Source of the DNA: Asterias rubens
Lineage: Eukaryota
Length of the DNA stretch: 64,000 nucleotides
NCBI RefSeq assembly: GCF_902459465.1
Contig: NC_047071.1
Location: 13,330,001 to 13,394,000, forward strand
Reading direction: 5' to 3'
Both the position numbers and the translations under genes were made by a program. Shown piece after piece: positions 1 through 64,000 of the stretch. Every line of letters begins with the position of its first letter. Positions within the stretch are counted from its first letter, which is position 1. A model generated the notes under the pieces. That model saw only the letters and a program-made list of their open reading frames with translations. It had not been told where the DNA came from and ran no database searches.

Positions 1-542
1 AAATAATATTAACTATTATCAATACAGATACATGTACTTGAATGATGGTCTACGAGTGCATCAGCTTGCCTACAGGACAGGTTATTTTATCGTACAAGCA
101 GCCAATTTCACGAGCCTGCATGATTTTAAACGGCTGTTTAAGACCATGTCACTACTCTTTTATTCCTATTCAATGCCCTTTTATTAAAAAGCATAATAAT
201 GTTGAACAAATCTGTTAAAAAAATTCTGAACATTTCTAGTTTCTGCCACGTTATCGGGTTTCGCGTAGGGTCAAAATTTGCATTGAAGCTCACTGGTTGT
301 GCGTATGCGGGCAGGCTACTAGTTTTAACACTGAGTACTTGTATTAAATGTGTTATGAGTAAATTATTGCCACGCGTAAGCTTGTGCACCGCCACAGCAA
401 TGTTAAAGAACATTACTGTGTTTACATTACACATTTAAACACACACACGTGATGCCCTCTCGACAAATCAGAATAAACTGTATAAACTGGATAAACTGTC
501 CCGTGTATTTATGAACAATAAATAATAGCTGTGCGTTGTTAC

Positions 543-3500
543 CTGATCGTAGGCCATATGGTCGGTGGGAAGTGTCTTCATAATCTCCAGGTATACTTCA
601 TTAATCTCCTGACCTCGGAACAGGTTACTGTCCAACTTCTTGATTGTAGTTCCGTCCACCTTGAAATTATTAAAACATTCATCCACTTATGGTCACATTT
701 ACTTTTTAAAAGGAGCATACCGGTTTACTGTTAAAGGGTTTGGGTACTCTTTGTACGACACAAAACACATACGTCTACAGATATACATTAAACTTATACG
801 GTTCAACATGTTTAAAGAAAATGATGGTAGAAAGCTTCCATTGAAACATTATTTGACTAAATATATTTCAGTTAATACACATGATTTTCACAACTCTCCT
901 GAAAACATTGCTCTGTGTTTTTCGTTTTTTTACGCAAAAACTTGACGACTAATTTAGGTAATTTATATTACATACAGATGAGATGCCTAGCCTTTGCTAC
1001 TCACATCATCATTCAGCTCATTGAACACAGTGGTGTTGAGTTTGAGTGTAATGGATGACAGGCTAACTCTCTCGGACACACGGACATCTGAGGTTCGGAC
1101 GACCGACTTGTTGGGCATGCGTGTGGTGACCGTCGCTGGCTGGGGGTGGGTGGGATCTGATATCTCAATCCTAAGGTGAAATTTCAAAAAAACAAAAATT
1201 ACATAAAATAAAACCTTGGAGAAGTGGTTACACTGCAGGGGCCAATTTCATAGAGCTGCTTAAGCAAAAACAGTTCAACTGTTATGAACTGTTATGAACT
1301 ATTTGTTGCAAATATGCGACGTCAAAACTCGTATCGCATTCACATTTGCAGGAAGTATGAACTGGGCTTAATGGTTAAAAGTTGCCTTCTGCCGAAAAAA
1401 TCAATACTGCCTGTGCAACAAGAAATGGATTTTTATTGATGAATTGAACTGGCTAGGGAGTACACTTACTTTTCCTCTTTCTCTTCAAGTGCACGTTGTT
1501 TCTCAATCTTCTTCAACTCTCTCTGTAACACTTCCCTCCGTGCATCTGCTCTTGCCGTCTGTGAGATCGCCTGTTAGAAGATTCACGACACCAAAGTGGA
1601 TAAATTACTGAGTCTATTATTTAAAACCCTCAGCAGATTTTCCTAGACTGTGCAAGTCTCGCTCAAATCAAAAAACGAGAAAAAACAAAGCAACACTTTT
1701 TGTGGGTAATAAATTTTTTGTTAACTTAAGAAACCAATTTGTAGAAAGATTAACTGTGTCGCCATCTTTATAACAGACTGCAATCATATTTACATCACAA
1801 AGTGCGCAACCAATCATTCCACTGATAAAAAGCATTTGCGCGAACGGTTACGCTTTGTTTGCGCAAGTGGAACCAAACCATTTATACCTGTAAGAGAGGA
1901 GGGAGGTCTTCATCCTCAGCAAGCTGCTCGTCTCTCCCATCGTCCCTCGCTGACCGATATGCTGATAGCTTCTTAAGGTCCTGCTGGATGTACGCTCTTG
2001 TATCTTCAGGCTTGATGTCTGCTTTGTCAGTCTTCGGTGTTGATGGCTAGGGGAATAACAACATTTAAAAGCATGGAATAGGGCTAACCTGTACTGGGGC
2101 ATGTTCATTTATTATTATGAGAAAATAGAATTAGCTGTTGTTGCACACACCTTACCGACCAAAAAGACTCGTGATATAAGCGCGGAACAAAATAGTTAAT
2201 GCCCTGGCGTTCAGATCCCCAGCAGAGTCTTCGAGAAAGATTCTGCTAGGGTCCAAAGTTTAGCCATTAACTATTTTTTGTTTTCTTTTTATAATTGAAT
2301 TTGACCTTTAGAACGGTGCACAAATTCCTCTTTGGGATGTAAAGACTATAGAATATATTATTTGTTGTTGCTGTCTAATAAATTTCAATCTGAAAAAGTA
2401 TCAAAACGAGAATTTACACAATTTTAAAATTTTATTTTTTGGTTAACTTTCTTGACATTGGAGCCCCTCTTTAACCATTCCAAATATAGAAACTTACTTC
2501 CTTTGGGTCAAACTCAATACTACGCCTCCTGCGGTGTACAGAATTGTAGTCAATACCCAGTTCATCAAACAGTGTATCAATCACTATCTCATCCACAGAG
2601 TGTGATCTCCTCAGCTTGGCCCTCGGTCGAGCTTTCCTCTCCTTGTCTCTGCAACATGAACGGGAACAAAAAATCATCAAAGAATAATTTTTTGATATCC
2701 GCTTTTCAGATTTCTGAGGCTTGATGTCCATTTGCCAGAGATGCCGTTGGTATCTTTCCACTATCAAGTGTGTATGATAATACCAGATTTAGGCTGTTTT
2801 CTCAGCAGACACTGCACAAAGTTGAAATGTTGACAAGTGATGGAGCACCAAAAGGCCAAGACCATGGGCAACAAGACAAGACCTGCAAGCAGAATAAACT
2901 TCTCATCCCCGTTTCACTCGTTCCAAAATGATACAGACGGCTAAAGAATCCTTCTACCATCTCATGTCCCCTCCAAGCCCCTCTGTCCGAAACCCACGAC
3001 CCACCTGTCAACTCTCTGTCTCTCTGCCTCTTCGTCCACCTTGAGCCTCGCAGCACGCACGGTGGCCGTTCTCTCAGCGGAAGTCTGCTTCAGCAGTCCC
3101 CTCTGCAGGACGTTCACGTCAGGCAGGTAGTCCAACACCTTATGGGACTGGATCGGTGGCATCTGGCGTTTCAGATCACGCACCTCTCGCTCTACTGTCT
3201 GGCGGTAGCGCTTCTTACGTTTGGGGCGGCTGGTCTCAATCTAGTTAGGTTTTCATATTACAAAAGTAAGTATTCATGACAAGAAATGACAACTAGCCCC
3301 GATTTGAACCAGGCATGACTATGTGGTCCTTCAAAAACTGTAGGATTAGTTTATCAGGTACAAGGACTGGCTCACACATGTACATGGTGTAGGCTTTCAT
3401 GGTAATTTCAGGCTACTTAAATCACAAGTTTCTGATTTTTCCAAGGGCAAACAAATCGGATATCAGACCTAAAGTAGGAAAAACATCATGCCTGTGTAAT

Positions 3501-6500
3501 TTATCATCTATCATGTCTATGAAATTGTTACGGTACCCGCTGCTAAAATAATCCTATAGGATTCAAACTACCTCTAGCTACCGGGAGATCTCAGTGGTCT
3601 CAGTAGTTGGTAAGACACTACTCTAGAATTGCAATGATCATAGGTTTGAATCTCACCAGAGTAATATGCCTGTGATTTTGTTTAAGTACAGGGGAGAAAA
3701 AACCACCAAGCGAATCCAAAACACCTTCAAGAGACCAAGCAATTTCAGAAAAAAATGGCTGTGCACACCCAGGTCAAAATTCCAGTTGAACCAAGTTAAC
3801 TGGGGTCAACTGGTTCAACTGGAAAGTGACCAAACTCGTCCATTTTCCATATTAACCAACTGGTTTGGACTAGGTTTAACTGTGTTCAACTAGGTTGAAA
3901 TTATAAACCAGTTGGTTTCTGTCCATTAAACCAACTGGTTTTAACTGTGTTTAACTAGTTTATCAACTGGTTTCAACTAGTTCCAGTTAAACCCAGTTAA
4001 ACTAGGTTCAACTTGAATTTCGACCTGTGTAGACACAAGTTTCTTTACCAGTTTTTGATAAGAGAGGGGGGCCGCTTCATCTTCTGCTGGAGCATCATCG
4101 GGATATTCCTCCTCTGAGTCTGACGAGACACCTCTGATATCGGCAACAATGTGACGACGTACTGCAAGGATGTTTAGGCTGCAGAAGAGAGCAAATTTAA
4201 TTATACTTCTTATTTAATTAATAATGCAAGGGGGTCGAGCGGTCCTGTCATTGGGGTTTGGGTTTGTGTCCCGGTCATGACTTTTGTGTCCTTGAGCAAG
4301 AAACTTCACTATAATTGCTTCTCTTCATCCAGGGGTATAAATGATAATGATATTGTGTTTGAAAAAGCCCTTTGAGAGCCATGGCAGCACGGGGATGTAG
4401 AAAGATTACAGGAATGTTATTGGCAAACTGACCAGCTGTCGATTTTACCAACTTAGGATTAATCTTAGGACTTAGGATAAATTGAGCCAATCCTAAAGTT
4501 AGGACGGGTTACTTGTCCTAACTTGAGATAGGATTAATCCTAGCATTTTGTGAAATCGGCTGTAGGGCACTAAATGCAAATCGCATTGATACGTCAGTGT
4601 TAAAATGCGATTTATAAGAACTACTGTAGTAATTATATTAAAACTTTCATGAACTCAGCCCGATTTACCACTTGATAACATATTGCAGCCCAGCATAGTT
4701 TATCTATCATTCAAAACCATGTTTACATGTACCTATGTTAGTTATACAATGTTTCGGACCAGTACAATCTGAACTTACAACTTGTTGGCATCGATAGAGA
4801 GTTGAGCATTAAGCCTGCTCATGTTGGCTGGTTTGCTGAAAACAGCTCGATGCTCTAACACTGGAAAAAAGAAATGGAAGTTTGTTCATGTCAAATTTTA
4901 TTCACATTCTCTTGAGGGGGGAGGTCTCAAGTCTCTATTAGGGCAAGTCTCGAGTCACTGAGGGAATTTTTCTTTTTAGGGCAGGTTTCAAATCTCTGCT
5001 GAGCCTTTGTCATCTTCGCCTGTCTGGGAGTAAATTTCAGCCCACCTCCTCAAGCTCCCATCTGTGGTTCATGGGTGCCTGCTTGGTTACCAGTGATACA
5101 TTCACTGGTTAGAGTTTTCGAAACTGACTTTAATCCAACAAACAGGGGCATGAAAGGGGCTCTATAGCTTTACTTTTGGGTGCACATTTGAAACGAGTAT
5201 AACAATTCAGTCTCAGTAAGGCAAAAAGTATTTTCGCATGCGCAACGGACAACGGATTACGCGAAGAAATTGCTTTTTGATTTTCACTTTTTTTTCTTTC
5301 TCAAAAACTTAATGGCGACTGATGAACTGAAACTTCTACGGGTAATGTACACGTATATTACATACTGTACATTGTACATCTTCATTCACAGTGAGTGAGG
5401 ATTCATGTCATGGGCAAACAAATTAATCTACAAAAGTTATCAAACCCCTTAAAAAAAATTTTTAAACAAAAAGTTTAGGAAAAACAACACGGGACAAATA
5501 ATAATAAAAATAATAATAATATACGTATTTATATAGCGCCTTTAACACAGATCAAAGGACTGAACAATAAATGAAACAAGAACAAAGCGAGAAAGGAGAG
5601 ACAAACAGAACAACAAAGGATTAATGACAAGGCTGAATGAACAAGTAGGTTTTGAGTTTTGTTTTGAAAATGACAAACAGTGACAACTCGGGACAAACAG
5701 TGACATACCTTTTGCCTTCTCCATGTAGTGTAGAAAAAGCTGCTCACATACTGTCACAATGTGAACAGTGATCCTCCTCTGAAGTTCCTTGTTCTCATTT
5801 GCAGTCTGTAAAGAATAAACAACAAAGACACACTTGAACTTACAGTGATGATTAAGGGTAGTTATGAACCAAAAAACGAGCAAAATGAGCCAGATTGAGT
5901 TTTAACCAGCAAAAGCGAGGTATGAGATTTAAGGCATTCCATGGCGAGGTATTAATTTATGTTTGGTTTGAGGTAACACTTTTCTACTTGCTTGGTAAAT
6001 TATTTTCTTTCAAGAACTTGTCTTGCTTTATATTCTACTACCACAGATTAGATTTTTGGGAAAATAGGTAGACTTCTCTACTACTGCAGAGTAGATTTTC
6101 GGAATTCAGGAGACTTCTCAGTTCTGAAAAGAACCCAATCCACATGCAAGGCTCCGGTCTGAGGTGGGATTCGAACCGTGGTGGTGAAAGACAGGAAAAG
6201 AAACAACGGAGCGAAGATGAAGACGTACCCAAGGTGGGAGTATCTGAAAAACACAAATCGCTACATATTTTCAGAACCTACCAGGAATGGATCGTCCACT
6301 TGTCTCCTGATGTCGGGCCAGATGCAATTGACTTCACCCATGATTATACCAGCCTATCACAGGAAGAAAGAAGAGATTTGATTTAGAAAGAGGAGTCTTG
6401 TTTCATTAATAGTGGCTTCTTATAACACGCTCAAATCAGTCCCTCAGTGATGATCATAGCACTTTATAGCATTCAGTATTTTCCTGCAAGGTATGCAGAT

Positions 6501-8939
6501 CTACATGTTAAAGTATGAGACCTTTTCCTTTACATAGCAACATGTAATAGTTTTACATGGTGCTGTGGCGCAATATGCTGCCAATCAAACCAGGAACACA
6601 GGGGACGAACCCCTCCTCTTTACGATAAGTGAACTAGGTTCTATTAAGTGCAGTACACAATGCATGGAGCCTACCGCTTGTTGGACCGGTTGACCGTTCT
6701 GGCAATCCAGTGGATTACAGCCATGTCAACAGGAACATTCTTTTGAGCCTAACAAACACGACTATTGAGACGCTGCCTTAAGCCCTGTTCATACTTCCTG
6801 CGAATGCGATACGAATTTGCCGTCACAAATACGCAACGTACACTTCACATCAGTTTACTTGTGCTCAACTCCTACAAAACATTCGCTACGAAAGACACCA
6901 AATGTGACGTCAAAATTTGATTTAAACCACGCTTTATTTTTGTGCAACTTGTGGAAATGAGGGTCAGGATAAAGACAAATAAAAACACATTGAAATAAAA
7001 ACTCAGACTAATTTTTTCCATTTACCAATGTTTGTTGCTCGTCTACTGTGATGTGAGTGACATCGGGCCTTGAAGCAATCCTACGTCGGATCAGCTTGGC
7101 CAGCTGAGTGAATGTTGAGGGTGGATTCTTGATACTTTCCTACAATTGGGTTTAGGAGGGGAATAATACATATTGTTATGGGTGTTGCTGGCATGTGTTA
7201 TTATATGTTCAAACTTAATGCAGACTTTAAAGCTTCTAGCTAAAAAAATTTTTTTTTAAATAGTTAATGGCAGAATGCTTTGCATTTGTGCAATAGAAAG
7301 AAACATTTATTAATTCGTTGATACATGTAGAGGGAATGTTCCATTGAGTTTTTTGTTGTTTAGTTTTTTATGAGAGATCACACAGCGACATGACCACTTG
7401 AAGGTGAGGGCTTGATTTGGGCTATCCAACCAGGGGCCCATAGCACCTACTCCTGGGGCTGAAACAGAGTGACCCCTTTACAGTCCGTAAAGGATGTAGG
7501 CATGGGTATCATCCACTAGGAGCCTTGCTGGCAGAGCAGAATGCACTACCAAGTGCCTTGCTCAACTCAAGGGCACAAGTTTCATGACCCTGTAACCAAC
7601 CCACACTCTGCTGCTAACAACACTAGAGCTTGGGTGCTGTCAACTGCACCGCACAGCCACGACAAACCAAAGAACATTCCATCTCTCAGCCCATGATCAA
7701 AATTTCTGAGAGCAAGAAGAAGCTTCAAGAGCACACTTACATCAATGGGAGTCACTGGTCGCTTAATGTCCAACTCAATTTTTTCTGGAACTAAAACAGA
7801 AAGAATGAAAATTGTATCAAGGTTAGTGGCAGTCGATTTGGAGGTGCTATTGACTTAATAACCAAAACAATTTACATTTTTTCAAAAGTAAGTCAACCCT
7901 AAAGTATGGAAGAGAACATTTGAGACACTATAACAAAAACCCTCCCATTTGACAACTAGCAATGCTTGTCTCAATAAACTAGTCATATCTAAGGGATATT
8001 GAAGTAACTTGAAGGATAAACAAAGGCCCGTTTGTGTGAGAGTCAATTGGGAATTCCCTTGAGACAGCAGACAAGTCTATGTTGTAAAAAATCTAGTGGG
8101 TAATTGGCCCTGTTCTGGCCACTCAAATTTTAAATCATGTTTCTCAAGCGTATTCTCTTAGAAGTCAAGTTAAATGTGATTTTAATTAAATTAAGAAAAA
8201 TTAAAATGCTTAGGCAGTAAAATTAAATAAATAACTTCAATATAATTACCTTTCTCGTTTAAATAAGGAGCAAAAAGACTCAGAGGCCCAAGGATGTCTT
8301 CATAACGCCTCTGTAAATCACGCTGCAAAGAGATATAATCAAATTATTTTGAAATTGTACGGAAAATGAACTGGAGGCACTACATTTTTGGGAAGTTTGT
8401 GGGCAACAATAGTTCACAATAAATAAATGTTTGTTTGTTTAGAGGATCTTCCCGCAAAGGGAACTCAGCAAACTCCCACAAGGGGATACAGATGCCAATA
8501 GCCAATCTCTCTCCATAACTCAACAAATTGTGTTTCAGTTACTAGACAACAATACTTTTTCTAGTCATTGTGAAATCAGCAATCGTCAATGAAAAACATT
8601 AATGTATAAACAGTTGATTTTATAAATTTATTGTTTACTTGATTTATCACCAATCAACATTATTCCAATTCAGAAAATTACACGGAGGTCACGGAGACCA
8701 TGACCTCCGTTACCCTTAACTCGGCCTTGGTGCCCCTACAAAAAAGTTTCTCATAGACTTTAAATTTTCTAATGGAAGTGCCCTTTGCAAACTGAAATGG
8801 CCTTGCCCTCTCAAAGATGAAATTTCACAACAATACTTACAGTTCCAAAGCCGAGCTTCCCCAAAGTGTAAAGCTCTTCTTTTCTATGCAGTGACTGTGC
8901 ATCGTTGAACGGCTTCTGGTCACTCTGAGCTGCAGCCAT
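543..8939 (-). CDS. CCDC87: CCDC87-like protein, N-terminal 521 codons; 3' end not found in window
   Basis: Exons with GT/AG ends and consistent phase: 8841-8939 (ATG, MAAAQSDQ), 8250-8310, 7741-7790, 7026-7139, 5709-5805, 4779-4860, 4049-4178, 3005-3240, 2498-2648, 1888-2046, 1470-1570, 1005-1170, 543-659. Peptides VCEQLFLHYMEKAKVLEHRAVFSKPANMSRLNAQLSIDANKFL, DLPPLLQ, HPQPATVTTRMPNKSVVRTSDVRVSER and EVYLEIMKTLPTDHMAYDQ resemble vertebrate CCDC87 blocks (recalled, not searched). The ATG exon has an acceptor (exon starts 8967), implying a non-coding first exon; candidate donor at 9856. Confidence 0.75.
3770..4027. mobile_element. Palindromic MITE-like element
   Basis: Terminal inverted repeats CAGGTCAAAATTCCAGTTGAACC / GGTTCAACTTGAATTTCGACCTG with internal AACCAGTT/AACTGGTT repeats; TSD unresolved. 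Confidence 0.6.
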
Positions 8940-10419
8940 GATGGATTATTCACTTTATTCCGCACCGCTGGGGAAAAAAAGAATTGAATTTCTCCATGAT
9001 TTGTTAAATTTCAGGCAGATTTACATATATTATTTTTTTTTTTTCATCCTGTCCCTGGATTTTATTTTATTGCTCTCTAACCAAACATAAACTTACATTA
9101 GAAAAGACAATAAATAAAACGGTGAGTTGTTACAGCAAAATAGAATTTAACAGAGTGCAGAATACTTATTCAATTTTGAATTAAATTTATGAGAAGTTAA
9201 CAGTTCCATTGACAACTGAACTGAATCATTGTAAGATATTTCCCGCAGACTAGGCTTTGCTAAAAATGCAAGGACGTCTGTCTTTCATTTGTGTTTTGTG
9301 TCACCATAGAGTAAGGACAGAGTGTCACTGTCCTGTCAGTACTCACATGGAAAGACTTGCCGTACAACGTATTTTTTTAAACGTATTGACGTAAGCATGA
9401 CAACAGTCTAAATAAGACTGAATAATCAAATGCCAAACCCCAAACATTGTTTTCATGGACTGTCACTGACAATGAAAATGGTCGTAAGAAATAGTAGAAC
9501 ATGGAAAAGAAAGTATCAACAAAAAAGTAGAGTACGACCAGTCCCAGAATTTCAGAAAGATTTCTGCCATCACTTTTTCATTAAATTTTACCCAAAAAAA
9601 GAAAAAGGAATCTATAGAGTATAGCTATAGCCTATATCGTATATCCCTTTTTGTTAAATAATGAGTGAAAAAAGTGGTGGCAGGATACGGCAAGTTTTCC
9701 CCGTCCGTGTGTTTGTATAATAAAAACAAAACGTCAGAAAGATTTAATTAAAACACTGACAATGCGAGTCGTGACATCGTGAATAAACTACATTATTGCA
9801 TTGTTATCTCATTCCTCCCTTTATCACTACAGGGACAAGTACTTACATGACTTACCTTAAACGAAAAAAGGTTCCATTTTACAGACCTTATGGCATGGAA
9901 ATCTCAACAAATTGGGGACCAAATTGAGACTTACTCATTCCATTTTATCCCCGTTAAAGTCTGGTTCCGATGCATGGCGATCAATTTGTTTAGCGCAGTA
10001 AGCAAAACCTTGGATTCGCAACTCAGGATGAACCAGACTGTCGGCTGTATGTTGCTAAGGAGTGTAGATTTTACAGTGTAGTTCGTGATAAATTTGCAAG
10101 TTCTCTACGTATAGTTCGGGTTAATAGCTTGGATGGAAGAGACCATAGAGTAAAGAGACCATGCTAATGAGGCTCTACTCTATGCTGAGACCAACTTGAC
10201 AACTTTATTTAATTCAAGATTAGGGTATTTTTGTCTGATGTAGTTTTCCACTCGGTTAGGAACTTTAGGAAAAAATAATATATCCTATATTACTTATTAC
10301 CTACCCCATGCGTTACCCATCCCCCCTAGGGCATTTTTTTTAGAGGGGATGCCGGTAACGGATGGGGCAGGTGCATGTTAGTTTTCCTTCTATTCAACTC
10401 CACCCAGCGATAGGCATGA

Positions 10420-10753
10420 ACTCGACACCAACTTCATTATCTACCAATCCAGGCATCACGAGACTCATTCAAATTGTCCTTCTTTATCCGCACCATTCCA
10501 ACCTGGAACAGGCTCCCGTTGGAAGCAGTGACAGCAATCAGTCAAGGTTTTTCAGGCAGTGGTCCTCTTCCGGCGGTGAGAGACATGCGTCCCACCACCA
10601 CCCATCAACAGCTTTAAGATGATGAGGATGTTTTTACTCGCACCTTGTAAAATACTGCACTTTCACGGCCACACAACACGAGCACCCCTATACCACACCT
10701 TGGACAAGCAGGTAGCTGTCTAGGTGGTTATTCATCAAGCATCAAGCATCAAG
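10420..10753 (+). mobile_element. 3' remnant of a non-LTR retrotransposon (CR1/L2-group-like)
   Basis: Frame at 10420-10518 reads TRHQLHYLPIQASRDSFKLSFFIRTIPTWNRLP, matching the typical ORF2 C-terminal F.SFF.RT...WN.LP motif; ends in a (CATCAAG)3 tail at 10733-10753. Confidence 0.7.
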
Positions 10754-11302
10754 GTGTTTTTTAAGCCACAGGGAGGCGCACAATTTTTTGCTGTATGAAA
10801 CGAATTGCCACTGAGTGCTTTTCAATGGGGAAGGTTTTTTTCCTAAATTGATTAGAGAAAGGGAATCCTTTAAAAATAAATCTGGGTTTTTTTTTTTTTT
10901 GAGGATGGCAATTCAATACTACTATACAGGAAAAAAATGCGTTCTGCATGCAGAGTCCCAACAAAACATTATAGCCTTTTCCTGACACATTTTGTTTTTA
11001 TCTATTTTATTATAATTTATGAATATTTTATTGTGTATTTTATTTTATTTTATTTTATTGCACTACATTAGCTACAAGTCAATAAGAGACACATATCCAC
11101 AAAATAAAGTAGGCCTACAAATAGTTTGGCTGAAACTACATTATTTTCTTTGAGCAAAGGTGCTCTGCACTACTTTATTTATGCACACTCTCGCGCAGTA
11201 ATAACATCCTGTAAAATGTGTTGTAAGGCCTAAAACGTAATCGTCAATGCTGTCTGCTAACTCCTGAACTGCTGAAGCGACGGTCAAGATCCAAAGTCAA
11301 AC

Positions 11303-14300
11303 ATGTCCGTTTGTCAAACCCGTCTGGCCTCTCAGCTGATCGGAGAACATTTTGGTGATATCGTTGAGAAAGTCTGTACCCATCTCATTAGAAATGGACC
11401 CAAACCTCTACGTGTTATTGCTCAGGAAACGGGACTTATCAATGATCAGGTATTTTGTATTGTCACGTTATTTTTTATGTGTCAGTCTGTGTGTGGAGTA
11501 CTATGAGTTAACCGTATATTTCCGACAGTATGGGGACTGCGAGGAAAGTAAGAAAGAAACAAGAAGAAGACAAATCAACTGTAGCCAATTGATTTCATTT
11601 TGCTTTTTGCTCTATCCATTTTGGGGTTAAATTTTTCCTTTCTTTATACTTTTTAGTAATGTCTGTTTTGTTCTGTTTACTTTTGGGTTGTACTTTTTGT
11701 GCTTTAATTAAAACTTGTCAAACCATGGCATGGAGGTAGAAATACTAATAGAGGTATTTCTTCCTCCATGGTCAAACTAAGCATTTTGTGTTTTTTTTTT
11801 TTTTTATGGAATTGGTGCGAATTGGTTTTCAATAAACAGTTAAAAAAAAACATACATGAGATACACTAACATTAAGACACTAATCTCCTGATAAGTTTAT
11901 AAATATTTGGAAAGGTGCCTGTTCTTTGTACTACCATGGATGTACCATGACTACCAATCCCCCTTTGCAATAAACCCCATAAAATATTAAAATATGAAAA
12001 TTGAAGAAATGAAAACTTATATGTCTGTGTTCAGGTGCGTAAAGCTCTGTGTGTTCTCATCCAGCACAACATGGTCTCGTTTACTCTACACAAACGAGGC
12101 TTCGTGGAATACTCTGCCAGTATTGATCCAGTTCTACTCCTGGTGCGCTATCCCCGCTTCATCCATTGTGCCAAGACATTATACGGAGATGCAGGGGAGT
12201 TGATCATCGAGGAGATACTTCAGCATGGTCGGATGATGATGAGTAAAGTGGTCAGACAGGTTACTCAAAGACTCTCAGAGGGTTAGTAACATAATTGCTT
12301 CTCTTCACCCAGAGGTATAAAATGGGTACCTGTGAGGGCAGCTAGAGATGGTTCTTGTAATTGATTCATTAGCTTGGTGTGCTGCATATTTGGCAGCACT
12401 GGCTGTATATTCCCAAGGGAGCTGAGATGGTTTAAGGAATGATATAAAGTGACCATGGTTAATATTGTTGAAGCCCCCATGAGCGTCACTGACTGACGGA
12501 CCTGAGTGCTATAAGAAGCCACTGTTATTATTTTTTTGAATTTATTCCCCCAGGAGGACAATCAGTGAGTTCATCTCATGTCGAGACTCAGATGAATGAT
12601 CTAATCAACACACACTTCCTACAGAGGGTGCCTACCGCTAAGAACGATGATGCCGCTGCAATCATTCCTGAACTACAAATAAGTCAAGAGAACCTCTATA
12701 GGATACCAGCAAGCATTGAAATACAGACGGGTAAGAATAAACTTTGGAAATGAGAAACTGTGGCAAAGCAGTTTGATTCACTTCAGCCTAACATAATAAG
12801 ACACTGAATGGCCACTTCAAGGTAAGGGCTACAATTAACCACAGTCCTGGTGTTGTCAGAGTTTGGGTGCTGTTGGAAAAAGAAGTTCCAACTTCCAACT
12901 CATTACCTCAAAGTGAAGTGTTTCTCAAAATGTTTTTTACAATCAAAAGCTGCTATAGGCTTCTAATCAAAAGTTTGTTCTGTCATTTATTTTAAGAGTG
13001 ATTACCAATCGCCAAACTTTCCCTCCTTTAACCTCCCGATGTTGTGTATTTTTGCCATGTTGTTGTTCTTGATCCATTTTATCTGAAGAATTTCACTCAA
13101 TCAATTAATCAGTATGTGCAATGACACATTGATAAAATTAATACAAACATATCAAACCAGTGACGTTTACTTCTTTTATTTCTTGCCGTTGTGAGAAGCC
13201 AACGTTGCAAAACGGAAAAGGTCAACAGAGCAGGATGACTCCGATAGGACGGCTAAGAGACTGAAAACTGACACAGAGGTAGGAATACAAAAGTGTTGAA
13301 TAGGGGGCCTATAGAATTTCAGATCACTGGTGCCATTTATTTTCATTCCTGAAGCTATCTCAGCTCCCTTGGCAGTATACAGCCTGTGCTGCCAAATTTA
13401 TACCCCTGGGTTATAGTAAAACATCTTGCTCAATGACACAAGTGTCATGACCTGGATTCGAACCCGGATTTTCAATATTATAAGGGCAAGGCCATTTTAA
13501 TTTTGCAAAAGGCTCTTCCATTGTAAAATCTTAAACTCGATGGGAAAATTTTGGAGGGCATCAAGTCCAAGACCAGGGGGAACGGAGGCCATGGCCTCCT
13601 TGGCTTAGCCTGTGTGTAACTCCAGGCCTAGTATCCCTTGTTAATTTTGATTTGTCTACAATCTTTTCTCCTCCAGACTGCTGATGATGATGGAATCTTT
13701 TGGCGTTTAGACTTCCACAAGTTCCACCAGTACCTTCAAGATCACGAAGTGACCCAAGCCATCAGTCGAAGAATAGATTGGGTAAAAAAAAAACATCAAC
13801 ATGCCTTACTGACTATAATACACTCTCAAAGGGTTTTGATATCTTTTTGTATATAAATGAATTTCTACATGTTACTCACTGTGGTAGACGGGGCTTGAAT
13901 TTGGGGGAAACCCTTTATCCTCCCACCAAAGGTCATGACCGTCTAGCCACTGGGCTAGCGCGGTGGTCAAGTGGTAATAAGACTCTTGCAATGGTGGTCA
14001 TAGCTCTAGCGACTCAAAGCTCCTGGGTTTTGAATCCCACCCAAGTAATTTTCCTGTGGATTTTGTTTTCACAGAACTATGGAAAGTACAGAGTATACAG
14101 CGCCTGATACGCATTGGTGTAAGGGTGAACAAAAAGTATACGCTTGTGCCAACTGAGAAAAAACAGTGTCATACCAACTAGACCACCGAGATTGCCCACA
14201 GAGATATGACACTGCTATAAAAAGTCGTGGGGTCGAATCCCATCCGAGTAATATGCCTGGGATTTTTTTTTCACAGAACTCGGGAAAGTACTGAGTATAC

Positions 14301-17300
14301 AGTGCTAACACACATCAGTGTGTATGGGTAAAATCCTAAATGAATATTCTTTATCCTCGATGCAAATTTAACATTTTTAAAAAGATCAATCTTTTGTCTT
14401 ATTCTCCTTCATGTACAGAATGCGGCAGAAGTGGTACGTACAATGCTAAGACTGAATGAGTTATCTGATAGTTCAACTGAAGATGTGTCCAAACCGATCT
14501 CTCTCAACGATATTATGAGAAGTTTACCCAAAGAGAACCAGATGAAGTTTGGGGTCGTAGAACAGTATCTCAAACTACTCGCAGAAGATCAGGTAAAATA
14601 ATTTGTTGAAAGCGACATCAGTTAACTCTTTCAGTGCCAAGGACGTCGTACATACAATCTATTTTATGTATTTCAAAAGTGCCATTATTGTACATGTACA
14701 ACTTGGTTTTATTTGCTCCACAAGTGTCACTCATCGAACATGCCGACCAATTATTACAAGAGGACATTATTACCTCTAGAAATACTATTGACTTATTATT
14801 GTGTCTGTTTGTTTGTTTACCAAGGCATTACAAATTAGCACGACACATTTTGTTTGGTGCGAAAGTGGTCCGGCCAACCGAACGCATGCTCTGATGTTGA
14901 CAGCAGCAGTGTGTGGGTTGGATACCTGGTCATGACACCTTTGTCCCTAAGCAATGCACTTAATCATAATTACTTTGTAAAAGTTGGAAAGGTAGCGCAT
15001 TCTGCTCTACCAACCAGGCTCCTAGTGGATGACACCCTTATGAACTGTGAAAGGGGTAACCCTGTTTCAGCCCCATGAGTAGGTGGCAACGTGCCCTTTC
15101 GCAGTTGACCTGGGTTGACAGCCCTAATCAGTTAATGTGGCCCTCACCGCTCGGTTATGACACGCCACAAATGTACACTTCCTGGTGAAGAATAAAACAG
15201 ATAAGACACTACTCTTTCCTACAGACATTCAAAAAGACAAAAAGGAGCTAGTTTTGTAATGTTGTTTGTACCATCTCTTATTGTGTCTGTTTGTTTGTTT
15301 ATTTATAGAACGAAATGATAACAAAGACTGGAGAAATGGGAGGAGGAACATACACCATTGGTATCCTTTAAAGAAATTCGAAGATGGGAATAAATTATAA
15401 AGCAAGTGCGTAAACAGGTCTCCTGACGATGACTAAAGCAAGCTAGTCGAAACATTGTGACCAATTAAAGCCATTATACACTTTCGGTACAGAAAAAAAA
15501 AAAGTTCACAGATTTACAAATAATTTACAGGGTTAAGAGAAGGTAATGGTGAAAGACTTCTCTTGAAATATTGGTCCATGAAATGCTTTACTTTTCGAGA
15601 AAACATTAAAACAATATCAATTCTCGATAGCGAGAAATACGGATTTATTTTAAACACATGTCATGACACGGCGAAACCAAGAGTCGGTTTTCCCGTAATT
15701 TTTCGACTCCGATGACCGATTGAGCCTAAATACTCACAGGTTTGTTATTTTATATATAAGTAGTGATACACAAAGTGTGGGACTTGGACATTACTGTTTA
15801 CCGAAAGTGTATAATGGCTTTAAGAACACACTTTGTGGTATGGCATTAAATAACAATCTTATAAGATATAGTAGATAGTCCCAGCCGATTTTCTACCTCC
15901 CGCCTAGGTAGTAGTTTAAAAGCAGGACAGTTCTTTGATAAGTCTCCGAAAAATCCGAACAATCTACTCAGCGGTAGTAGAATATATAGCAACACAGTTC
16001 TCTACAGAACTCTACCTGGCAAGTAGACACACACTATGGTGTTACTGCAAACCAAATTGTAAACAGGTCCTTACAAAGAAAGATATAATTATAATAATAT
16101 TAATGTGCCGCTTCCAAGGTTGTATCATAAACTTGGGTGTGATCCTTGGCTACATGGCAGTTAAAGACACTGTACACGTTTGGTAATTGTCAAAGACAAG
16201 TGTTCTCACTTGGTGTATCCCATCATAACCATAAAATAACAAGCCTGTGAAAATTTGGGCTCAATTGGTCATCGAAGTTGCGAGAAAATGATGAAAGAAA
16301 AACACCCTTGTTGGACGAATTTGTGTGCTTTCAGATAGGAATAAAAGACTTCTAGCGAGAAGTCTTTTATTATTTTAGTGAGAAGTTACCTCTTTCTCAA
16401 AAATTACGTTACTTTAGAAGGGAGACGTTTCCCACAATGTTATATACTATCAACAGCTCTCCAATGCTCGTCAGCAAGTCAGTTTTTAAGTTAATATCTG
16501 TTTTGAGTAATTACCAAATGTGTACCTTCCCTTTAGCCGCCAAACAAAGATATTGACAAAATAAGGAGACCGCAAACAGGGCTGGATAGGATCAGTTGGT
16601 AGAGCTTTGTCACATTATTCCGGAGGTCATTGGTTCAAGTCACGCTCCTGTTCATGTTTCTTTGCTCAAACCCAAACTGTTCAAAAACTTGCCCAGTCTG
16701 TTTCCACTGTGGTTTTTAATTAAGAAATATATTTTAGACAATTGGCCTTATTTCAAAAGCAACGTGTCATTCAAAAGGCAATTTTTTGTGACCTTAAGTT
16801 GGTATAAGACTTTCAGCAATCCTGTCGTGCATTAGCAATATCTACCATCGAATCGATTGTACTTGAACGTTTTGGCTCCAAGAGCTCCCGCATATTCAAG
16901 ACGCTGCTGCTGAAGAAATATCTGGAGCAGAAACAGGTACCGTTGTCATTTTGTTTGTTTATTTCTGGTGATGTGCCTGAACTGTAATAGCTTTCCATGG
17001 GGTTCTGTGCTGCATTGCTGTCCGTAGCTCTGCTGTCTCCAGGCTGGTGTCTTTCCTCAAAAGATCTAAGTAGGTCAACTTTGGTCTAGGCCTAGACCAC
17101 TACCTGCGTCCTTGTTTTGGTTCCCAGTGAATGAGTTTTGATGCAGACTCCTTACTCCTACTACAGTGCCCAGCAAATCTCATTCCTCAATCCCTGATCT
17201 TATCACTCAATCTTTGAAAGTCTCCATACAGCTCTACATTTGTCATTTACTGTTCCCAGTTAACATTTAGGACAGCCGTGAGCATACATGTGTAGGTGCC

Positions 17301-19558
17301 ATTCAACTCTTAAGCAAGTTTGGATGTAACAGTCCAGGGGCGGATTTCACAAAAAGTTAAGACTAGTCTTATCTCAAGTTAGGACGAGTCTTACGACTAG
17401 CCTTGAGTTTTTAATTTACCTAGGACTAGTCCTAAGCTAGGACTAGTCCTAAGTTAGGCATAGTCCTACCTCTTTGTGAATTCGACCCAGGCATGATACT
17501 TGACATGCCTCAACTTTTCACTAATTGCCTCCAACAGGTGGAAGAATTTGCCCTTATTCCTGCCAAAGAAGCCAAGGAGCTACTCTACAAGATGTTCTCA
17601 GAGCATTTCGTCTCTATGCAAGAAATCCCCCGCACCCCAGACCATGCGCCGTCTCGTACCTTCTATCTATTCACAGTAGAGATTACTCAACTCAGCAGGA
17701 TGGTACTGGAACACTGCTACAAATCACTCGCTAACCTCATGAGTAGGAGGGCATTTGAGACAAAGGAAAACAAGTAAGTCCTATCGAAAAAGTTTGAAAC
17801 AGGTGCGTTTTGCATTAGCACTATGTGTAAATTGCTTTTGAGAAGTGTTGGTGTGTGAGAAGAACACACCACCGGATCTTTTTAGAACCTAATTAAGTCC
17901 ATCAAAAAAAGATCTGAAAAGGATTTGAAACTTTGAAAGGTGGGAGTATTATCAGGTGAGGTTTGCACTAGCACCATGTGAAAATCTCTCTTGAGCATGT
18001 TGAGAAGAGTTGGTTATGAGAAGAAGCAACCACTGGTTCTTTTTAGAACCTAATTAAGTTAATCAAAGTAAAATCTGAAAAGGACCCAGTTGGACCTAGT
18101 TGCTCGATCTGGCAAGCACTTGTCGGATGTCCTGCCTAAATTAACTGTGTGTAAAGTTGTCGGCGTAGCGCCCGCCCAATAAGGACATTGCCCTGCCGGA
18201 CATCGGCTGGGCATCAACCAATTTATTAGAAATTTGTTTACGATGAGGTAACTTGGTGCCCGCCGATTCCCCAAAACGTCCTGACAGCTGCAAGGGTCAT
18301 GCCAAAAATGCCTAGAATTACGTCGCAAACTACTCATTAACTCATCTCAAGCTAATTGTGACTCGTAGACACTAGCTTCTCTGTTTGTTGTTATTGTTCA
18401 ACTCAAGATATTTTTCTTTCCAGACGTTTGATTGAGAAGTCACAGCGGGTCGAGGCCATTGCCGCCTCTTTACAAAACCACGGCGCTGACCAAGCTCAGA
18501 CGGCCGAAGTTGAAGATATGATTACACCATTAGAGAAAAATCAACTGGAGAAATACCGCAATAAAATGTCAAAGTAAGTTCTTCTAATATCTATGTCCAA
18601 AAGAAACAACTCAACCTTATTTCTGCCTAGTGTTAGATCTTTTAAATGGGTGTTTATTTGAAAGTCATTGATAGCTCTAAATCCAAGTCAAATCATTTCG
18701 TCAGTCGATATTCTGGGCGTGTCGTTGCGGACTGGATATAAGAACACCGGACTGATGCTCTGGTGTTTCTGTTCATCAGCAGAGTGTGGGTTTGAGTCCC
18801 GGTCATGACATTTGTGCTCTTGAGCAAGACACTTAGCTATTGTAGCTGCGCCCTTTGAATAGGACGCAAAGCATTAGATCCCTAGTGCTATGTTGTGCTC
18901 TACAAAGATCCCAGTGCACTTATCATAAAGAGAAGGGGTTCGCCCTGGTAATCCTGGTTTGAGTAGCTGCATATTGCAACAAAGCACCTTGTAACCCATT
19001 ACAGAGAAATGTCGTATTAAGCGTGTTATAAATTCAAATTTATTATTATTATTATTATTAAAGTATGCACCTCAACTGACAGCCAACATTATATTTATCA
19101 GTTAACCATTTTTACTACTTTGGTAGTCAAATTCCCCTTTTGACCGGGCTTGATTTGGGGGGAAATTCACAAGATGGGAGGAAGAAATTGTTTATCATTG
19201 ACTACTCTGATTGGCTACCATTTCACTTGACTTTTCATTTTTCAAAAGGTTGGCACAAAGTGAACTGTAGGGGGAACCCACAAGACCGAAGGGCTTGTAG
19301 CTCAAGTTTTTTCTGGATCAGAATTTTGTATTCAACACCAGAATACAATTAGAAAACACCACAACAAAACTGCAGAAGACCATTTTAGACACTTTCAAAA
19401 ATTTCAAGAACAAAATTCTAACGACGACTATTCTGAATGGCCCCTTATAACTATTTTCCTGGACTTTTCCATTTTACAACAGGTTGGCACAGAGTGAACT
19501 TCAAGTGGACTGTACCATCTTTACCTTGAGTAACAGCATTCGACTAGCGAGCAGGTGA
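11303..19558 (+). CDS. POLR3C: RNA polymerase III subunit RPC3 (RPC62), about 523 aa
   Basis: Exons 11303-11449, 12035-12281, 12554-12730, 13199-13278 (or 13196, tandem acceptor), 13677-13781, 14419-14592, 15309-15360, 16809-16936, 17538-17773, 18424-18573, 19483-19558 (TGA); total 1572 nt, phases consistent. Motifs include LIGEHFGDIVEKV, ALCVLIQHNMV, LVRYPRFI, IESIVLERFGSK..RIFK, KEAKELLYKM, QEIPRTPDHAPSRTFYLF. Confidence 0.95.
13950..14345 (+). mobile_element. Two adjacent tRNA-derived SINE copies (family S1)
   Basis: A/B-box-like head (TGGTCAAGTGG...GAATCCCACCC) plus body GGAAAGTACTGAGTATACAGTGCTAACACACATC; relatives near 3585-3680, 21010-21125, 34430-34640(-), 46110-46205, 54845-54960(-), 60500-60630. 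Confidence 0.65.
15465..15823 (+). mobile_element. TTAA-flanked MITE, family B (Kolobok-like)
   Basis: TTAA|AGCCATTATACACTTTCGGT...ACCGAAAGTGTATAATGGCT|TTAA; homologous copies at 25286-25650, 60631-61004 and a partial copy at 20288-20455. Confidence 0.75.
16161..16536 (-). mobile_element. TTAA-flanked MITE, family A variant (Kolobok-like)
   Basis: Closely similar to 49939-50315; interior shared with family A. Confidence 0.7.
17338..17487. mobile_element. Harbinger-like MITE with CAG TSD
   Basis: TIR GGGCGGATTTCACAAA / TTTGTGAATTCGACC, CAG on both sides; relatives at about 4435-4562 and 55435-55601 (CTG TSD). Confidence 0.65.
18720..19030 (+). mobile_element. SINE with CORE-like GTG(T/C)(C/T)CTTGAGCAAGACACTT motif
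   Basis: Related fragments at 4255-4400, 7430-7640(-), 12290-12440, 13365-13470(-), 14890-15190. Confidence 0.55.
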
Positions 19559-19934
19559 AGAAGACACCATCCTCATACCGGTTAAAATATTTCAGCTAAA
19601 ATCTGAATAAGCTTTGAAAACATACAAGCCCTTAAACAGCCTTTGATCGCTCTACCCCGGGCAAATTGGCATACCCCAGGGAAAAGCTACCCCTGCTCTG
19701 GAGTAGGGGTAAGCGGTAAAACCCTGGGGTATTCCTGAAACGTCAACTGGGAACCCCCTCAATTAGGGACTTAGGTGGGGACAGGGTGAAAGTGTGGAGG
19801 GGTAACTGTGGGGTAAAAACAAACTCCTGGGGCCTCCCCCCCCCCAGGGCTGTATTGTACTAGGGTAAGAGATACAGTGTGAAAAGGATAGTTTATGAAA
19901 ACTTAACGCAATCATTCATCTTCTCAAGCACATC

Positions 19935-20291
19935 TTAAAGGCAGTGGACACTATTGGTAATTTCTCAAAATAATTATTAGCATAAAACCTTACTTGGTAA
20001 CGAGTAATGGAGAGCTGTTGAAAGTATAAAACAATGTGAGAACGGCTCCCTCTGATGAAGTAATATAGTTTTCGAGAAAGAAGTAATTTCCACGAATTTG
20101 ATTTCAAAACCTCAGATTTTGAGGTTCATGACATCAAGCATCTGAAAGCACACAACTTCGTTATTATCTCGCAACTTTGACGACCAATTGAGGTCAAATT
20201 TTCACAGGTTTGTTATTTTATGCATATGTTGAGATACACCAAGTGAGAAGACTGGTCTTTGACAATTACCGATAGTGTCCAGTGTTTTTAA
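19935..20291 (+). mobile_element. TTAA-flanked MITE, family A (Kolobok-like)
   Basis: TTAA|AGGCAGTGGACACTATTGGTAATT...AATTACCGATAGTGTCCAGTGTTT|TTAA; copies at 43681-44063, 62238-62616, partial 29380-29790, and a split copy at 33166-33186 plus 37604-37800. Confidence 0.75.
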
Positions 20292-22757
20292 AGCCATTGG
20301 ACACTTTCGGTACAGAATTTTTTTTAAAGAGATTTACAAATAACTTACAGGGTTTACAGAAGGTAATGGTGAAAGACTTCTCTTGAAATATTATTCCATG
20401 AAATGCTTTACTTTTTGAGAAAACATTAAAACAATATCAATTCTCGACATCGAAACAAGGGAAAGTGACGGGGTAATTTTTTAATAATTTGGTGTCAAAC
20501 AACACAATTTAACTGTGGGTGCATTCGGTTAGCTTCCCCGGGTCGGCCCCCGTCTGCCCCGGTACATTCGAACAGCTTTGACGTCATTCCAGGGGCTCAC
20601 ATGGGTCAGCCCCCAGTGCTCTGCTTGTGGAACGGGTCACTTGGGGCAGGCCCGAGGTGCATGCCGTCACCACAAGAGGGCGAGTGTGACCGTTCAATTA
20701 GCTTTTGTCAGGGGCTCACCCGAATGAGCACCGCGGGGTCGACAAGGGAATGTTTGGATTACTAGCTCAGTTGGTAGAGCACTGGACCAGAGGTCGCAGG
20801 TTCAAATCCTGCTCTAGTAAGTTTGTATTTGTTGAACCTAGAATTATTTTACATAACCTGCTACAAAGCTGTTCTTCACATTATGTACAGTCTATGTCAA
20901 TAAAGTAAAATGCTTTTTGATTTAATTAAACGATTGAAGTTGTTTTATTTGTTGTCAAATAATTTGTTCCAAGACCCAATGAATCAGAAGATCTAGTTGG
21001 TTTGACACTGCTCTAGAATCCCACCCGAGTATAATATGCCTGTGATTTTTTTTTCACCGAACTCGGGTAAGCACTGAGTCAACAGTGCTAACACACATCA
21101 GTGTGTATGGGTAAAACCAAAATTAATATAAGATCAAGTTTGTAGCACATTTCCAGAGTCAAAGTTGTATACACACAATTAATGATAAGAAACAAAAGCG
21201 TCACAACCAAAGAAATAGGTTTCTTTGAAACCATGTTAGATAGAGATGTTCAAGGGAAAGTATACTTTGGGTAATTTCTCCAAAAAATACAAACTTGGTG
21301 GAGAGCACTGTAGAGCTAATTGCTGTGACAAAACATTGTAAGAAACGACCCCATCTGAAGCATGTAGTTTTAGAGCAAGATATAATTCTGCCAATGCTAA
21401 AATTACGCCATATACATGTCCTGTGAATAATCATATAAATGAACACTAAAGTCAACTGCTGCTGTGATTAATTAACATCGTCAAATTAAGTTTATTGAGA
21501 ATGCAAATAAACATTTACAACCAGTGGATGATACAATTCAAATCATACAAACTACAATCGCTCGCAAAGAAATTAACATCGGCTTTTGACATTATACACC
21601 TATTTACAAAACTCAATATATATATAAAAAAACAACTTGAGAAAGGGAAACTATATTCACACTTTGTACTGGAAATAGATGCGCCAAGAGGTTTATAAGT
21701 ATTCCAAATTAAGTATGCCAAATAAAGTATGCCCCTATTTGTACAGTTCTATACTCCACATGCCAAGCACAACCCATATGCATTTAGCAAAAAGACCAGG
21801 GACCAATTTCATAAAGCCTGTACGCATAAAACTTGCTAAGCACAGAACAATCTTGCCTAACAGAAACTGGTTACAAGCCAAAATTCCATGAAGTTTACAT
21901 TGTTGCAACTGGTGCCTCATTCAATTTTTGCTTAGCAAAGAAATTTGCTCAGCAGTATTTTCAGTTTAAAATTGCGATGACCAGTTCTACTAGGGAGCAC
22001 CCCACTAAATAAACTCCCATAGCATACATTGCAAAATGCTGAACATTCAAAAATACAAAAGAAAATACTTAAAAGTCTCACAGCTTTTTACAGTAAAGGT
22101 GAAATTATCCATTGACTATTGCTCAATTTGATATAGGGAGTCCAAAGGCTTGGCTCTACCTCCAAAATAAAAAACCACACCTGTGTAATTTTTCAAATGG
22201 CTGAGCATCAACCTTGAAAAATCAAATTTGCAGTTTTTGAGAAATGAGTATAAAAAAAAACAGATTTATTCTTTATCTCACAAGACTGCAAAACTCAATG
22301 TTTTAAAACTGGAAAAGCACATACTATTTTCATGTGACTCCTATGACTGATTGAGCTTAGACATGCAAAACAACTTTTCACAAATTTGATTGTTTGTTTC
22401 GGGGCCGAACAAAGAAAAATTGAAAACTTGAACCAACGACCTCCGGATTATTGTACTGGCGCTCTACCAACTGAGCTACATGTATCTAGCCATATGTTGG
22501 TAGTCTCCCTATTTTGTTAGTATCTTTGTTTTGGGGTACAACTGTCATGGTAGCCAGGGATCACACCCAAGTTTACGATACAACCTTGGAAGAAGCAGCA
22601 AAAAAAACCAGACTACCATGAAAGACAATTCTATTTTCTACAACTTAATAACTCCTCTGAACAACTGCAAGTATTAACCACAAATGGACAGTGATTGATG
22701 AGATTTCACATTCTAGAATTATTTGTAAGAACCCTTTCTGACTCTACAAATTCTGAA

Positions 22758-23060
22758 CCATTATCTGAAAACGATTCTCAAACACGGTTCCTATGACAAC
22801 AATACCAATAGGATTCTGTAGGAACCGTTATCTGAAAACAGTTCTCAAAACCAGATCTTATGACATCAATACCAGTAGGAGTCTGTAGGAACCGTTATCT
22901 GAAAACAGTTCTCAAAACCAGTTCTGATGACATTAATACCAATAGGATTCTGTAGGAACCGTTATCTAAAAACAGTTCTCAAAACCAGTTCCGCTGACAA
23001 CAAGAAGACTCATCGGTTCTGTGGGAACCACTATCTAAAAAAGGTTCTCAAGAGAACCCT
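22758..23060. repeat. Degenerate about 67-bp tandem repeat (4-5 units) downstream of the pygopus stop
   Basis: Recurring CCGTTATCTGAAAACAGTTCTCAAAACCAG...AGGATTCTGTAGGAA. Confidence 0.8.
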
Positions 23061-23129
23061 TTTTGATATAAACTCAATGGTTCAAATCTTTTTGAGTAAC
23101 ACACAAGACCACAAAGCTTTTAGGTAGCT

Positions 23130-23880
23130 AACAATTATCTACTGGACCAGAATTATGTGTAGTAAACCAGAATTGATAATTGTCACTGTTGACCAGAAAA
23201 CAAACATAACTGGTTGTAGTTTAACTAACAGTCATGAAGATTTTAAATGTTTCTTTTACTTATGTTGACCAGATACATGTAGCATTACTGGTTGTGGTTT
23301 GACTCTAACCATAATGGAGGATTTTAACAGTCTAACGTATTTATATAATGAATTATTGTCACTGTTGACCATACCAGATAACATAACTGGTAGTGGTTTA
23401 ACTCTAACCATAATGAGGAGTTTAACGGTTCCTTACTTAGTTATTGTCACTGTTGACCAGATAACATGACTGGTTGTGGTTTTACTCTAACCATAATGAG
23501 GAGTTTAACGGTCCCATACTTTAGTTATGTTGACCAGATAACATAACCGGCTGTGGGTTTAAGTCAATCCATAATGAGGAGTTTAACGGTCAGATACTTT
23601 AGTTATGTTGACCAGATAACATAACCGGTTGTGGTTTAACTTAAATCATTAACAGGAGTTTAGCGGTCCCATACTTTAGTTATGTTGACCAGATAACATA
23701 ACCGGTTGTGGGTTTAAGTCAATCCATAATGAGGAGTTTAACGGTCAGATACTTTAGTTATGTTGACCAGATAACATAACCGGTTGTGGTTTAACTTAAA
23801 TCATTAACAGGAGTTTAGCGGTCCCATACTTTAGTTATGTTGTCCAGATAACATAACCGGTTGTGGTTTAACTCTGACCA
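23130..23880. repeat. 77/78-bp tandem repeat (155-bp dimer) overlapping the pygopus stop codon
   Basis: TTAGTTATGTTG(A/T)CCAGATAAC recurs at 23521, 23599, 23676, 23754 and 23831; older copies decay toward 23130. Confidence 0.9.
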
Positions 23881-25901
23881 AAGGAATCTTCTTCTCCTTA
23901 ATACAACGATCACATGCCCACTCAGCGAGATACTCTGTGGTGAGTAAGGAATATGCAGCTTCGGTTAAACCAGTACATAGTCGATGAAACCACATATTGC
24001 AACCACTTTCACATTGAATAGCATCTTCAGTATCGTGGACTTCCTGGCGACAAAGACCGCACAGAACAAGGGGTGGCCCGTGGGGGTTATTCATATTGAA
24101 CATGGGATGAGGAGGGGGGCCGTGATGGGGGGGGCCATGAGGGGGGCCGTGAGGGGGGCCATGGGGGGGACCGTTTGGGGGTCCTGGCCCAGGACCCCCT
24201 GGCCCAGGACCCCCGTGGTAGTTCCCCGGTGGCATCCCCCGCTGGAAGTTACTATTCATCATTCCAGGGAACTGTGCCGCGTTCACACTGCGGGGGTTCA
24301 TGCGGCGCGCCATGAATCCCGCGTGGTTTCTGCGCGGGTCAGAATTAGGGTTGTCGTCGAAGGGATTGGTGGCGCTGATGTGACCGGTATGGATGGGCTG
24401 GGGAGGGAAGAGACCCTGGGTGACGTCAGAAGCGCTGGCAGCCTGTTAGTTGAGTAAAAAAAAAAAGACATATCGTCAATGTTTTTAAGAAGAGGCAGTT
24501 CTTAAAAATATCATACAAAGTTTCAAGTGATGAAACACTACTATTAATAATAATAAACACTTTTTATTTACACAAAATTAAAATGAAGTTTAAAGTGTTT
24601 TTGGAAAGTCAAAAAGAGGACAACCAGAACTGACGAAGACAAAAATTACAGAAAATACAAACAGAACCAAAAAATGCATACAATGAATACTATAGTACCT
24701 GAAAGGCCCTTAGCCGACATGCTTTGGCAGTGGCTTCCAAAACAGTGAGGGGGTTTTTTGCGAGACAGAATGATGATTTCTAGTAGGGCAATAGTCATGT
24801 TTTGTTACAAAACGAATGGGAGACTTTGGAACGCTAGGTGGCAGCAGACCTACCAGGTAAATTTCCATTGTTTACGTAGCTCTGAGCGTGCGCACATTAC
24901 AGAGAACAATGGATTTACCTGGTAAGTCTGCTGCCACCTAGCGTCTCAAAAGTTAGCATAAAGAAAATTTTGAGTTTTCACAAAGAGATAATTTTTATGA
25001 CCCATCAGTTTTCTTGAACAAACGATTTCGTTTACAATTCCCTACATTTTACGTACCTGTTTAGCAGCGCCCTTCCTGTGTTTTTTCTTGGGGCTAGAGG
25101 GCTCACTAACATTAGAATGTTCACTCTCAGTTTGACTGATTAGATCACTATCTGAAGAAGCTAAGCAAGAAATAAAAAATAAATGTACATTAAAAAATTA
25201 TAAACAAAACAGTTGTTAAAATACATACGTTATAAAATATCAATAACATTTTTGTCAGAGTCAAAATCATTTATTTGTGGATGAATTAAAGCCATTTGAC
25301 ACTTCCGGTAAACAGTATTGTCCAAAGGCCCACACTTCGTGTATCACAACTTATATATAAAATAACAAACCTGTGAAAATTTAGGCTCAATTGGTCATCG
25401 GAGTCGGGAGAAAATAACGGGAAAACCCACCCTTGTTTTCACACGTTTCGCCGTGTCATGACATGTGTTTACAGTAAATCCGTAATTCTCGATATCGAGA
25501 ATTGATAATCGTTCTAATGTTTTCTCAAAAAGTAAAGCACTTCATGGAATAATATTTCAAGAGAAGTCTCTGACCATTACCTTCTGTAAACCCTGTAAGT
25601 TATTTGTAAAGTTGTGATTTTTCTGTTCCGAAAGTGTATAATGGCTTTAAGCGAGTTTCATGAACATGAATATTGAGCCTTGAGGAGAGTTTTTGCTGTG
25701 ACGATTGCCCTCTGCAAAGTTGCAACACAAATTTACATTTACCTGATAGAAGTGAGTGCCCCTTCCCATATGGAAAAAATTGTTGTGCCCAAAGCGAGTT
25801 TCAAGTCTGTAACAGTTATTTTTAAATGTTTTTATCAATTGACTTAACTCTACCTTACCTCTGAATTTCTTACTCTTGGATTTATTTTTGTCTCTTGGCA
25901 T
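23831..25901 (-). CDS. PYGO: Pygopus homolog (Wnt/beta-catenin co-activator with PHD finger), 249 aa
   Basis: Exons 25859-25901 (MPRDKNKSKSKKFR), 25057-25151 (SSPKKKHRK, NLS-like) and 23831-24442 (ATNPFDD NPF motif, Pro/Gly/His-rich linker, PHD CGLC..IQCESGCNMWFHRLCTGLTEAAYSLL...WACDRC); 750 nt, phases 1/0 consistent. Confidence 0.92.
24817..24954. mobile_element. Short palindromic MITE
   Basis: Arms ACGCTAGGTGGCAGCAGAC / GTCTGCTGCCACCTAGCGT; second copy at 36263-36405. Confidence 0.7.
25286..25650 (-). mobile_element. TTAA-flanked MITE, family B
   Basis: Reverse-orientation homolog of 15465-15823. Confidence 0.75.
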
Positions 25902-26594
25902 TAGCAAATAGCAGGATAGAGGGCAGACGCCCGCTGGTTATCTGCGAAGATTGAAGCTTGATTACATATCCTTGAATGACGCAGTGAAGAGCATGATACT
26001 AGTAAGTTGTACGAGATGATAATGTCACTTTGTTGATTGATCAGATGCTTCAAAGATGCTTCAAAGCTTCGTTTGTTTCTGAAATCAAAAGAAAAGTGTG
26101 GATGAATATCAGCTCGACAGGCATCTACAAGCAGTTTTGTAGCGGCTAGATTGCCCCGGTTTGCGGTGCTGGAAGGGCCTGTCCAAAAGTAACAAATTAC
26201 GCCCAGCACTCTGACTGACCAAAATACACTGTGCATTCCCCAACACAGATTTCCATGGCCCCATACCATAGCTACACAAGAATAATTTTGCTGAACCGTT
26301 TGCCCGGATTCCCAATTGGTGGACTAATTCTAATCAAGAGACCACCACGTCCTACCAGGGCTAGTCTACATAGCTACAACAGTCAACGCTGACCATGCTG
26401 ACTTTATTATGTGGGATAATTTTCTGCACGTCGCCACCAATTTATCCACCCTTTAACTCCAAAACCACCGATTTTTTTTCTTACCTGAGAAGAAGGATTA
26501 CCGCATATATACATCCAGAAAAAAAAGAGAGAAAAATAACGTAACAATAACAGTTTGTAAACAATCAATGGTCAAATTTGGGCACAAGTCATGC

Positions 26595-27447
26595 TAGTTG
26601 CGATAACGTAACCCTCCTCCCGACGGCCGCCAGGCCGGAGGGTTACGAGATTGTTTCGAGCGGAAACGGTTGATCTGGTCCAAAACGTACAATTTTGACA
26701 GCTAGTCACCAGATTTGCCCCATTTTTACCACTTTCAAAAATCATGACACAAATTCTGAGGGTACGAACTTAATCCGCAATGTCTAATGCAGCCTGCCAT
26801 AATACTCAAAACACCATTGAGGAAATATTTCGAAGAAAAATGGACAAAAACTTACCAGAACCGGAGCGAAATTCACAGGTTCAAATGTCGAACCTGCGTG
26901 GGGCGGAGCTTCGGCTCTACGTGTGTGACGTGTAGTTCAAAAGGTCGTGGCAATATGCGTAGGGTGCATTGTGTAGCCCGGAAACTGTGCACACATGTGC
27001 GGTCATCACATGCATATAGGACAATGCACTGTACTGATTGTGAGTGAGTACACCATGTACATGTACATGTACATGTTAATGCACGTGTACTGTTGAACTA
27101 CACGTCACACACGTAGAGCCGAAGCTCCGCCCCACGCAGGTTCGACAATTGAACCTGTGAATTTCGCTCCGGTTCTGGTAAGTTTTTGTCCATTTTTCTT
27201 CGAAATATTTCCTCAATGGTGTTTTGAGTATTATGGCAGGCTGCATTAGACATTGCGGATTAAGTTCGTACCCTCACTCCCCTCAGAATTTGTGTCATGA
27301 TTTTTGAAAGTGGTAAAAATGGGGCAAATCTGGTGACTAGCTGTCAAAATTGTACGTGTTGGACCAGATCAACCGTTTCCGCTTGAAACAATCTCGTAAC
27401 CCTCCGGCCTGGCGGCCGTCGGGAGGAGGGTTACATTATCGCAACTA
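26595..27447. mobile_element. 853-bp foldback element with about 345-bp TIRs and a 9-bp TSD (Mutator-like, non-autonomous)
   Basis: Arms about 26595-26940 and 27094-27447 are near-perfect reverse complements; flanks AAGTCATGC (26586-26594) and ATGTCATGC (27448-27456) match at 8/9. Confidence 0.8.
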
Positions 27448-28943
27448 ATGTCATGCCAGTGCAAGCAGTGGGCTAGCCTAGCTTTGACTCCTCACTGATA
27501 GACGTTCTTACGCCCTACCATGGATGAAGGATTACCTAGAGGGCTAGAGCAGTGGGCCAGTCAGTTTGTTTACAACACCCCCCCCTCGGCCCCGCCTATC
27601 CCTTTTTACTATGTGGCTGGCAAGTGACAAGTGTAATTTATTTAGTTTCCCATGATTATTAATATTAAACACACACATCACCAATAATTATTTGTCATAA
27701 GTTGTTCCTTATTTTCTTTGTTTAACGTTTTTGTAATAACTCACCTGAGCTTAAAATGAGTCCAGGGGGGAAGGGTGTTCTGCTTTACCTTGGATGGTGA
27801 TCGGAAGAAAAGAACTGTTAACGTTCACCCACACGGAGAGTTTTGGTTGATTTTTAACTCTTAGACAGCGCCCTCCATTGTCTGCTTTTAACTCCTTTGG
27901 CTGGCGAGTGTGTGAAGACGTAGACTTGATTCAGGTCCCGTTCTCGTGCGAGAGGTCCCTAAGCATACCCGCAGTCAATATAAGTGGTCCAGAGAAACAG
28001 GTTTGGGGGTAATGCAGAGCAGTTTTCTAGCGATGGTACGGGATTTGAACTTGAGTCAAGTCTAGTGAAGATGTAGCCTTTTAGTCAAGGCGCGCCCGGC
28101 ACCCAGAGGTGCTGCCCCAGATGTCACGTATCCGCAGCTCGCGCTGTTTTTTCCGCTGCACACGCCTTGAATAAAGGCTAGTGAAGACGGTGCCCGTGTT
28201 CGGCACGGTTTTTTTACAATCTTTTGTTGTGAACTTCCTCCATGGTTGAACCATGGTTGATTCAGACAAAAGATATACTCCATGATTGAACAATCTAAAG
28301 ACATATTTCATGTTACAATCGATCGAATTAGTGTGTCAACGCCGAGGCTGAAGTAAACTAAACTGGCCATCATTCCCCGTCGTCCACGCTCATAAAGAAA
28401 GAGGTCTGAGGGGGTGGCAACTTCGATTTTGGGGGTTCGAACTATGCTCGAAGAGCTGTATGTTTATGTGATAGGCGGGGCAGGATGTCAGTCGTTGTAA
28501 TTCCAAGATTTCATTTGATTTTAATTCCTATGATTTTCCAACGTGGGCTGGTGGAGGAAGATTCAAAAGAGGGCGCTATCAGAAGTAGTTTTTACACAGT
28601 TCGCCGTATGGAGGACATAATCTCATGCCACCGACATCCAATCGTTTTGTTCCCCTTTTTGAGGGATTGCCAGAGATCTGTAAAGATTGTAGACCCTTTC
28701 TTTTGAGAAACGATCGATAGTAGGCGTACTTTATTTTACCAGTGATGTCTGTGTAGCCATGACACTAAATTAATAGTATGCATGCTTAAAGTCACCTGGA
28801 AATATAATTGTTTTTCTTTCAAACATAAGAGTATAATTATGCTTACGAACAATAAAACAATTTTTTTAGTAATTGTTTGCACGATTTATATGTTTAAAAA
28901 ATATATCAAGTTGTTTGGGGGGCTGACTCCGCCTACCCCTTTT

Positions 28944-29206
28944 GTGACGTCAATCGAGGCAGACTTTGCCTGCAATGCGTATAGCAAACACACTTGCAAA
29001 GTGCATGTACGTCCAAGTCGTGAGTTGGTACGTTTCAAAAAGTATTTTTCTGCATTCAGTAGCAATACACCTGGTCGGCATTGCCGGAAAAAAAAAAAAA
29101 AAATCTTTTTTTGAAACGTACAAACTCACGACTTGGTCCGTACATGTACTTTGCAATTGTGTTTACTCTACGCATTACAGGCAAAGTCTGCCTCGATTGA
29201 CGTCAC
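28944..29206. repeat. Inverted repeat with about 95-bp arms (MITE-like)
   Basis: GTGACGTCAATCGAGGCAGACTTTGCCTG... / ...CAGGCAAAGTCTGCCTCGATTGACGTCAC. Confidence 0.7.
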
Positions 29207-30972
29207 GAACAGCGCCCTCTCGGGTCGGGGTCTACTCTTAAATTTTGTAAATAACATAAGAACTGATTTTTTAAAACCTTAGTTAACTGTTTATTCACAT
29301 TCCACTCATCAAAACACATATTAGTGACAAAAGCTTTATTTTGAAAAAATACCACTTCCAGGTGACTTTAAGATCCACAAACGCACGGTCATCACATTAT
29401 TGCTTCCTTTAATAAACCTTTAATAATTTTTTACTTTAATAAACCCTTCCAGTGGGAGGTCACACTGGATTGTCAAAGACCAGTCTCTCTTTTGGTGTAT
29501 TCCAACATAATTATGCATTAAATAACACACCTGTGAAAACTTGAACTCAATTGGGCGTCGAAGTTGCGAGATAATAATTGAAGGGGAAAAAACACCCTTG
29601 TCGCGCACAGTGCTTTCAGATGCATTGATTTCTTTCGAGACCTCAAAATCAAAGGTCTCGAAATCAAATTCAAATACTTTAGTGAGAAATTACTTCTTTT
29701 TTAAAAACTACGCTACTTCAGAGGGAGTTGTTTCTTACAATGCTTTATGCTAACAATTATTTTGATTATTACCAATGCATGCAATGGTGTCCAGTTCTAA
29801 GTACTTATTATGTATGCTTGCCCTGGGTTGATTTGTGAGAGTAACATTTTCTTTCAACCACTGTATTGGTGCTACTATACATTGTTTCCAGTAAAAAATG
29901 ATTGAGAATCAGTTTCTCTGTATGTATAAGGAAGCTTGATTTTTTTCACAATCCGCCCCCCCCCCTTACAAAAAAGGGGGAAGCTCAGGTTCGCCGATTG
30001 ACCCCATCTGGGGCCATAAAGGTCCCCCCCCCCCCCGGATCTTGGGTGCACCATTCAGTGACCCACACGCCTACAAATACTAAGGGAATCGATGTGTGGT
30101 GAAGAGGTTTTCAACTAGTGGTTTAATCCCAACGAGGCCTGGTCCTTGATAATTTTACCGAGACGAAGTCAAAAAACATCAACACTTATGGTCAAAAAGT
30201 AAAGTAAATGTAAAAATTATAATTTTCAATGATTTCTTTCAACACAACACCCCTCCAGCTATGAAATGGTAAGGCCCAGTCAAGGCCCTCGGGTAAACAA
30301 CTCCTTATAAGGGAATGCTGTGCGCGTCGCGGGTATCGCGTGATGTGACACAACTGTCTCGGCCGTTGCTCTCGACCAATAGGAATGAAGAAACTGTCTT
30401 ATAAGCACAGGTGCAAACTCGCGTGTCACGCCCAAGTTTCAACACTTTTTACTGGTCATAAACAAAGGTTTATACACACCCACGTGACGCGCTCTCCACC
30501 AATAGGAATAGCGAAACTGTCTGAGGTATTTATGAATGTCTATTAATGGACCATTACTATAAACTCAAAATGAATAAAGTACATCACTACATACAACATA
30601 ATGCCACCAAATACAGTCATGGCAATTTTGCAGGGAAACTTCCTGGTACACCGGGGTAGAGCAAGGGTAGGTCATAATACACCACGCTTAAGTAAACGGA
30701 AAAAGCAAACCACATTTCCTGTATAGACTTTATAATGAAAAACAAACGCCTATCAAAAAATAAACAATAGGCCCTTAGGTGTTTGTAAATCTTTCATGAA
30801 CATTTGTAGTCTTCTCGACAACATTGACGTGTTTGTAGTAATTCTGGAAGGAAACCGCTCTACTGTTCCACCGTTCTACTGTAAGCTTCGCTGGCCCCCA
30901 CGAGCACTCTCCTACGAAGGCCACCGATTCCGTATTTTGTCATAGGCTCCTACTGATTGTAACTTAGCCGAC

Positions 30973-32652
30973 ATGTTTAACATTACTGATAAAACTGGGC
31001 ATGTTGTTGTCCTGCTGTTTCTCGTGTGGATGACACGCCGTCATGTTCAGGCAGAGATAGGTGTGGATACTAGACCAAAGGATGCTGCAGTTCATGAGGG
31101 AGAGAATGTAATATTCGAATGTGATCTCAGAAATGTTGATGGTTACACTATCATTTGGGCGTATGATCAGTCTGGCAGTGGGTCCACCTTGACGTATCTT
31201 ACCCGTGACAGATCTGATTATGAAGGATCTGATCAAGCAAGCTCAGAAGTTATGGAGCGCATATCTATCGTTGGTGACGTGGATGAAGAAGAGTTCTCAT
31301 TAAGGATTGAGAATGTACAAGAGTCTGATAGTGGGGAGTATTCATGCCGGTATAACCCTGCTGTTGGCGGACACCCCACTACTGCAGGTATGGCCACGCT
31401 GGTTGTGCTGGTCCCGCCCACTCTAGACTCGCTAGTATGTAGGGTAGACACGCATACGGGCACTGGCAATGCAGTTGGTGACAGGGTGGATCTTTTTTGT
31501 TCAACATCAGGAGGGAATCCACTCCCTAATATCACCATAACCAAGGAGGAAGAGATAATTGCAGATGGCAGTCAAATCAAGTCCGTTACCCATCCGTACA
31601 CGCTAATTGCTGAAGATAATGGAGTGACATTCACTTGTACAATGTCAACACCTGCCCTTGATGTACCGCGTACCTGCTCTGTTATGCCGCTCGTGATATT
31701 ACCCACTGTTACTATTAGCCCACTGTCATCTACTGTGGTAGAGGAGGGGGCTAGCATTACGCTCGACTGTAACGCTGGGGGCGTACCTAGTGTTATCGTC
31801 ACTTGGGAAGTCTATACAACTGATCCTCGAGAGGCTCTGGCATTGGATACATATTCGCTATCCAATGAGGGCCACACCCTGTATATGCAAGCCATGGAGA
31901 CTATTGTAGCGTATTGTGTTGCCAGTGTGCCGTCTGGACTGTCCAGTAATTCCACGGTGAGAATTGACGTCACGCCTCGAGAGGAGACTAACACTGAGGA
32001 GATCAACACACGGGCGTGGACCATGAACCCCAAACAGCCGTCTTCTTCCTCCTTACACGTCACGATTATCATTGTCGTAGCCGGTGTCCTGGTCGTGGGT
32101 TTCATCATTTTGATTCTGCTGATCAAACGGCAACAAAAAAAGAAAAGAAAGTCAATGATTCCCATTGACCCTAAAGTTGGATACAAAATGCGCGAGATTG
32201 AGGATGACGAGGCAGGAAGACGGAACGGAACGAAATCCAACGATGAAGAAATCGGTGGCCGAGACGCAGGAAATGTCATCCCGGAGAAATTCCCGCACGT
32301 CCCCGCAGGAGGAAGTGCTACCAGACTCGACGGACCCGAAACTGAGAAGGGCAGACCATCGCCATCATCCACGCCGCGTGGTGGCGCTGTGGATTCACCT
32401 CAAGACATGTCAGTCATCTACGCTCAACCCCAGAAGAAACCCAAACACCCAAAACATCTCGAAGTTGGATCACATGAGAACATGTATAGCACTGTTGCTG
32501 ATGGGGAGGAGGAACCAGTAGCAAGCGACTCGGGGCTACTCTATGCTGATCTTGACTTGGATAAACACGGCGGTTCTGATAAAGAAAATGAGACACAACC
32601 AGAGGGAATCCATTCAAATGAACAAACTGTTTACGCATCGATTCGTACTTAA
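30973..32652 (+). CDS. Single-exon type-I IgSF receptor A (559 aa): signal peptide, V-set, C2-type and third Ig domain, TM, cytoplasmic ITIM (LLYADL) + ITSM (TVYASI)
   Basis: Uninterrupted 1680-nt ORF. V-set hallmarks FEC..IIW..FSLRIENVQESDSGEYSC; second domain LFC..GGNPLP..AEDNGVTFTC; third LDC..G.P....W..YC; hydrophobic VTIIIVVAGVLVVGFIILILLI followed by KRQQKKKRK. Probable 5'UTR acceptor ttag|ccgacATG. Confidence 0.92.
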   Translation: MFNITDKTGHVVVLLFLVWMTRRHVQAEIGVDTRPKDAAVHEGENVIFECDLRNVDGYTIIWAYDQSGSGSTLTYLTRDRSDYEGSDQASSEVMERISIVGDVDEEEFSLRIENVQESDSGEYSCRYNPAVGGHPTTAGMATLVVLVPPTLDSLVCRVDTHTGTGNAVGDRVDLFCSTSGGNPLPNITITKEEEIIADGSQIKSVTHPYTLIAEDNGVTFTCTMSTPALDVPRTCSVMPLVILPTVTISPLSSTVVEEGASITLDCNAGGVPSVIVTWEVYTTDPREALALDTYSLSNEGHTLYMQAMETIVAYCVASVPSGLSSNSTVRIDVTPREETNTEEINTRAWTMNPKQPSSSSLHVTIIIVVAGVLVVGFIILILLIKRQQKKKRKSMIPIDPKVGYKMREIEDDEAGRRNGTKSNDEEIGGRDAGNVIPEKFPHVPAGGSATRLDGPETEKGRPSPSSTPRGGAVDSPQDMSVIYAQPQKKPKHPKHLEVGSHENMYSTVADGEEEPVASDSGLLYADLDLDKHGGSDKENETQPEGIHSNEQTVYASIRT

Positions 32653-33186
32653 ATACGGCACAACGTCGCGAGGGACTATGAAAGTCCATAAAGTAATAAC
32701 AGTTTTGACTTGGCTAGACCTTAGAGCCTTGTCATACTGGCGGCAACATTTACAGGCAACTTGGAGGCCCAATTGCAGTGCGTGCGACATGTTGGACCAC
32801 TTGTAACACATGGGTCATTTTTCGAACAATTTCTTACGATATCAAGTGGACAGACGTGTCCCAGTGAATTGTGTGTGTCTCCCCCCCCCCCCCCCCCCCC
32901 CCCATTAACATGGGCTCTAGGAGGATGATTCAAAAGAGGGCGTTATCATCTCAGAAGAAATTTGTACACATCTCCGGGGGACAGAAGTTTCTGCCGGCCA
33001 CAGCAGAACTGGTTGCCTGTTAATTGGCTTGAGTGACATAACCTTTTTGAATACCCGCGCGTTTTTAAGTGGCTCAATGCCGGGGGGGGGGAGGGGGGGT
33101 GAAGCCAAGTCACGTTTCAAAAGGGACTACTCTTTTGATTCATGGCCACGCATCAAACTACTCGTAGACACTATTGGTGATACTCA

Positions 33187-36100
33187 GAGCGTTTTCGAAT
33201 CGAAGGCTCAGGCTCAGGCTTGGGCTTCAGACTGATGCAGCCATTTTGAAGCCGCGTACGAATCGGAGGCTCCGGATCGGGCTTCGAATTTGAGGCTTCG
33301 ATTTTGGCTGAAAACAGCGCCAGGCGAAGCCTCCTCAAGAGGTGGCTTCGCCAGGCTTCATGACGTCAGATTCGGGATGATAAATCTTTTTCTTGCGGCA
33401 GCCATTAAAATCCTCGGTTACCGTTCAATAAAATTGACAAATTTGGCTCTTTTGATTGTGTTTTACTATTAATAACAACAGTCTTCACCTGATATATCAC
33501 CCATGAGAAGGCGAACAATTTGCATCAATGATATTAAGGTAAGTTTTGATATATAATGTAATTTTTTATGATAATTTACTTCGCGTTAAAAATGACGTGT
33601 GCCCATAAACTTAGTGCTGCATCTAATTCGTGAAAATTGTCTTTTGGTTTTATTCTCAACATTTACTGATGAAGATAAGCTACATTCGGGAATTATTTGA
33701 CAGGATAATATTTGTGAAAGTAGGGCCTGTCTTCTTAACTTGGTTATGGTTGATTTTTCGTTGGCAGAAAATTAAAATTCCTTGTCTGCTGATTAAAAAC
33801 GACAGTTGTTTATTATTTTTTATAATCCCAAGGCCGAGAGCTGGATAGTGATATTATTAGTTATAAATCTTGTGGTTTCGTTTAAGCTGAACCAATTACA
33901 TTGAACACTCTTGTTACTTATGAATAATATTTCGCTTTGTTCCTTTTTTTCAAGAATGTTTTTGTTGTAGGCCTACTTTTTTAATAATAATATTTCATAT
34001 TGTTTACTTCTGACTGATGATGTACCGGGTAGTAACTTATTTGAGTTTTCTGAAGGGAAATACATTTCTTGGCAACTAAAAAAAAAGGTTACATGATTAC
34101 ATAAATTTAAATATTAGCCATGAATGAATGAATGATGATACATGTACACCTGCATCAACTTATCAAGCAGAGGCTATATGGGTTAGGTGTTGAGATGGGG
34201 GGGGGGGGGGACTTTGCTAGAAAAACACCTTTTGCTTGTGGATTAAGGATTCCAACTTTTTTGTAGAAGAGGACTGGCATTCATCAACATTCTTACTTGT
34301 ATTAACTTTCATTGTACAATGTAGAGTTGGAAGAGTGACTTTGGTGTGAGGAAAACCACCCGGCCTAGGTTCAAGTCTATAGGGGCAAAAGGATACTTGA
34401 ACACTGCCCATATCTGTCAGGTACGGTATGAATCACAAAATTGGTTTTTACCCATATACACCAATGTGTGTTATATAAGCACTGTATACTCAGTACTTAC
34501 CTGAGTTTTGTGAAAACAAAAATCACAGGCAAATTACTCAGGTGGGATTCGAACCCACAACCTTTGCAATTCTAGAGCAGTTTCATGCTAAACTAGACCA
34601 CCGAGTTTGCCCAGTAGCTGAGGCAGTTTGAATCCTAAATTTTAGCAGCCGGAACTGCAAATGATATTAAAATTGCACCAGGTTACGAGTATTCAGTTTG
34701 GTTTTTACTCCGGTAAGTATTGAGTATATAGTGCAATTACCACATCGGTGTTTATGGGTTAAAACCAAAATGAATACTATAAATATCAAGGCTGTGGTAT
34801 TATTCACTCAGAAAAAGACGACGGTCTAAACCCACCCGTATACACTGTGCGTAGTGTGTAATCACACCGCACGACCCACCCGTATACACTGTCACATTGC
34901 TGAAGTAATCCGCACTCGTACCACTAACCGCATGCGGAGGCTGTGTACGGGGGCGTCGTGTCGTGCGATGTGCCGGATGTGGTTAATTTTACGCTCAGTG
35001 TACAATGTATACGGTAGTTGCGTTTTTTCGGAGTGACAATTTGACTGCCTTAGCAAGGCTTAGCAAGGCTAACCCGACATCCTTTTGAGATGTTTCCGAT
35101 AATCAGTGGTGATCTGGAGTTCGAGAGACTTCCAAGTCAATCCCCTCTTGAATGTTAACCTTTGTTTTTTATATCTAAGGGGGGGGGTAATAGAAAGAAA
35201 ACTCTCTAAACCAACATTAAATCCCAAGAGCTAAAAATCAATTTTGTTTAGATACATTGTACAATGATCACCCAAATGGTATGATAATGCTATAATTTTG
35301 CAATTTATAATGTTGAGGGCTGCGTTGATTATTTGATCATACATGTACTCAAGCATTGATTATTTGATTTTATATAACACCCAAGCCGATCCTTGCCATT
35401 TGATTGGAGGATTGTCCGTCACGTGGTAGCAAATAAAAGTACCATTGCACGCTGAGTCACTCACCGTGCTTTTTCGTTCCATCCGAAAAGTACCATTGCA
35501 CGCTGCCAGCGTGCAATGGTACTTTTCGGATGGAACGAAAAAGCTGAGTAAAAACATCACTGCGTGCGCGTGTTTGTAACGCAGCAGTGTTACTGCGAGG
35601 AATAATATTAGTAAAATTACTAATACTAGCATTCGGATTCTACAATTAAAAATTGTAGGCCTACGCTTTGTTTGTTTTGAAAGTTGTATCTTTCAATCAA
35701 AATGACAAAGATCTACTTGGTTGTTATATAAAACAAATAATGAATGTTTTTCATTCGTGCAATGGTGCGAATATGTTCGTTCGTTGAAAGCTGGAATGTT
35801 CCATTCAACTCGGCTCCGCCTCGTTGAATAGAACATTCCATCTTTCAACTCATGAACATATTCGCACCATTGCACTCATAAACATTCATTATGTGTATAA
35901 TACTCAAGCATTGACTATTTGATCATACTCATAAGATTGTATCTTCTTCTCATTTCAGTTACAAGGATCTGCAGAAAAGCATCAATGTGAGAAGCGTAAC
36001 ATGTGCTAGCCAGTTCCGCATCAAAGCGAAAGACCTGTTAGTTCATTTCAGAACAATATAAGATGTCACCAGTAGGCCTGGGCAACAAGTGAAGTTTACT

Positions 36101-37603
36101 ACTCATCTAGTGTCAAAAACATTGTAGTCACGACTTTGACACTAGTTGTGACTATTTTAAACTCCTAAGATACATTGCGGCAAGTTGTTTGCCGCAGGCC
36201 CAATCAAGTAAAATTTGTGCTAAAAGGATTGAAGTTGTAGGGAATAGGCAAGAGCGACACAATGGGAGACTTTCCAACGCTAGGTGGCAGCAGACTTACC
36301 GGGTAAACTTCCATTGTTTACGTAGTTATGAGCTTGCACATAATTCTGCGAACATGGCTTTACCCGGTAAGTCTGCTGCCACCTATCGTCCTAGAAAGTT
36401 TCCTAGTCGTGACTGTTTTTTAGTAGTCATGGTAGCACGTCGAGTAATGTGAGTAGTTGAAAAATGGTATTTGTAACTCGACAAGGCAATCAATAGTCTC
36501 CACTTCGACACTTGTCTGTCACACTAGTCGCTCAGGCTTAGTCATCAGTAGAGGAAATATCACTGGTGATTAAGCAGAAGAAACTTCACCTGTGTCGATA
36601 AAGATATAAAGCTCAATTCTAACTCTGTAAAGTAACATAAAGCAAACTGACCTGTCCTTATTTGCAATTTTTTGCTAGCAATTATTCTACAGCTGAAAAA
36701 TACAATTAGAAAAAACTTGACAATTCCGAAATACTAACCTAACAGTTGACGAAATAATTATGTTTCTTGACTTTAAAGTGGAGATCATCATAATTGCAAT
36801 GAACTTAAAAGTTGTTAAGTAACCTAACATTTTCCCAGCCTCATGGGAGAACACAAACAATCATTTATTAGCACCGTCTTTGTAATCTTAAAAAAAGTTA
36901 TTTAAACAATCAATTGCTGTAAATTGATACTTCTTTTGTTTAAAAGTAACTCAATTTATGATAAAATAAAGTTTTCATTGTTGTGCAGTATAGCTTGTAT
37001 GCAGTTTTTACTTGATAGTCAGAGTAATGTTATTTTTATTCTAAAAGAATACTATAGTTTTCAAATAACAGAACATACCTTTCGAAATTTCCCTGCTTTC
37101 CAGTTTCAATGCAAGGCATGTTGTTGACATATATTACAACAAAATAAAGCTATGTTTTCAGAACATTTTTGGTCCGTTTCGTTGTTGATGAAAACAACCA
37201 TCATTTGTTGGCTTTCACTAAAATAAGTCATTTTACAATCAAGTGAAGCTAAAAAGTGGGCTGCTCTAAGTTATTGAGGTATTTTTACAATATTAAACCA
37301 TCAGAAAGCAAATATGCGTTTGTTACAATACAAATGGTATGATTATGTGTTTTGTGGTGGTGTTATTTTTTGTTTTGTTATACAATCATTAAATAAATGC
37401 CTCGCACACAAAAAGCAGACGACGCACGTTTGTTCTCGTGCATTATTATTTCCCCCATGAAGCCTAATCCCGCCGTGAAGCCGAAGTGTTCGAAACAATT
37501 TCGTCGCCATGTTGTTTATTGTGAAGCCTGAGTCTCACTGAGCCGGAGCCTGAAAATCCCAAGCCTCAAGCCTCAAGCCTGAGCCTTCGATTCGAAAACG
37601 CTC
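33187..37603. mobile_element. 4.4-kb non-autonomous PIF/Harbinger-like DNA transposon with nested repeats
   Basis: Perfect 28-bp TIR GAGCGTTTTCGAATCGAAGGCTCAGGCT; 3-bp TSD TCA (33184-33186 and 37604-37606); interrupts a family-A MITE; no transposase ORF recognised. Confidence 0.8.
35360..35900. mobile_element. Double-hairpin non-autonomous element nested in the 4.4-kb transposon
   Basis: Perfect 38-bp arms at 35468-35505 / 35507-35544; imperfect hairpin at 35738-35891; flanked by near-identical TACTCAAGCATTGA(T/C)TATTTGAT. Confidence 0.6.
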
Positions 37604-39143
37604 TCAGACTAATTGTTAGCATAAAAACTTACTTTCTGAAGTGACGTAGATTTTGAGAAAGGGGCTATTTCTTTCTTGAAATGAAAAAGCTTCAGGTTTG
37701 ACGTCTTTTTATATTTTTTTATGCATCTGAAAGCACAAAACTGTGTGTGTTTTTTCTTTCACAATTCTTTTGCATCTTCGACGACCAATAGGCCCCCTAT
37801 GAGTCAAAGTTTGGACAGATTTACTTATTTTACCCTAAAAAGGGAAGAAATGTGCCTTCTAATATCAATATTATAAGTGTTGGCATTTACAATGACCGAT
37901 TTAAACATGCTATGTCACATTTTTGGCCGATTTGACCCCAAAATTTTGATTTAAAATTCAATAGGTATTTAGATGGGGGTCGAGAAAGTTACAAGCTTTC
38001 ATTTGAGCCATTGCTCGAAAAAGTCCGCCAATTATTAGTAGCAGTGAAATAAACTGCTCAAAATTAGTTTTTGTCGGGATCCCGACAATCACGTGACCAA
38101 TTCTTATGTGTTTTATACGAAACGTTTTAAATTGTTGTCATGGTTCCTGACCATTAAAAGTAACAGTTACACTTGTTTTCGTTAGAGCGGGTGATACTCT
38201 TTGAAATACCATTCACTCAAAAAATCTGACATAGCATCTTTAATCAACTCCTGTAACGATCTGTTTAGGCTTATGATTTTTAACTCCGATTGAAGAAAAC
38301 TCATTGCTAAATAGGTTCTCGGATAATTTCTCTGATAATTTCTTTGATTCCTTCAAAGTTAACAACGAAGTTGAAACTACATTTTTTTCGAGTGAAAACC
38401 TTTAGTGCCAAAAAGAATACTGCAGAAGAAAAACAAACAGTATACTGTAGTCGTTTTACAATGTATGTTCTCCACAAAATGCTGGTTGTAGTTCCGCTTT
38501 TTCTTGCTCATCAAAAGAAAGTATTCGTTTGAATACCAGAGGGTAAACAAAAAATGCAAACTGTCTTGTATATATCGATGCATTTTTGGGTTGTTTATAA
38601 GTAAGTGCAATATTTTGTCAATTTTTTAAATTACAAAAAATAATGATAAAGTTCTTTTAGCTGTTACAAACTGCTTCTGAACAAAAATAGGCACATGCCA
38701 TGGTCTCGGAGCAAATAAAAAGTTAATGACCTGACGTTTTTATCAAATAATACATTATTAATGGCAAAATATATCTTTACACAGCACAGCTTAATTAAAT
38801 ATATTTATCGTAGCAATTAATCTACACAGTGACTATCGGGAAACGGTTTTTATAAGACAAGCTTGACGCCATTTTGTTGAGATTGCACTTAGAGATTTAG
38901 ATTGAAAGTATATACCGTTGGTTTTTTGAACCGTTCCATTGTTTTAACCTATATAAATGTAGATTGTATACATAATGCAACAAACATGTGTAAATATAAT
39001 TTTCAAAGGGTGATCGCGTTTTTTTTTAATCCGGATCGGTTATGTCCACGCAGGAAGAATAATCCGGAATTGGAATATACAACTCTGAGAAACGTTTCTG
39101 ACAGTGACGTATCTCAGATTCAAATTTTGAGGGATAACAACTG

Positions 39144-39385
39144 TGCCCAACTTCATAGAGCTGCTTAAGCAAAAAATTTTGCTTAAGCAAAACAATCTTT
39201 GCTTTGTAAAATCAGATTACCGGCTGAGACTCCACTCAATTGTTATGCTAAGTAAACAACAGCTAAATATTAGTCACAAGCAACGTACATGGCATGAAAT
39301 TTTTGCCAGTAACATGTGTAAAATAAGCAAGCTATTTTCGTGCTCAAGCAAATATTTTGCTTAAGCAGCTCTATGAAATTGGGCC
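39144..39385. mobile_element. Harbinger-like MITE with CTG TSD, nested in an older element (about 38890-39535, related to 44110-44480)
   Basis: TIR (T/G)GCCCAA(C/T)TTCATAGAGCTGCTTAAGCAAAA; relative at 62729-62995 (CAG TSD); fragments at about 1238-1270 and 21800-21950. Confidence 0.75.
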
Positions 39386-40322
39386 CTGATATTGTTTTCC
39401 ATAACCACATAACTGCAAAGTGAAATTATTCTCAACATATTTTAAACTATCAAAAGCTGCAACATACATCTTACCAATAAAATTAAGCTTTTATGAACAT
39501 TAATTAAAAGAGTGCAAAACGTATACCTTCCTTTAAAATAGTTTGTATCAACAGTATTACAGTTTAAAAGTTATTGCTGGCATTGCTTTGCTGATTACTG
39601 AGTTATTGTTGTTTCACCCTGTAATCAATTGTAACTATGGTAACTGTCTGTTTTGATAATTTGGCATCCATTAATATGAGCTTCATGTATTGCAAACATG
39701 GCGCATAACTGATTAATGTACACTATTCTTGTTATTAACTCTTAAAGTTCAATTTCAGTCATTAAATTGTATGTATTACTTGAAATCGCTTGAACTGAAA
39801 TAAAAATGCATAATATTTTTAATTAAATTACTATGTGATCATCCTCCTTCGAGTCCGAGCATGAATCTTGAAAAAAGGCCCAACATCTCTCGGCAAATAC
39901 AACCAGGGCTCTTTTTCAGGGCCTAAGTTATTATTATAAAAAAAAACTCAACAACCCCTGTGTCACAATAGGTCAGAATGTGTACAATGTACCTCTTTTC
40001 CTTGGCTGTCAAATCTTATATTATTAAATGCCTACAAGGTTTCAATAAGACCGACGATCTTAGTGGGTTGTACCACAAATTGAATTCCTCTAAAATGTCG
40101 CATAACCCAATGTGCAGTCTAGTCTGGTACCCTGACTGCGCAAATGAGTTTTAGAACCAAACATTTTATTCTAACCGCAAGTTGTCGCAACTCTCAAAAA
40201 TGCACAGCCCCGAACCACTGTTTGCAGACGGCATCGTATGAACGGTTGTGGGCAGTTGATTCACATTACGGTTAGACCGCGTGTCCGGACGTGTCCTTGT
40301 ACTGCAATAGCCTACCAATACG

Positions 40323-40435
40323 TAGACTTGTGGACAAGTCGTTAAATCGGCCCACGCGCTGAGATAGTGGTCTCGCGAGATCACTGCTCTCGTGCCAGCG
40401 CGTGGGGCCGATTTAACGACTTGTCCACAAGTCTA
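40323..40435. mobile_element. 113-bp palindromic MITE
   Basis: TAGACTTGTGGACAAGTCGTTAAATCGGCCCACGCGCTG and its near-perfect reverse complement; TA at both ends. Confidence 0.65.
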
Positions 40436-41329
40436 ACCAATACGGTACTCATGCGGCCATACTGAGACAGGCAGGTACCGGAAAGCACGACACAACGACG
40501 CATTTCAGCTATACATGCCTACAGTCGAGATGTTGACCTATCAAACATGGAAATAGAAACAAGTTTGTAGGATTTTAAATACATGCAACATCTTGTACTC
40601 GTTGTTGACCAATAAGCACATGTTGTATTTTGTAGAGACAAGTCAAACTTTTCAAAAGAGAAGTTGTCAAGTCCCACACTCATGAAAAATGTTTGCTTGT
40701 TCATTTATTTTAATCAACATTGGTCTTAAACTGCCTTAACGTTTAAAAAAACCTTAAAATAAAAACAAATTCTCTGAAAACATGACATAATATATTTTAT
40801 TAAGGTTGGACCCCCCCCCCCTTTTCGCACCAATTGTACTTTGTTTTACTTACACATTATAAACTAGTGTTACCGAGGCTGGAATGGCTTGACCGAAATT
40901 AAAAAAATAATATTAAACCACAGAAATTTGTTCATGGAAACGGAGAGCAAATCTGTAAACACTAGAAAACCAAAGTTTTACCATATATATTTATTGGTTA
41001 TAATTATTATTGTATTCATTAAATTTTCGGTGACGTCGGCTTTCTGTTGACTTTGACGAACCGATAAAACCCTTTCTACCAGATCATTGAATTCTTCTGT
41101 GGTCAGAGGTGACGTATATATTGAGGGGGCAATGACAAATATAGGAACCGAGATATTTGTGTCACCCCCGGATTGAGACCAACCATAGGAAACAAACAAA
41201 TAGCTCAAGGTTTTAAACACAATTAAACATTCCAACTTTACGCATAGTTGAAAACAGCCGCCTCCGCAGAACAAGTTATGACAGATATTAAGTTGAGAAG
41301 ATCATTAAGTGAGTCGGCTTAGAAAGAAA

Positions 41330-41840
41330 AAGTTAGGAAAATTAAGCAGTTCACGAATAATTTACAGTTTGGAAATACAGTCCAGAAGAGATGTCAACAT
41401 TATCATCAACGAAGCTGACGAAGAGATATTGTGCACGGAAAGATGTGGACTAGGCCTACTATTACAGTTGAAGAACAACCTACAGTTTGAAAATTATATT
41501 CAGTCGAAAAAAGATATCGCCACAGAATTAAAGAAGTCGCATTAAGAGACAGTTTGGGAAAAACACAGTTGACGAAGAGATGTCGAGGAAAGAGACGAAC
41601 AACTTACAGTGTTAACAATCAATCGAGGAGAGATGTTACCACACCATAAACGAATGTCGCTTTGAGAGAACCAAACCGTTTTGAAAGAAAAACAGTTGAA
41701 GACGAAAAACTTTAGTTTTGAAAATAATATAACCAGTCGAGAAGAGATGTCACCACATCATCAAAGAAGTCGATTTTAGAGAACAGTTTGGAAGACAAAA
41801 ACAGTTGACGAAGAGATATCGTGATAAGATGTGGACTAGT
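41330..41840 (+). repeat. Degenerate tandem repeat upstream of and including the start of IgSF receptor B
   Basis: Recurring ACAGTT(T)GGAAGAC/AAAACAGTTGACGAAGAGAT blocks; AAGATGTGGACTAG occurs at both 41440 and 41826. Confidence 0.7.
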
Positions 41841-43616
41841 TTTGCAGCAGTGGTGCTGCTCGCTGCGGTGACTTTCCAATTTAAAAGTGCTGAAGCAATT
41901 ACATTGGAAGAAGGCCCTCAAAGTCAGATCTTTGCTCAAGTTGGCGAAACTGTCATCTTCAGTTGCGATTTTCGTGACGTCGGTGAGAGGACAGTTTATT
42001 GGTACTATAGGGAGGCCAGACTCTATTTGAGTAACAATAGAGTTATCTACCGGCGGGTACCGGACGCCTTGAAGTCTCGACTGTCCGTTATTGGCGATGT
42101 GAACTTAGAACAATTCAACTTGAGACTGGCAGACGTCAGGGTGTCAGACAGCGGGATTTATTTTTGCCAATATGCATTTAAAGGAGGTTTGGCTACGAAT
42201 GCTGGGAGCTCTAACCTCACAGTGTTCAGTCCACCTAGTCCCCAGTCGCCGGTGTGCAGTGTGGAGTCAGGAGCGGTTACCTACGAAGTGGGAGACACTG
42301 TGCTTCTAAAATGTGAAGCCGTAGCTGGTAACCCACCACCTCAAGTTGCTTACAGGAGAGCCATCTCAGATGAGGTCTTGGTCGGGCCCACTGCTTCTTA
42401 CATAGCATTTCAATACCAACTGCGTGCTGAAGATAATGGCATGGATTTCATCTGCGCCATGACGACCCCCGCCTTAAAGGAGGCGAGACAGTGCTCGGTA
42501 CAACCACTGAGGATTCTACCCACAGCTCTAGTCACGCCCTCATCGTCGGCCGTCTTACAAGGGGATGGAACATCTTTGTTTTGCGATGGATATGGAGAAC
42601 CGAGTATTGGTTATGGATGGTATATACAGAATACCAACACTGGGGGAAATCTCCCTCAGGATCGCTACATGGTATCCGACGATAGAACATCAGTGGTGAT
42701 TCCTGACATACAAGAAGACATCACAGTGATTTGTGTTGTTACTACACCTAATGGACTAGCGGCCAACTCAACAGCTTTGGTTATATTAAATGAACAGGCG
42801 AGTACAATGTTGAGTACAACTAAAGAACAAACGACTTTTTCGGACATTGTGTCGACTGACACAAATTCGACCGTACCGACTGAACTAAACGCTACCCAGC
42901 AGTCCACCGCCGGCTCTGAACTCAGCACCACCCGGCAGCCCATCACCTCCCCTGCAGAAGCCCCAATACCCATCACGCTAATCATCGCCACCATTTCAGC
43001 AACTCTTGTTCTATTCTTTGCCATAACAATTGTCATATTATGCTGCATGTGTCGTAGGAGAAACAAGAGGTCAATACCTCGTGAGGACTATCCAATGACC
43101 GAGCGAGGAAATACCTATGAGGAAATTCCTAATAAACCTCACAAGGAGCAGTCGAGCAACTTGGAGGCTCAAACTTCTGCAGGGCAGTCGACCAACTTGC
43201 ATCTGTCCTCACCTGCAAGTACCCCATCAGCTAACCCTGTATACGCATCCCCTAATAAGCCTAGACGTGGTGTACCTCAAACTGCAGATGCAGACTTGTT
43301 CTTCCCAAAGTCATACGTTCCTTTGTACGCAACTCCCAATCGCATCAGAAAGCCAGCGACTGATAACAAGTCTATACCGACAGACGGCTTATACGCGCAG
43401 CCCACTCCTCGTTCAAAGAAGAAACTACTGTCGACTGTATTGTGGGGGCTTGATAAGAATGGGTACAGTATTGTCAAGAGGGATGACGTTGGGGAGCCAG
43501 ACTCTGGTGTTGTGTATGCTGATTTGGAAATGAAGGCTGGTGCTTCTGGAAGCTCGAAAGACTTGGCGGCAAGTCCAGTTAAGGAACAGACAGTATACGC
43601 CCAGATTCTCTCATGA
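41829..43616 (+). CDS. Single-exon type-I IgSF receptor B (595 aa from ATG 41829), paralog of A, with S/T-rich stalk, YxxP cluster, ITIM (VVYADL) + ITSM (TVYAQI)
   Basis: Uninterrupted ORF; the track start at 41805 is TTG, and the first ATG opens a signal peptide MWTSFAAVVLLAAVTF. V-set FSC..VYW..FNLRLADVRVSDSGIYFC; C2 LKC..GNPPP..AEDNGMDFIC; third Ig LFC.GYGEP.IGY.W..IC; TM ITLIIATISATLVLFFAITIVIL then CCMCRRRNKR. Confidence 0.92.
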   Translation: MWTSFAAVVLLAAVTFQFKSAEAITLEEGPQSQIFAQVGETVIFSCDFRDVGERTVYWYYREARLYLSNNRVIYRRVPDALKSRLSVIGDVNLEQFNLRLADVRVSDSGIYFCQYAFKGGLATNAGSSNLTVFSPPSPQSPVCSVESGAVTYEVGDTVLLKCEAVAGNPPPQVAYRRAISDEVLVGPTASYIAFQYQLRAEDNGMDFICAMTTPALKEARQCSVQPLRILPTALVTPSSSAVLQGDGTSLFCDGYGEPSIGYGWYIQNTNTGGNLPQDRYMVSDDRTSVVIPDIQEDITVICVVTTPNGLAANSTALVILNEQASTMLSTTKEQTTFSDIVSTDTNSTVPTELNATQQSTAGSELSTTRQPITSPAEAPIPITLIIATISATLVLFFAITIVILCCMCRRRNKRSIPREDYPMTERGNTYEEIPNKPHKEQSSNLEAQTSAGQSTNLHLSSPASTPSANPVYASPNKPRRGVPQTADADLFFPKSYVPLYATPNRIRKPATDNKSIPTDGLYAQPTPRSKKKLLSTVLWGLDKNGYSIVKRDDVGEPDSGVVYADLEMKAGASGSSKDLAASPVKEQTVYAQILS

Positions 43617-43680
43617 TGCAACTTGAATTTGAGCTTGATGCGTCAAGTCATCAAATCGGGTACTAAAGTCAGACTTTGTT

Positions 43681-44063
43681 GAAGGCATGCAGTGGACACT
43701 ATTAGTATTACTCAAACTATTTGTTAGCGTAAGACCTCACTTGGTAACAAGTAAATGGGGACAGGTTGATAGTATAAAACATTGTGAGAAACGGCTCCCT
43801 CTGTATCGTAGTTTCCGAGAAAAGGAAGTAATTTCCACGAGTTTGATTTCTAGACCTCAGAATTAGATTTTTAGGTCTCGAAATCAAGCATCTGAAAGCA
43901 CACCACTTCGTGTGACAAGGGTGTTTTTGTTTTCATTATCATCTCGCAACTTCGACGACCAATTTTGAGCTCAAATTTTCACAGGCTTGTTATTTTTTGC
44001 ATATGTGTTGAGATACACCAAGTGGAAATGCTGGTCTTTGACAATTACCAATAGTGTCTTTAA
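43681..44063 (+). mobile_element. TTAA-type MITE, family A
   Basis: Homologous to 19935-20291. Confidence 0.7.
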
Positions 44064-44748
44064 ACGGAAAAAGGTAAATTATCACAAGCCTTTAAATAAC
44101 AAGTTATGTTAAAGGCAAAGTAGGCCCTTTTTTAACTGTCGATTGTTCTAATCCTTAACAAAAATGTGGATTTTATTTAACATAAAACTAACCTGTTAAA
44201 ATTTCATTTCAAAACCTTATCAGTCGCGTTTTTGAGATCCGGGTGAATGTAATATGTCCACGCAGGAAAATACAACCACAGAGGAACACGTAATCTGATA
44301 AACGTTACGGACAGTAACCCTTCTCAGATTCAATCGGGGAACATAACCACTACATCGAAATGAAATGTTTCTCAAAATGCTTGATACCATCTTACTCTAT
44401 GATACCATTAATAGCTGCTGTATATAGCTTCTTATATAATTTATCCATTGCCATTAATTTTAAGAGTGATTAAGGTGTATCTCCCTTAAGTTTTGTTTTT
44501 TTAAGCTATATCAGGCGAATTGATTCTGGGGACCGCATGGATTTTCTTTTGACATTAAGAAACTTAATCAAAGTGAGATTAAACAAACCTAAAATGATGA
44601 TTGATCCTTCCGAAAATAGTATGGGCAAGTAGCGCCGGTTACATGGTTAAAAAACTATTGTTCATTTACACACTTGCGTTTTCTTGTGAAAGTGGTTCTA
44701 TTAATAAACTATTTAACAAAATCACTAATATTATACATGCTCAATGTC

Positions 44749-45127
44749 TTAAAGGAACACGTTGCCTTGGATCGGTCGAGTTGGTCTTTGAAAAGCGTAT
44801 GTAACCGTTTGTTATAGAATGCATAATATTTTAAAAGTAGAATATAATGATCCACACAAGTATCACTCGAAATTGCATGGTTTTCCTTTTACCTCGTCGA
44901 CAAACAGGGTTGGCCATTTATGGGAGTCAAATTTTTTGACTCCCATAAATGGCCGACCGTGTTAGTTCGCAAAGTAAAAGGAAAACCACGCAATTTCGAG
45001 GCAAATGTGTTTGGATCATTGTGTTCTACTTTTTAAACATCTTTTTAACCATATGCATTTTATAACAAACGGTTACAAACGCTTTTCAAATACCAACTCG
45101 ACCGATCCAAGGCAATGTTTCCTTTAA
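44749..45127. mobile_element. TTAA-flanked, almost fully palindromic MITE (family C)
   Basis: TTAA|AGGAACACGTTGCCTTGGATCGGTCGAGTTGG...CCAACTCGACCGATCCAAGGCAATGTTTCCT|TTAA; central GGCCATTTATGGGAGTCAAA/TTTGACTCCCATAAATGGCC hairpin. Confidence 0.75.
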
Positions 45128-47331
45128 ATTGTGCGTGGAACAGTGGGAATTTTATTAAAAAAAGAACTTGGCGGCCATTTCTGTTGTGGTGCGTTTATGA
45201 ATAAATAAATCAATCAATCACGAATACTTTGGTTTGGCAATCCAATTGTAATTTCATCTGCATACGATTGTTGTACAGACATTCTTTAAATTGTTAGTAA
45301 ATTCTTCTTCCACTTGACTAAATTTAACTGTGAAAACAATCCTATAAAACCACTGGTTCCTGACCGTGGCACAAAAGGGGAAGTTAATCAAGCAAGGAAT
45401 GACCAAATTCCAATACAATTTATGTTTCCTGTTAAGTCATTGACCAGGATTTAGATGTAGCCTGCCGCTATGGTTTGTGCATTTTTGTTAGTCATTTCCT
45501 ACTTGTTATATATATATAGACCATTACAAATCTATAGTTGTGTGGGATGAACAACAAACGTATATACAGCAACAAAGTACACGGATGAAAATTTTGTTCG
45601 AACAGTTTGCAAATTTGACTGAAATTAACTGGAAAAGCAGACTCAATGTTTATAAACTTTCAAGTAATAAATACATTGGTGAGTTTCTGCACTTTGATTG
45701 GTCGAAGACTGGTAAAGTTTGACGTTTTAACATGTGATATGGAGACCACTTCTACGAACTTGCAAAAAAGGTGGCCCCTAAACAAGCACATGTGTTGCGT
45801 AAAAGCTTATGCGCATTATGTTATGCAGAGAACTGAATTAAACAACAAAACTTTCATTAACGCGAATCAAAATGCATCATTTACCCTCGATATCATCAAC
45901 AAAGTCGAGGTTGTCAAAGGCAAACTCAAAGCAATGGGACGAGGCCCGATATTGAATCAAACGTAGAGACACTACAAAAAAGTATCACATCACAAACCAA
46001 CAGTGATTCATACACAAACACCACCGGAAGGAACGCACAATTCCAAAACACGGGCATTATTCAACAAGGATAAAATATTATATGAGATGTTAAATCTCTA
46101 AATCTCTTAGCTACCGGGCAACCTCGGTATAGTATAATTGGTAAGACACCTCTAGAATTGCAAGGGTCGTGGGTTCGAATCCCACCCGAGTAACATGCCT
46201 GTGATATAAATTATCAAATTTGTTTTAGTGATTTCGTTCAAGTTGGTCTTTAATAAAAAGAAACATAGAAGTGTAGGCATATAAAGGATACATACAGCAG
46301 TTGTGTCCAAAGATTCCATTAATCTTGTCCAGTTCTGCAAAAATAAATTATGTGTGTATAAAAGGAATTTCGATTGCTGACGTCACGGACAGGATTTCCT
46401 GTTCATTACATGTACTTCCTTATACTGAGGAGAAAACTTTGAAATAAAAAACTCACATTATTCTGAGAGACCTTATTTTTGTATTATTCTTGTAAAATAT
46501 CAACATTTTGTTTATTATTACTGTGTGCTCATAACAATATATTCCATTTTCCATGATACAGATTTGAAGGTTCAAAGGGAACGTATTATACGTTTGGTAA
46601 TCACTGTGAAACTTAATGGCAATAAAAACTTGTAAACATTTGCACCTTTAAACTCTGATGTAACAGTTTCCAAACTACTTCACCAAGGTTATACTTTACA
46701 AAGAGATCAAAAGACAAGTTGGTTGTTTAAAGGCATTGGAAATGTTTGGCAATAACCCAAAATATATATTAGCATTAACTTACTTGGTAATGAGCAAGGG
46801 AGAGCTAGCGATAGTATAAACCCTCTGAAGAAATGTAGCTTTTCAGAAGGAGGTGGTTTTCACTAAAATATTATTTGAATCTGAGAAAGACTTCTGGCAT
46901 CAAGCTTCTGGCATCAAGTGTGTGGTAGGTAGGTTAAGAATGTTTGGTAGCTGTACCTTTGCCAAGTAATCCCAGTTTATCCTGAAACCTTCATTTGAAA
47001 TGAAATACTTATACCAAATATAAAAATATCAATCACTGAATGCCATGCATCTGCATTCATACATTTGATTGAATTTGTATAATTATTTGGGTAATTTATA
47101 TAACAAAATTTGACATTAAAATTATCAATAAGCCATTTTTATACCATTCGGTATGTAATAAATTTGTTGTTGGACTCTGAAAGGAGTTGAGCAATATGGG
47201 TCCATATGTAATCAACCCAAGGTTTAATCAATCCATAGTTTAGGTAAACCAAGTCAATAAGGAATACATATTGATCAATCCATGGTTTAATCAATCCATG
47301 CTAAACCAACCATAACTCATACCTTCAACCA

Positions 47332-47820
47332 GGATTACAGCTTAACCTTTGTCAGCTAATAAACAGGTTTAATTAATCCATACTTTAAAGTCAAAAGGGA
47401 TTACAGCTTAACCTTTGCCAGCTAATAAACAGGTTTAATTAATCCATACTTTAAAGTCAAAAGGGATTACAGCTTAACCTTTGCCAGCTAATAAACAGGT
47501 TTAATTAATCCATACTTTAAAGTCAAAAGGGATTACAGCTTAACCTTTGCCAGCTAATAAACAGGTTTAATTAATCCATACTTTAAAGTCAAAAGGGATT
47601 ACAGCTTAACCTTTGCCAGCTAATAAACAGGTTTAATTAATCCATACTTTAAAGTCAAAAGGGATTACAGCTTAACCTTTGCCAGCTAATAAACAGGTTT
47701 AATTAATCCATACTTTAAAGTCAAAAGGGATTACAGCTTAACCTTTGCCAGCTAATAAACAGGTTTAATTAATCCATACTTTAAAGTCAAAAGGGATTAC
47801 AACTTAACCTTTACCAGCTG
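47332..47820. repeat. 66-bp minisatellite, 7 full units plus a partial
   Basis: GGATTACA(G/A)CTTAACC starts at 47332, 47398, 47464, 47530, 47596, 47662, 47728 and 47794; units near-identical. Confidence 0.95.
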
Positions 47821-48172
47821 TACTGTACAGATTTAATGAAACTTTAGGTTTTTTTTTTACTTGATATTAAAATAAAATATTCCTCCTCTTAAAGTGATCT
47901 CTTTTAACTGGCACTTCCCACGTGGCATCGAAAAAACTTTGGTGATCCTAAGCTACGCAGTAGCAAACAGTTGTATGGCTTCTGACTGGCACATCAGAAC
48001 AAATATATTGACAACATAGGAAGACTGCCAACATAGGTCTACATAGGTCAGCTGGTAGAGCACATGCACTTAAAACTAGAGGACACAGGTTCAAATCCCA
48101 CTCTAGTCAATACCAGTGCAAATCCTACTGAGTCAACACCAGTCAATGTCATTGCCCCCTAACAAAGATATT

Positions 48173-48376
48173 AGGGACTTTTCGTTTTCGACGACGGATG
48201 GTTCTGCGACGGTTGTTCAGCTAAACGTTGTCGTTTTCAGCACAACAAAGACTCATCCCATGTACTGTCGTAGAAATTGAGGGACGACCGTCCTCAAAGC
48301 CGACGCATGCGCAGATGACGCCAAATGTCATCTTTGCCGTCGCAGAACCATCCGTCGTCGAAAACAAAAAGTCCCT
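48173..48376. mobile_element. MITE with about 40-bp TIRs and ATT TSD, inserted into a SINE
   Basis: AGGGACTTTTCGTTTTCGACGACGGATGGTTCTGCGACGG and its near-perfect reverse complement; removing it restores the SINE sequence CAAAGATATTGACGAAATAGGGAGAC seen at about 16545-16570. Confidence 0.75.
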
Positions 48377-48500
48377 ATTGACGAAATAGGGAGACCGCCA
48401 ACACTGGGCTGGATAGCCAAGTTGGTAGAGCATCGGTGCGTTAATCCAGAGGACAATGCTTCAAATCCCGCTCCAAGCAGTTTTTCTTTGTTCGACCCCA
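48377..48500 (+). mobile_element. tRNA-derived SINE (family S2)
   Basis: GGATAGCCAAGTTGGTAGAGC...TTCAAATCCC; relatives at 16550-16680, 20740-20840, 22400-22530(-), 48030-48115. Confidence 0.6.
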
Positions 48501-48721
48501 AATTACTGGTTAATTAATCCATGATTTAATCTATAGGGATAACCAGGCCTGTATGCTTGGTTTTTGAAAGGGCAAGGGCATCAAGGTATTTTATTCCTTG
48601 ATAAAGGACACCCTTTTAGGAAATTGTAACTTTCTACTCGAGCATTTCAGGGGCACCAAGGCAAATACCAGGGGCATTGAGGCACTCGCCTTCATTGCCT
48701 CCGTGAAGTATCGGGCCTGGA

Positions 48722-51700
48722 TTACAACTTAGCTTTTGCCACTAGGAGCTGACTTATCTTCTGTAGCAACATGATGTTACCTTTGACCTTTAATCGACCT
48801 GTCATGAACGCCTGTTGAATAAACAAAAAATGAGGTCAATGTTAGTGGGTTATAACCATGGTAATAGACTGGTTGTATACATGTTGTTTTTAATTGTATT
48901 TCACGAGCAATAAAGCATTTAGCTGCAATTCATGTTGTTTTAATGAAATCAAATCACATTATGAAATTAATTATGAAATCAAATGAAATACCCTTGGGAG
49001 ACACAGATGTTTTTTTTGTTAAATATGGCCACAAAGTGGTTAGGGCACAAATAATCTAGAATAACTTCCGCTGCTTCCCGCTCTAGAAATGTTTTCTTTG
49101 TTCCAACCCCAAATCATTTTAAATTTTACCCTGTCAGTTTCCCTTGTGGTTTGTAATATTTGACAAAGAAACACTTCTCTCAAAAAAAGAATTCTCCGTC
49201 ATGAAAATCCTCTTGGTTTTAAAAAATGCATTTAACACACAACATTTAACATTCAAAGGTTTCCAAAGTGTCTTGTGCCATGAATGGCTAGACCAGGATG
49301 TGAACCCCACTTCGTGTATAGCGACCATTACTCAACTCACCTGCTGTCCACTCAGTTTACCGCTGACTAAATCCACAAAATCAGCATCTGCGATGGTAAC
49401 GGTCACGTTACTTTTACCGGTCTTGGGTTGTCCTTTGTAAACAGCACCACCCGCTGTTTTCAGATCAAGGGCTAGAAGAAGAACCAGAATATCTCAAAAT
49501 CTTTCGTTTGACGATCACGAGTTAAAAACTAACATGCTTGTCATAATCTCAGAGTGAATATATACGTTTGGTCATCCCTCTTCAAATTAATGGCATCAGA
49601 AACTTAATGGTGATAAGTGCAGCAGCTTTTAATATGATTATTCTAAAGTATTTTGAGAATCATTTCACTTTGAATAAGTGTGGTCATGGAAACAGGTATC
49701 AGTTTTTATTCCCCACAATTTGAATCTTAGAAAACTTATTGTAATACATTTCTCAGATTGTATTCCAACTTAGTATTATTCTTCCTGCCTGAACATAATC
49801 ACTCCGGATTTTCAGTAATATCTATAAAAAAAAAAAACATGACACTTTTTGAAACGAAATTTTCACAGGTTAGTTAATGAAAGTGTATAGATTCCCAAAA
49901 TGCTGCTGTGGGCTTCCAACCAATAGTAGTTATTGCCATTAATGGGAAGGTACACGTTTGGTAATAGCGAAAGACCAGTCTTCTCACTTGGTGTATCCCA
50001 TCATAACCATAAAATAACAAGCCTGTGAAAATTTGGGCTCAATGGGTCATCGAAGTTGCAAGAAAATGATGAAATAAACCCATCCCTTGTTGGACAAACT
50101 TGTGTGCTTTCAGATAGGAATAAAAGACTTCTAGCAAGCAGTCTTTTATTATTTTAGCGAGAAATTACCTCTTTCTCAAAATCTATGCTATTTCAGAGGG
50201 AGCCGTTTCCCACAATGTTTTATACTCGCAACAGGCTGTCCAATGCTCGTTACCAAGTCAGTTTTTAAGTTAATAATTGTTTTGAGTAATTACCAAACGT
50301 GTTCACTCCCTTTAAGAGTGATTACCAAAGATATACCTTCCCTGCATAAAAATGAACATAACATGGCAGCTAGGCTGGTAACCTATTTCCGCTAAGCAAT
50401 CATTTTCTGTCCTACACGATTTTGTCCGTGTAAATCGTCACCCAGGAATGGCGCTGTACTTACTCCACTGACTGGCTTCTTTACCATCCTTAGTGATGAT
50501 GTACAAGAAGATTCCTTTGGCTTTCTTCACAAGATCTGGATGCTCAGAAATCTGTCGGCCAAGTTCTTGGAAGAGAACGTCCGAAGCTAAACTACTCTCT
50601 GCTGCAGCTGGCTGTAAAAGATAGACAGCAAAATTAGTTATAACGGCTTGCAAACTGTGAATTGAAGAAAGCAAGTGTGGCAGAAATTTACAGTGCCTAC
50701 AACCCATCTCCCCGAGCTAGTCATTACTGGGCAGTGACGTTCGGTTCGTGATAATAATAAAACAAATAATAATAATGAAAACTAATCAAGCGCACAAATC
50801 CATACAAGTGCTCATGGCACTAAATACAAACAATAAACATACACATGTTCAATAACCAAAGTTAAAACGTAAGCCTAAACCTAAGAAGAAATTAAGAACA
50901 TGTAGTAGAGATATACATATAATTTTATGCCATATCTAAGAAAACAATGAAGGGTAAAAAACAAACCATTTACTCAAATACTTGATTGAAAAGATATGTC
51001 TTAAGATTTTTTAAATTGGGTTAAAGACACGGATGATTTAATACTGACATACACCTTTCTTAATATTTATTCATAAATACCCCAGACAGTTTCTATCACA
51101 CGGCAATTTGAACCTGCCGGCTTTAAACGGCCGTGTAAGAACTCGCCGCTACCCTTTTATTCCCTTATTAAATATGCATGGCATCATTATTGTAATCCAA
51201 AACAATACAATACAGTACAATACAATAAAGTTGTGGGAAATTTCTTAAGTTAAAAAGAGGTTAAACGAACAATGTAGAAAGAGTAGGCCTAAACAGAAAG
51301 TTAAAAGGTAAACCCTAGAAAGACAAAAGGGCGGATCCTGGAAAAAAAATACACCATACAACAACAACAACAACAACAACAATAAAAGGTATTGTAAAGA
51401 CTGTAAAGACAGTGGGGCTACCATCCCAGCCATATCTTATTGGGCCCCCCTGCCACCTTTCAATGTTGGTTCTGATTGCCAGTCTTCTGCGTTCCAGTCA
51501 ACAATGAGCGTGGGTACGGGGGACGGGGGAGAGAATGATTATTGTCAGTGGATGGGAAGTGTACAGGGAATGGTTTTATGTAACGTTAGGTATGGGTGGT
51601 AGAGACACAGGAAGGAAGCCTGTCCTCTAATTAAAAAGGCAGGCTTTTGCCAAAATACAATCAATATAATAAATGCAATCAATAACGTCTAAAGATAATA

Positions 51701-52981
51701 AATAAATCTCTCCGGTACAGGTTTAAATCCTTCAAACCTATAGCACACAATATACAAAAAATCACAAAAATCCAAAATAGTACAAACATTACACAATGCA
51801 CAGTCAAAGGTCACAAAAAGTTCAGCACACACAAGGCTGGCTAGTGCTACACGCACACATGGGACTGCCAATGGGTTACAAATCACAGTAACTCGGGTAT
51901 ACAGTGAGATTGTAAACATAAAATAGAACCATTGCATATGACATCACACTCTCAAAAAGGGGTCAGATCAAGAGACAATAGCTGTTCTCTGTACGTAAAA
52001 ACGTGTGCGTGACCTCAGCAAACCTGTAGCCTTTCTCGTTATTCAAGGGGGAGCTATTGATTTCTTACACAATACAGAACGCGCCAGAACAATGCGCGTA
52101 ATTTTGGGTGTCAACTCTCTTTAGTTTGTACACGATTTTGACACCCAAAATAACATCCAGGATAGGCACATGTGAGTTTACTGCGCGAATAGCAAGGGGT
52201 CTATACTCATGAATAGATCCATGAACTTATCCCCCACAGATAAATAGATTTTGGAGCATGGCCAGAGCCATGCTCCCAACAAAAATATAGAGCATGAAAA
52301 CACCCCCAAAAATTGCTCTCTCAAAGACGAACTATAATGGAAACAGAGAATGATTCATCACCACAGGACGACCCCAAAGTTAACTTTCTGCAAGTTCAAC
52401 ACCGAGGGCGCACTTGGGATCCCTACAGTACCATCGCTCACCATTCTAGATGCCCACTGTATAACTTTAATGGCAGCCAGAACAAAGATACAAGGCCACA
52501 CAGGCACGCGCACCAATAGGTGATCACAGATTTCGCAGCTGTGATTGCTCAATGATAAAATTGGGTGGGGCTTCCTGGTAAGGTAAACGCTTTCCCGTTT
52601 TGTATGCGCCCACTTACCTCAACCACAGTCGGTTGTGGAGCAAGGTTGATGAGATCCACATAAGCACCTGATATTACAACAGTTCCAGTCTCTGCCACCT
52701 GATGACAACATTGATAAAAATACATTTCATGAATGTTATATTAATTTGTCAATCTTATGGGACCTTAGCAGTAAGTTGATGATAAAAGAATAGAAACGCA
52801 TGGCTTTGGTTAAAGGCAAAGTTAAAGGTAAAGTTTAAAGGAAAAGTATATCTTTTTTTTTAACTAATGAATTTTCACTTGTAAACAAGGTACTTTCAGT
52901 CAGTGGCTGCCAACCATGCATTTGTTTTTAATAATAAACCAGAATAATAATATTACCTTCCCAATAAGGCACGAGGCATCT

Positions 52982-53012
<31 letters not shown>

Positions 53013-56000
53013 GCTGCCCTTCCCAGGGTTAAAGGGCAAAGACACCTTTGGTTTTTAGAACTGTTCAGTTATTTTAATCGTATAGGCCTATAAATGCAGA
53101 GCAGAGCTAACCCAGAACTATTTCAGACTAAATATATACTTCATACACAAGTTAAATTTTTCAATACAAACAGCAAATCAATATGTTTTATGCAGTGTGA
53201 CTTAGACTTGCAACCTCTCATATCTAAAAAAAATCTTACCTTCGTTTGGAAATGAATACGATTGCCCTCTCTCCACATATCAGTCTGGATAGTCTGGCCT
53301 GGTAGAACAGGCTTGGCAAACCGGCACTGAAATATCATAGCAATATAGAAGAGTTAAATACCAGACTTATTAGTCTGGCCTGGTAGAACAGGCTTGGCAA
53401 ACCGGCACTGAAATATCATAGCAATATAGAAGAGTTAAATACCAGACTTATTAGTCTGGCCTGGTAGAACAGGCTTGGCAAACCGGCACTGAAATATCAT
53501 AGCAATATAGAAGAGTTAAATACCAGACTTATTAGTCTGCCCTGGTAGAACAGGCTTGGCAAACCGGCACTGAAATATCATAGCAATATAGAAGAGTTAA
53601 ATACCAGACTTATTTTATTAGTCTGCCCTAGTAGAACAGGCTTGGCAAACCGGCACTGAAATATCATAGCAATATGGAAGAGTTAAATACCAGACTTATT
53701 AGTCTGCCCTGGTAGAACAGGCTTGGCAAACCGGCACTGAAATATCATAGCAATATAGAAGAGTTAAATAGTAGAACAGGCTTGTCAAAATGGCACTGAA
53801 GTAATATCATAACAATACAGAAGAGTTAAATACCAAACATGATAGCCTGCCCTGGTGGAACAGGCTAAACGAACGGGCACTGAAACTATCATAACAAAGA
53901 AGAGTTAAATAGTAGAACAGGCTTTGCAAAATTGGCACTGAAATATCATAACAACAAAGAAGAGTTAAATACCAAACTTGGTAGTCTGTACTAATAAAAC
54001 AGACTTGTCAAAACGGCACTGAATTAACATAGCAACAAAGTGGAGTTGAATACCAGACTTTATAGTCTGCCCAAGTAGAACAGGCACTGATAAAGAATAA
54101 CACCAAAGAGGCAAATACCAGACTTTACAGGTCCAATCATTGCTCTCCTTTCTGAAGAACCAATCAGCGCAGTGACTGACTCTACATTGAAACCTCTGAA
54201 CTCCTAAAAATAGGCCAATACCTCTCACCCTCTTCAGTCTCCTGATGATGACTAGAGCAAGCTAGTCGAACTGTTTAGATACAAACATGAGGTTACTGCA
54301 AACCAAATATACATTGATACCTCACCATGCAATGCCTCAAAAATCACATAAATATTACCAGAAATCTTTAGCTATTAACAGATTGTTCGTCTTATTCTAT
54401 TAAATTTGTCTAAAATATTACTCCTTATGATAAAGTAGTTCAGTTTCCATGAAGAGGAAATGCACAAACCTTGACCGCCTTGAACTTATTGACATCATTA
54501 TCAGCAAACTGCTTCAAAACGTGACGACATGAAAAACCAAACGAACACAATCCGTGCAGGATGGGTTTGGAAAAACCTATCAAGTAGAAATAAATCGAAG
54601 GTCATAAAAAAGTTTCGGGGAAGATAACCAGAGTATACTGTTTGAAACGTCAAGACCACACCGGCTGCTTTCAGAGCCAGCACTCCCACAAAAGAGATTT
54701 AATACTTGGTTGTGCCAATAAGTTTACTTTTTATTTATAGTTAGTTTTTATTATTCACATCATGTAAAGCTTAAAACGTCACTTACTTCAATTAAACTAA
54801 AAGCTAAAAGTAATAAATAAGATTGTGGTGTATAATCCTAGTATCCCTGAGTGCTGTGAAAAAAATTCACAGATAAATCACTCAGGTGGGGTTCGAACCC
54901 ACAACCTTTGTTAGGGCAGATGTCTTACCACTAGACCACGGAGCTAGGCTGATGGCTAGGAGTAATTCAAAATTTTAATCCTGGTGCAAATGTCTTACTA
55001 CTAGATCACCACGCTAACCCGGGGGCTAGTAGAGGCAGTTCAAATCCTCAGCAGGATGTTAACTTTTTACATCAGGGATAAAGAATATTTAGGTTGAAAT
55101 TGTTTCTACTTTTCTTTATTAAAACTTACTTGAATGAATGAATAAATGAATGTATTTACTTGCACTTTCAGGTTCATAATTAATCAATTTATTTGAACAG
55201 ACCGATTTGAACTTACCACCCATAGCAGCAAATGCTGGATCGATATGCAGTGGGTTCGGATCTCCAGTCAGTCTATAGAGGGCCGCTTGGTCAACAGATG
55301 TCTTCTCCTTCATCGATGCATCGGGAGATCGAGATGGTGGCTTGACAGTCAACTATGGAATAAACAGGTGAATAGTCAGCAGCAGGCCCGATACTTCACG
55401 GAGGCAACAAAGGTGATTGCCTCTATGCCCCCTGCTGTCGATTTCACCAAACTCTTCCTAACTTTAGATTAATCTTGGGGCTTAGGACACGTCCCAATCC
55501 TGCACTGTAGCATGCAGACCTTAAGATTAATCCTAAGTTACGACGAGTTACTCGTCCTAACTCGAGATAAGACGAGTCCTAACTCTTTGTGAAATCGACC
55601 CCTGGTCATTGCCTTGGTGCCCTTGAAGAGCACCTGTAGAAATTTATTATTTTCTCATAGGGTGCCCTTTACCAGGGAGAAAATGCCTCGGTGCACCAGG
55701 CCCTTTCAAAAACAGGGCAAATATTTGGGGCAAACAAATTCAAAAGACTGCAAGGTGGCCCTCGACAAAGAAAAAATTGAAAAAAGCAAGTTCAGAGATA
55801 TTTTTCCACAAAAACGGGTTGAAAGTGTAAAAAGAGGCCCACATAGGGCACATTACATTCACATCCATACATAGTATGCCTTTGAATCTTTGAAATGGAA
55901 AAGTAACCCTCAATTTACTCCAAAATGATCTTATATAAGAAACAAATATTTCTGAGTTAGGCTTTTTTGCCATGGAAGGGCTGAGGGCTTGTAACTCAAA

Positions 56001-59000
56001 ATCTTTACCGGACAAGAATTGCTTTTACAAGAGCCCACTCTTAATGAGTTAAAAAACACTAAGAGATGACCTGTCTCATTTGTCTTATGTTATCGTTAAG
56101 TAGTTTGTGATACTCAACAGAGTTGGATGTTATTTGTCAGATTCATAGGAAAACAGTTTTTCACAAAGATATTACACAATGAGGTATTTTCATTCAATTG
56201 AAAAACACAAGACAAACAAAACTGTTTGTAGTGGAGTTAACAGGCCTGGTGCTAAAATCTCTAGCCTAGGATCTGCGTCCCAGTGTTAAGTTCAGGAAGA
56301 TACATTTTTTTAATTGTGAACAAAAATCTCAAAATGCTGGGCAGTTCGAGTACAAAACGAGGAAGAAAAGGGAGCAATGCAAAGTTCAGATAAAAAAAAA
56401 TTTTCACCTTGGCTTTTTCAGATTTGTTCCTTCCGCCAAATCCACCAGCTCCTACAAGAAATATTGCAGTTTGGCTGAGAGACAGAAGTTCCTTGTTCTC
56501 GTTGTATGCCTTGGCTGTAAAACGAAGCAAACAGAAACAGGCAGTTATATAACAGCCAGGGATGTGTTTTTGCCTTCAAGGTGTTACCGCAAACATTACT
56601 TTCGGTTTAGATATACCGTTGCTGATTTTGATTGTCGCAACTATACTCCTAAAATAAAAATGTTAATTCTCGCCAGAATGTGGCCACTTCTTGATGAAAC
56701 TTATATAATGTGGTTGGATGGTATATTTGATGTAAACTAGAGAAGCAAAACAAATTTAACAGTCTGTATTATCTCTGCAGAGATCAATCATACTACAGTT
56801 GCAGCCACAGCAATAAGCCATAAGCCAAAGCCACAAGACCTCCATTATGCTGCCACAACCAGGGGCCGATTTCACTAACGTCTATGTTTGCGATCATTGC
56901 TAACACACTTGCGATGAGATCGCAAACCTCAAATCCATCGCAATTGCGATGTCGCTAATTCTGCGTTTCACTAAAGTCATCGCAATTGCGATGACGTTAA
57001 AAGGGAAATAAAGTTTTTGTACGAGGCTAAAAGTAGTGACCTTTGACATCCCGCGACAAAATCGTCGGTCGTCGCTCGAAATGAAATGGCATTGTGCAGT
57101 TTATATGTAAATCGTTGTCATGTTGGTGCATACGAACTATTGTGGACGATGTTTAGGCATTCATTTACAAAGGGTTAAAGCATTTATAGGCCTATGGCCT
57201 CTATTATAATTTTAGATTTTAATAAACAGTTTTCGTAAATCTGTTGTAACGGTGGGATTGATGAAAATTCTGACATATCTGTCTAATAATACTAAGCTTC
57301 ACACTGTCAATTTGCCAACACATTACACATTTTTTCTAAAAATGATGGTCAAAATAATCAAACCCATATAGTATCAGATCTCCTTTTTACCGATATTAAG
57401 GGGCTCTATGCTGCAGTTACGTCGCTGATAGTTGTCATCGGCAATCTGAGTCTACCAGGTAAAAGACCGCAAGACTAAAATAATGTAGCGCCACTCATTT
57501 TACTCTAAATCACGGACAATTTATACGTCAAAACGTACACCGCTATAGCTATAAGCACATAATGGTGCAATGTATCATAAGTTTGCGATGAACTTTTACT
57601 TTGCGACCACTAACATGTCATCACAAGATTGTCATCGCTAAATAAAACTTTGCGACGAGTATATTCATCAATAAGTTTGAGTGAAATCATCGGCTAAAAA
57701 TCCATCGCAAAGTTGCAATGGATTTTAGATTTAGCGATCGATTTCGACGTTTGCGATGACCAAAACGCGTTAGTGAAATGGGCCCCAGGGCTCATATTTT
57801 CACACTGAACCACCACCCCGAGGCCAGTGACTTCAGTGTGGGGCAATATCTTTCAATCCTACATAGTATCACCCATAAAACACAAGAGAAAAGGCCTTTT
57901 CACACTACCAAAAATCTCCGTGTTGGACACGGATACGATCCGGATAATGTGCATTGACCTTTTCATACTACAACTTTTCAAGACGGTGTTGATCCGGATA
58001 TGGCGCATTATCCGTGTCGAAACCAACCCTGCCCGAGAGGTGGGTTGATAAATCTCTATCCTTGTCGAAGATTCCAACACGGATCGAACACCGTAGTGTG
58101 AACACCTCTGGGTTTATTTTCGATCCGTGTTGAGTGTGCGTGGCGCCATCCATCCATCCACACTACAGTTGTCCAGCGCGTCAGAAAAACTGCGTACAAA
58201 AGGCGCTGCGTACATAAAAAGTAGCCGCGTCCTGCTTCGTTCCGTGTAAGACCTTGCAGTGTGAAACGGTCGCACAATATCGGGATTGAAAGTTACACGT
58301 GTAACCAAAAAGCTGATTTCGCGCAGAGCTAGTGTGAAAGCGAAGCTGTTTGTATCCGTGTTGAAATTTTACAAAACCATCACGGACCCTACCCGGATAA
58401 GGTTCGACACGGATAGAAGGTCACTAGTGTTAAAAGGCCTATAAATCGTCTCTTAGTGTTTGTACAAATAAAACAGTATAGATGCTATAACTGTATTCTC
58501 ATTTTGAATCTATTCTCTTTTCAGTTTGATTCTGGTCTTGCAATTTAAATCCTGGTTCAGTAAAGATTCTGGATCCCCCCCCCCCCCCGAGTTTGAGCAG
58601 ACACAATACCATTAATATATAACTGTAACAAGAACTCGGACTATCTCTACCTTTAAGCCTCGCGGTTTTGGAAAACTTGACTCAAATGGCAAATAAATAC
58701 TAGTGGCCAACCAATAAAACCATTTAATCAGCTTACTTTCAGTCAGTATTAAAGCACCAGAGCCCTTATCTACGATATCAGCAATCTGTGACTGGGCAGT
58801 CAGGGTACCAGATGTAGGCATTGGTTTGAATACTTCTAAGTATTCCTCCCCATGAAGAATCTGTGGATGAATAAAACATTGGATTTCATTAGAATGAAAC
58901 TACTGCCATAATAATAAAAATAATAATATTTATAAAGCGGCTTTAACAATGATCAAAGCGCTGAGTACAATAACAAGAACAATACAAAGAAACAAGAAAA

Positions 59001-62000
59001 ACAAAACAACAAAGGGATAATGACGAGGCTGACTGAAAAAAAAGGTTTTGAGGTTTACAGGTTTGTCTTAAAGATGGTAGTAACACTATAAGAGCTTTCT
59101 ATTCCAAGATTGGAAAACTATGTGGCCCTGTTTTGGTAAGACAAAGTAAGCCTTTCTTTTTTGGGGGGGTCTGGTCCAGCCATTCAATTTCATCAATTGA
59201 AATAGATAGTAGAAATTTAACTCGAGTGTATATTCGTGAATGCCCATAATTGCAATAGAATGACTGACACGAATCTGAATGTGAAGAAAGAAATCATGCG
59301 TGCACAAAAACAAAATGTAATGCATTAATAGCTAGAAAGAAACCCTAGTTTTGGGCGAATTATGAAGAAAAGAATTTGAATGCATGTCAATGACATTGAG
59401 TGAATTTTTACTGAAACTAGCTGGGAAAACCTATTATTAGTACTGACCTTTGTCATGTCAATATCCCTTAAACCAGGTATTCCACCCAGGAATAAGTGGC
59501 CCATTCCTTTAATTCCAAGAAGGACAGCAAACGAGGGCAGAGTGCAGAAATCTTCATTGAGTTCAAATAAGAACTTGAGATGATCCGGTTGGGATGTAGA
59601 GGCACCAACTGAACCAAAGTAAAACAAAAACATTCCTCATCAAAACCAAAGTCAACCATTGGACAAATATCTGGAGAATAACGCAAACTCTTTGGATTAT
59701 CATTAGATTATTAGGCTCTGCAGTAGTCAGATATAAACTGAGGGTAGTAATAATAATAATAATAATTTATTCATTTTTATTGCGCCCATTCCATAAAATG
59801 TACACAATCGCATAACAAAAAAACAGGAAAATATACAGTAAAAGTAATACAGTGTAGGTTTTGAGGCATTGCATGGTGATGTATCAATATATATCTGGTT
59901 TGGGGTAACACCATGTGTGTGCTGCTGTGTAGATTTTGTTCTTTGAGAACTTTTCTTGCCTGGTATTTATACTACTACCTCAGAGTAGATTTTGGAATTC
60001 GGGAGACTACTTAGTTCTGAAAAGATCTGTCCTGCTGATAAACTACTACCTGGGCAGAAGATAGGAAATCGCCCAAGAGTACTAACTTTGCTTTTTGGAT
60101 CGAGGGGACTTCTTGTTTTCAACTTCACTGCTAAAAGGTTGAGACCAATAAGTAAGAACTAGTTAAAAGCTCCAAAATCTACTCCGCGGCAGTAGAATAA
60201 ATAGTTAAACAAGTTCTCTCAGAACAAAATTTACATAGCTAAGTAGACACACAAATGGTGTTACCGCAAACTGAATATATACAAACTTGCAACAGTATTA
60301 GGCTTTAAATGGTTCATGGAACCTCTAAGACAGAAACCTACCTCCTAAGGCATAAAGTATTACATCGTTGGGTGTGTAGGAGAATTGTGCACTTGGAAAC
60401 TTCTGTCCAATGGCCAGGCTCTATAGATAAGAAACCGGTCACAACCGATATTATTAGTATTCATTTTTGTTTACCTAACACAGATGGAACCTGCCTCTAG
60501 CCACCGGGCTAGCTTTGTGGTCTAGTGGTAAATACAAAGGTTGTTGGTTTCGAGTTCCACTCAAGTGATTTGTTCTATGGGTTTTTTTCTTCCAAAGAAC
60601 TTGAGGAAAGTACCGAGTGTACACTGCTGCTTAAAGCCATTGGACACTTTCGGTAAACAGTGTTGTCCAAAGGCCCACACTTCGTGTATCACAACTTATA
60701 TATAAAATAACAAACCTGTGAAAATTTAGGCTCAATCGGTCATCTGAGTCGGGAGAAAATAGCGGGAAAACCCACCTTTGTTTCCACACTTACGCGGTGT
60801 CATGACATGTGTTTACTAAAATCCGTAACTCTCGTTGTCGAGAATTGATAATTGTTTTAATGTTTTCTCAAAAAGTAAAGCATCTCATGGAATAATAATT
60901 CAACAGAAGTCTTTTATCATTACCTTCTGTAAACCCTGTAAGTTATTTGTAAATCTGTGAACTTTTATTTTTGTTACTGTACCGAAAGTGTATAAAGGCT
61001 TTAATAAATATTGGTTTATGGGTAAACAAAAACTATATTATTTATCCCCAATGCAAAATAAAAATCTATTAAATGTTGCCTTCTTCAAGACCAAAACTGT
61101 CATGACTAGGATTCAGACCGTTGCTGCTGACAACACCAATGCTTCGGTTTGGTGAACTAGACTGCTCGGCCACAACACGCCATAAGTGAATACAACAGAG
61201 ACAATTTTTCACTTGAATAACATAGAAAAAACCACAGTACAGGTGAATACAACAAATTTATCACTTTAATAAACGTACCGGATTGAATCCATCTTCTTCT
61301 GCCGAGGTCGTTGACCTTGTAATATCACGTTTGGCATTTTCAAATGATTGCACAACTAACACTGTAGAATCTGCGCATCAGAAAGAAATGAGAGTCAATA
61401 AGAATCTGCGTGAAGCCAGGGTTATAAAAATCTTGTTGATTTGTCCAAATTCAAATTGGGACTATGTTAGGAAATCTTGGTGTAGGCAGGATGGCCGGAT
61501 AACATGTACAGTGTATCGTAACAAAACACGGAGATAAGAAAAGAATGGATGCTTTGCATGGTGCAGGATGTAAGGACTAAGAAGGCTTCTAGATGTAACA
61601 TACACATTCTAAGAGGAATGGTCGGGACAAAGTAGGGTCTTAATGTTTCAAAAGAGGTGCTCTGCTCGTCTGCAAGAGATTTTTGGAAACAAGGTCTGAA
61701 GGTCAAGATAAAGTAGGGTTTCAACATTTCAACAAGGTGATATCGTAAATTGTTTTGTTTGCTTGGAGCTGTATTCAGGGGGGGGGGGGGGGGGGGGGGG
61801 TGCAGGAAAGCCTGTTATCCCACAAATCCATAGAAATACAGACATACCTCCAGCTGCTGTGGGATAATGACAGGTACTCATGTCACCAACTGTTGACCAA
61901 CTGTCCCGAACTAAGAATAAGAAACAACGGCAGTTTCAAGTTAAATTTTAAAGAGTATACAAACAGTATATTTCATTAACTTGTGTTCATGTATTAATAA

Positions 62001-63091
62001 AACTTGGACTTTATAACAAACTTCTCTGTATCAATGCCTTCATACACTGTGGAAGTTACAGTTCTAATTATTTCCAAAGTACAAATACCCAGACTACAGT
62101 TTAATCCAGCCTCAATTTAGATAGTAATTCTAATGAAACAAAAATAATGACCAAACTTGATAATTGTTGTTATAACTTGAGTTTAACTGATTCAAACTAA
62201 TGGGAAACGGTAAGCTAAACTTAAATAAAGCATTGCATTAAAGGCAGTGGACACTATTGGTTATTCCTCAAAATAACTATTAGCATAAAACCTTACTTGG
62301 TAACGGGGAGCTGTTGATGGTATAAAACACTGAGAAACGGCTCCCTCTGAAGTAATGTAGTTTTCGAGAAAGAAGTAATGTTCCACGAATTTGATTTCGA
62401 GACCTCAGAATTAGATTTTGAGGTCTCGAAATCAAGCATCTGAAAGCACACAACTTCGTGTGACAAGGGTGTTTTTTCTTTTGTTACTATCTCGCAACTT
62501 TGACGACCAATCGAGCTCAAATGTTCACAGGTTTGTTATTTTACGCATGTGTTGATCGATACACCAAGTGGGAAGACTGGTCTTTGACAATTACCAAAAG
62601 TGTCCAGTGTCTTTAAAGCTTATAATGCAAAATGAGATAAACAGTGATTTTGAGTATGCAGGGTACACTTTAACCTTTAACTTTAATGTTCAACTTTAAC
62701 CTGACCTTACATATCTTCACATGATCAGTACCCAATTTCATAGGGCCTATAAGCCAAAAAACTTGCTAAGCTCTTTGCTGTTTTTTTCAATGTTTTTAAC
62801 CTAATTAATGTGTATTATTGTACCTTTTATTCCCAAGAAATCAAATAAATATAAATATAAATAAAATAGTATCGCCTAGAAGAAACAGGTTATATTATGT
62901 TTGCATTGTTGTGGCTGGTGCCCCACTATTTGTTTGCTTAGCAAAGAAATTTGTCAGGCAATATTTTCTGCTTAACAGCTCATTGAAATTGGGCCCAGGG
63001 TAGTACACTAACTGTTCAGACTTACCATTTTCTGGTGTGAGTTTTGCTGCTTCTGTTGCAAACACTACTCCCTCTGCCCTCTGGAATTTGA
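48722..63091 (-). CDS. HSD17B4: Peroxisomal multifunctional enzyme type 2 (end of dehydrogenase, hydratase-2, SCP2); 5' exons lie beyond the window
   Basis: Exons 63026-63091, 61848-61910, 61279-61370, 60342-60420, 59448-59608, 58737-58860, 56408-56514, 55217-55352, 54470-54576, 53240-53326, 52618-52698, 50464-50611, 49341-49471, 48722-48811. Motifs [68 protein letters not shown], and C-terminal AKL (PTS1). Confidence 0.96.
49939..50315 (-). mobile_element. TTAA-type MITE, family A variant
   Basis: Homologous to 16161-16536. Confidence 0.7.
53290..54130 (-). repeat. 81-bp tandem repeat copying an HSD17B4 3' splice site plus the first 36 exon bases
   Basis: TAGTCTG(G/C)CC unit starts at 53290 (true exon), 53371, 53452, 53533, 53619 and 53700; more diverged copies to about 54130. 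Confidence 0.92.
56863..57785. mobile_element. 923-bp Harbinger-like non-autonomous element with CAG TSD
   Basis: TIR GGGCC(G/C)ATTTCACTAACG; CAG at 56860-56862 and 57786-57788; internal TTGCGATG/CATCGCAA repeats. Confidence 0.75.
57892..58440. mobile_element. MITE-like element with GGCC-type TIR
   Basis: AGGCCTTTTCACACTA / TAGTGTTAAAAGGCCT; internal ACACGGAT/ATCCGTGT repeats. Confidence 0.65.
60631..61004 (-). mobile_element. TTAA-flanked MITE, family B
   Basis: Homologous to 25286-25650. Confidence 0.75.
62238..62616 (+). mobile_element. TTAA-flanked MITE, family A (full length)
   Basis: Both TIRs and both TTAA ends present. Confidence 0.78.
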
Positions 63092-64000
63092 CTGTTGTAA
63101 CAAACAAGTGGATGAATCCTTATCAACAGACAGTCTAACATTGTTTAATTATGATAATAACTGATTGATGTTGATTATAACTAGAATTAGCCTCTTCGGT
63201 TATGGCCTCCTTGTCGTTCATATCTTGCTACAACATAACAACACAAACAACTAAAATCACCGTAAAGCTAATAAGTACATAACATTCTTATACATGTACA
63301 TTGTATGTGTATGACATCTGAGGCATTGGATGGTGAGGTATCAATGTATACATACATGCATGTAAGAACATGTGTATTTACTGGGTAGATTGTGTTCTTT
63401 GTCTTGCTATAGACAAACCCAGGCGCGCACCGGGCGCACAGGTGTTGAGCACCGCGCGCCATTTGCTGCGGTGTCTTCAGTGCAGAGTTTGTGCACAAAA
63501 AGACACCGCAATTTTATTTTGTTCAATAGAGGGCGCTACCAACTTTGTTTCGTTGAATTGGTCTATAGACCTTTATCGCGCTGTCACCATCTTGGTCATG
63601 TTCCCTGTATCCAATAACAGTAATGAATGCTAACATTCATTGCGCATGGCACCAGACTGTTATTCCATCCAGCCTCAGTTTGGTTACAATGAGTTGGAAT
63701 GGAGTAAAATTCAAGATGACCATACCGTGATAAAGGTCTATACTACCAGGGAGTAGATTTATCGGAATTCTGGAGACTTCTTGGTTTTAAAATAAAACTG
63801 GCCTGCTTATTAGCTACTACCTGGGTGGGCAAGTAGAACTTAACATTCTTCTTTGGAGCAAAGAAATGGCCCAACACCATAAGGCCGAAAAGAACATGAC
63901 ATTCTTAAACTGTAAATGGATTGTATCCAACATACTAGATTCAGGGGTGAGAGTCATTACTAACGAAAAATTCTGAAACTTGGATACAAATTCAAAGTTA

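What the first reader, a model, noticed from the sequence alone, without database searches (positions are those of the whole stretch)
30973..43616. Tandem pair of invertebrate Ig receptors with a SIRP-alpha/PD-1-like ITIM + ITSM tail: candidate self-recognition or immune checkpoint module
Seen: two co-oriented paralogs about 9 kb apart, each with signal peptide, V, C2 and third Ig domains, an uncharged TM and a long tail. Most of the tail is unalignable, but both keep DSG-[LV][LV]YADL...EQTVYA[SQ]I at the end (A: 32536-32643, tyrosines 30 aa apart; B: 43509-43607, 27 aa apart). Established: [ILVS]xYxx[LV] is an ITIM and TxYxx[IV] an ITSM. Tandem pairs at roughly this spacing in SIRP-alpha (ITYADL/TEYASI) and PD-1 engage both SH2 domains of SHP-1/2, and SIRP-alpha also has three Ig domains. 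Inference: a possibly uncharacterised family of inhibitory receptors in an invertebrate deuterostome (phagocyte self-sensing or allorecognition). The similarity to SIRP may be convergent; adhesion or neural roles are not excluded.
Basis: partly seen in the sequence, partly recalled or inferred. Interest (0 to 1): 0.78.

Follow-up and report, generated by a model that had tools for sequence, protein, structure and literature searches.

The report
Sea-star inhibitory-type Ig receptor gene pair
Two neighbouring single-exon genes of the starfish Asterias rubens encode cell-surface immunoglobulin-type receptors whose tails carry the same two-tyrosine docking site that vertebrate "brake" receptors (SIRP-alpha, PD-1) use. 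They belong to an undescribed family found across echinoderms, and the outer tip of one of them is unusually variable, which makes it a testable candidate for self/non-self sensing.

Summary
ORF A (30973-32652, 559 aa) and ORF B (41829-43616, 595 aa) are intact, co-oriented, intronless paralogs (30% identity). Each has a signal peptide, V-set + C2-type + third Ig domain, an uncharged TM and a disordered tail. Each tail ends in DSG[LV]xYADL ... EQTVYAxI, with the tyrosines 30 and 27 residues apart.

The pair is not chance: composition-matched shuffles give P = 2e-4 and 1.3e-3. The consensus GLxYA[DE]L[DE]L-(21-32 aa)-TxYAxI recurs in 26 of 108 profile hits. Every named hit is an echinoderm: sea stars, an urchin, crinoids and a brittle star. 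Coding regions are intronless and often tandem in all four loci inspected.

The A/B duplication predates the sea-star crown. A 2.1-kb unspliced transcript-like contig covers A.

New here:
- A has a sharply bounded hypervariable block (31128-31607, V plus half of Ig2). It is 14-20% diverged from A. amurensis, against 2-5% in the flanks, and dS is six-fold higher.
- A second A. rubens haplotype shares 26 of its 40 variants with A. amurensis.
- B's V domain is nearly invariant.
- In Patiria, an ITIM/ITSM member and an ITAM-like member share 83%-identical ectodomains.

Homology to SIRP is not supported: no C1-set domains, and the ectodomain is nectin/CADM-like. SHP binding and an immune role remain inferred.

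The parts
30973..32652 (+). Gene A, single coding exon, 559 aa type I IgSF receptor
   Evidence: ORF. Pfam V-set/Ig_2/C2-set_2/Ig_3. AF2 model. 84%-identical ortholog in A. amurensis, also intronless. A 2117-nt unspliced contig in run X1 covers 30779-32865, while flanking unique DNA has zero depth.
31057..31413 (+). A: V-set domain D1 (aa 29-147)
   Evidence: Pfam V-set E = 4.8e-15; strands in the AF2 model. Against A. amurensis dS = 0.44 and dN = 0.14.
31414..31980 (+). A: Ig2 (C2-type, aa 148-240) and Ig3 (aa 241-336)
   Evidence: Pfam Ig_2 and C2-set_2, no C1-set. Invariant TPAL...CSVxPLxILP linker across the family.
31128..31607 (+). A: hypervariable block (aa 53-212: V from strand C onward plus the first two thirds of Ig2)
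   Evidence: 14-20% nucleotide divergence from A. amurensis, against 2-5% on both sides including non-coding DNA. dS 0.28-0.32 against 0.047, Fisher P = 2.6e-6. The X1 haplotype carries 34 listed variants in 31287-31573 and an 18-nt length difference in 31161-31257. 26 of 40 X1 variants equal the A. amurensis base. Window allele against X1: 27 nonsynonymous to 7 synonymous.
32053..32124 (+). A: uncharged transmembrane segment, followed by KRQQKKKRK stop-transfer
   Evidence: Sequence; AF2 helix 362-392.
32158..32190 (+). A: juxtamembrane island IPIDPKVGYKM
   Evidence: Conserved in A-clade orthologs; P400, Y404 and M406 are nearly invariant.
32413..32496 (+). A: VIYAQP (YxxP) and ENMYSTV tyrosine islands
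   Evidence: Aligned with GLYAQP and NGYSIV of B and with YAQPxKK / ENxYSxV of Patiria and Acanthaster.
32527..32559 (+). A: ITIM island DSGLLYADLDL (Y524)
32620..32643 (+). A: ITSM island EQTVYASI (Y554), 5 residues from the C-terminus
41829..43616 (+). Gene B, single coding exon, 595 aa paralog (the mechanical ORF starts at TTG 41805; first ATG is 41829)
   Evidence: ORF; Pfam. 92%-identical intronless ortholog downstream of A in A. amurensis. Held at 0.99-1.00 of sampled words in three runs.
41895..42794 (+). B: V (aa 23-133), Ig2 (134-230), Ig3 (231-322)
   Evidence: Pfam. The V domain is 108/111 identical to A. amurensis, and 41996-42235 differs at 0.8% of nucleotides, below non-coding DNA.
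42795..43052 (+). B: Ser/Thr-rich (40%) stalk and uncharged TM (42966-43052)
   Evidence: Sequence.
43110..43127 (+). B: NTYEEI (YEEI-type motif)
   Evidence: Kept in A. amurensis B; P0009 has YEII. A-clade members have E-Y-D/A-E-[IL] at the aligned place, which Asterias A has lost.
43236..43475 (+). B: three YAxP motifs (PVYASP, PLYATP, GLYAQP) and NGYSIV
   Evidence: aligned.
43500..43532 (+). B: ITIM island DSGVVYADLEM (Y563)
43584..43607 (+). B: ITSM island EQTVYAQI (Y590)

Best explanation
A and B are two anciently duplicated members of an echinoderm-wide, so far undescribed family of intronless, often tandemly arrayed type I IgSF receptors. The ectodomain is nectin/CADM-like (V-C2-C2).

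The family's hallmark is a C-terminal bipartite phosphotyrosine module, GLxYA[DE]L[DE]L - 21 to 32 residues - TxYAxI. This is an ITIM followed by an ITSM.

Proposed mechanism, inferred step by step:
1. The membrane-distal V domain binds a ligand on another cell.
2. A Src-type kinase phosphorylates the tail. B, and A-clade members outside Asterias, carry a YEEI-type docking motif that could hold such a kinase.
3. The doubly phosphorylated module engages both SH2 domains of an SHP-2/Corkscrew-type phosphatase and opens it, as the SIRP-alpha BTAM peptide and the PD-1 ITIM/ITSM pair do.
4. YAxP motifs may add Crk/Nck-type adaptors.

The output is most likely a local inhibitory or modulatory signal in cell-cell recognition.

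A and B differ in what they see. A's D1-D2 exists as deeply diverged haplotypes shared across species, which suggests a polymorphic or fast-evolving ligand (self marker or pathogen). B's V domain is under strong purifying selection, which suggests a conserved ligand.

Shown here: gene structure, domains, motif conservation, taxonomic range, the divergence pattern and transcript-like coverage of A. Inferred: phosphorylation, the SH2 partner, the direction of signalling and the cell type.
For: Genes and domains.

Organism and orthologs.

Motifs:
- Four to five tail tyrosine islands are conserved between sea-star orders, while the rest of the tail is free to vary.
- The last 60 aa are 58/60 (A) and 59/60 (B) identical between the two Asterias species.
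- Chance probability of the ordered pair is 2e-4 and 1.3e-3.
- Of the 108 profile hits of 300-1000 aa, 26 carry ITIM->ITSM at 21-32 residues and 12 more carry ITIM-ITIM. Columns are near-invariant: L(-2) 23/26, A(+1) 25/26, L(+3) 26/26 for the ITIM; T(-2), A(+1) 26/26 and I(+3) 23/26 for the ITSM.
- All named hits are echinoderms of four classes.

Similarity to validated SHP ligands:
- SIRP-alpha BTAM DITYADLNLP-x-HTEYASIQTS, tyrosines 24 apart, activates Shp2 when phosphorylated (PMC5589908).
- PD-1 ITSM is EQTEYATIVFP, against EQTVYASI here; PZR has VIYAQL and VVYADI (PMC11085718).
- PD-1 Y223/Y248 are 25 apart (PMC7078208 abstract).
- SHP and SHIP homologs exist even in a cnidarian (PMC9546547).

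Gene structure: the coding region is intronless, with tandem IgSF neighbours, in A. amurensis, Patiria and Anneissia; it is also intronless in Diadema.

Phylogeny: the A clade and B clade are sisters, each with valvatid and forcipulatid members (support 97/95 and 100/100).

Transcription of A.

Selection:
-.
- All five indels between the A orthologs are in frame.

Immune-type family trait: Patiria P0004 (ITIM/ITSM) and P0006 (EYDDV...YAAV-x11-YLEL) are 83% identical over ectodomain residues 1-340 and have unrelated tails.
Against: No experiment shows phosphorylation or SH2 binding. ITIM/ITSM consensus matches are short, and SHP-2 docking receptors such as SIRP-alpha/SHPS-1, PZR and PECAM-1 also act in adhesion, migration and neurons, so 'inhibitory immune' does not follow from the motif.

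Tissue of expression is unknown. The run labels are coded, X1 is only guessed to be RNA, and no reads were laid on B.

Outside the hypervariable block, gene A has dN/dS near 1 between the two Asterias species (41 N: 13 S). This could mean relaxed constraint.

The polymorphism evidence rests on one assembled contig and one interspecific comparison. A paralogous copy or gene conversion could mimic allelic lineages.

B's 595-aa product is not on record in the public gene collection.

An SHP ortholog in A. rubens was not checked directly.
Confidence: 0.6

Rival explanations
1. They are cell-adhesion or neural IgCAMs of the nectin/CADM/Kirrel type. In this reading the tail tyrosines serve adhesion-dependent or growth-factor-type SHP-2 signalling (as in PZR, PECAM-1 or neuronal SHPS-1), with no role in immunity or self-recognition.
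For: The V-C2-C2 ectodomain gives nectin, CADM, Necl-4, fasciclin-3, DIP/IgLON, SYG and Robo as best structural and sequence matches. NCBI's automatic names for relatives are 'cell adhesion molecule 2-like', 'kin of IRRE-like', 'nephrin-like'. B's V domain is highly conserved, as expected for a fixed adhesion partner.
Against: The C-termini (-IRT, -ILS) are not the afadin- or PDZ-binding ends of nectins or CADMs, and no FERM-binding box was recognised. The family shows lineage-specific expansions, tandem arrays, a hyperpolymorphic D1-D2 in A and a paired ITIM / ITAM-like pattern in Patiria. These are typical of immune-type receptor families, not of conserved CAM orthologs.
Confidence: 0.25
2. 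The ITIM/ITSM matches are chance occurrences of loose consensus patterns in tyrosine-containing disordered tails, and carry no function.
For: The single patterns are common: any ITIM arises in 14-33% and any ITSM in 2-5% of shuffled tails.
Against: The ordered, correctly spaced pair arises in only 0.02-0.13% of shuffles. It is kept, with extended flanks (DSGLxYADLDL, EQTVYAxI), in both paralogs and across four echinoderm classes, while the surrounding tail is unalignable.
Confidence: 0.02
3. A (and possibly B) is a decaying retrocopy. In this reading the intronless structure, dN/dS near 1 outside the block, and the high divergence reflect loss of constraint rather than diversifying or balancing selection.
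For: The CDS is intronless. Between the Asterias species, dN/dS is 0.98 outside the block and above 1 in Ig2, Ig3 and the tail of A. The forcipulatid A clade sits on a long branch (0.74). Asterias A has lost the E-Y-x-E-I motif kept in other A-clade tails.
Against: The intronless CDS is ancestral to the whole family. The ORF is intact in three haplotypes. All five indels are in frame (chance about 0.4%). All Ig core residues and all tail motif islands are kept. A transcript-like contig covers the gene. Elevated dS confined to a sharp block is not what decay produces.
Confidence: 0.08
4. The hypervariable block of A is not balanced allelic variation. It would instead be a gene-conversion tract from an unsampled paralog, or a contig from a near-identical second locus.
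For: The block has sharp boundaries. X1 is an assembled contig from a run of guessed type. The chromosome carries further family members.
Against: Outside the block X1 differs from the window by about 1%, including the UTRs, whereas A. amurensis differs by 2-5%. This fits an allele of the same locus. No second copy exists in the window or in the syntenic A. amurensis locus. Conversion among alleles would still be a diversification mechanism focused on D1-D2.
Confidence: 0.2

Closest known systems
SIRP-alpha / SHPS-1 (vertebrate)
   Same: Three Ig domains with an N-terminal V, an uncharged TM, and a long tail. The tail module xxYADLxL - about 24 aa - TxYASI, when doubly phosphorylated, binds and activates Shp2/Shp1 (BTAM peptide, PMC5589908). 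SIRP-alpha also has paired non-inhibitory relatives (general knowledge).
   Different: Domains 2-3 of SIRP are C1-set, and none is detected here. No sequence-level affinity was found: SIRP is absent from the PDB sequence hits and ranks 20-30 among generic Foldseek hits. SIRP-alpha has two ITIM/ITSM pairs, these have one. The sea-star genes are intronless. Homology is not shown, and tail similarity may be convergent.
PD-1 and PZR/MPZL1 tails
   Same: PD-1 has ITIM + ITSM 25 residues apart, with ITSM EQTEYATI against EQTVYASI here. The PZR motifs VIYAQL and VVYADI resemble VIYAQP and VVYADL here.
   Different: Both have a single V domain and short tails, and there is no relationship in the ectodomain.
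Nectin / Necl (CADM) / PVR family and insect fasciclin-3
   Same: V-C2-C2 ectodomain architecture, CD80-like C2-set match in domain 2, and the best structure and feature matches.
   Different: No afadin/PDZ-binding C-terminus or 4.1/FERM box. Only generic Ig-level sequence similarity. Intronless, with lineage-specific expansion.
Hydractinia Alr family (invertebrate histocompatibility complex)
   Same: Clustered IgSF genes with V-set D1, some with ITIM and some with ITAM tails. The polymorphic membrane-distal domains determine allorecognition (PMC9546547).
   Different: A different phylum, a different domain set (Alr has an Fn3-like ECS fold), spliced multi-exon genes, and no conserved ITIM-ITSM pair. 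Here polymorphism is shown only for one gene and from few haplotypes.
Vertebrate paired receptor families (KIR, LILR, SIRP-alpha/beta, PILR)
   Same: In Patiria, P0004 (ITIM/ITSM tail) and P0006 (ITAM-like tail) have 83%-identical ectodomains and unrelated TM and tails.
   Different: The non-inhibitory partner has its own tyrosine motifs and an uncharged TM, rather than a charged TM that recruits an ITAM adaptor. This pattern was not seen for the Asterias A/B pair itself, which is 30% identical.

Membership tests
ITIM/ITSM-bearing inhibitory IgSF receptor (functional class) | Type I membrane protein with Ig ectodomain and uncharged TM | tested here: met
ITIM/ITSM-bearing inhibitory IgSF receptor (functional class) | Cytoplasmic [ILVS]xYxx[ILV] plus TxYxx[IV] at a spacing that tandem SH2 domains can span, and evolutionarily conserved | tested here: met
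   Y-Y spacing is 30 (A) and 27 (B), and 21-32 in 26 relatives. Shuffle P = 2e-4 and 1.3e-3.
ITIM/ITSM-bearing inhibitory IgSF receptor (functional class) | Tyrosine phosphorylation and recruitment of SHP-1/2 or SHIP, with an inhibitory output | not testable with these tools
   Needs phosphopeptide pull-down and a cell assay.
SIRP family | V-set followed by two C1-set domains | tested here: not met
   Pfam at E <= 0.1 gives Ig_2, C2-set_2, Ig_3 and I-set, with no C1-set.
SIRP family | Sequence or structural affinity to SIRP above other IgSF | tested here: not met
   No SIRP among the 60 best listed PDB hits with the single sequence or the profile. Foldseek ranks 20 and 30, with TMt 0.41-0.48, no better than nectin, IgLON or DIP.
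SIRP family | CD47 binding | not testable with these tools
   No binding assay is available here, and a CD47 ortholog in echinoderms was not sought.
Nectin / CADM (Necl) family | V-C2-C2(I) ectodomain | tested here: met
Nectin / CADM (Necl) family | Cytoplasmic afadin-binding C-terminus (nectins), or FERM-binding box plus type II PDZ ligand (CADMs); these are the definitions from general knowledge | tested here: not met
   The C-termini are ...YASIRT and ...YAQILS, and the family consensus is TxYAxI[RK][TS]. Neither motif is present in the alignment.
Siglec family | V-set with the essential F-strand arginine and a non-canonical intrasheet disulfide plus an extra inter-domain Cys (general knowledge) | tested here: not met
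   The canonical B-F cysteines C50 and C125 are nearly invariant. R126 after the F-strand Cys is not conserved: B has Q and P0003 has L.
Polymorphic allorecognition / histocompatibility determinant | High allelic polymorphism concentrated in the membrane-distal domain, with allelic lineages older than the species | tested here: inconclusive
   Gene A block 31128-31607 has dS 0.28-0.32 against 0.047. The X1 haplotype shares 26 of 40 variants with A. amurensis, and 27 N to 7 S separate the two A. rubens haplotypes. Only three haplotypes were seen.
Polymorphic allorecognition / histocompatibility determinant | Co-segregation of alleles with graft or cell rejection outcome | not testable with these tools
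   Needs genetics and transplantation.

The most novel reading that the evidence does not exclude
Gene A (perhaps with further members of the cluster on this chromosome) may be a determinant of sea-star allorecognition. In this reading it is a polymorphic, probably homophilic or allele-matched Ig receptor. Its D1-D2 haplotypes would be kept by balancing selection across species. Its ITIM-ITSM tail would deliver an SHP-mediated 'self, do not attack' signal to coelomocytes, opposed by ITAM-like relatives. That would be an NK-like missing-self system in an echinoderm.
Probability: 0.12. Interest if true: 0.9.

Novelty: new member of a known kind. Interest (0 to 1): 0.66.

Why it matters
Graft rejection and allorecognition in sea stars have long been described, and a 2022 study of Patiria pectinifera (PMC9763293) still names no gene for it. 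More broadly, it is unsettled how far the ITIM/ITSM-SHP 'brake' logic of vertebrate immune checkpoints reaches back in deuterostomes.

This locus offers concrete, short, intronless genes with a conserved bipartite SHP-type docking module across four echinoderm classes. It also offers a gene with a sharply bounded, trans-specifically shared hypervariable ligand-binding region next to a conserved paralog, and in Patiria a paired ITIM / ITAM-like arrangement.

That makes several questions directly testable:
- Does the module bind echinoderm SHP?
- Are the genes coelomocyte-expressed?
- Do A haplotypes predict allogeneic reactions?

If the answer is only 'adhesion receptor with SHP-2 docking', it is still a new echinoderm-specific IgSF family that public annotation currently names inconsistently (Dscam2, peroxidasin, nephrin-like, PTK7-like, CADM2-like).

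Tried and rejected
1. Search with the tail alone (residues 470-559, E <= 10) to find the same tail in other phyla. Only 25 candidates came back, and only the window's protein, its A. amurensis ortholog and one unnamed relative matched. This is uninformative about non-echinoderms.
2. phmmer of the last 50 aa against PDB chains: no match.
3. Foldseek of the whole model against PDB and Swiss-Prot gave only generic three-Ig matches at TMt about 0.3-0.55. The flexible interdomain angles and the disordered tail limit this comparison, so no family assignment was drawn.
4. Literature searches found no description of this family. The terms were sea star / echinoderm / sea urchin with ITIM, ITSM, V-set and immunoglobulin superfamily, and Asterias coelomocyte transcriptome. 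The library lacks most subscription journals, so absence is weak evidence.
5. Earlier notes of this scan: nothing at this place. Two unchecked notes exist on other ITIM/ITSM receptor clusters in the same genome.
6. Identity of the unnamed ENA/Logan hits. The sample files were too large for DNA. By BLAST they are 25-47% identical to echinoderm members, so the taxon is left open.
7. A 5' UTR intron of A. The X1 contig ends at 30779 with 19 unmatched letters, next to a possible acceptor (cccttag|g). The same point is a 240-bp indel relative to A. amurensis, so this was not resolved.
8. B's exact product is not on record in the gene collection.
9. Rejected readings: chance motifs, pseudogene/retrocopy decay, and SIRP orthology (see rivals and membership tests).

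Full report
**What is in the sequence**

Between 30973 and 43616 the + strand carries the only two long ORFs of the region apart from an antisense shadow ORF. A runs 30973-32652 (559 aa). B runs to 43616. The mechanical ORF for B starts at a TTG (41805), and the first ATG (41829) gives 595 aa beginning MWTSFAAVVLL, a normal signal peptide.

The two proteins align end to end at 30% identity (E = 2e-59). tblastn finds no third copy in the window. Pfam finds V-set, Ig_2/CD80-like C2-set and Ig_3 in both, and no C1-set.

An AlphaFold model built on ten relatives shows:
- three Ig domains (30-147, 155-237, 245-334; pLDDT mostly 80-94);
- a TM helix (362-392);
- a fully disordered tail.

The TM segments are uncharged and are followed by basic stop-transfer runs. 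B has a 40% Ser/Thr stalk.

**Organism and gene structure**

The window's protein A sits on a 20,453,796-bp contig that also carries Asterias rubens RefSeq proteins, so the window is A. rubens. An unchecked note of this scan says the same.

The A. amurensis ortholog of A is 84% identical. Its locus (L001) carries A and B orthologs in the same order and orientation, each as one uninterrupted ORF.

Relatives in Patiria miniata, Diadema antillarum and the crinoid Anneissia japonica are likewise encoded by a CDS exactly 3 x (aa + 1) long. In Patiria and Anneissia a second co-oriented IgSF gene lies a few kb away. An intronless coding region and tandem arrangement are therefore family traits, not a recent retrocopy of Asterias.

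**Transcription**

Logan contigs of four runs were laid on 28600-34500.
- Run X1 (labelled RNA by guess) has one 2117-nt contig covering 30779-31161 and 31257-32865. That is the ORF plus about 200 nt on each side, with no internal joint.
- Run X3 has a 2043-nt contig covering 30964-32949.
- Unique flanking stretches (30570-30766, and 33722-34115 in X1) have zero depth.

This is what an unspliced mRNA of about 2.1 kb would give. It is not proof, because the run type is guessed.

Its exact product is not on record in the public gene collection.

**The tail module is real and conserved**

In composition-preserving shuffles, an ITIM followed 18-32 residues later by an ITSM arises in 0.02% (A) and 0.13% (B) of tails.

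The alignment of ten sea-star relatives shows islands of conservation in an otherwise unalignable tail:
- IPIDPKxGYKM next to the membrane (A clade);
- an E-Y-x-E-[IL] motif, which is NTYEEI in B and is lost in Asterias A;
- one to three YAxP motifs;
- ENxYSxV;
- DSGLxYADL[DE]L;
- EQTVYAxI[RL][TS] at the C-terminus.

Between the two Asterias species the last 60 residues are 58/60 (A) and 59/60 (B) identical.

A profile search of 1.84 billion representatives gave 230 hits at E <= 1e-30. Among the 108 listed hits of 300-1000 aa:
- 26 carry ITIM->ITSM with 21-32 residues between the tyrosines;
- 12 more carry ITIM-ITIM at 20-29;
- the columns are almost invariant (GLxYA[DE]L[DE]L and TxYAxI).

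Every hit that has a public name is an echinoderm:
- Asteroidea: Asterias, Patiria, Acanthaster;
- Echinoidea: Diadema;
- Crinoidea: Anneissia, Antedon;
- Ophiuroidea: Amphiura.

Unnamed metagenome-derived hits are 25-47% identical to these, and their taxon is open. Whether the family exists outside echinoderms was not settled, because only the best 150 hits are visible.

**Comparison with validated SHP ligands**

- The SIRP-alpha BTAM peptide DITYADLNLPKGKKPAPQAAEPNNHTEYASIQTS, tyrosines 24 apart, activates Shp2 when phosphorylated by Src (PMC5589908).
- PD-1 uses FSVDYGELDFQ and EQTEYATIVFP; PZR uses VIYAQL and VVYADI (PMC11085718).
- PD-1's tyrosines are Y223 and Y248 (PMC7078208).

The sea-star module (SGLLYADLDLD - 30 - EQTVYASI; SGVVYADLEMK - 27 - EQTVYAQI) matches these at every specificity position. 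SHP and SHIP homologs occur even in a cnidarian (PMC9546547). An SHP-2/Corkscrew-type partner in sea stars is therefore expected, though this is an inference and was not checked in this genome.

The mechanism I commit to is bidentate recruitment and opening of a tandem-SH2 phosphatase after Src-type phosphorylation. The YEEI-type and YAxP motifs are possible kinase and adaptor docks. All of these steps are inferred.

**What it is not**

SIRP kinship fails the defining test of C1-set domains. SIRP is no closer than nectin, Necl-4, DIP, IgLON or MAG by structure, with TMt 0.3-0.55 for all, and it is absent from the sequence hits.

The ectodomain type is nectin/CADM/fasciclin-3-like. However, the tails lack the afadin/PDZ or FERM motifs that define those families.

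Siglec features are also absent: the B-F disulfide is canonical and there is no conserved F-strand arginine.

NCBI's automatic names for relatives contradict one another. They include Dscam2, peroxidasin homolog, nephrin-like, PTK7-like, kin of IRRE-like and CADM2-like. This fits a family with no described ortholog.

**History of the pair**

In a maximum-likelihood tree of 25 family members, A and B fall in one sea-star clade (support 99/100) that splits into two:
- an A clade (97/95): Asterias A, three Acanthaster genes and two Patiria genes;
- a B clade (100/100): Asterias B, Patiria P0014 and one unnamed member.

The duplication therefore predates the split of forcipulatid and valvatid sea stars. 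Other subfamilies group with urchin, brittle-star and crinoid members, so the family is older than the classes.

**Selection (new)**

Non-coding DNA around the genes differs by about 2-8% between A. rubens and A. amurensis.

Gene B is conserved. Overall dN/dS is 0.38, the V domain is 108/111 identical, and 41996-42235 differs at only 0.8% of nucleotides.

Gene A behaves differently:
- A sharply bounded block, 31128-31607 (aa 53-212), differs at 14-20% of nucleotides. It is flanked by 2-5% on both sides.
- Synonymous divergence in the gap-free part of the block is 0.28, against 0.047 in the rest of the gene (Fisher P = 2.6e-6). dN is 0.15 against 0.046.
- The five indels are all in frame.

The same block is where the second A. 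rubens haplotype (X1) departs from the window:
- 34 listed variants lie in 31287-31573.
- The stretch 31161-31257 falls below the 95% laying threshold, with an 18-nt length difference.
- Only about 13 differences lie in the remaining 1.3 kb.
- Of the 40 listed X1 variants, 26 are the A. amurensis base. This is far more than independent mutation would give.

The haplotype lineages of the block are therefore older than the species.

Between the two A. rubens haplotypes, codons 96-201 show 27 nonsynonymous and 7 synonymous differences (dN/dS 1.29). The replacements and indels fall in these regions, judged against the model's strands:
- the C-C' and C''-D regions and the F-G loop of the V domain;
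- the A-B and C'-E regions of Ig2.

These include the CDR-equivalent loops and the edge of the GFCC'C'' sheet.

This is the pattern expected for long-term balancing or diversifying selection on a ligand-binding face. Gene conversion from an unsampled paralog, or a second locus, remains possible, since only three haplotypes were seen. Outside the block A evolves at dN/dS near 1, so some relaxation cannot be excluded, but the motif islands and the reading frame are kept.

**A paired-receptor pattern in the family**

Patiria P0004 (ITIM/ITSM tail) and P0006 are 83% identical over ectodomain residues 1-340, and the alignment stops at the stalk. P0006 has an unrelated tail with EYDDV ... YAAV-x11-YLEL. 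I read this as ITAM-like, with low confidence, because V replaces L/I in the first half.

Near-identical ectodomains on opposite signalling tails are the hallmark of vertebrate paired immune receptors. Two unchecked notes of this scan report further ITIM/ITSM and ITAM-like receptor clusters elsewhere in this genome.

**Verdict**

The genes are a real, conserved, apparently undescribed family of ITIM-ITSM IgSF receptors of echinoderms. They are not SIRP homologs, and their function is not demonstrated.

The most likely mechanism is SHP-type phosphatase recruitment in cell-cell recognition (confidence about 0.6). An immune or self-recognition role is favoured by the polymorphism of A, the expansions and the paired pattern, but an adhesion or neural role is not excluded (about 0.25).

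The most novel reading not excluded is that A is a sea-star allorecognition determinant (about 0.12).

Noticed in passing
P0004 and P0006 (Patiria miniata, same 48.5-Mb contig; L002 holds P0004): The ectodomains are 83% identical over residues 1-340, but the TM and tails are unrelated. P0004 ends in the ITIM/ITSM pair. P0006 has EYDDV...YAAV-x11-YLEL (ITAM-like). This is a paired inhibitory/activating-type arrangement. P0013 and P0095 have the same SAYAAV/SEYLEL tail type.
   Followed up: partly
window 33187-33538 and 34327-34424: A GT..AG joint (33536 -> 34323, skipping 786 nt) is seen at very high contig depth in three runs (3264, 786, 222). A tRNA-like Rfam hit lies just downstream (34534-34607, minus strand). 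This is probably a repeated or SINE-related element, or a highly expressed spliced RNA, lying between genes A and B.
   Followed up: no
window 33184-37634: About 4.4 kb between A and B has no counterpart in the syntenic A. amurensis locus, where the A-B spacing is 4.85 kb against 9.2 kb here. It looks like an insertion of repeat-rich DNA in A. rubens.
   Followed up: no
window 30776-30779 / L001 9567-9805: There is a 240-bp indel 195 bp upstream of A's ATG between the two Asterias species. The X1 contig ends at the same point with 19 unmatched letters, next to a possible splice acceptor (cccttag|g). Whether this is a 5' UTR intron or an indel allele was not resolved.
   Followed up: partly
window 23831-24313 (-): A 160-aa ORF has a Pro/Gly/His-rich stretch and a C-terminal PHD finger (Pfam PF00628, E = 2.4e-8). 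It looks like the last exon of a Pygopus-type gene; that name comes from memory, not from a test.
   Followed up: partly
window 20760-20820 (+), 34534-34607 (-), 54878-54945 (-): Three weak tRNA-model hits (36-41 bits) were found. They are likely tRNA-derived SINE copies rather than tRNA genes.
   Followed up: no
window 41829-43616: Gene B's 595-aa product is not on record in the public gene collection, and the protein search did not return it. Its A. amurensis ortholog is a called gene. B may be unannotated or modelled differently in A. rubens.
   Followed up: partly
A. rubens 20.45-Mb contig (outside the window): Further family members lie on the same chromosome: XP_033634662 ('kin of IRRE-like protein 1', tail LTYAEL...TLYAKLK) and XP_033634688 ('cell adhesion molecule 2-like'). 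This suggests a larger cluster.
   Followed up: no
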